A stretch of 64,000 bases of DNA. Source: Clytia hemisphaerica. Lineage: Eukaryota. Made by a program: the position numbers and the translations under genes. The notes beneath the pieces are model-generated. The model made no database searches and was not told the origin of the DNA. It saw only the letters and a list, made by a program, of their open reading frames with translations. The stretch lies in NCBI RefSeq assembly GCF_902728285.1, contig NW_027104315.1, positions 238,032 through 302,031 on the forward strand, written 5' to 3'. How positions within the stretch are numbered: the first letter of the stretch is position 1; each line of letters opens with the position of its first letter. Of the stretch, positions 1 to 64,000 are shown in pieces.

Positions 1-971
1 TTATAAAAAGTGTAGGCTAAAAAATAGAAGAAAGGGCTCGGACTGAAGGGTTAACAGCATACACTCTTTTTTTATAAGAACAATCAGGCTTAGACTAAAC
101 AATAGGTCTATTATCTAGACATAGAAAAATAAGAAGCTTAGGCTTAACTCAAATTCATGGTTCTTATAGAAAGAGCGTAACGAGGGTTCATAACAAGAAA
201 ATGTCAAGTGAGGAACGTTGCATATTTGTAGTCTGTTTTAAAAATTACACTGAATGTACCGTCAGATTAAGCACAAATGTATATTATATATATATATATG
301 TATATAATGTTATTAAAAATGTATACAAAAGAAGTAAGCTAAGTTTGTTAAAATCAAGGAAACCAGCACAAATGGGATAGGCCAAATCAGCAGGTTTTAT
401 TGGAATCATAAAGGCAAAGGTCAAACAATTGCATTGTGACCGTTTTGGTCATTTTTTGGCAATGACTTCTTTAGAAGAGATGCTTTATTCTATCGACCTC
501 TTTTGTCAAGAATAAATGTCACCTGAATAATCGGACAATAGTTTTTTTCTATCGACTTCTTTTATTTGTCGAGAATGTAAATCATCTGCTCAAGCAGACA
601 AGGTTATATTTTTGCCGTGTACCTCTTAGGATCAAGCACTGTTGTTTACTCACACTGTGGTGATCAATGCTTCTTAAGCACCAGCACTGTATGGCCGTTT
701 AGGAGAAAAAAAAAAGAAAAAGATATTCATCCAAAAAATTCAAAAATCCTAGGAAAAGATCCCTGAAAGTCACTTTTAAAGCTGTCTGACTGTCTGAAAA
801 TAACAGAAGAAAGTTCCAATTCCGTCGAGTTGACAAACCAAAACAGTCCAGAACATGCACCACATGGTGAGTTAAATTTCCTCAATAAAAATCGCACATA
901 TTAATCCTGACTAAAGGTTTTACACTATAGACAAGAGTTCCGCCTCACTGCACAAATCGATCGGGAGAGGC

Positions 972-2333
972 GTGGGCGTTATTAAAGGGGCAATCCGCCA
1001 CCACATAACACGGTTTGTTATTGTTTTTCTAAAACTCGATTACTTTTAAGGTGCACAGGGGAATTTCCAGTTGAGGCGGAGTGATCGAGATAAAAATATC
1101 ACGTGACTTTTGACGGGAAAAAAATCAAAACAAACTTATGTGGTGGAAGGCACAAAAAATTATCTTCCTTTCTCAGAAAAAAGCTATCGTTTTGTTTCAG
1201 CTGAAGGTAACCTGATAACAGCTGTTCATAATTTTCTTACGTGCACAGTAAACCTCTGAAGGCACTTGAAAATTATACATCTGAGGAAAATAGTCCTCCC
1301 GCAGAAAATTTCACAACAAGAATCTTGTTGTGCGCCAGAAAGTCAAAAACTGATACGGCGCCCTATTCATAAACACAATCACGCAACTTTGTTGTCATCC
1401 CCAGTCCTTATAGACGAACGCAGTCCTTACGATTTCGAGATTGCATTTTCGTCAGATCGTATGTTTTCACCCAGTGGGTTCGACTGACATTTCCTGCATT
1501 AAAAGCCAAGATGCAATATGTTTATTAAATACACGCTCACAGTATCTCTAGTCAGAGAAAACAATCACACATTCAATCAAAAGTGTCTTTAGTCAGGAAA
1601 ACAACCAAAACACGTACCAAAACAATCACACAAGTTTCAAAAGTTTAGAAAATCCACAAAACCTCTGACTCTGACCTCATGAATGTAAGAACCAAGAATT
1701 AAAGACTTTGTTTTGGGGTCACTCGGTAAACAAATCTCATATAACTTGTTCCAGAGACATTGTCCATATAAGAGTTTGTATTTCAAAGCAAAAATATTTC
1801 TCGTACTGCCCATTTTTCTCATCAATTCTTCAACTTGAACCAGTTTCACATCTCAATAGAATGTTAATACCATTTTGCCAATCATTTAATGTCCAAAGTT
1901 ATGGGGATGTAGCGTTTTCTTCATGTCAAGCAAATGTCTCTGAAATCTTTAAGTTGGTTGGTTTGGTATTCGGAAGAGGTAATCCATGGATATCTTTGTA
2001 ATCAATGATGAAAAACTCTTGAAATTACTGATGATTACGTTGAAGTGTTAGCCTCACATTTCATGTAATTATTGGTCGCCAATTAGATGAAAATTGTATG
2101 TTTTTTGTTCGTCAGAAAAGAGTTATAACTTTTAAAAAGCCAAGAGTGAATTTTCGTCCATCTTGTATTTTGATCTGAATTATTCGTGTCTTGATTACTC
2201 AAAAACATGCGCGTAACATCAAGGTAAATCCGTGCGATTTTGTCTGAATAACTAAGACAAATGAAAACAAAAACAAACTTCGCAATGTGGTGGCGGATTG
2301 CCGCCCCCTTTAAGGGCGCAAAAAGGGCGTAAG
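972..2333. mobile_element. Candidate TIR-bounded nonautonomous DNA transposon of about 1.36 kb. It has terminal inverted repeats of about 30 bp, GCGTTATTAAAGGGGCAATCCGCCACCACAT at 975-1009 and the reverse complement of 2284-2333.
   Basis: The inverted repeat pair was read directly. No long ORF lies inside. Termini and TSD are not resolved. Confidence 0.3.
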
Positions 2334-3789
2334 TAGCCAAGGATCGGAGAAATGCCTTTTTAACTAATATTTCCCCTTATAGCGGGGAAATATTCAAAAA
2401 GCGTGTATTATGTTTTGGATGTTAAGTCATTTTGGATTTTTACTAGTTATTTTCAATTTAAAGTTCAATTCAATTTTCAATAAAAATAAATGGACAATTA
2501 ATCTGTTTGATAATCCTGCTTAAAAAGTAGAGTATAATTTTTATCATTTTCTCTCTACAGAAAGTCGAAAAACGTATCGCGAGCTCGACGGTGGGAGCTG
2601 AAACATCAATTCTGTGCAATGTCAAAGACGTGCGGAGAAAACTTATCACAAAATGAACATCGTCTCATCAGAAGACCAATAAATAAATGGTATTAAGAAA
2701 AAAGAAGTAAAGATGATTGTTCGACAACACAACAAAAGAAACATCTTCAATGCTTCAATGAACGGAGAATCGGAGAGCCCTCGGGAAAAGATGCACTATA
2801 TACAACTGAAGGAGTAATTGTTTTACTTCTTTTATTAATTAGTTCATCATTTTTTATACGAATACAATTTCTTGAACCGTAAGCTAAATCTTATTTCTTA
2901 AATTCGAAAAATGCTTTACAATGTCAAATTGTGTCAGAAATATCCCCCCAACCCGATAAGCTCCTTCTATACCACATCAATTATTGCCATTGTTTTAAAA
3001 ATTATATATCATGATTTATTATCTTACATATTATCTTATTAATTTATGTCATTTTATGTAAATAAGGCATACTTTAGATTTTTAGCACAAGAATTATGAG
3101 TACATAGATATTAATATGATTTTTTTTAATATTGACTTTAATTTTAAAGAAGAAAATCATCCAAGAATATTTAATAATTCAATATCTTATCGAATTTAAT
3201 CTCGCGTCTAATTGTTGCTACAGTAACCAGAAATTTAATGTTTCCATATTAGAAGTTTTTTACCTTTTCAATGTTATGAAATGAGGCGGATCAAGTAATT
3301 TTTTAAGCTAGAATTTATATTCCCAATAACGAAACGTTGGTTATTTCTGGTCTAGACATTTGCATCTTTTCAAAAATGCGTAAATAATAAATTGTTAATC
3401 TTTCCTTTCATTAAAAGAATTTCGTTTTTTTTTTACAAAAAAGGTTCGTCTTTTCTCAATTTTGAATTTAACATTTCCATGGACAAGAAAACAAGTAAAA
3501 GTGAATCTTCACTGCGTGGAGAAAGTCTTATATTTTTACTTCAGAGAAAAGTAGTACTTTTCGTGGCTAAAAATGTAATCATTTTGTACATAGAAAAGTT
3601 AATTATGTCGATATTTAGAAAATTTAAGCTTTTCGAGAAATAGTGAAGATTCACTGTTACTTGTTTTCGCACAGAAGAAAATTCAATGATTTCAAAACAA
3701 GAAAATTGAGAGAAAAGTTAACTTTTCGTCATATATCTTGCGTTAGAGAAGACAACTTTTCATGCAGTGTGAGAAAAGCTGGTAACAGA

Positions 3790-3810
3790 CGGACGGACGG
3801 ACGGACATGG
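3790..3810. repeat. (GACG)n microsatellite inside a dispersed repeat, GAGAAAAGCTGGTAAC..GACGGACGGACGGAC..GGTTAATTTATAG. A second copy lies at 25745-25810.
   Basis: Two copies of about 70 bp were read directly at non-equivalent positions of the two paralog loci. Confidence 0.5.
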
Positions 3811-4294
3811 GTTAATTTATAGAACCTCCACAGGGGTAACCGGATTTTGTAGGTCCAAAAATCTTTAAAAAATAATCTTATCAAAGTAGTAACGGAGCGA
3901 AATTAGGTACTTGAAATCATGCAACATATTATTTAACAGTGTGGATAGGGTCAATATTTAACGTGGATAGAAATTTAGAACTTTAAGACAGTCTTTCAAT
4001 TGCTTTCATGGGGTCCACCGTTATCCAGTTATCTATGAACTGAACCAAAATATTGAAAGGAGCGGGTATTCGAACCGGGAAAATCAATCAATACATCACT
4101 TTAAACCAATCAGCTGTTGGGTTCGTGGAAGCTATTGCAATAAAGTGCATATCATAAATAAAAGTATCACTTGAATACTCAAGGGATTCAATCACCTTGG
4201 CAATGGCTTTGAAACGAGGTAGACGTTGCACTCAAGATAATTTATTAAGATACCAGTATAACTAGATTAAATATGCCATAACCAATGCTCTTAC

Positions 4295-4392
4295 CAGATC
4301 ATTTGAGCCAGATATGATTATGTCTTCAGTGGGATGGCACGACAGACAATAAATGACACCACCTGCGTCTGTCGCCGAACAGAGCTGGTTTC
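4295..4392 (-). CDS. Paralog A exon 12. WD40 blade reading GNQLCSATDAGGVIYCLSCHPTEDIIISGSNDL.
   Basis: Acceptor is cgtatctttgtAG|GAAAC and donor is GATCTG|GTAAGA. Length is 98 nt. Confidence 0.6.
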
Positions 4393-4853
4393 CTACAAAG
4401 ATACGTACAATCTTTCATTACACGTTTTTATTAAGAACATTAGGCTTCGATGGTCAACATATAAAGAACATATTAAGGCTTTGTGGACTCTAAAACGTCA
4501 AATGTTCTTGGAAAATTGCACAAAATGCTCACAAAATGGTGAAATTAAGAAAATTTGAAGGCTTCAAAATTATTGGATGTTGAAAAAATCATAAAAAATA
4601 GGAAAACTAGTTCTCGTCCAAATTTGTTCCCTTCGTGTATTTTATTAGTATATTGCTACTTTGCTTTGAAAAAAATTTCATTACTAATTATAGTTTAAAG
4701 TTCCAAAACGACTAAAATTTATTCCCTTCATTGGGGCTTAGGGAAGTGAAAATCAAAAACATCAAATCTTTCATTCTACATGGGGAGGAAGAATTTAACA
4801 ATTCAATAAAAAAAGCGAGAAAAGTTATAAATTGGAATAAAGGGAAATCTTAC

Positions 4854-5106
4854 CTTGGAGATCCCATCCAATAATTTCACCACCCAAATGAGCTGAGAAA
4901 ATCATTTCCAAGCGTTCATTATAACAATAATCAAATCCAGGCTTTTCAGTACACCATTTCTTGACAATTCCAAACGAACTCTTATCTAAAACAGCGATCC
5001 ATGAGTCTTCCTTGTTTCCATCCCAAGTGATCGCCTTCCTTTCCCAGCCAGTACCGCTGAGGATGTGGTTGTCGGTACATTCTAGCCAAGCAATGAAAGA
5101 TGGACT
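4854..5106 (-). CDS. Paralog A exon 11. WD40 exon ending ...IFSAHLGGEIIGWDLQG.
   Basis: Acceptor is ttctgccctAG|AGTCC and donor is CAAG|GTAAGA. Length is 253 nt. Confidence 0.6.
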
Positions 5107-5714
5107 CTAGGGCAGAATACATAAAAGAAATTAGTAAATTTAGTGTAATAGCCGTAGATATATGCTAGACCAATAATTCAGACATATTAAAAAATAAACA
5201 AAAATAATGAAAGGAACAAAATCGTAGTCTGCAGTTTATATAAACTTTTGTTATCCCGCAATAATAATCTTATTAGCATATAACAGCCATAGAACTGTAT
5301 TATAAGGATTATAAAAACGACTCAAGTCTAAATAAAGTCATAAGCAGGTAAACTAATTGGTAGGAAACTCATTTTCAAAAAACTCAAATGAAAGAGTTCT
5401 CTAAGTAAAAAGGAGTGGGTATTAACCGCCACAAATATAAATCACAACCTAAAGTAGACTGGAGTCGTTTATAATGCGTGTAATAAGACGTTATATGATA
5501 ATACGATTATTGTTACGGGATTTAGTTTGTATATAAAATAAAATTGTTCCCTCCATTACTTTTTGCTTTATTTCTACTATGTCTGAATTAGTCGTCTAGC
5601 TTACTAGACTAAACTAAAGATATTTTTTTCTTAATGATATAGAAAAGAGATTACAAAGTAGACTAGACTCTACTTCTGACTGAACTTTGCTTTTTGATAA
5701 TATTTTATGAGACA

Positions 5715-5942
5715 CCCCCCCCTCAGCGGTTTGCGTGATGGCGTGATTGGGACTTCTTACTTGCGTGATGGCGTGATCAAGATTTTGGCGTGATGCGTGA
5801 TAGGGTATTTGGGCTATTTTTCGCTATTTTTCGCTATCTTTCGCTATTTTTTGCGTGATGACAAATTTTAGCGATTTTCGTGATGCGTGACGGAGAAATT
5901 TTTTTTGCATGATGTCGTGTTAAGGGGTGCCGCTGGGGGGCC
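5715..5942. mobile_element. Small MITE of about 230 bp with C-run TIRs, CCCCCCCCTCAGCGG and CCGCTGGGGGGCC, and internal GCGTGATG and TTTTTCGCTAT repeats. A solo homologous terminus lies at 24373-24392.
   Basis: Inverted termini were read directly. No TSD was resolved. Confidence 0.4.
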
Positions 5943-6385
5943 TCTTTTATGACGCTGGGTCTAGGAGCATTTGACGAGGTAGCCATTTTGAAAGAAAATG
6001 TTAAAAATCCAAATAATTAAGAAGCTACTTAGAGTTGAAAAATATAATGAAAAATGAGAAACAAACATCAAACATCAGTATCAGATTTGCAATCCCTTAT
6101 TTTTAAATAAAAATATTGCTTCATACTGTTTTTACCTTCCAAAAGAAACTTAAAGTCTGGCGGACTGTATAAGCAAAAGCTTATTACCATATACTACCGG
6201 GCCACTTAATCGCGCCATCCAGTCTATAAAAAAGCTTTAAGTGGACCCCGGGCTAATTAAAAAGCAGAATAAACAAAGAAATTTCCCAAAATTTGTGCTC
6301 GGGGCGGCACCGAAATGGGGAGAATCTTGTTCTTTCTTTCTTTTGTTTAAAAATGCTTTGTAAGCAAAATGGTAAGAGGTACGCT

Positions 6386-6727
6386 CCCGGGGGGGGGGGG
6401 CACTGGGTTTGCGAACTGACGGTATGTGCGTGCCAAAAATTGGCTTTTAAAATTGCATCCTTACAGTGCAGCAAAAATCAGTGAAAATCATACCCTTAGA
6501 GTGCATTTCCCTCCAAATGTTCGATCCCTTTCGTGCAAAAAATGGTCAAAATTCTAGTATTTTTGGTCAAAATATCTATAATTTTCAAGAATTTTCTGAA
6601 ATTTCTACCCTTACAGTGCATCTTTAGTTTTTCCGACCCTTACAGTGCATTTTAAACATATTGGAAAAGGTACCCTTAGGGCCCGCACATACCCGTCGGT
6701 CCTTTTGCCCAGCTGCCCCCCCCCGGG
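6386..6727. mobile_element. hAT-like MITE of about 340 bp in intron 10 of paralog A. TIRs are CCCGGGGGGGGGGGCACTGGG and CCCAGCTGCCCCCCCCCCGGG. It is flanked by an 8-bp direct repeat GGTACGCT at 6378-6385 and 6728-6735. The interior carries 5 degenerate copies of ACCCTTACAGTGCA.
   Basis: TIRs and the 8-bp TSD were read directly. An 8-bp TSD is typical of the hAT superfamily. Confidence 0.5.
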
Positions 6728-6806
6728 GGTACGCTAAATGATGACCTTTAACTTTTCAAGCAAACAAGGGCACGAGGAGGCGTTGCGAGTGAGGGTGAAA
6801 AATTAC

Positions 6807-7639
6807 CTCGTTAAAAACGTTGACTGATTGTTCACAAGAAGCTGTAGAGACATCCCACCGCGATATTTCTCCTTTGACTTCACCAACAAACAAAGTTTTG
6901 CCGTCTACCGAAATACAAACAGCGGAGCCGCGGACCTTCAGTTCATGAATCACCTCTGCACTGCTTTGGTCCATGATCGAGGTCGTATATTGGTCCACTA
7001 TGGCAACTAGGTCTCCTTTCGTGTTTGTTGCAGCGCAGTTGATACCTCCTTGAGCGTATTTAACAAGCATCGGATCACCTTCCGTAGGGACGTTGACCCA
7101 ATATAAGGGGTACGCTTCCCCCTTAATCGAGGGCTCCATCCCTAGAGCCAAGGTATCTTTAGTGACGTATGAGGTGGGAGCTTGTGTTACAGCCATGTTA
7201 AGACAGAAATTCGGGAATTCCCGAATATAGGATGTGTAGAGCTGAACAAACGAGGCCCATTGCTTGAGAGCATCTATGTCATCTGTATTTGTGAGTGTTT
7301 CCAAGGCGAGAGTGTATTCGTCACTAAGGCTTTGATGCTGTTTAGCAACAATGCGTTGTTTAACAAAGTGGATATTCCTCAAACTCGTTTTCAAGCTTTC
7401 CAAAGGTGAATCTTGATTTTGGTGAGCTTTGAGTTGATGGTAGACCAGTTGTTCTAGGGAGTGTTCGAAATATGCTGGTGGTTCCTCTTGAGGTGTTTCA
7501 CAGCATTGCTTGGTGATAATGTCTTCGAAAAAATCTCTCATCCACGCGTGTGTTTCTTGTTCGAATGATTCCGTCATAAATTTTTGACGCACGGCATATT
7601 TGAGCTGGTCGTGGAAGAATCGAAGATAACCACCTCCGC
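6807..7639 (-). CDS. Paralog A exon 10 (833 nt). Helical region, then the start of the WD-like sensor. The divergent region relative to paralog B begins around 7100.
   Basis: Acceptor is tgttttgtAG|GCGGAGG and donor is AACGAG|GTAATT. Phase is 1 to 0. Confidence 0.65.
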
Positions 7640-8175
7640 CTACAAAACATTACGTTAATAATTTTAGATCTGAATTGTGAGTCCCTGTTTAAATAACTTT
7701 GAATATTTCTTTTACTGTGTGTCCCCTAAATCAGCTCCTTAACGATATTTCAAAAATGAAGAGCCTTAGTTCCAGTTAATTCCTGAACAGCGCAGTCGGC
7801 CTTATAGGGAGGGGTCTGGTAAAAAATGGCCAGGGTTGCTACAGCTTTACCAAGTTGAAAATTCCAGACTTTTAGTCTCAAAAGCCATGTTTTCCGGATT
7901 TACCTAAAAAAGTCAAACATTTTCCAAATATTTTGGTAAAATACTCAATATTATCCAGACATTTCATCCATTAGGAAGGTTTTCAGTTTTTTGTTAACGG
8001 TCATTTGAAAGAACACATTGATGAATACAACGGAATGAGAAATATCAGAATGAACAAGTAAAGATTTGGTTACGGGCTAAGCGAGGGAATTTCATTAGGT
8101 ATAAGCTATCAAAGGGCAATCTTACAATTATTCTGTTAAAAAAATAATTACGGGAAAATATCCAAAAAACCTCAC

Positions 8176-8763
8176 CAGCAGCTAAAAAATGAGCAATCGA
8201 ATCGTAGATTCTTGGAAAATTTGCATCGTACAGAAACTCTCCATCGCCTTTTTCTCTTTGTTCTTTAAAATGCAGAAGGTCGTTGATTTGGTTTTCCAGT
8301 AAGCCATCTTTTGAAACACACAATAATCCTGCAACGTCTTCTACAAATAGTTTACCGTAATCGTTAGACCATTCGTCTAAAAGGAAGCTAAACAGATCTG
8401 TAATGGTGTTTGGTAGACTCTCAATATACTGGGTCACTTTCTCGAAAATTCCAAACTTCCTCAGAGCCTCACATGCAGCGATTAAGTACAATGGACTTTG
8501 ACTTTTGGACAACAATTTCTCCATTTGATTTCCCAGAATTGGATCCTGATTTTCAGTTAGCTTCTTATTAAACCTTTCAAGTGTTGCTCGGACCATTTCT
8601 TGCAAATCCGCATGACTCATGTTTTCGATAGGAAGGCGTTGTGCATCTGGTGAAACATTGCAAGCGTTCTGAAATGTCCCATTTTCTTGGTTTAATGTTG
8701 AGATCATGAATTTGAGATTTTTTGGAGCTGCTTTTGGTGGAAGCCACCACATATCCCAAGCAC
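8176..8763 (-). CDS. Paralog A exon 9. Post-NACHT helical region of 195 codons.
   Basis: Acceptor is ttatttcAG|GTGCTTGG and donor is GCTG|GTGAGG. Length is 588 nt. It is one codon shorter than paralog B, with PKAAPKN here versus PTKKAPKN there. Confidence 0.65.
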
Positions 8764-9476
8764 CTGAAATAATAAACAAATAACGCATAAAAGGAATTGT
8801 GACACTTTTAAAGCAGTCAGCATTTATAGTGTGGTCGTGTTACAAAAATACAGGCTGTTTGTAGGAAAAAAATATTACTGTCTCCAAAATTGCGAGGTTA
8901 TGTATTTGCACTTTTGAGAACAGCAGAGTGACTGAAGGAATTTGGAATAAGTATTGACCCGCAAATTCAAGGACGGTAAAAGTATGTCCTTCAGTCATTC
9001 AGGATCTAGACAACTAAGAAGCTAATAAATGTATTTGCCGAAAGGAAACACATATAAATAAGCTCACTAATGAATGACCTCTACAAAATTCAGAATACGG
9101 ACCTCCGCAATGTCTTCTGACATATATGTTTTTATGGTGTTATGTTGTTACAACTGAGGTGGTTGAATCTACGTGATTTTGTAATTATCTCTGACGTCAT
9201 TACAGTGCATAGTTCGGACCCCTTCTTTCTTAAAGGGGGATGACACCTTCCGAAAAATGAAGAGGAAGGAAGGGGGGATAATTTAAGAAGGGGGCTTATA
9301 TATTGTAGATTATTTTCAAGCACTGTTATGAAATTTGGTCTTCATGAGATGAAGTTTTCTCTTAGAATAGTTTGATTCAAAAAGAAGAAAGAAGTTTGCA
9401 GTGGTACATATCCTGACCATGAAAGACTTCATCTTTTTTCGAACCAAACTGAACGGTAATGGAATCTTAAACTTAC

Positions 9477-9677
9477 CAAGCCCACTGTGGAATTGATTGA
9501 CTGCATCAATAATGATAACAAATAATTTTTTTGGATATTGATTCGCACTTTCGATAAGAAATTCGTGATGTTGTTGTTTCAGCTCTGAAGCATTTCCAGT
9601 AAATTCTTTGGATAATTTCGTTTCACCCATATCTCGTCTGTATTTTCTCAAATTGATTTGAAGTCTGCGCATCATGC
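9477..9677 (-). CDS. Paralog A exon 8. NACHT Walker-B exon reading ...KKLFVIIIDAVNQFHSGLG.
   Basis: Acceptor is tttaacgcAG|GC and donor is CTTG|GTAAGT. Length is 201 nt. Confidence 0.65.
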
Positions 9678-10249
9678 CTGCGTTAAAATAAATACAATAA
9701 CAATAATTACAATAACACAACTCAATAAATATACTTTGAGACTAGAGTTTTGAAATTTGCTGACTGTTTTCGGCGCTACTCAAATACCTCAAGATCTAGC
9801 CATGAAAATCCATGGTATTCTCAAAAATGATGACGCCAACATAAAAATTTGCATTTCGAAGACGTATTGTCCATTTCCGAGGAACTTCATCGACCAAACA
9901 AGATAAATGACCGCATTTTGGAGATCTATCTTAAGCTCTAACAAATGGTACAACAAGTTCTTGTCAATGAGGAATTTAGAAAACTGACTTTCCAATGATC
10001 TTTTTCAAAAGGGTGTCGTTTTGGCCAAACGATTCTAACCCGCCTTCAATAGTTCAAAGAAAACTTTCTCCAGCTTTGCCAGCTTGGCAAAAACTGGTTT
10101 TGAAGCCTAGAGGAGCCTTATGTTCAGAAAATAAAAAATACCTTTATATACTGTTTGTCAGGGTCCACCAAGACCACCTCCGGACTAAATTTTAGGCGAA
10201 TATATAGTAGACCCATCATTATTTGGTTATTGACAAACTATAATCTCAC

Positions 10250-10524
10250 CTTCCAAAACATTGGAACCAGGACAAGTATCAACTGCATGGATAAACAAAA
10301 AGTTATTGTTTTCTTGAAATTCCTTCGAACATAAAACCGCAACTTTGGCCAACAATCCGGACTTTCCGCAACCCGGTTCACCATGCAGGATCATAGTATT
10401 TGCATTATTGCCACATTTTGTAGAACAGTGTTTAAAAGCCTTGTCAACAAGATCTGTTCGACCAACAAAAGTGGATGCTTTCAGTTTGACGGCGTTCTCG
10501 TGTTGAATTGATTCCATCGCATAC
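10250..10524 (-). CDS. Paralog A exon 7. NACHT P-loop exon with Walker A GEPGCGKSG.
   Basis: Acceptor is ctctttccttcaccAG|G, with a strong polypyrimidine tract. Donor is GAAG|GTGAGA. Length is 275 nt. The 49 N-terminal residues of ORF 10227..10673 are SINE-derived intron, not exon. Confidence 0.7.
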
Positions 10525-10552
10525 CTGGTGAAGGAAAGAGTAATAAGTAGTA

Positions 10553-10759
10553 CTGAGTAAGTCTGCGACCGCATGGTAGGGGAGGGCGCCACTCTTTCTC
10601 CTTGGATTGCTCCACTTACCCTTGATTCTTCCCTTAATTGCTGAGCATCAAGAAGAGAGGCATCGAGTACCATTTTGGGAATCTTTAGTATGACTCAGCT
10701 GGGGTTGAACCCACAACCTTGTGTACCGTAGCCGGATGCTCTACCACTGACTACGACAG
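10553..10759 (-). mobile_element. tRNA-derived SINE, antisense to the plus strand and in the sense orientation of the gene. It lies in intron 6 of paralog A with its 3' end about 30 nt upstream of the exon 7 acceptor. It is flanked by a 9-bp TSD TAAGTAGTA at 10544-10552 and 10760-10768, and carries about 45 bp of internal deletion relative to the other copies.
   Basis: Pol III A-box-like TAGTCAGTGGTAGAGC and B-box-like GGGTTCAACCCC are present. The direct repeat was read on both flanks. Confidence 0.6.
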
Positions 10760-11307
10760 CTAAGTAGTAAGAAGAGTGATGAGCATCTCTAGTGTAGAAT
10801 TCTTTGGGTTTCCCACGATAAACGGAGGTATGTCAATAAAATCTAGAGAGAGATCTAAACAGTATAATTTATGACTTGACGTTTTATGTGAGAGGTCGAA
10901 AGATCAAGAAAATGTTGGTAGTTTTTTAAATATATTTTTCAGAAATATTAGGGAATATTGACAACCGTTTAAAGTCAAACTTTGTCAAAAATGAGCCAAG
11001 AAAAGATATGCAGATGGAGGCTAGGTGAGGTGAATCCCAAAAGTAGTAATCGAAGATACTTGTTACAGCCTAGCTTTCGCAGTCCACGTAGTTTTCATAC
11101 AAATAACGATTTACGACAAGATTTAGAAAAAAGTGCCAGGCAAAAAACAAAACCAGTGCTAGATTTAAGGCATAACTTAAATCTTTCCTGGAAAAGGTGG
11201 AAGATTCTTCTCTTGCCCTCGGTTACATCTCATTGGACCTCGTGACTTGAGGTTGTTTTGTTCCCGGAACTCAAACTATTCAACGGACTTGAAATAAAAA
11301 TTCTTAC

Positions 11308-11514
11308 TGATCAACCTGAGTGGTATCAACGGATGAATAATTCGATAAAATCGCCTCCATTAAATCATCCTCGACTCGTTTTTCGAAATCCTCCAACTTT
11401 TTCACGTAACCAACTCCAAAACTCTTGGCGTTCTCTCGTTTGCAAGTGATTTTTGCATTGACGAATTCTGCGTTGTATTCAAACCATTTGATTTGAGGAT
11501 GATTTTGAATGAAC
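11308..11514 (-). CDS. Paralog A exon 6. Reads KFIQNHPQIKWFEYNAEFVNAKITCKRENAKSFGVGYVKKLEDFEKRVEDDLMEAILSNYSSVDTTQVD.
   Basis: Acceptor is tttttcAG|GTTCATTC and donor is GATCA|GTAAGA. Length is 207 nt. Confidence 0.6.
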
Positions 11515-23856: not shown

Positions 23857-23954
23857 AAAGTCTTTAGAGCCTGAGATGATCATGTCTTCAGTGGGATGAG
23901 GTGAAAGGCAATAAATAAATTCACCACCGCCCTTAGCTGAGCATAGTTGATTTC
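23857..23954 (-). CDS. Paralog B exon 12. WD40 blade reading GNQLCSAKGGGEFIYCLSPHPTEDMIISGSKDF.
   Basis: Acceptor is cattttcttAG|GAAAT and donor is GACTTT|GTAAGT. Length is 98 nt with phase 1 to 0. Confidence 0.6.
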
Positions 23955-24432
23955 CTAAGAAAATGAATTGTCATAAGTACGCCTACAAATTTACTCAATT
24001 TTTAACCATATTTTCTTCTTTATCATTTCCGCAGTACACAAAAGGGTGTAAACTATCTTAAACCAAGCAATAGCTCATAACATAGAAAAGAAACACCAGG
24101 GAATAAGGCACACATAGCGTAAAGCCCAAGAGGATGGTACTCAAGGTAAACGGCCCTTTAAAGGGTATGTTTTTCGAGCTTCAAAAAGTACACTGAAAGG
24201 GTGTAAAAAAGTGATTTTTAGGGCAAAATTTACCTGACCAATTTTTTGCCTCTAATTGGGCAAAAAGGGTCGATATTTTGATCAAACTTAGAATAGTTTT
24301 CTCTTCACTGCAAAGGGCCGCTTTTAAAGTCCGAATTATATTGGACCGGATATATGGTTGTTCGTAAATCGAGTGCCCCCCCCCCGCTGAGGCTTATGAA
24401 AATTCAAACAACCAACATTTATCTTGAATTAC

Positions 24433-24682
24433 CTTGAAGGTCCCATCCAATTATGTTGCCCCCTACATGTGCTGAGAATATAATCTGCAATCGTTTGTGA
24501 AAGCAGTAATCGAAAGCTGGCCTCTCCATACAAAATTTCCTGGTAATTTCAAATGAATTCATATCAAGAATTACAATCCATGAAGGTTTTATGTCATACT
24601 TCAAAAATGCTGTTTTGTCAAACCACCCAGTACCGGTAAACAGATCATTTCCATTACAATCAAGCCATGAAATGTAACAAAC
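24433..24682 (-). CDS. Paralog B exon 11. WD40 repeat exon ending ...IIFSAHVGGNIIGWDLQG.
   Basis: Acceptor is tactttaAG|GTTTG and donor is CAAG|GTAATT. Length is 250 nt with phase 0 to 1. WD dipeptide context was read directly. Confidence 0.6.
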
Positions 24683-24969
24683 CTTAAAGTATCAAAATAT
24701 TATAAAAATATAACTGCCATGACATACACAGGAAATACCAAAGCAAACCACTTTTGGGTTAATCAAACAGTAAAAGCTGCAATCCATTGATAAATTTAAA
24801 CAAGTTAAGCATTTCAGCTGAAAACATTTTTAAGGATTATAAGAAATCTTTTCATTTAAAGTAGTTAAAATCTAAAAGATGTTTTTAATATTTTTCAGTA
24901 TGATATTTCACATAACAAGTGATACTTTTATGGACCTACCTGCGGTTATGCATTTAACACGTATATAAT

Positions 24970-25274
24970 CCCGGGGGGGGGGGGGGTACTAGGGCAAGAT
25001 GGGTTACGGGGATGCTCCGCTGGTCAAGGTACCTTTTTTACCTCCACGAGTCCCAGGTAGGGTCGCAAAAACACCAAAATAGAAAAATCAGTCCCCCGTA
25101 GGGTGCCTATTTTTGGAAAATTTGGGGAAAAAGTAGAAAATTTGACAAAATTTGGGAATTTCAGTCCCATTCAGGGTCACTTTTTCGCAAATTTCGAGTC
25201 CCACGTAGGGTCCATTTTTCGAACGTCAGCGGAGCACCCCCGTCGGTCGACAAGGGTAGTACCCCCCCCCCGGG
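24970..25274. mobile_element. Related G-run-terminated MITE of about 305 bp in intron 10 of paralog B. It has an 8-bp TSD TATATAAT at 24962-24969 and 25275-25282 and TIRs CCCGGGGGGGGGGGGGGTACTAGGG and its reverse complement. The interior has four tandem units of about 35 bp of the form AGTCCCnnGTAGGGTC.
   Basis: Read directly. Termini resemble those of the 6386-6727 element but the internal sequence differs. Confidence 0.5.
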
Positions 25275-25849
25275 TATATAATTGATATCTAAGTGAGCGT
25301 GACCATTAAACAATCATTCAAACACAAATAGTGACGATCTTTTAAAATTAGTCGTCTGTTTCTTATAAAAAAAACCGTTTAGAAACCTAAATTTCATGCT
25401 CTTTAAATATTCTTTCATTCAAGCAAGCAATATCTCATAAAAAAAATTGAGTAATTTGACTAAGAACATTGATGTATGCTTATTAATAGTGATTCTTATA
25501 GATAAACGTGCTTTATTTGAGCTGAAAAATTCGTTTTTTACAAAAATCTGCTTGAGCCATCTTTTACCTACTTTCATACAAAAAATCAGAAAACATCAAT
25601 GATCCGATTTTTCACAAACCGTTTTTCAGCCGTTTTTTGGCTCAAATTTGGCCAAAGATTTTTCCGAAAATCGGGCTCCGTCACATTTTGGGCATTGCCA
25701 TTTTGCATCATTGTGCAAAAAATCAGAAAAAACTAATGAGCCAATCTCGAGAAAAGCTGGTAACTAACGAACGGACGGACGGACAAAGGTTAATTTATAG
25801 GACCTCCAGGTAGGTCCAAAAAAACAAACTAAACAAAGAAAACACTTAC

Positions 25850-26682
25850 TTCTTCCAAGATTTCACAAGCACTTTCCAGTCTACCTGTAGAAACATCATA
25901 TTTTGATACCGTTCCTCTGTCATCACCAATAAGTAAAGTTTTGCTGTCAGCTGTAAGAAGAACAACTGACGCTCGTCCATTTACCTGGTGGACTAACTCT
26001 CCACTTTTTTGGTCAAATACACAAACTCTTTCCCACGCCATAATGGCTACTAAACCACCTTTTGAGCTCGTAACAGCACAGTCAATACCCCCTAGAGCGT
26101 ATTTAGCAAGCATCCGGTCACATTCCTCAGGTATGTTGGACCAATATAAAGGGTACGCTTCCCCCTTAACTGAGGGCTCCATCCCTAGAGCCAAGGTATC
26201 TTTGGTGACGTATGAGGTTGGGGCTTGTGTTACAGCCATGTTAAGACAGAAATTCGGGAATTCCCGAATATAGGATGTGTAGAGCTGAACAAACGAGGCC
26301 CATTGCTTGAGAGCATCTATATCGTCAGTATTTGTGAGTGTTTCCAAGGCAAGTGCGTATTCGTCACTAAGGCTTTGATGCTGCTTGGCAACAATGCGTT
26401 CTTTAACAAAGTAGATATTCCTTAAACTCATTTTCAAGCTTTCCAAAGGCAAATCTTGATTTTGATGAGCTTTGAGTTGATGGTAGACCAGTTGTTCTAG
26501 GGCGTGCTCGAAATATGCTGGTGGTTCCTCTTGAGGTGTTTCACGGCATTGCTTAGAGACAATATCTTCGAAAAAGTCTCTCATCCACACGTGTGTTTCT
26601 TGTTCGAATAATTCCGTCATAAATTTTCGGCGCACGGTATATTTGAGCTGGACGTGGAAGAATCGAAGATAGCCACCACCAC
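25850..26682 (-). CDS. Paralog B exon 10 (833 nt). Helical region, then the start of the WD-like sensor. The near-identity with paralog A ends inside this exon.
   Basis: Acceptor is ctgtttttAG|GTGGTGG and donor is GAAGAA|GTAAGT. Phase is 1 to 0. Confidence 0.65.
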
Positions 26683-26913
26683 CTAAAAACAGTATGCCAT
26701 TAATTAGAGTCATCTATTTGTGTGTCAACTAGATCAGTTCATGTACGAGGTTTTCTAAAGTGAAGAACTCTAACTCACTAGGTATTAGGTATTAGCTAGG
26801 GAGTATGAAAGTGCTATATTTCAACAATGTTTATCTTAGATTGCGCAACTCTTAATGCTGTTACCATTATGTTGTTAAAAAATAATTACGGGAAAATATC
26901 TAGAAAACCTCAC

Positions 26914-27504
26914 CAGCAGCTAAAAAATGAGCAATCGAATCGTAGATTCTTGGAAAATTTGCATCGTACAGAAACTCCCCATCGCCTTTTTCTCTTTGTT
27001 CTTTAAAATGCAGAAGGTCGTTGATTTGGTTTTCCAGTAAGCCATCTTTTGAAGCACACAATAATCCTGCTACGTCCTCAACAAATAGTTTACCATACTT
27101 TTCAGACCATTCGTCTAAAAGGAAGCTAAACAGGTCTGTAATGGTGTTTGGTAGACTCTCAATATACTGGGTCACTTTTTCGAAAATTCCAAACTTTCTC
27201 AACGCCTCACATGCAGCGATTAAGTACAATGGACTTTGACTTTTGGACAACAATTTCTCCATTTGATTTCCCAGAATCGGATCCTCATTTTCGGTAAGCT
27301 TCTTATTAAACCTTTCAAGTGTTGCTCGGACCATTTCTTGCAAATCTTCATGGCTCATGTTTTCGATGGGAAGTCGTTGTGCATCTGGTGAAACATGACA
27401 AGCGTTCTGAAATGTCCCATTTTCTTGGTTTAATGTTGAGATCATGAATTTGAGATTTTTGGGAGCTTTTTTTGTTGGCGGAAGCCACCACATATCCCAA
27501 GCAC
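26914..27504 (-). CDS. Paralog B exon 9. Post-NACHT helical region reading AWDMWWLPPTKKAPKNLKF...HFLAAG.
   Basis: Acceptor is ttttttAG|GTGCTTGG and donor is GCTG|GTGAGG. Length is 591 nt with phase 1 to 1. An in-frame stop lies immediately 3' of the donor in this copy, which supports an intron here. Confidence 0.65.
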
Positions 27505-28390
27505 CTAAAAAAGTAAATAGATAACGCTTAAAGGAAATTGTGATACTTTTAAAGCAGTCAGCATCTAGACTAATATTACTGTCTCCAAAATTGCGAGGTT
27601 TTGTATTCTCACTTTTGAGAACACTGAACGGAGTGACTGAAGCGATTTGGAATAACCCGCAGTATTGACCCGCAAATTTGAGGACGGTAAAAGTATGTCC
27701 TCAGTCATTTAGGATCTAGACAACTAAGAAGCTATAAATGTATCCGTCCAAAGGAAAGACATATAAACAAGCTCACTAATGAATGACCAACAAAGTTCAG
27801 AATATGGACTACCGCAATGTCTTCTGATAAATATGCTATTATGGTGTTATGTTGTTATAACCAGAGCTGGTTGATCCTACGTAATTTTGTAATTATCTTT
27901 GAAGTCATTACAGTGCATAGTTCGGACCCCCTGCTTTCTTAAAGGGGGATGACAACTTCCGAAAAATGAAGAAGAGGGATAAGAATTTTTCATGAAAAGG
28001 GGGGGGTAGCAAGGAAGGGGGATACATGTTTTTTTCTTTTATAAGCATAACGTTTATAAGCATATGCAGGCTCAGTTTTTGGTACCCAAACAATGGCTCT
28101 ATTGTTTGAGAACAATAGAATGCTAAGCATAATGCGAGCCTGATGTAGGGGCACATGCTTATAAATGGACACTTGCTTATAAAAAAAAACATGTAGTTTA
28201 AGAAGGGGGGCTTACTTATATATTGTAGATTATTTTTAAGGACTGTTATGAAATTTGGTCTTCCTGAAAGAAAGTTTTCTGTTAGGGGGGGGGGGGTCAG
28301 ACCCCTTTCTGCACTATTCAGTGGTGCATATCCTGACCATGAAAAACTTCATTTCTTTTCGAACCAAACTGAACAGTAATGGAAACCTAC

Positions 28391-28591
28391 CAAGCCCACT
28401 GTGGAATTGATTGACAGCATCAATAATGATCACAAATAATTTTTTTGGATATTGATATGCACTTTCGATGAGAAATTCGTGATGTTGTTGTTTCAGCTCT
28501 GAAGCATTTCCAGTAAATTCTTTGGATAGTTTCGTTTCACCCATATCTCGTCTGTATTTTCTCAGATTAATTTGAAGCCTTCGCATCATGC
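28391..28591 (-). CDS. Paralog B exon 8. NACHT Walker-B exon reading MMRRLQINLRKYRRDMGETKLSKEFTGNASELKQQHHEFLIESAYQYPKKLFVIIIDAVNQFHSGLG.
   Basis: Acceptor is atcaacgcAG|GC and donor is CTTG|GTAGGT. Length is 201 nt with phase 1 to 1. LFVIIIDAVNQ is a hhhhD Walker B-like motif. Confidence 0.65.
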
Positions 28592-29042
28592 CTGCGTTGA
28601 TATAAAGAGTAAACAATGACGAAATTCAATATTAATAAACTTTAAGATTCCAAGTCCAAGAAAAGGTGAAAATCTTTTACAAGCGTTAGCAAAAATGATT
28701 ATAGAGGTAACATTATAGTTATGCATACTGCATTCAAAAACGTCCGTACGTTCGACTCAACATTAAGCCTTTAAATTTAGACCCTTACAATGCAGAGTAA
28801 ATTTAGCCAAAGTTGAGTTTGCGCGAAAAATAGACCCTTACGGTGCATTTTCTTGAAAGTTTTTTACTATTTTAAGGCAAAATATGGTCAGATATTCCAA
28901 ATCTTACACCCTTAAAGTGCAATTTCCCATCTTTGCTCATTTTGACAGCTGAAGGCATTCTAAACTAAGAGTTTTGGACAAATACATTGCAGATTCTTCA
29001 TGTGCCCTCGGTACGGTGGTTGTTGACTGACTATAATCTCAC

Positions 29043-29317
29043 CTTCCAAAACATTGGAACCAGGACAAGTATCAACTGCATGGATAAACAAAAAGTTATT
29101 GTTTTCTTGAAATTCCTTCAAACATAAAACTGCAACTTTGGCCAACAATCCGGACTTTCCGCAACCCGGTTCCCCATGCAGGATCATAGTATTTGCATTA
29201 TTGCCACATTTTGCAGAACAGTGTTTAAAAGCCTTGTCAACAAGATCTGTTCGACCAACAAAATTTGACGCTTTCAGTTTGACGGCGTTCTCGTGTTGAA
29301 TTGATTCCATCGCATAC
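29043..29317 (-). CDS. Paralog B exon 7. NACHT P-loop exon reading YAMESIQHENAVKLKASNFVGRTDLVDKAFKHCSAKCGNNANTMILHGEPGCGKSGLLAKVAVLCLKEFQENNNFLFIHAVDTCPGSNVLEG. Walker A is GEPGCGKSG.
   Basis: Acceptor is ttcttacaccAG|G and donor is GAAG|GTGAGA. Length is 275 nt with phase 2 to 1. Walker A GxxGxGKS was read directly. Confidence 0.7.
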
Positions 29318-29345
29318 CTGGTGTAAGAAAAAGTAATAAGTAGTA

Positions 29346-29601
29346 CTGAGTTAAGTCTGCGACCGCAGTCGGAGGCAACCTGAAGGCTCCTCTTTCGATA
29401 GCTATCTACCCGATGGTAGGGGAGGGCGCCACTCTTTCTCACTGGATTTCTCCACTTTCCCTTGATCCTTCTCTTAATTGCTGAGCATCAAGCAGAGAGG
29501 CATCGAGTACCATTTTGGGAATCTTTGGTATGACCCAGCATGGGGTTGAGCCCACAACCTTGTGCACCGTGGCTGGATGATCTACCACTGACTACGGCCG
29601 C
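29346..29601 (-). mobile_element. Orthologous tRNA-derived SINE copy in intron 6 of paralog B. It has the same 9-bp TSD TAAGTAGTA at 29337-29345 and 29602-29610, so the insertion predates the duplication or homogenization.
   Basis: Same flanks and position as the paralog A copy. The full-length body includes the gggtagatagctatcgaaagaggagcc segment. Confidence 0.6.
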
Positions 29602-30076
29602 TAAGTAGTACTGAGTAATGAGCATCTCTAATGAAGAAATTTTTGGGTATTCCCACGATAAACGGACGTATGTCAATAAAATCTAGAGAAAGATCTAAAC
29701 AGTATACTTTATGACTTGCCGTTTTATGTGAGAGGTCGAAAGATCAAGGAAATGTCGGTAGTTTTTGAAATATATTTTTCAAAAATATCAAGAAAAGATA
29801 TCACATTGACAGCCGATTATCAGTCAAATTTTATCAAAAATGCGTCAAGAAATAAGATATTTGAAGATACTTGTTACACTCTTACTCGCTCAGTCCGCGT
29901 TGTTTTCGCACAGACGCCGTTTTTGAAAAGTGTGCCACTCAAAAATAAAGCCAGCGCTAGATTTAAGGCATAACTTTTTCTTTCCTGGAAAAGGTGGAAG
30001 ATTCTTCTCTTGTCTTCGGTAACATCTCATTGGACTTCGTGACTTGAGGTTGTTTTGTTTGTCTATTCAACAGACT

Positions 30077-31578
30077 TTAAATTAGCGAGCACCTCACTAA
30101 AAACCGAGATTTTTCATCTCGTTTCTTAGTGAGTTGTTTCTTAAGCCTGCCGTCCACTAGTGCTATTTTTGGTTATCGTGAAATGTAATCGCGAAATGTT
30201 ATCTCATGTCTGAACTTATAATTAGTTACATGTCCACTATTAAATAGGATATTTGCGAAATAGATATCATTTCTTTCCAACTTTGTAGAAGGCTTTTTCA
30301 GCGGTATCTGGAAAATTAAAATAAGTATTCATTAAGATCCAACACCATCTCAAGAGTAGGATAGATACAGTATTTGGTTAAATCAATCAAGGGTCTCAGC
30401 AGACAACACTTTCCATTGAGTGTTTCGAAGTGGTTTTTAACAACAACGTATCCGAGTAAAACTATTTGCAATATCCGCGTAAAGTAATAGAAATTGGATG
30501 ATAAAAATCGGACAAATCTGTGGATTGTATTTTTACCTTCTTCCATTCCAAGAAATTTTTCGATTTGCTCCAACAATTCTTCTTGAGTGGTTTATTTTTG
30601 TGGTCGGGATGCGACTTATCATAGAAGCATGTATAATTCCTGACGGCTTCAAATAGTTTTTCATCTTTTTTCTAAATTATTTTTGCCTCTATGGCATGTT
30701 GATAGAAAATACAATCACACTACACGTTTTTTTTATTAGAACACCTAAAATTTGGCTGAGCCTGGATGTGCTTATTTTTTAGCAATTTTCAGCCTAAAAT
30801 GTTCTTAAATGCGTTCTTAATTTTTCAGACTACTCTAAATCGGCAATATCATACAAAATAAAGAGCACTTAAAAATTGGTAAAATTTGGACAACTGCTTG
30901 AAAAGAGGAAAGAATTGTAGTTTCTTGTCATTTTTTTTCCAAATTGAGGATGGGCATGTTCCTACGATGTTCTTAATTTTTCAACGAAAGTAAGCCTCAA
31001 TGTTCTTATAAAATGGGTTCTAAAAAAACGTGTACACACCAAAATTCAAAAATCCTCTCATGTGATGAAGATGTTTTTATCGCAAAATGATTTTCTCTAA
31101 TTTTTTCTTCGATCACATGTAATTCGATCTTGTGCAAACATTGAAATAAAAGAAATGCAGGTGGTTCTATTGTTAAAAACTATCGCGAAACAAAGGTTTC
31201 GCGATTGGATAAAATCTTGAGTGAAAACTTTTTCACTCCCTATCGTGAAATAAAATAACGCGATAGACAGGCTTATTTCGCGATAGACAGTGTCTTTGAT
31301 AGATGATCATTTCGCGATAGCTAAAAAAAGCCTAGTGGACGGCAGGCTTTACTGAGTTTCACTTTGACGATTTTTGAAAAATAGAAGCCTTTCAAGTGCT
31401 TTGACGCAAATTCGATTTTTTCGCTACTGCAGGAGCTTCAAAAGTTAAAAGTGACGTCAAAAAATTGAATGTTTAGAGCCCGAAAACCCGGGCTCAAAAC
31501 ATTCGAAAAGTCGCAAAGTGGAAAAGACGTTAATTGCGTAGAGAAAACGCGGGTGACGTCTAGTATAGGCTAACTTTA
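30077..31578. mobile_element. Insertion of about 1.5 kb present only in intron 6 of paralog B. Paralog A is contiguous at 11250-11262. It contains a TIR element at about 30150-31350 with 19-bp TIRs, AAGCCTGCCGTCCACTAG and its reverse complement, and subterminal ATCGCGAAAT and ATTTCGCGAT repeats.
   Basis: Paralog alignment breaks exactly at these points. TIRs were read directly. No long ORF is present, so it is nonautonomous. Confidence 0.5.
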
Positions 31579-31593
31579 AATGAAAATTCTTAC

Positions 31594-31800
31594 TTATCAA
31601 CCTGAGTGGTATCAACGGATGAATAATTCGATAAAATTGCCTCCATTAAATCTTCCTCAACTCGTTTTTCAAATTCCTCCAACTTCTTCACATAACCAAC
31701 TCCAAAACTTTTGGCGTTCTCTCGTTTGCAAGTGATTTTTGCATTGACGAATTCGGCGTTATATTCAAACCATTTGATTTGAGGATGGTTTTGAATAAAC
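31594..31800 (-). CDS. Paralog B exon 6. Linker region reading ...FIQNHPQIKWFEYNAEFVNAKITCKRENAKSFGVGYVKKLEEFEKRVEEDLMEAILSNYSSVDTTQVD.
   Basis: Acceptor is tttttcAG|GTTTATTC and donor is GATAA|GTAAGA. Length is 207 nt with phase 2 to 2. The apparent in-frame TAA is bypassed because the donor GT precedes it. Confidence 0.6.
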
Positions 31801-32279
31801 CTGAAAAATAGGAGACAGAAAAAGTTGAAGAAATGAAGGCTAAAAATAGTTCGAAACTTCGAAACCTTTTTGGAATTGTTCAAAACACTTGGCCATTTTG
31901 GGCGAAATGAGCTAGGATTGTTTCTTTTTACAAACTATTTAATTGATCATTGCAGTGAAAAGAAAGTTATTAGGCTTTAATGTAGTTTTTCAATTCAAGG
32001 TACCCCAGAGTTTCATCTTTGGTGGGCTATAAATCCAAACAAAGAGGTTTTCGAAGACCTCGTAGCTACCTATTGAAAAAGCATGAAATCCTGAAGAAAA
32101 AAATTAGTTTTGGGTAGCACTTTCGTTTTTGAAATTCTTAATTATTTATTTCAAAAAGTTACAAAGCTCTTGGAATGAAAGCGTTTATCAATAAGAAAAT
32201 ATTATTTTCAAAATAGTTTGAGAAGCAATAATAAGTACACATTAGTGAATATTTTTAAGTAGATAAACCCTATCCCTAC

Positions 32280-32421
32280 TTGTTCAAAGCATCTCTATCC
32301 TTTTCGTAAGCTGAAGCATTTTCATTCACGGTGTATTGAAATTTCAATTGCAGATCTTCCATCTCTTTTTCCACATACTCAAATTCAAAAATCCATCGAA
32401 ATTCTTCAGGAAATTTTGTAC
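32280..32421 (-). CDS. Paralog B exon 5. Linker region reading GTKFPEEFRWIFEFEYVEKEMEDLQLKFQY...
   Basis: Acceptor is ttttaAG|GTACAAAA and donor is AACAA|GTAGGG. Length is 142 nt with phase 1 to 2. Confidence 0.55.
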
Positions 32422-32865
32422 CTTAAAAGAAAAATTTATTTGAAAGTTATCAGCCCCACAGATTTTATGCAAGAGATGAACGTAGTTGTTTGATGACCTT
32501 GCAAAAGGTTTTTCCAGGTTTTCAGACTCGAATGTCAATTTTTTGACGTCACTTGAAATTACTTGCAGTATATATAGAGAAAAATCGATTTACTTATCTT
32601 TTTAAAGACTCAAAATCATTTTCGTTGAGTTTAAATATACATACAATATACAATGGTAAAATAATTCTGTTTTGAAGTGCCCCCACTGACAAGAATAGTG
32701 CAATACAGAAAGCGAAGTGTGGCTAAGAGGGACACTAGGACCCGAGCGTAAGTAGAAATCGAATTTGAACACTTGAAAGGCTTTTCAAAAAATAATCAAA
32801 ACGTAAAATATTGCAATGTTTTTTTGCAGCTCAGTACTTTTATTAAATGAACTAACATATTTTAC

Positions 32866-33026
32866 CTTTCGGCATATTTGGTATATCCAACATATTTCTT
32901 TTGTAGAAGAAAACAGTAGGTGACTCGGATTTGATTTTGCCAGATTGCGAAGCTTGGATGGCTTCTAAAGATGTGATGCTGACCTTTTTACCGTAACTGT
33001 CAAATCTTTTGATCCAGTCGTATAAT
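32866..33026 (-). CDS. Paralog B exon 4. Linker region homologous to paralog A LYNWIKRFDSYGKKVSITSLEAIQASQ...
   Basis: Acceptor is tcgtcAG|ATTATAC and donor is AAAG|GTAAAA. Length is 161 nt with phase 2 to 1. Near-identical to paralog A exon 4. Confidence 0.6.
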
Positions 33027-33363
33027 CTGACGAAAAGATAGACTTTAAAATATCAATGGAAAAGACTCACATAAAGTCGGAAGTCATATTATCTAAGAGG
33101 GGGGAATTTGGACGCTTCGAAATCTCATTTTTAATAACTATTTCTCTATGACATAAGGATATTTCAAACTTTTGGCGTGAGGTCAAGGAGGGCAAACGGA
33201 TCCTTTCTCATAGAGTCCTTATGTGAGAGCGTGGCTATAAATCTATAAAACCCGAAATTTCTAAACGGGACACCAAAGTAACTGTGAAACCTTTTAAAGA
33301 TTATGTACACAAGGAAACTACCAATATGTGCATAAAAGATCGAAAAAATTAATTTCCACCAAC

Positions 33364-33617
33364 TTTGGCTGCTCGAATCCATTATCTGGTAAATAGTTAT
33401 CCTGCACCCAACCATATCGATCTGTTCGAAGTCCTAAAAACCATGGCATGTACACAATATCGTCCCGACATTTATCGATCTGATTCAAACAAGTTTTTTG
33501 GATTTCTTCGCAATTTTTGCTCTCATCAGCTAAAACACCCCATCGAAGATCAACTGGTATTACTCGGATGAATTTTGAGGCCAATTTTCGATTGATGCTT
33601 GGAATAACACGTTGTAC
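33364..33617 (-). CDS. Paralog B exon 3. Continues DUF4062, reading ...CLNQIDKCRDDIVYMPWFLGLRTDRYGWV...
   Basis: Acceptor is tttAG|GTACAACG. Donor is CCAAA|GTTGGT, which is weak (GTTAGT in paralog A). Phase is 0 to 2 and length is 254 nt. Confidence 0.55.
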
Positions 33618-34127
33618 CTAAATAAATGGGGGAAATGCTAGACTAGATTTTAAGATAATATAGTGTATGGTTCTCCTAAAATTAGATCCCCTGATAAGGG
33701 ACCTCCTCTGTGTGGCAATTCCCCTCTTTAATATAAGCACTCGCGGTTCTAAGAGCTTTCAAAGAGACCTTTAGCTTTAAAAGTCTCTGAGCGCAATCCG
33801 TTAATGAAGAACCTATAAGGTCTGATTCTATTCTAGCCCCAAAGGGTTTCATTTCCAACAATTAGGAAAATTAGAATAATTCAGTTGGCTCAGAACGTTC
33901 TTTCAACGTTCATCTAATATTCACATTATTCATATAATGTTCACATTATTCATATAACGTTACATGAACCTTGAAACAACATTGTGCGCTATTTGGGAAG
34001 AAAACCAAAATATCACCATCGGCATCCCTATAGAGATTTAAGCTAGTTGCGGTAGAAAAACCATGGTTTCTATTCTCCACTAAAGCCATGTAATCTGGCA
34101 CTTTTCAAGACAAATGAAATCACATAC

Positions 34128-34286
34128 CAAGATATCCCTTTCCGAATGTGTATCAATAAAAGTGGATGAAATGAAAAGTCTGATTTCAATCCAAGTTCCA
34201 ACTTCGCGTTGTTTTGCTTTCTCTTTCATTGCTTCGTGGTGAATCAAATTTTGAGATAACCATTCGTCCAATGAAATATTTTCTAC
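34128..34286 (-). CDS. Paralog B exon 2. Start of DUF4062, reading ...GTWIEIRLFISSTFIDTHSERDIL.
   Basis: Acceptor is ttttttAG|GTAGAA and donor is TTG|GTATGT. Phase is 0 to 0 and length is 159 nt. The motif matches the DUF4062 hallmark vFiSStf.D...ER..L. Confidence 0.65.
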
Positions 34287-34324
34287 CTAAAAAAATCATC
34301 AAAGAGTTGTGTGTACAGTGGAAC

Positions 34325-34765
34325 CTCCAATTGGCGGACACCATCGGGGAGTAGGGTTAGTGTCCGCTAATTAGAAGCGCCTGCCTTTAAAAACTTTTCA
34401 TTTATGTGTACTATTAAGAAATCAAGTATGTAAAATATCGGTTCGAAGAGACGCTGGGACATGAAAGAACAAGGGAGTAATTATTCAAATGCAACAATTT
34501 AGTTTTTATGAATCATAGCAGTCTTGAGGCCCCTGTAATTTATCATTTTTACGACGTAAGCAAATTCAAACGTCTATTATAGCAATTCGTTCAATGAAAC
34601 TTTGAAGTGTTTGAGAAATAAATAGTTTGGATAAATCAATCCTGTCTAATTATTTATGTCTGTGATGAATTTCACCGGCGATGTCCGCTAATTAAAAAGG
34701 AAAAATAAAGTTAGGGTTTTGGCCATTTCGTGTGAAAAGCTTTGTCCGCTAATTGGAAGGAAACT
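34325..34765. mobile_element. MITE of about 440 bp, specific to intron 1 of paralog B. It has terminal inverted CCAATTGGCGGACA and TGTCCGCTAATTGG and four copies of GTCCGCTAATT(A/G)GAAG.
   Basis: Inverted termini and internal repeats were read directly. Intron 1 of paralog A is about 400 bp shorter. Confidence 0.4.
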
Positions 34766-35282
34766 CTTTTATGAGGATTTGAGTTTTACTGTATACTTTA
34801 TTGATTTCCGGCATCGAAACCACTTCCATTTTATCTTATGTATCTGTTACTGTGATCCCCCTTCCTGCTTTTTATGTTACTAACCATTCTGTTCATTCTC
34901 GCGTGTAAATTTCTTCCTTCCTATTTCTAACCTTCGTTAAACCAACTGCATTTTGCTAATTTTGAAAATGGACCACCGCCGTACTAACTGCATGAACCCC
35001 CTGCTTCATCTACCAAACTTTCGATGATTGGGCAAAGACTTTCCTAACTGAAAGTGACGCCCCCAAAATCACATAACATATGATCTACCAAACTTTCGAT
35101 GATTGCTAGTCAGCAAAAATAAAAACAAAGAAATTTAAATTGATGATCCAGTCGTACCACCATAAATAGTTTATTGATATTTTAAAAAAAATTTTGATTT
35201 ACGTTTGACCTAAAAATCAACTCATCAACTCGGCTTAAAAACAACAACACAAAACAGCAGTATAAAAAATGAATTGATTTAC

Positions 35283-35453
35283 TGAAACTGGTGGTGCTTC
35301 TTCATTTACTACCGAAGGTGCTGGCAGTTCAGATGGTTTTTCGAATTGATTATTGTTTGATGGTTCAGTGTCTTGTACGGTAGGAGAAGGGTTTCTTGCA
35401 GCTTGAGATTGTGGGCTTGGTGGTTTGTTCTTCTTAGAGACAATCGATCCCAT
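35283..35453 (-). CDS. Paralog B exon 1 (phase 0 to 0). Translates MGSIVSKKNKPPSPQSQAARNPSPTVQDTEPSNNNQFEKPSELPAPSVVNEEAPPVS. The MGxxxS start followed by KK is an N-myristoylation consensus, and the remainder is a Pro/Ser-rich low-complexity N-terminus.
   Basis: ATG is the reverse complement of 35451-35453. Donor is GTAAAT immediately after codon TCA. Homologous to paralog A exon 1. The in-frame TTG at 35477 used by the ORF track is not an ATG. Confidence 0.6.
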
Positions 35454-47534: not shown

Positions 47535-49774
47535 AAGAAACTTATTTGTATTCCCTAAAGCTAGTTGTATTGATCATTGTTAAAATATTTCGTTGAAAGT
47601 TTTATTTCTGTTCATGTTGTATTAAAAATTAAAGAACATTTTAAGATTGTTGTTGGAAGTATAATAGAGTAGATTGTTATGAAACTATTGATATTTATTA
47701 TTACCTAAAGCTAAGTTGTATTGATTTCATGTTAAAATATCTTGTTGAGAACCCTTATCATATATTTTTGTTCATATTGTATTTTATAAGATGATTTCTA
47801 TTCGGATAATGGTATTTCATTGTCATGTACCTCAAAACCCACAATTAGTTATTTCTTGTTTTCATAGGGTTTTTTTACTTGAAAGGCCTCATTTGTCCTT
47901 TTAAAGAGTATAGGAGATGGTATAATGATGATCTGATCTGATATTTAGCTTTTTCAAGCATTTTTCAAAATTTCGACTTATGTACCTCAAAAACACAATT
48001 TCTTCATTCTTTTGGTAATGTATTTTAGTAGTGCATTGTCAGTGAATGAAGGAATTAAAAGACATTTTTGTTCCTTGGGTTCATACTCCTTATACAGAAG
48101 ATACTTTTGAACCACCAGATGCAAACTTATGTTCAAGAACTTGGTCAAAAATCTGCAATTTGTTCAGATTTTTGCAAAAATTGAAGGAGAAAAGTTGCAG
48201 AATTAGCTAATTTGAGGTGACTTGTTTGAGTAAATCGAATATGTTTGCATTAAAAGTTCGAGAGAATTTATTAAGCATACCAGAAATGTAATTGTCAGCT
48301 TGGTAAAATCCATGTGTTTTCATTATGTAAACGAAAATTCTTACACATAGTTGTGACGTCGAAAAAGTCAAAACGGTAGAGAACATCGTAAATTCCTTGT
48401 CAATTAAGTAGTATAAAAAAACGAATCAATCGTAACCGGCATAGCAGGTTTTGTTTTCCCAGAGGAGAACTAAAAACGGCACATTACATTTAATGCGTGA
48501 GTGACTTTTTAAAGCTAAATATTTACATTTCTTTACATAATGGACATAATTCTGTAACTTTTTTGTTACATTGTTTTATATGTAATTGATTTTCAGTTCA
48601 TTTACTCCCAAGATAATTACTTCGTGCACTTTTAACGACTTTCAAATCAATAATCACTGTTTGTTACAATTCATTGCACATCGTGTCTTTTAGACGATTC
48701 CAATTTCATATAACTTGAGCTCCACCGCAGATGATTGAAAAAGTCAATTCTTCAGGTGCTTCAACTTCACAAACTTCGCCAATCCTGGTGGTGATAAGAT
48801 TTATATGAGAGGAATCGTCACGAAAAGCGGGAATAACTTATCGAAAAATGGAGATTCCCAAGATTGGCGAAGGCTAAAGAAAATCTTGGTTAAAGAAAAT
48901 CTCTTTGATCTTTCTTTTTTTTCTTTTGTTAATTGCTTGCGTCATTGATGACTTGCGAGGTATTTCTGATAATGAAAACACACGGATTTTACCAAGCTGA
49001 TTGTTACACTTCTGATACATACATATGAAAATGTAAAAGGTGTTAAGTGAAAATGTGGTTTTTGAGGTACCACGTGTTTCTGAGGTACATCTACCTGTAC
49101 ACACTTACCGCAAAAGCCGTCCACCCGTCAATCTTGCTTAACGCTTACCGCCCGTTTCAGAACAATTTCGATAAGCGTGTAATTACACGCTTAAAAATTC
49201 TGCCATTTTGATAACCGTGCAATTGCGCGCTTACGGCCTCGGAACATAAGCGTGCAATTGAGAGGATTTCCCAGACTGTATGTAGACCTGGAAAGACTTG
49301 TGATTTGATAAAACATTGAAATATAAACGAAAACTTTTAGATAATGAATATGATAATTTAAAATAAAATGTTATAATTCAGCATTTTAAATAAAGCTAAA
49401 AAGAAAATAGTGAATAAATAGATTTTACCTTGATTGAACACGAACCACCCGCCCTGACTGACCCGAGTTGATTAGAAAATAGAATTTTGACACCCTACCC
49501 TGGCCTTCATTCCACAAGATTGAAATGGAAAACATAGTTTAAAAAAATGAGAATACCTTGCCAGGTTCTTTGGTTTCCTATTATTTCTTGTTGGCTGCTT
49601 CTGACTACACATTTAACACATAGTATTTTTGACTGATTTTGACTGCTTTTTATCCGCCATTTTGAAACAAAGTGAAAGTAGATGTGATTACCCCGACGCA
49701 ACGCCCTAATTAGGCACTAACTCGAAATTCACGACGCCCGCATTCGGTCGGCTCCGCCCCGACGGGTATGGGTG

Positions 49775-50090
49775 GTGTTAACCATTGAGTTTTAAGCCCG
49801 AAGGGCTAGAGGTCAATCTGCTCTTACCTTTCTCAGGCAAGAAAAATTGAAGCCTTAAAATATGCGCCGTATTTTTGATGACGGATTGAATCTAGCTATT
49901 CCTTTGTTTTCGAGTGATATATTTTTCAAAAGTAAGCGGTAAATTTTAGTTTCAATCTGTCATTTGTGTAAAAACCAGGCGGGTCGCTCAAGGCTGCGCA
50001 ACTTTGGTAGGATTTGTTGGCTTCAAATCCTACCAAAGAGATCGACTTCTAGCCCTTCGGGCTTATACTTCATTGGTGTTAACCCTTTCC
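49775..50090. mobile_element. Second member of the AAGCCCGAAGGGCT-TIR MITE family, about 315 bp.
   Basis: TIR core and internal block are shared with the element at 52865-53156. Confidence 0.5.
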
Positions 50091-52864
50091 AGACGCATGA
50101 TTTCACGGCTATATGACGCGAACAAAAATTTGATTTTTGACTGGCTTCACTAAAGCAATAGAACGTGATTGATAAAAGATATCACGATAAGTAATACCTC
50201 ATTTTTTCACATGTAATAGACGTTTTGAAATACCAAAGAAAGTTTTTGATGAATATGGCTGGCAGTGACACCGAAAAATCGGCAGATTTTTTTTCGGAAC
50301 AGCAAAACTTTTGACTTTGAATAAAGAAATAGATTAAAAGGCATTTGCTTTGCGCCTTGAACTTTGAATATGATTTAGAGAATTGAATTACTGACTGGGT
50401 AAAAAAAATTTCATGTCATAAGCTTTCCAAGAACCTGAGTAAAGTGATTTTTCGGCCAAATTTTTGAGCAATTTTTCCCTTACAGATTTAGCCTGAGTAA
50501 ATTTACAACAAACATTGAAAATTTATAATTCTAGTTGTAAACAAAATATCGAAAAGCGGTTTTTCGCAGGTTACGGGAAATTCATCTCAAAATCATTATT
50601 CAAAACCATGTTATTGATACTGTATTTTGGCGCGAAAACGGTTAAAATCTTTTACAAAGCTATGGCGGGCCATGCGGTGGCCCGTCCGTGATATAGGAAA
50701 ACGATTTATGGGCCACCCCGTGGCCCGTCCGTCCGAAAATGGTTAAGGGCTAGAAAGCAGATGGTATGTGTATGGTATGGGTAAGATCGATCGTTCGGGG
50801 ATATTTCAAAAAATGTGTCTATAGTTGAACATTTTTGGACACGGTGGAGAGTATGTAAAAGTTTCCTGTAAATTATTTGTTTTTTTAACAAGTTTTCAAG
50901 ACCAATTTCTTATAATAATTTTCGGCTGATTCGCGAAAAATTAAATTCTCACAAAAGTTTCGAAAAAGCTAATTTATGCCTTATACTTAACCATAATACG
51001 TTCAGTATTATACGGGGTATTATACAATCATATATACAAAAATGACTCCAATGACAGCTTCTAATTAGAAGAACAAATTAAATCTGGCATCTGACGCTAT
51101 CAGTAAGCAGCAGCTTCGAGAAGTTGATTATAATACGCAACTCAGGTCTAATATGAGGCTGTGAAATCTACTCACTATCGAGATTTTGTCGTAAAATTAA
51201 TTCTGTTTCCAATATTAAACCAGTTTTAGGATTCCAAAATACCGAAAATATTTTATATGATTTATGAAATTCCAAAGTGAGAACAATCAATTTTGCAATA
51301 CAAGTACTGACATATCTTATGCGTCCAGTCTAGGTGAGTGAATATAATCAATATACCAAAGGAGAAATATAATAGACTATTGGCTTTCAACAAATTTGGA
51401 CCCAGTTCCCTACTTCGTTTTTAGGACTAGTAGTAGCACTTGTGATTGTATGTAATGATATAACGCCCATTATTAGTAAAACCAAAAATCTGTAAATGTT
51501 GTACGTGTTTAAGATTGAGTTTCTATAAAGTTTCTACGTTCAACTTTTGAATCTTCAAATTTGCAATGGACCTGTGCCTGTGGTAAAAAATCACCATATT
51601 AAATGATCAAAGGCACTTTTCCAAATGTATAGATGTATGAATTATTAATTGAATGAAATTATTGAAGATATGTGCATTAAAGATTTTGATTATCTCTAAT
51701 ACATAAACTCACCAATAATCAGTTGAGTTCAATTTAATGGAGATATGGAGACGAGGTTAAATGTTTTCTATTAATATTTCACCCAAAACGGGGGCGGATC
51801 AATGATTTTCGTCACGTTTTTGCAGTACCGTAGCAACTGAGGGGGGGGGGCAAGGGGGGGCTATGCCCTCCCCCCAATAGTTTTTTTAAAATGGTTATTT
51901 TGCAAAATGCAAAGTTTTTCTTTTTTAATTTGTCGTAATTGTCTTTATGTGCATGTTTTGAGTGTATTTTTAAGCAATCTAGAGCTCAAATTTTCAAAAT
52001 TTTCCCCCTCGAGCCAAACCATGGTTGGCCCTCGCGATGTCACTAAACTTCAGCCCCCCCCCCAATATGAAAATGCTTCCTACGGCACTGTTTGGACATT
52101 TCTATCTGTAATGTATGTATCCCTAATAAAGTTATGACCCGAAATATTCAAATTTCTGAAAGTGCATTGTAAAAAAGATATTTCAGGGCTCAATCAGAAA
52201 AGTATTTAAACTTTTGTCTTTGTATATTAGTCAGCAAATCGTATCAGTTGATTTTTTCACGGTATACGAGATATCTTAATTAGACTTAACAGCGATGGAC
52301 TTAAGCATGTTATACTGTTACCAAAGAGGGTGACTAAATTTTTGACGCATTTCTGAAATCTTTTCGCTGTTCTGTTTCTTCCCGTGCATACCAGAAAAAA
52401 TGTTTTTTTGCTGCGTACAACAACAACGACCTCGAGACTAACGGCTTAACTAATTGAATTTACTTTTCACAGAGTATTGGTCTGTTTCCGTTATAAGTGA
52501 CAATACTCTTCTTTTATAAGAATATACTTTATAAGAATATTTGTGATGAAATTGGCCAAAAAATTAAGAATATGGTAAGAATACTACCATCATGGAATTT
52601 GGCAACTGAACCTAAGAATGCCATTTTTAGAGCATTCTACCATTAAATTGCTAAAAGGTTCCACAAAAATGCCAAATTTTTGCTTGAGGTATTTATTACA
52701 TGCTAAATTTTGGCTGGGTTTGGATCAATACCTATGAATATCGTAAGAATATTTCAAGATGATTTTTCCCAAAAGGATGGAGAAACACCATTCTTATGAT
52801 GAAAACGCGTGTAGGATAGTTTAGCCGGGGATGAGAAAATTTAGAATCTATCCTACGGTACTTT

Positions 52865-53156
52865 TGTAAACATTGAGTTTCAAGCCCGAAGGGCTAGAGG
52901 TGAATTTTGAACTCTTCTAAGGCAAGAGAAATTGAAACCACTTATTTCCCATCCGCAAAAAGCACATAGAACGGGCCGTAATTATGACGACGGATTGTAT
53001 CTAGCAGTTTTAAATCTAGCGAAATATTTTAGTTTCAGTCCGGCGTTTGTATAAAAACTACACGCGGGCGTTCTGGATGGGAAATGCAAATCACTTATTT
53101 ATCACTTATATGAGTTTCGCCTCTAGCCCTTCGGGCTTGAAACTCAATGCTTGTAA
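52865..53156. mobile_element. MITE of about 290 bp with TIRs of about 35 bp, TTGTAAACATTGAGTTTCAAGCCCGAAGGGCTAGAGG and its reverse complement. Family copies also lie at about 49775-50090 and 62638-63205.
   Basis: Near-perfect TIR read directly. The shared palindromic core AAGCCCGAAGGGCT and internal block GATGACGGATTG(A/T)ATCTAGC link the copies. Confidence 0.55.
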
Positions 53157-54977
53157 ATCTTGCTGAATGTGTCATAATCACTGTTAAAATATTTGAAAAA
53201 GGTTCTCCTCTAAATTTATGAAAATCTTTTCAGTAATTAGGTATTCATCTCGTAAGAAACTCACCACGAAGGAGTGCAGAACACAGATTCTCTCCCAAGA
53301 TAATTATGTCGATAAGGAGGGAGTAATAGGAAATAACGGTCGCTCGTATAAATTACGGTTTTGAAAGAAATATGCGGCATCTGTTATCAATATTATGTGC
53401 TCCCAAGGGAGATTGCGATTGAAACCCAGGAGAAATATCTAAGGGAGAGGAAAGTATAAAACTGACACCAAATTTTGAAACTCAAACATAACAGAATTGA
53501 CAAAGTAACAGACACATCTTCGTCTCAAAAAATTTGTAAAGCTAAACATAAAAAAAATCTTGCACATTTTTTTACAAATTGTGTTTAAGCCTTTTTGAGC
53601 TGTTGGAACAAAAAGAAGCTTTTTATCAAAAGGACGACACTTTTTTTAGATAACGGTATGAGCTATTATGATATTATAGAAAAAATTTTTCTTAACAACT
53701 GTTTAACCATAAGAATCGGTAAGCTAAGAACGTGTTATAGTTGTTTCAACCAACCTCGTTGATACTAAGTGTTATATTTGATAAGGATATGAAGTTGGTG
53801 CAAAGTGTTGATTCTAACAGGAAATCATTACGCTAACCAAATGCCTAAAATTGGTAATAACCTTTCAAAGACGTTGTAAAGGAAATTCTAGGGAAAACAA
53901 ATATCGAATTTTAGATTTTTTATAAGAACTTTAACTATGGTACAATGAGTAATCTGCCTTGCTTAATGTAAGTTTTTGAAGAGCTGTGGTTTACTTTAAA
54001 AAGGAATTATAGTTTTTATTGTCTATTTTGTCTCAAAACTTACGATTAAGAGTTTTACTATCAACCCATATTTCAGCCCTGTTTTTTCTCGCTCTTTTCT
54101 CAGTCACTCAATCAAACACAATAAAAATTGTCAATATTCAAATAGACAAATAAAGGACCGTTGCTTAGATTAGTTTTTTTATAAGCACATTTTGAACAAT
54201 CTTTGGAGGGGCTTAAGAAATTCTTACGAGACTTTCACTTGAGATTTCGTTTCAACATATTTAGATCCTTTCGCGTTTATTTAACTTTTGTGACCTAGTG
54301 TCTTCATTAAAGATAAACTTAACTCCCTTGTCTCATTTTTGTGAGCTAGTTCTTCAGTAAAGATACAGTTACTTCCTTTTCTCAAACTCCCTTTTTGGGA
54401 GTTACTTAACGTGCGACTTGATATTTTGTAGAATAAGATGAACAAATGGCTGAATATTTGTCTTTTGATCTAAGGCCTTAAAAAGGAATATCGTATCCAG
54501 CTGGCCAAAAACATGTTCACTTATTTGCTCGGATCTAATCGGTCACTTCCCCGAAAGGGTTACCTGAAGTCAATTCATTATTAGCGATATTATATTCATT
54601 TAGCCTTCAGTCTAACTTCTTATAAAATTAGTTAATCTTATAACTAAAGGATAGAGCGATTAACATAACGACGTCTGTTATTTAGCTTTTGATTATAAAA
54701 GAATGACACAAAGGTAATTTGATGACGGTGACGATGAAATGACATATTTTCTATCTCTTTAAAAACAATGAACTGCTTTCAACCACTCCTCACCTCTGTA
54801 CTGCGCATGTCCTTAAAAGACCGTTTTTTCTTACTTCACCTTATTAGGTGATTTTTTATAAATAAACAAATGGGCTTGTCATTCGTATGTTGTCAGAATA
54901 AAAAGCAGTGATTTTTGAAGGGTTGAATTATTCCTCTTGGATATCTCCGAACTATCAGGACATAAGTCGAAACATTT

Positions 54978-54991
54978 CTGTCTTTTCTTAG
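54978..54991 (+). promoter_or_regulatory. Strong 3' splice-site-like motif ctgtcttttcttAG located 26 nt upstream of the actin ATG. It is a candidate 5'UTR-intron acceptor or spliced-leader trans-splice acceptor.
   Basis: A polypyrimidine tract plus AG was read directly. TATAAAT lies at about 54856. Confidence 0.3.
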
Positions 54992-54999
54992 ACATCTAA

Positions 55000-55320
<321 letters not shown>

Positions 55321-55775
55321 TAGCCTGTTTCTTCTGTCTTGAAAGGCTGTGCTTCTTGAGGGGAACTTCTTAACATTTGGGACAAAATTCTCCTTAATTT
55401 TTCAAAACTAAATCTCAAGTGAGTAAGGCCTGAAAAAATTTGTTACTTTGTACATGGGCGTGGTGCTATTTGTTCTACTGAATTGCATTTTCTTGAAACA
55501 ACAAAAAAGCTTTTTAAGTGAAACTGAAACAAAGATTGCTTCTTTTTGTGTATTATGCTTTCCTTGTTGAAAGAAAACAAACCTTGAGGTTGAGGGTTGA
55601 GGAAAACCTTGAAACTTAAACCTTTTTGCGTGGGTGTAACACTTTGAAAATTATTAAGCTAAATCTTTTAAGAAACTTGTTTGGGCGTTGGTTAAAGAAT
55701 TTAATTCTGATTTGTTTCATTTTTTTAATGAGCTTTCAAACCTTTACTTCAAACTGAAAACATTTAACTAGTTAA

Positions 55776-56391
55776 CCCTTTGAGTGCCAGGGTCCTTTTT
55801 TCTAAGTTTTTTTTAAAAAATCGCTAGTTCAAACTTTAAGGGCTTATATCTCCTGATCTAGAAGGAATTAGAAGCTCGTATATAGCTCGTTGGATAGCTT
55901 AGAGTCTCTTCTTTCTTTTGGGCGCCTTCGGCGCCGCCCGATTTAGGAAGGGCGTGGTGGGCGGCGGCCAAGGGGGGGGGGTAGGTTAGGGAATTAAAGC
56001 AGTCAGGCCCGCTGCGCGGACCTGACTGAACTGATGAAAAGGTGCCCAGTGGTAAAATTTCAAATCAATTCACTAGAAGACAGAATAAAGTAAAACAGGG
56101 CCAAATTTGGAGGTTCTTGGATCACTCGTTGACCAAAAATAGTCAAAAAACGGTCAGAATCTCAAAAAAGTGAATTTTTGTCAATTTTTTGCATTTTTTT
56201 TGACTTTTTTGCTTAAAATTTCGCTGGAAAGACTCACTTTTGAATTTTTTTTTGCTTGACCATAAAGGACAATCTAATTCCTACGAGTTCGACCAAAAAT
56301 AACGATTTCTAACTCAAACTGGGCATTACAGGAGGGCTTCGCCCTCCTATATAGCCCATGTCGTATATATACGACATCGGCACTTAAAGGG
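55776..56391 (+). mobile_element. piggyBac-like nonautonomous element (MITE, about 616 bp) inside the actin intron. It has 13-bp TIRs, CCCTTTGAGTGCC and GGCACTTAAAGGG, and is flanked by TTAA on both sides.
   Basis: TIRs were read directly and differ by one mismatch. TTAA sits at 55772-55775 and 56392-56395. Termini of CCC...GGG with a TTAA target are the piggyBac hallmark. No ORF is present. Confidence 0.55.
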
Positions 56392-56477
56392 TTAACACTT
56401 TTGATGGAATATCTTCCTTGTATTACATATGGTTCTTGACTTAACTTATTCTAAACATAATTATATTGTTTCCATAG

Positions 56478-57353
<876 letters not shown>

Positions 57354-59097
57354 ATTATTTATTTATTTTCTTCCAATTTTATTTTCGACTTATGTCTTCT
57401 TATGGTTCGAATTATGCAATTCTTTGTAAAAATTCCGTTATGTACATAAATACAATTTAACATACCAAAAAAATTAAACTTGTGTTATTCATTTCCCTTT
57501 CAAGTGTGAAAACTTAAGTATGCTCTGCCTTACTACACGTCTTTTTTATAAGAACATCCAAAGATTTTCAAACCTTCAGGTGGTTTTAACTTTCAAGCCT
57601 AAGAATGTTCATAACATTTTCGTATTTTCACCAGTATTTTTGTCCATATTCCTTTATCAGGTGTTTTAGAGTCAGCAAAGCCTTAAAATGTTCTTAACTT
57701 GTCCTTAACATTTTGGTCATCGATGCCTTATGTTCTTATATAGTTTGTTCTTATATTAATAAAAAACTTATCAATATTCATTTCTGAGTATTTATTGCTT
57801 TACCGTCTCAGTTAAAATAACTTAAAACTTTTCATTCAATATGTTCCTTGTTCGGAATGTCAGCTTTTGTTTTGTTTTTTGAATCGACATTTAATCAGTG
57901 TTCTTAATTTCCGAAAAATGTTGAGCTAAATAATTTCTGGTGTCTTTTGTTCAGGGTGTTACTTTAAACTTTATTGAGAAAGCGTGCAAGGCAATAAATT
58001 TATCCTTAGAAAATCCCGGGTTGGGTACTTAGGCAAAAATGGGTGCCGGGAATGTGCGAACCATGAGGGTCTATTTTTACACCCTCCAAAGTCTCTAAAC
58101 AGGGGCATAAAAACCATTATAAGCAATCAAGGTTCTTTAAGGCTTCCAAAATTACCAAAATCGACACCCTCATAGTGTCATAAATTTTTGAAATTTTGAC
58201 AAGAATTGGAAAACTTTGGCTGAAATTTTGGAAAAATAGTTTCTGTAAGGGTGGAACATGGTGGCAAAAACGTCGAAAAATGGGCAAATTTTTTAAATTC
58301 AGTCTCTCTCTCTCTATCAGTCGATTTTTGAACTTTGGTTTCTTCAACCTAGTACCCTTAACCCCGGGCTTAGAATAAACAGCCTCTATATATTATTGTA
58401 TACTCTGTTACTTCGTCTTAAGAGGGTGATTTGTTAGTTATGGTGCTTTCAGATTCCAAATATTTGGCTTTTCCAGTTAAAGTTCTTTTTTAGTACGTGA
58501 TTTCTTCTCAGTTGTATCCTATAGATTTCCAGATGAAAATTCCTGATCTCTTGAAATTCCTTGCCTTCATGAAATTCCTGGCCTTCATGCACCTTCTTCC
58601 CCTAAAGAATTTCGACCTCCTTAATAGAAAGTGGAGTACGGGCTGTAACAGATGTAAAAAATCCTGCATAACTAAAAATAAACAAAAAGAATGACAAATT
58701 TCATAAAGAACGACAAATTTTGCTGACCACAACCCCGACCGTAAGTGACTGTAAAACCCCTACGGATTCATTTTTCTTTGTTTATCACGAGAAATAACTA
58801 CACGTGGTTTAAAAGAACGACAAATTACGCATGCGAGTTACAATGGCAAGATTGAGAGAACCTCACTGTTAACCCGTATTACTTCGAATAAATACCCCTC
58901 CTTTAGGGAAAAATTTTCAATGAACGCCCCCCCCCCACCTCAAATAGACGCCCCCTTCGAATTTTAAAGCTGGCCTAGGAGGGGCGTTTATTTGAAACAG
59001 ACAGCAATAAGGAAGTAATACATAAAGAAAAACTTAGATATACAACAATAATTGTATTCTTTTTGTATTCGAACTGGTTTTTGACCCATTTTTACAT

Positions 59098-59515
59098 ACC
59101 TTATCGACCCTTTCTACGTCGGCCCTAATTTAACGTCGGCCCCTTTTACGCCGGTCCTTATTACGTCACAGACCGATTTTAGGCTTATTGGGGGCCAATT
59201 ATGGCCGTAAATAACTCCAAAGTTTGTTAGAATAGCAATATATACTTCAATTTACATTACAATATAATTTTTCAGTAGTAAACTGTTGAAAATTCCATTG
59301 AAATATGGAGTAAAACAAGGATATTTTTTTATTTTCGAATCATACCTAGAATCCTTTAAATAGAGAAAAATGGTCAGAAATTAACGCCACTTTTAAGTAA
59401 AATTTGTAAAATCTTGGCCCTTTTTACACCGGCCCTTTTAACGCCGGCCTTTATTACGCCAAGAGCCTAAAAATAACGCCGATAAGAGCCGGCGTAGGCC
59501 GATAAGGTATCTAAA
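59098..59515. mobile_element. MITE of about 420 bp with GATACCTTATCG(A/G)CC termini and subterminal CGGCCCTTTTACGCCGG repeats.
   Basis: Inverted termini and two direct subterminal repeat copies at about 59119 and 59418 were read directly. Confidence 0.4.
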
Positions 59516-61548
59516 TTGACATATTCCCACTCAAATGTTGATGAAAAGGCAAAATAAGGTTAATGTTAACAAAGTTACTGACCTCGTTTATAAATTATTC
59601 AATAAACGCCCCCTTCTTCTAAACCACACCCCTTTCTCATAGATCCAGTGGAATTTTTTCAGCCAGTGGACCAAAACTCGAATGGGATTGATATTTCCGT
59701 TTTGTTATTCCTGGGGTTTGAATTCCAGTGTTTTCAAGCCAGAAAAATCAGTTGGAATGGAAAAAATAATACAAGAATTTGCGGTGAGGATTGGCTTGTC
59801 TGAGTAATTTCAGCGGAGACGAAAAATTAGGGTAAAACTTTCCACCGAGGACGATATTTTTGCCCCCGCAGGAGCGCAGCGACGAGGAGGCACTCATAGT
59901 TTCACGCATAGATATTGGACTGGAATCTCGAAATTTTGTTGTTTTTTTGTTTTGTCGCGCAAGCATCCCCGTAGTTAGTCTCTTCCGTAAATGTTCGGTT
60001 TTTAGTAGTATGCGTATTTTCATATTACGTTATATGCTTTTACCATTATTACGTATTACAAATTATTAGTTTTGATTTAGCTTTGAAAAGCTGAAGCGAG
60101 TGTTATAAATGCAAATTATTTATGACAGTGTATGATATAACACGAATTACAATATTACTTGTGCAAATCAAAACAAACAAAATGGTAGACTAGTAAACCA
60201 CGTCGTTGTATTTCGCTGCAGATTAAACTTTCAATGGGATCTATTTTTTTATATGTTTTCTGAATACAACCCTGTCTTTCCAATCCACTCTCCCGCGGCA
60301 ATTTCTATTTTTTATAAGAACTCTTTATTATAAGCACTATTCCCGCGTTCCTGTGTCCAAGGAAAGACAGACGCTTGCTAGTCTAACAAAATGGCAGACT
60401 GGTTATGATGTTGAGCTGATTCATTGACTAGAAAAAATGTTTTGTATGTCAAATTTTGTTTCTTGTCTTTGAAACTGAATACTAAATACTGTAATTTAGT
60501 CAGAAGTTCATTTCAGCAATGATTTCAATTCTTTTTCTGGAATCTTTAAAGAAATTTGCTCAAGTTTTTTAATGTACGTACATTTGATATTTGATATTTT
60601 TTGTTCAAACTATAATTTATCTTTGTCTGTTATTATATTAATAACTAGCTTTATTCTTTATTGTTTATAGAGCTTCTTGAGCTTTAAATACCATAATATG
60701 GTCGTAACTCGAGAAAGTCCTTCTTAACTTAGTAAAACAAGATACCAGCAAAGTTCAAAAATGTTGAATGTATGCATATGGCCATATGTAAAGTTGAATC
60801 CAAAAGTGGTTGAATGAATGTTGAATGTCAATCAATGTAAACAAACTTTTTCTTTTGGATTTAGCTCACTTAGAGTGTATTCACTGTTTTAACATTCGTT
60901 TAACTTTACATGCGCATATTCAACTTTTTCTAAAATAACCTATATGCTCCAGTAGTTTGGTGAAATAGCTCCAATTCTGGCTTTCCAAGTTAAAAGGGAC
61001 TTTCCCGAAGGCATTTAACGGTGGTTAGACTAGATACACAGACAGTCATACGGAAACACAATAAAGTGAAAGTATATAGCTATAAACTCAAAAAGTCTAG
61101 CTTCCTGGAGGCACGTCTCTTCATTGTCTGCGCTGCGATCATCTTAATGGCTTTGATCCTTTCAGCTTGGAGAAAAGATTGCATCACATCATGAAAAAGT
61201 ACTATGCACTTGAAAAAAAAACTAAAGCGCATTTCAACTTTTCTCGACTGTAAGTTCGAATAGATCACAATGGCATTCGTTTATTTTTCTTTTGACCAAC
61301 AACATAGAAGATTTTGCTTGCGAAGTGCAATCACAGCGTCCACAAGAGGAGCCCGGGCCTTAACTAGGATTGGTTTCTATTTCACCCAATTTAAGATGGC
61401 GCAGAACTTTTTGATAAATTTTATACGTAGAATTTTCTTGACTATTGTTTATTAGGCAAAGTAGCAATAGAGAAGTGTTGAAATATAGGAGCCAATGAAA
61501 AAAGCAAGCTATTTCAGGCTATTTCTGATTGGTTGCCTTGTTGATTTA

Positions 61549-61731
61549 TAGACCTTTTTTAAAGAGGCAGCCATGTTGAATAATTATGTACTCCAGCATA
61601 AAAACAGTGATACAGCCATGCATAATTACTGTGTTATGCATATTTTAAAAATTATGCATGGCTGTATCATTGTTTTTATGCTGGAGTACATAATTATTCA
61701 AAATGGCTGCCTCTTGTTAAAAAAAGGTCTA
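61549..61731. mobile_element. Near-perfect palindromic foldback element of about 183 bp with arms of about 85 bp. It reads TAGACCTTTTTTTAAAGAGGCAGCCATGTTGAATAATTATGTACTCCAGCATAAAAACAGTGATACAGCCATGCATAATTACTG ... reverse complement. Flanks are consistent with a TA target, as in Tc1/mariner Stowaway-like elements. A second partial copy lies at 46805-46957.
   Basis: Read directly. ORF 61573..61890 is a chance frame through it. Confidence 0.5.
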
Positions 61732-62637
61732 TTCACCGCTATATATTTTGCCTACAATCTAAGATGTCTGCGGGATTATCAGAAAAGGTCTATTGTGAAT
61801 AATAATCATGACATATATTGCTGTAAGAAAGAAACTGGGAGAAAAAAACAAACAGGAGATGTGAAAACCAGTAAACTAACGATACCATAATTTTTGAAAT
61901 AAATTGTTGAGAAGCTTTTCCTTGAATTTTATCAAATTATCAAGCTGCATAAATTCTTCAAGTATTGTGTTAATGGAATATAATTTTTTTTTCAAGCATA
62001 TGCCTCAATCAATTAATCAATCATTCAATAATTAAATCAATCAATTATTCCTGATTATTTTTAATGCTTTAATCTTTAAAGCATTAAAAGCTTTATAAGT
62101 GCATGACATGATCTTCTGCGTGGGCATTTAGTGAAAGCTATGACTAGTAATAACCTTTTCCGTGGGAAGGGGTCCCAGTGGGTCCATGAGAAGGGGTGTG
62201 AAATTACACTAGCCCAACAGTCCAAAAGAAAATTTGGCATCATCTTTTGGTCAAATAATCATTCGGATTAAATGCAAAATTTCAGGCAGAAAAACGATTT
62301 CGAGATTATGTGATATTTCAATACTCATCTGTCTCTGTGTAGAACCTAATAACAGGAAACCCTAACTAGAAAATCATCTTTTTGTCCTTCTTTTCTTCCA
62401 AGCAGAAGTCGAATGAATAAAATATTGATTTCATGAATATGAGGTTCAGGATATTCCATTTCTAAAGGCTAATCAAAGAAGAACTCAAGGGATTCTAATA
62501 TTTCCAAAGAGTTTGATTTGATTTGGAAATTGACTTTGATTTCATCCCAATTTGAAATTCAATCTCAAAAAAATTGCATTCAAAGATTATTCCTTCTGGA
62601 TTTTTTCAGCTGGAAACAATAAATTTTCCACGGATCT

Positions 62638-63205
62638 GTAAAGCCCGAAGGGCTACAATCCCAAAATACTTAGCACAAAAGGGAAATTTTTTTAAACACA
62701 AACAATTTGGAAGTGCTCTAAATTAGGTTGGAAGGGTAGAGTTTTAACTTTTTAGTTTTAACGCTAGACTTAAGTCTTAGGACCTTAGGATCTGAGGATT
62801 CAAAAGTTCAAAAATGGTCCAGCAGGGCTTAAAATATAGCCTCGAAACCAATAAATCCCTCTCAGATCGAAATATTCGATGAAATCAAGTTGAAGGCCTG
62901 AAATTGACATTCTCGCTCGAACAATTTTCGAAAAATGGTAAAATAGCCAAAATTGCCAATATTTTATGGTACTGATTTTAGATCTGCGGCTTTTATCGAA
63001 AAGTGAAGCAAATTTTGATCGGATTTCCTACCAAAGAAATCACGTGACAACAAGCCATTTTACTTTTTTGAGAGGTACTACTTTTTTTTTTATCTCGCGC
63101 TCCAAAAATAAACAAAATGCTAGATCCTATCCATCGGCACGAAATTTAAAAAGTCGTTTTTTTTTGCTAGAGAAAGCTTAAAGTTGCCTATCTAGCCCTT
63201 CGGAC
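62638..63205. mobile_element. Third, longer member of about 570 bp with TAAAGCCCGAAGGGCTAC and TAGCCCTTCGGACTTTA termini.
   Basis: Termini were read directly with 1-2 mismatches. ORF 62966..63181 is internal and probably spurious. Confidence 0.4.
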
Positions 63206-64000
63206 TTTATAGATCGTGGAATTTTCTCAAGGAGATGTTTATAACAACAATTATAATCTCTTCTGTGAAAAAAGTTCCACTGTGGAAAAACAGATCAGTT
63301 CCAAAACTTTCTGATTTTGAAACATTTTCTGGAATTTTTTTTAAGCAGAGAATTGAAACAAGTTTCGACAATGGTAATTCCAGTTTTAAAATCTTAAATA
63401 GTTATCAGAGTATTATTAGAGCAACGGTTAAAGTACTTGAGTGTGGACCACATGCAGGGATCTTCCTAAATACCACATTGACCACAGGCTCATTCTTTCC
63501 CATGTTCATTCAGCTAAGCGAAAATCGTCAAGGCTACAAACAGCACCGGTTAAAGTACTTGAAAGTAGACCATGTCCATAGACTTTACCACTTTATTACT
63601 TAGTTTACCACCCTAAACTCGATTCAATCCTTTTTTACACTTTTTTCTGTTGTCTTTAGGTACGAAAAAAGTGGTGGTAAAACGGAAAAAAATACCTGCG
63701 TGACAATTGGCGGCTACGATCGAAAAGGTCATTACGAACGTTTCTTATGAACTCAGATAATTTGTCTAATCTCTTTCAATTCCTAGGGGGGCCGGGCATG
63801 TGCCGCCAAATAAATGACTGTCAAAATCGGATCCTTACAGTGCAGCCCTTGTGTAGTAAAAAGGTACCCTTACATTTTAGCAAGCGCTTCTGATCCTTGC
63901 AGTGTAGATTTCACATCTTATTATTTTTACTATCAGTCTTGCAATGTAGTCCCCCCGAACACACAATAACCCTAGCAAAGCCTACCCTTGAGGGCGGCAC

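What the first reader, a model, noticed from the sequence alone, without database searches (positions are those of the whole stretch)
7080..7130. Sharp identity breakpoint inside exon 10 between the two paralogs
From about 200 bp upstream of the ATG through exons 1-9 and into exon 10, the paralogs are near-identical. The matching stretches are 15850 down to about 7100 in A and about 35700 down to about 26130 in B. Most exons differ at only a few residues and even intronic SINE copies are shared. Just 3' of the motif GEAYPLYW the proteins fall to roughly half identity. For example, WVNVPTEGDPMLVKYAQGGINCAAT in A aligns with WSNIPEECDRMLAKYALGGIDCAVT in B, and exon 11 is only about 50% identical at the amino-acid level by eye. 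Introns beyond the breakpoint are not alignable. This fits either a recent partial duplication or gene conversion that homogenised the N-terminal DUF4062, NACHT and helical parts while ancient, divergent WD40 sensor modules were retained. Put differently, the pattern suggests a conserved signalling chassis with swapped or diversifying sensor domains.
Basis: seen in the sequence. Interest (0 to 1): 0.8.

Follow-up and report, generated by a model that had tools for sequence, protein, structure and literature searches.

The report
Half-shared tandem immune-receptor-like gene pair
Two neighbouring jellyfish (Clytia hemisphaerica) genes for NACHT-WD40 "switch" proteins share a recently copied front half and keep anciently different sensor halves. 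The join falls within about 10 bases, in the linker between the two modules, which is a real but already familiar way for such gene families to evolve.

Summary
Two tandem minus-strand paralogs encode DUF4062(TIR-like)-NACHT-helical-WD40 proteins. Gene A has exons 1-12 in the window. Gene B has 19 exons and 1539 aa.

- **The step.** CDS identity is 95.3% over 2697 nt, then drops to 63.2% over 639 nt. The maximum-likelihood breakpoint is at A 7097 / B 26140, with support interval 7107-7097 (chi2 546; largest of 1000 permutations 26).
- **Silent sites step too.** dS goes from 0.18 to 1.7, and introns 10-11 show no homology. Faster protein evolution therefore cannot explain the step.
- **Phylogeny flips.** Quartet sites support A+B at 16/18 upstream and 4/48 downstream. 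A control pair of paralogs elsewhere in the genome (C/D) shows no such step (95% versus 91%).
- **Position of the join.** It is in frame, has no indel, and lies in a predicted linker between the last helix and the first propeller strand.

Best reading: non-allelic homologous recombination (gene conversion) homogenised the region from about -160 bp to codon 899 between anciently diverged tandem genes.

Caveats: "near-identical" is overstated. Only six of nine upstream introns keep interior homology. One tract versus several, and a swap of the WD40 half, are unresolved.

Domain-restricted conversion is known in NLR families, so this is a new member of a known kind.

The parts
7097..7107 (-). Breakpoint interval in gene A exon 10. 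It falls just after codon 899 (W of GEAYPLYW), in frame and with no indel.
   Evidence: Maximum chi-square and likelihood profile; flanking identities.
26140..26150 (-). The same breakpoint interval in gene B exon 10.
7098..15805 (-). Gene A homogenised segment: about 160 bp of 5' flank, exons 1-9 and the first 542 nt of exon 10. It encodes DUF4062 (aa 92-183), NACHT (407-582) and the APAF1_C-like helical domain (783-884).
   Evidence: Exon model; dS 0.175 and dN 0.020; 5' limit of similarity; Pfam.
26141..35625 (-). Gene B homogenised segment, the counterpart of A 7098-15805.
4295..7096 (-). Gene A divergent WD40 part inside the window: the rest of exon 10, intron 10, exon 11 (5106-4854), intron 11 and exon 12 (4392-4295). 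Exons 13 onward lie beyond the window start.
   Evidence: Model A equals XP_066930011.1.
16276..26139 (-). Gene B divergent WD40 part. Exons: rest of exon 10, then 24682-24433, 23954-23857, 23034-22842, 22495-22419, 19667-19498, 19239-18954, 18391-18265, 17021-16860 and 16538-16276 (stop). The ORF is intact.
   Evidence: propeller Pfam hits.
6807..7639 (-). Gene A exon 10 (833 nt). It carries the end of the helical domain, a linker of about 35 residues and the first propeller blades.
   Evidence: AlphaFold2 model: last helix ends at fragment residue 164, first strand starts at 200, break at 180/181.
25850..26682 (-). Gene B exon 10 (833 nt).
10544..10774 (-). tRNA-derived SINE in gene A intron 6, with target-site duplication TAAGTAGTA... 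at both ends. The copy has a 46-bp internal deletion.
29337..29615 (-). The same SINE insertion in gene B intron 6, with identical target-site duplication TAAGTAGTACTGAG. This shows the intron was copied as genomic DNA after the insertion.
12170..12632 (-). Gene A intron 4. It lies inside the homogenised region but its interior has no homology to B intron 4 (32422-32865). The same holds for intron 7 (A 9678-10249 / B 28592-29042) and intron 9 (A 7640-8175 / B 26683-26913).
19900..21500 (-). Degenerate non-LTR reverse-transcriptase remnant inside gene B intron 14. It is specific to gene B.
   Evidence: ORF fragments; RVT_1 match, E = 3.7e-9.

Best explanation
Genes B (upstream) and A (downstream) are head-to-tail neighbours in Clytia hemisphaerica, with only 629 bp between B's stop codon and A's ATG. 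Both encode NWD1/TEP1-type STAND proteins. The front half is a TIR-like DUF4062 effector domain, a NACHT oligomerisation ATPase and an APAF1-like helical domain. The back half is two WD40 propellers.

The WD40 halves are old lineages. Their synonymous sites are saturated, their introns are unrelated, and they are about 51% identical in protein. That is as far apart as either is from paralogs on other scaffolds.

The front halves coalesce about ten times more recently (dS 0.18). One gene was used as the repair template for the other by non-allelic homologous recombination, that is, interlocus gene conversion. This happened in one tract of about 9 kb or in a few exon-anchored tracts of similar age.

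Copying ran from about 160 bp upstream of the ATG to codon 899. It stopped just past the family-invariant YPLYW-N-P motif, in the linker before the first propeller strand, where sequence homology runs out.

The result is two genes with one effector-and-oligomerisation module and two different sensor modules.

**Shown:** the step, the silent-site contrast, the topology switch, the in-frame join, and the position in the linker.
**Inferred:** the recombination mechanism, the number and direction of events, and any functional benefit.
For: **The step**
- Maximum chi2 is 546 against a permutation maximum of 26. The break is at A 7097 / B 26140, with support interval 7107-7097.
- dS/dN is 0.175/0.020 upstream and 1.69/0.356 downstream. 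Four-fold-degenerate sites are 86% versus 48% identical.
- Exon 10 is 833 nt in both genes, so the join is in register.

**Introns**
- Interior homology is present in introns 1, 2, 3, 5, 6 and 8 (weakly in intron 1, z = 5). It is absent in introns 10 and 11.
- The same SINE, with the same 14-bp target-site duplication, sits in intron 6 of both genes. The copied material was therefore genomic DNA, not cDNA.

**5' limit**
- Similarity ends about 160 bp upstream of the ATG, and no further paralog lies upstream of gene B in the window. This argues against an unequal-crossover triplication.

**Comparison with relatives**
- Outgroup transcript P0007: dN(A-B) is 0.019 against dN(A-P7) 0.212 in the N-terminal part, and 0.352 against 0.339 in the WD40 part.
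- Control pair C/D: 95% identical in the N-terminal part and 91% in WD40. A/B: 96% and 51%.
- NJ trees: ((A,B)100,C) for the N-terminal part and (A,(B,C)100) for WD40.
- Quartet sites supporting A+B: 16 of 18 upstream and 4 of 48 downstream (Fisher p = 7e-10).

**Domain position**
- APAF1_C ends at about residue 884 and the first propeller match starts at 926.
- The AlphaFold2 model puts the break in a low-confidence linker between the last helix and the first strand.

**Symmetry**
- A-derived and B-derived substitutions since the event number 14 and 15.
Against: - Introns 4, 7 and 9, which lie inside the 'homogenised' region, have no interior homology. Only 25-55 bp next to their splice sites aligns. 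A single recent 9-kb tract does not predict this. It needs either several separate tracts or heavy intron turnover afterwards. No transposon signature was found to support turnover.
- Exon-to-exon divergence is only weakly heterogeneous (p = 0.012 for all sites, 0.051 for third positions), so the number of events is open.
- Only two genomic sequences were available. The tail of gene A and paralogs C and D could be compared as proteins only.
- The B+C grouping in the WD40 tree could partly be long-branch attraction.
- A tract of about 9 kb is long for gene conversion (own knowledge).
- Donor and recipient cannot be told apart.
- A recent whole-gene tandem duplication followed by replacement of one WD40 half gives the same two-gene picture.
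Confidence: 0.68

Rival explanations
1. Sensor swap. A recent whole-gene tandem duplication (unit from about -160 bp to the 3' UTR) made two identical genes. The WD40-encoding 3' half of one copy was then replaced by ectopic recombination with a third, divergent family member.
For: The 5' limit of similarity in gene A (about 15805) lies only about 470 bp past gene B's stop codon (16276). That is where a tandem-duplication junction would fall. Other family members exist on other scaffolds. The WD40 region itself looks mosaic: A is 72-82% identical to C/D over residues 1026-1100, and the tail of B shares states with C.
Against: No donor is visible. B's WD40 is at most 55% identical to A, C, D or P0007. 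An exhaustive search with the 97 residues after the break found nothing above 51% identity. The replaced tract would have to run at least 9.8 kb to the end of the gene. The unalignable upstream introns are no better explained.
Confidence: 0.2
2. Same age, different rates. A and B are whole-gene duplicates of one age, and the WD40 half simply evolved much faster under positive or relaxed selection.
For: WD40 regions evolve faster than the front half across the family. B and C have long branches in the WD40 tree.
Against: Selection on protein does not saturate synonymous sites (dS 1.69 versus 0.175; four-fold sites 48% versus 86% identical). It also does not erase intron homology exactly 3' of one codon. 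The control pair C/D, with the same front-half divergence, keeps 91% WD40 identity. Quartet sites reject A+B in the WD40 part. B's WD40 ORF is intact over 640 codons.
Confidence: 0.04
3. Assembly artefact. The shared front halves are haplotypes or a collapsed repeat mis-joined to two different 3' ends.
For: UniProt holds chimeric models that join B's 5' exons to A's 3' exons. This shows the region confuses assembly or annotation.
Against: The copies differ by 5% in CDS and 8-24% in alignable introns. They differ by kilobase-scale indels and have three unrelated introns. That is far beyond allelic divergence (own knowledge). Both genes have complete canonical splice sites and open frames. Gene A equals the RefSeq protein.
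Confidence: 0.03

Closest known systems
Zebrafish NLR-B30.2 family (Howe et al. 2016, Open Biol, PMC4852459)
   Same: [quoted passage not shown] It keeps NACHT and N-terminal parts homogeneous within groups while the recognition module follows another history. The inference rests on different synonymous divergence of the two parts. That is the same logic and the same pattern as here.
   Different: That case is a family of hundreds of genes in which the sensor is B30.2/LRR and is itself exchanged. Here there is one tandem pair (plus two further paralogs) in a cnidarian, the sensors are WD40 propellers that are not exchanged, and the breakpoint is mapped to about 10 nt in a linker.
Podospora anserina hnwd / HET-E, -D, -R NACHT-WD genes (Chevanne et al. 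2010, PMC2873952)
   Same: These are STAND proteins with NACHT plus WD40 repeats, and their paralogs undergo concerted evolution and gene conversion.
   Different: In Podospora the WD repeats are shuffled and homogenised. Here the WD40 half escapes and the effector-NACHT-helical half is homogenised.
Human NWD1, NWD2 and TEP1 (DUF4062-NACHT-helical-WD40; bioRxiv 10.64898/2026.05.01.722283)
   Same: The domain order is the same. DUF4062 is described there as a TIR-like NADase fold occupying the position of the CARD domain in APAF-1. The N-terminal domain of gene A matches the solved TEP1 TIR-like domain, PDB 11gz_A, with E = 2e-17.
   Different: There are no TROVE or vWA domains, so these are not TEP1 orthologues despite the RefSeq name. 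In that paper only TEP1 among the human proteins showed NADase activity. Nothing is known about activity or ligand for the Clytia proteins.
Sequence exchange in plant NLR clusters (own knowledge, not tested here)
   Same: Tandem NLR paralogs form chimeras by unequal crossing-over and gene conversion, with breakpoints that separate the NB-ARC part from the sensor repeats.
   Different: The kingdom and the repeat type (LRR) differ. In plants, exchange often diversifies the sensor rather than homogenising the signalling part.

Membership tests
NWD1/NWD2/TEP1-type STAND ATPases | N-terminal DUF4062 (TIR-like) domain | tested here: met
   PF13271 scores 30.6-35.8 bits against a cut-off of 24.7. phmmer match to the TEP1 TIR-like structure 11gz_A, E = 2e-17.
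NWD1/NWD2/TEP1-type STAND ATPases | NACHT P-loop NTPase | tested here: met
   PF05729 scores 28.7-32 bits against a cut-off of 26.7. NPHP3_N scores 29.4-32.4 against 24.8. The Walker A motif GEPGCGKS is present in both genes.
NWD1/NWD2/TEP1-type STAND ATPases | APAF-1-like helical domain between the NTPase and the repeats | tested here: met
   PF17908 scores 23.5 bits against a cut-off of 22.8 on the gene A exon-10 fragment. It scores 21.3 bits, just under the cut-off, on the full-length protein. It was not detected on the gene B fragment at E <= 0.01. The AlphaFold2 model is all-helical up to fragment residue 164.
NWD1/NWD2/TEP1-type STAND ATPases | C-terminal WD40 propellers | tested here: met
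   Many beta-propeller families match, down to E = 1e-23. PF00400 scores 40-67 bits against a cut-off of 27, in both A and B.
TEP1 proper (vault / telomerase protein component 1) | TROVE and vWA domains N-terminal to DUF4062 | tested here: not met
   Only about 90 residues precede DUF4062, and no such Pfam match is found. The RefSeq name 'telomerase protein component 1-like' is a similarity label.
TIR-like NADase activity of DUF4062 | Catalytic glutamate (E1008 in human TEP1) and NAD+ hydrolysis | tested here: inconclusive
   A Glu in SITSLEA aligns with the second Glu of the TEP1 sequence SVTEMEV. The numbering offset of the PDB chain is uncertain, and activity cannot be tested here.
Interlocus gene conversion / non-allelic homologous recombination | Abrupt change in silent-site divergence between the same two genes | tested here: met
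   dS is 0.175 upstream and 1.69 downstream. The change point has a support interval of about 10 nt.
Interlocus gene conversion / non-allelic homologous recombination | Different phylogeny on the two sides of the breakpoint | tested here: met
   NJ trees with 100% bootstrap for conflicting groupings. Quartet sites 16:2:0 upstream and 4:16:28 downstream. Caveats: protein-level data and possible long-branch attraction.
Interlocus gene conversion / non-allelic homologous recombination | Junction in register at a homologous position | tested here: met
   Exon 10 is 833 nt in both genes. There is no indel at the join, and the frame is kept.
Interlocus gene conversion / non-allelic homologous recombination | Formal recombination tests on three or more nucleotide sequences (GENECONV, RDP, 3SEQ) | not tested
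   Genomic DNA of paralogs C and D was not retrievable. Only maximum chi-square on the pair was run, plus an outgroup CDS.
Domain-restricted concerted evolution of an NLR-like family | The same module is homogenised repeatedly or across many paralogs | tested here: inconclusive
   AB versus CD: 82% identical in the front half but about 52% in WD40. A versus P0007: 67% in the front half but 60% in WD40. This is suggestive, but unequal rates can explain it.

The most novel reading that the evidence does not exclude
The Clytia NWD/TEP1-like family may evolve by module-restricted concerted evolution. In this reading, the TIR-like effector, NACHT and helical module is repeatedly homogenised among all paralogs, possibly keeping them able to co-oligomerise. 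A small set of ancient WD40 sensor lineages is protected from exchange, with the invariant YPLYW-N-P linker acting as the recombination stop. The B-5'/A-3' transcript models in UniProt might even reflect real splicing from B's promoter into A's exons.
Probability: 0.2. Interest if true: 0.55.

Novelty: new member of a known kind. Interest (0 to 1): 0.35.

Why it matters
STAND/NLR-type proteins join a sensor to an oligomerising effector module. How families of them gain new specificities without breaking the signalling part is a general question in innate immunity.

This locus gives a cleanly mapped example in an early-branching animal. The front half is TIR-like, NACHT and helical, and it is kept the same in two neighbours. 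The WD40 sensor halves are ancient and different. The join sits in the interdomain linker.

It also has a practical consequence. Gene trees built from the NACHT region of such families will misdate duplications. Annotation of this locus is already confused: chimeric B/A models exist, and no gene B protein was found in the searched collection.

It does not reveal a new mechanism.

Tried and rejected
1. **Rest of gene A in window 1-4294.** Searched with tblastn using B's 3' exons and the RefSeq tail. Nothing was found, so A's exons 13 onward lie outside the window.
2. **Genomic DNA of the other Clytia paralogs.** P0006, P0125 and P0128 are not on record. The spliced gene B protein was not accepted as a query.
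3. **Protein search with B's whole WD40 region.** It was swamped by generic WD40 proteins, and not even gene A was returned.
4. **Exhaustive search with the 97 residues after the break in B.** It gave 2906 generic WD40 hits. The best specific hit is 51% identical, so no B-type orthologue or donor was found.
5. **Inverted-repeat (MITE) search in the unalignable introns 4, 7 and 9.** Nothing convincing was found, so intron turnover by transposons is unproven.
6. **Tests for sub-structure inside the homogenised part.**
   - Longest identical run: p = 0.18.
   - Second change point: p = 0.13.
   - Exon heterogeneity: p = 0.012 for all sites and 0.051 for third positions.
   - Relative rate: 14 A-derived versus 15 B-derived substitutions.
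   - A hand count of runs in the order of A- and B-derived changes was also not significant (not a tool result).
   - Together these neither prove nor exclude several tracts.
7. **Unequal-crossover triplication model.** Rejected because similarity stops about 160 bp upstream of the ATG and no paralog lies in the 28 kb upstream of gene B.
8. **cDNA-mediated conversion.** Rejected because introns and a SINE were copied.
9. **Rfam and ARAGORN on the window.** No hits. The SINE's tRNA-like head was recognised only by eye.

Full report
**What the window is.** The sequence is AT-rich (35% GC), and its CpG observed/expected ratio is mostly 0.6-1.0. A protein search identifies it as Clytia hemisphaerica, a hydrozoan jellyfish. 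The front half of gene A is 99% identical to UniRef A0A7M5XDG4. The complete model A is identical to RefSeq XP_066930011.1, named 'telomerase protein component 1-like'.

**Gene models.** Two paralogs lie head to tail on the minus strand.
- Gene A has exons 1-12 between 15647 and 4295. Exon 12 ends at a conserved donor site. The remaining exons are not in the window.
- Gene B has 19 exons from 35453 to a stop at 16276. All introns are GT-AG and the ORF is an intact 1539 codons.
- Only 629 bp separate B's stop from A's ATG.
- No third copy is in the window.

**Domains.** Pfam gives DUF4062 (aa 92-183), NACHT/NPHP3_N (392-582), the APAF1_C helical domain (783-884) and WD40 propellers from residue 926. 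The N-terminal domain matches the solved TIR-like domain of human TEP1 (11gz_A, E = 2e-17). A 2026 preprint describes DUF4062 as a TIR-like NADase fold that occupies the CARD position of APAF-1 in NWD1, NWD2 and TEP1. There is no TROVE or vWA domain, so these are NWD-like proteins rather than TEP1 orthologues.

**The observation.**
- On a codon alignment of exons 1-12, identity is 95.3% over the first 2697 nt and 63.2% over the last 639 nt.
- A single change point fits at A 7097 / B 26140. Chi2 is 546 against a maximum of 26 in 1000 permutations, and the likelihood support interval is 7107-7097.
- Exon 10 is 833 nt in both genes, so the join is in frame with no indel.
- The 100-nt windows either side read 97%, 94% | 76% (70 nt), 54%, 58%. 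The 70-nt shoulder is only nominally significant (p = 0.012, chosen after the fact).
- The quoted peptides and the figure of about 50% for exon 11 are correct.

**It is a difference in age, not only in rate.**
- Upstream, dS is 0.175 and dN 0.020. Downstream, dS is 1.69 (saturated) and dN 0.356. Four-fold-degenerate sites are 86% and 48% identical.
- Introns 10 and 11 have no detectable homology (z about 1). Six of the nine upstream introns have interior homology at 76-92% identity.
- Intron 6 of both genes holds the same tRNA-derived SINE with the same 14-bp target-site duplication. A third copy at 43778-44030 has a different one. Genomic DNA, introns included, was therefore copied after that insertion.

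**Outside evidence.** Three relatives could be used. P0007 is an intronless metatranscriptome transcript (L001). C (XP_066919425.1) and D (XP_066927272.1) are two further Clytia paralogs on other scaffolds.

| Pair | Front-half aa identity | WD40 aa identity |
|---|---|---|
| A-B | 96% | 51% |
| C-D | 95% | 91% |
| A-C | 82% | 53% |
| A-P0007 | 67% | 60% |

(All values.)

- The C-D pair is a natural control. At the same front-half divergence, the WD40 half normally stays about 90% identical.
- At the codon level, dN(A-B)/dN(A-P0007) is 0.019/0.212 upstream and 0.352/0.339 downstream.
- NJ trees give ((A,B)100,C) for residues 61-899 and (A,(B,C)100) for residues 900-1519.
- Quartet-informative sites among A, B, C and P0007 support A+B at 16 of 18 upstream and 4 of 48 downstream (Fisher p = 7e-10).
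- The B+C grouping may be inflated by long branches. Even so, A and B are clearly not sisters in the propeller half.

**Where the join lies in the protein.** APAF1_C ends near residue 884 and the first propeller match starts at 926. An AlphaFold2 model of the exon-10 product (mean pLDDT 84) has its last helix ending at fragment residue 164 and its first strand starting at 200. Confidence is low in between, and the break is at 180/181. Just 5' of the break is the motif YPLYW, followed by N and P. These are family-invariant columns (W180, N182, P184). After that, the nucleotide sequences of A and B diverge at once.

**Mechanism.**
- An in-register join at a homologous codon implies homologous recombination rather than random insertion of a duplicated piece.
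- Similarity ends about 160 bp upstream of the ATG, and nothing paralogous lies upstream of gene B. An unequal-crossover triplication would have duplicated the intergenic region and a preceding gene, so it is not supported.
- The simplest account is interlocus gene conversion between two old tandem paralogs. It covered about 8.7 kb in A and 9.5 kb in B, and it stopped where homology ended.
- Substitutions since the event are symmetric, 14 A-derived and 15 B-derived, so the direction is unknown.

**What does not fit neatly.** Introns 4, 7 and 9 lie inside the homogenised region, yet only 25-55 bp next to their splice sites aligns. Their interiors are as unrelated as introns 10 and 11. There are two ways out.
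- Several exon-anchored tracts could have left these introns unconverted. Possible tracts are exon 1 (with intron 1 showing only weak interior homology), exons 2-4, exons 5-7, exons 8-9 and the first part of exon 10.
- Alternatively, one tract was followed by heavy intron turnover. Five of the nine upstream introns differ by more than 190 bp in length.

Exon divergences are only weakly heterogeneous (p = 0.012 and 0.051). No transposon termini were found in these introns. I leave this open.

**Rivals.**
- A recent whole-gene tandem duplication followed by replacement of one WD40 half cannot be excluded. The 5' limit of similarity is where a tandem junction would lie. However, no donor is visible: B's propellers are at most 55% identical to anything found.
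- Equal age with fast WD40 evolution is contradicted by the silent sites, the introns, the C/D control and the quartets.
- A mis-assembly is unlikely given 5% CDS divergence, large structural differences between the copies and two intact genes. It may be relevant that UniProt carries chimeric B-5'/A-3' models.

**Comparison with known cases.** Differential gene conversion that keeps NACHT and N-terminal parts homogeneous while the recognition module has another history was described for the zebrafish NLR-B30.2 family, by the same silent-site argument (PMC4852459). Concerted evolution in fungal NACHT-WD genes affects the WD repeats instead (PMC2873952). Searches of the held literature found no description of this for Clytia or for cnidarian NWD-like genes.

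**Verdict.** The phenomenon is a new, well-resolved member of a known kind. Interest is moderate to low (0.35).

Noticed in passing
window 15647-4295 and 35453-31594 (exons of A and B): UniProt models A0A7M5XDG4 and A0A7M5XCY9 join gene B exons 1-2 (or 1-6) to gene A exons 3/4 (or 7) onward. No protein with gene B's own WD40 half was found in the searched collection. These are either transcript-assembly chimeras across near-identical exons or real B-to-A splicing.
   Followed up: partly
window 10544-10774, 29337-29615, 43778-44030: A tRNA-derived SINE family. Box A- and box B-like motifs are visible by eye, although ARAGORN and Rfam report nothing. The two intronic copies share one target-site duplication and the third copy has another. 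Each intronic copy is about 91% identical to the third copy.
   Followed up: partly
window 19900-21500 (-): A degenerate non-LTR reverse-transcriptase remnant (RVT_1, E = 3.7e-9) in the same orientation as gene B, inside its intron 14.
   Followed up: partly
window 55018-57353 (+): An actin gene with at least one intron. Its second coding block, 56553-57353, matches Pfam Actin with E = 4e-106.
   Followed up: partly
window 36046-36729; related copy 57534-57755: A tandem repeat with a unit of about 220-240 bp (three copies, 78-87% identical) lies about 400 bp upstream of the limit of A/B similarity at gene B. A related single copy lies next to the actin gene.
   Followed up: no
P0009 (Bolinopsis microptera LOC134824088): A ctenophore protein is 59% identical to the Clytia front half over 91% of its length. 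That is as close as most of the presumably cnidarian metatranscriptome relatives. This is unexpectedly high for cnidarian versus ctenophore. It could reflect contamination, gene transfer or strong conservation.
   Followed up: no
gene A residues 1026-1100 (exon 11 3' half and exon 12, window 4990-4330): Inside the divergent WD40 half, A is 72-82% identical to paralogs C and D but only 54-70% identical to B. This hints at older exchanges among propeller blades.
   Followed up: partly
window 3771-3830 / 25749-25808; 4429-4496 / 36308-36376 and 36528-36596: Short interspersed repeat fragments are shared between non-homologous introns and the region upstream of gene B. They are not part of the paralogy.
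   Followed up: no

Follow-up and report, generated by a model that had tools for sequence, protein, structure and literature searches.

The 64-kb stretch of Clytia hemisphaerica DNA analysed here (64,000 nucleotides, hereafter the window) holds two tandem DUF4062-NACHT-WD40 (NWD-like) paralogs, A and B, and in intron 6 of both, at the identical site, lies a repeat close to the acceptor of the exon that encodes the Walker-A motif. We wondered what this repeat is, how it came to be in both genes, and whether it is a part of their products or merely lies beside them. As described below, it is an ordinary intronic SINE, of a family type already described in Clytia hemisphaerica. Very probably, a tRNA-headed SINE, likely ClySINE1, inserted in intron 6 before the tandem duplication and has been carried along in both paralogs as a passive passenger.

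Alignment showed that a retroposon of ~250 bp is present three times in the window, once in each paralog (copies A and B) and once elsewhere (copy C; Table 1). With copy C as query, blastn against the whole 64-kb window recovered B at 91.7% identity over 252 bp and A at 90.7% over 183 bp plus an 18-bp tail, and no copies beyond these three. The full-length element measures ~250–254 bp, shorter than the ~275 bp given in a first-pass annotation of the sequence. Copy A lacks 46 bp internally, between CTACCA and TGCGG, which alignments showed to be kept in B, C and two copies outside the window, confirming the deletion of about 45 bp that had been noticed before. The 9-bp target-site duplication (TSD) previously assigned to both paralogs, TAAGTAGTA, does flank A (10544-10552 and 10761-10769) as well as B (29337-29345 and 29602-29610), but the true TSD is 15 bp long, intact in B and decayed in A, where the A/B alignment shows the remainder of the 5' copy to be altered by AG>TTCT. 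The spans first given for the three copies all contain the SINE, but their ends had to be moved: that of A (10553-10759) takes in 6 nt of TSD, the element itself being 10559-10760; that of B (29346-29601) begins before the element proper, which starts at 29352; and C, correctly recognized as a third copy with a clean TSD, ends at 44032 rather than 44054 and has a TSD of 10 rather than 8 bp. Outside the window, the SINE was found on two marine metatranscriptome contigs, L023 and L026. The L023 copy (1838-2091, minus strand) is antisense to a carotenoid-oxygenase-like mRNA and lies in its 3' UTR; the L026 copy (92-306, plus strand) is 5'-truncated, sense to a THG1-like mRNA and placed in its 5' UTR. 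Both ORFs were named by eye.

Table 1. Positions in the window of the SINE copies, their target-site duplications and the neighbouring parts of paralog A, with the contigs that carry a related SINE family.
Feature	Position	Strand	Details
SINE copy A (202 bp)	10559..10760	-	head at 10760, tail at 10559; alignments and blastn
3' TSD copy of A	10544..10558	-	ACTCAGTACTACTTA on gene strand; matches both TSD copies of B
5' TSD remnant of A (9 bp)	10761..10769	-	TACTACTTA; A/B alignment
SINE copy B, full length (250 bp)	29352..29601	-	alignment and blastn
3' copy of 15-bp TSD of B	29337..29351	-	ACTCAGTACTACTTA on gene strand
5' copy of 15-bp TSD of B	29602..29616	-	ACTCAGTACTACTTA on gene strand
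SINE copy C (254 bp)	43779..44032	+	alignment, blastn, weak Rfam tRNA match
5' TSD of C (10 bp)	43769..43778	+	TATACATAGT
3' TSD of C (10 bp)	44033..44042	+	TATACATAGT; perfect
Exon 6, paralog A	11308..11515	-	donor CA/GTAAGA; in-frame join to exon 7 (CA+G, then TAT GCG ATG...)
Exon 7, paralog A	10250..10524	-	Walker-A (GEPGCGKS) NACHT exon; acceptor CACCAG/G, donor GGAAG/GTGAGA
Last 34 nt of intron 6, paralog A	10525..10558	-	TSD, then pyrimidine tract TTATTACTCTTTCCTTCACCAG
GTAAGT in SINE (AGG/GTAAGT), consensus-like 5' splice site	10614..10619	-	intact in A, C, L023 and L026
Related SINE family, contigs L051-L054			CAXXGD010000052.1, CAXXGD010000016.1, CAXXMW010000016.1; MAG labels Rhodospirillales, Arenicella

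The minus strand is the gene strand, as the ORFs with Pfam matches to NACHT and APAF1_C/WD40 are found there. Both paralog copies must be reverse-complemented to align with C, whose tRNA-like head lies on the plus strand. Read along the gene strand, copy A presents its head (10760), its tail (10559), the TSD, CACCAG and then the exon (10524). As the minus strand carries head, tail, acceptor and exon in succession, the SINE is sense-oriented in this gene; the former description as antisense applies only to the plus strand of the window. Between the SINE tail and the Walker-A exon, which starts after CACCAG at 10524 in A and at 29317 in B, we measured 34 nt of original intron in both paralogs, in agreement with the ~30 nt estimated before. 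The branch point likely falls within this segment, with CTTAT at -20 as a candidate site. Exon 7 matched Pfam NACHT at E=1.3e-5 and 25.6 bits, with the curated cutoff slightly higher at 26.7. Upstream of the SINE, six coding exons can be placed as minus-strand open segments conserved between the paralogs, which makes the earlier numbering as intron 6 plausible; in paralog A, they begin with an MGS... start near 15647, followed by DUF4062 exons (Pfam DUF4062, E=6.8e-8) and others. Intron 6 of A thus extends over 11307-10525 (783 nt). That of B contains a further ~1.5 kb (30059-31573) without counterpart in A, either inserted in B or deleted from A.

Two homologous loci from environmental assemblies (L048 and L049) have exons 73–82% identical to those of the window, with the same exon junction and the same boundaries, and this conservation confirms the predicted acceptor of exon 7. 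Their introns at the exon 6-7 junction are short (126 and 167 nt) and SINE-free, which shows the SINE to be a lineage-specific addition. A protein search returned metagenome homologues, all with ≤89% identity.

A SINE at such a position might be exonised, or might provide an alternative 5' end that gives rise to a NACHT-only isoform, although we regard either outcome as quite unlikely. Mammalian SINEs are under-represented <100 bp from exons, and 11.7% of those that do lie there occur in chimeric ESTs; the 34 nt measured here fall in the zone where such elements most often enter chimeric transcripts (PMC3088655). By the same mammalian analogy, exonisation or an alternative 5' end keeps a low prior. 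The SINE had also been described as open in the frame of the exon. ORF 10227-10673 indeed exists, and an open frame extends 57 codons upstream of exon 7 in both paralogs; however, owing to the 46-bp indel, the SINE is read in one frame in A and in another in B, and the in-frame ATG (10673) that opens the frame into the exon is present in A, with none in B. This is weak, chance openness, as the SINE frames hold just 1-4 stops each. The gene strand of the SINE also offers splice-like sites, AGG/GTAAGT and, 21 nt upstream of GTAAGT, an acceptor-like ...CTCTTCTTGATGCTCAG/ (CCTCTCTTCTTGATGCTCAG/), but the 21-nt pseudo-exon between them reads CA+C AAT TAA and thus runs into a stop. In B, the position of GTAAGT reads GGGAAAGT; the site is lost, so the signal is not conserved. 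The head of a SINE is a Pol III-type promoter and not an mRNA promoter, and therefore offers no ground for expecting an mRNA to start there. Finally, neither the SINE ORF nor the SINE-plus-exon ORF, searched against a 5.8-billion-protein collection, revealed a SINE-NACHT joint product: the SINE ORF found two products only, both from unrelated transcripts (L023 and L026), and the SINE-plus-exon ORF found genomic NACHT exons only.

A related scenario is that the sense SINE affects splicing of paralog A, where the site at 10619 (gone in B) and the acceptor-like GCTCAG/ near 10641 could together act as a decoy or give rise to a SINE-derived poison micro-exon or a retained-intron isoform. We hold this to be very unlikely; if true, the SINE would lead to different regulation of the two NWD-like paralogs.

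Copies A and B are embedded in a tandem segmental duplication (7000-15790 versus 26043-35609), with blocks 82–94% identical in a self-comparison of the window. At five sites, the state common to A and B differs from the one common to C and L023, being derived in A/B. Together with the common site and TSD, these substitutions support one insertion, before the gene duplication, that was inherited by both paralogs. Gene conversion between the paralogs or two insertions at a hotspot are very improbable alternatives. Exon 7 and its surroundings (~10235-10925) are 92–97% identical between paralogs compared with 85–89% in the 3' half of the gene, and could be a conversion tract; yet gene conversion would still leave a single insertion event, and both flanks are collinear, whereas two independent insertions are excluded by the identical junctions and TSD and by the derived substitutions common to A and B. 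The contrast in identity extends along the genes: the 5' half (DUF4062 to P-loop exons, 10230-14920 and its B counterpart) is 91–97% identical and the 3' half (helical/WD40 exons, 7000-9700 and its B counterpart) 85–89%, with homology almost gone downstream of ~7000. A gene-conversion tract or unequal constraint are possible reasons.

On the reading of a single insertion, the 46-bp deletion of A is supported as a post-duplication event. Between A and B, exon 7 is 96.9% identical, the SINE 92.3% and the upstream intron 86.2%. As the SINE is not better conserved than nearby exon-proximal non-coding sequence, nothing suggests that it is under constraint. The K2P distance is 0.084 between A and B and 0.033 between C and L023. 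Copy C carries 3 private substitutions versus 8 in B and has a perfect TSD, and is therefore younger than the A/B insertion, in support of the recent family activity claimed by the first-pass annotation. The simplest history is thus a single insertion, tandem duplication, drift in A and B, and a later independent insertion that became C.

To assign the element to a class, we applied the usual features of SINEs: a non-coding unit of ~80–600 bp, a tRNA head with A and B boxes, TSDs of variable length, dispersed and 5'-truncated copies, and a tail shared with a LINE. The element is short and non-coding, with a length of 250–254 bp and 1–4 stops per sense frame. Its TSDs vary from 15 bp (B) to 11 bp (L023) and 10 bp (C, and a copy on L051, a contig described below), and it is dispersed in multiple copies over four independent loci (A/B, C, L023 and L026), of which the one in L026 is 5'-truncated. 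The 3' end reads ...GACTGCGGTCGCAGACTT(ACTT)n, and the tails differ among copies (ACTTA, ACTTACT, ACTTACTAC and ACTTACTTACTAAG, all of ACTT/ACT type). An A box, TAGTnnAGTGG, and a B box, GGTTCAACCCC, are visible by eye at tRNA spacing. The Rfam tRNA model matched C with 22.9 bits (E=0.019; 43782-43851, plus strand) and L023 with 21.2 bits, both below the gathering score of 29, and did not match the older copies A and B; accordingly, no tRNA was called at the Rfam gathering threshold, nor with default ARAGORN. At a relaxed threshold of 80%, ARAGORN reported tRNA-Arg(ACG) on a five-copy consensus and on L023, and the Rfam alignment puts the same ACG at the anticodon, so that the parental tRNA may tentatively be named as Arg. 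The varying TSD length (10, 11 and 15 bp), the 5'-truncated copy, the A and B boxes and the weak match to the tRNA covariance model together support the earlier naming as a tRNA-SINE. As for the tail, blastn with copy C revealed no partner LINE sharing it in the window; such a partner may lie elsewhere in the genome.

That the repeat is not a SINE, being instead a MITE or host sequence repeated by chance, is hardly credible: SINE nt 2-12 (GCGACCGTAGT) have their complement, ACTGCGGTCGC, close to the 3' end and the tRNA score is under threshold, but, unlike the terminal inverted repeats at both ends and the fixed-length TSD of a MITE, the 3' complement is internal, with 9–11 nt of tail after it, and TSD length is not fixed (10, 11 and 15 bp), while a 5'-truncated copy is known, the tails differ in their repeats, the spacing of the A and B boxes is that of a tRNA, and a homologous body exists elsewhere behind a different tRNA-like head. 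In copy C, the complementary segments are the first ~11 nt of the SINE (43780-43790) and a conserved 3' block (44013-44023). GCGACCGTAGT is also the exact complement of the 3' block in the L051 family (ACTACGGTCGC). The predicted fold of the SINE closes as a panhandle; the whole-SINE fold (z = -1.47) is not better than those of shuffled sequences. As Alifold covariation could draw on two lineages only, we make no structural claim.

The homologous body behind a different head was found with a degenerate motif, taken from the block that follows the head, which was scanned against a collection of prokaryote genomes and matched in four places (L051-L054; Table 1). The matches lie in AT-rich contigs (33–38% GC) binned as bacterial MAGs, and belong to a SINE family that has another tRNA-like head and whose sequence from B box to (ACTT)n tail is 75–76% identical to the Clytia element. 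This family has seven copies in 32 kb, one of which (L051) has its own TSD of 10 bp. Such identity behind a different head argues that the SINE body is a conserved module common to more than one genome, as would be expected of a conserved-domain superfamily, and gives indirect support to a putative Meta-domain after the head. The contigs also carry (TG/TA)n microsatellites. With these, their 33–38% GC and seven SINEs in 32 kb, L051-L054 look eukaryotic, like host contamination of bacterial bins. An 18-mer scan of metagenome contigs gave 23 matches, 22 of them chance prokaryotic ones; a 26-mer scan of bacterial and archaeal genomes and of viral contigs gave nothing, and neither did the degenerate motif in viral contigs. 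Fragments of the SINE sequence matched unrelated primers only in the full-text literature.

The window contains several other repeats and genes. A 5'-truncated ORF (40153-41520, plus strand) looks, by eye, like the C-terminal end of a non-LTR retrotransposon (CxxC...HxxxxC end) with a (GATTCAA)n tail near 41530-41560; its part at 40153-40719 had no Pfam match, and was rejected as the partner LINE because its tail is unlike that of the SINE. This ORF is interrupted by a 518-bp MITE-like element (40839-41356) whose 36-bp terminal inverted repeats are perfect. Two more short elements are probably MITEs, one with 80-bp inverted repeats that are 90% identical (39276-39803) and one with 40-bp inverted repeats that are 97.5% identical (43108-43467). 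A unit of ~220 bp is repeated about three times in tandem at 36046-36729, and has an inverted relative (70–75% identical) at 57534-57755, just downstream of a two-exon actin gene (55018-55272 and 56478-57350, plus strand) whose 376-aa product is identical to XP_066923529.1 / A0A7M5XCT4 of Clytia hemisphaerica, which identifies the source species of the window. A 155-bp repeat occurs once at 46802-46957 and as a back-to-back inverted pair at 61548-61733, with 87–95% identity.

Overall, this suggests a model where LINE-driven target-primed reverse transcription would have inserted a SINE copy, oriented like the gene, into the 3'-terminal part of intron 6 in a DUF4062-NACHT-WD40 gene. With the insertion, 15 bp of target were duplicated and the final 34 intron nt stayed as they were, so that branch point, pyrimidine tract and AG would survive and splicing of the Walker-A exon would be unharmed. 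Tandem duplication then copied gene and SINE together, after which the SINE copies drifted to 92% identity: from A, 46 bp and a stretch of the 5' TSD were lost, and from B the internal GTAAGT. Copy C goes back to another insertion of this family, made later. We infer that the insertion was tolerated because the 34 acceptor-proximal nt, including CTTAT and the pyrimidine tract, are unchanged. That it was completely neutral is an assumption, since mammalian SINEs near acceptors are selected against (PMC3088655). The shared SINE provides a clean marker, its insertion being older than the tandem duplication of the NACHT/WD40 paralogs, and a relative clock can be read from the 46 bp deleted in A, the decay of its TSD and the 8% divergence; copy C shows that the family was still active after the duplication. 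Beyond annotation, the importance of the locus is little, although it offers a small example of a full-length sense SINE tolerated 34 nt from an acceptor.

In its position, the element resembles Alu and other SINEs of the intronic 'hazardous zone' (PMC3088655), as a full-length SINE lies <100 bp from a splice acceptor. Alu exonisation, however, proceeds mainly via antisense copies, whose poly-U tract makes the acceptor, whereas the Clytia copy is sense and has no A/T-rich tail. In its build, it is similar to the tRNA-derived HCD SINEs of bivalves, which likewise combine head, conserved domain and tail as modules, have TSDs of 6–18 bp and are often located in introns or near genes (PMC11481361); the bivalve SINEs belong to another phylum, and differ from the Clytia SINE in that the latter was found without a partner LINE in the window. 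Likened by description, the element is most likely the published MetaSINE family ClySINE1. Nishihara et al. 2016 described ClySINE1 from Clytia hemisphaerica, the host species here as well, as a MetaSINE in which a 66-bp conserved domain comes straight after the tRNA head and the 3' tail is common to a cuttlefish SINE (PMC4824008). Unlike the Thr-like head reported there on the basis of RepeatMasker, the head here shows an ACG (Arg) anticodon loop, by relaxed ARAGORN and the Rfam alignment. In common with ClySINE1 (PMC4824008), it comes from the same species and has a tRNA-like head directly before a central block that is conserved; in both, the 3' part recurs in a SINE of another genome.
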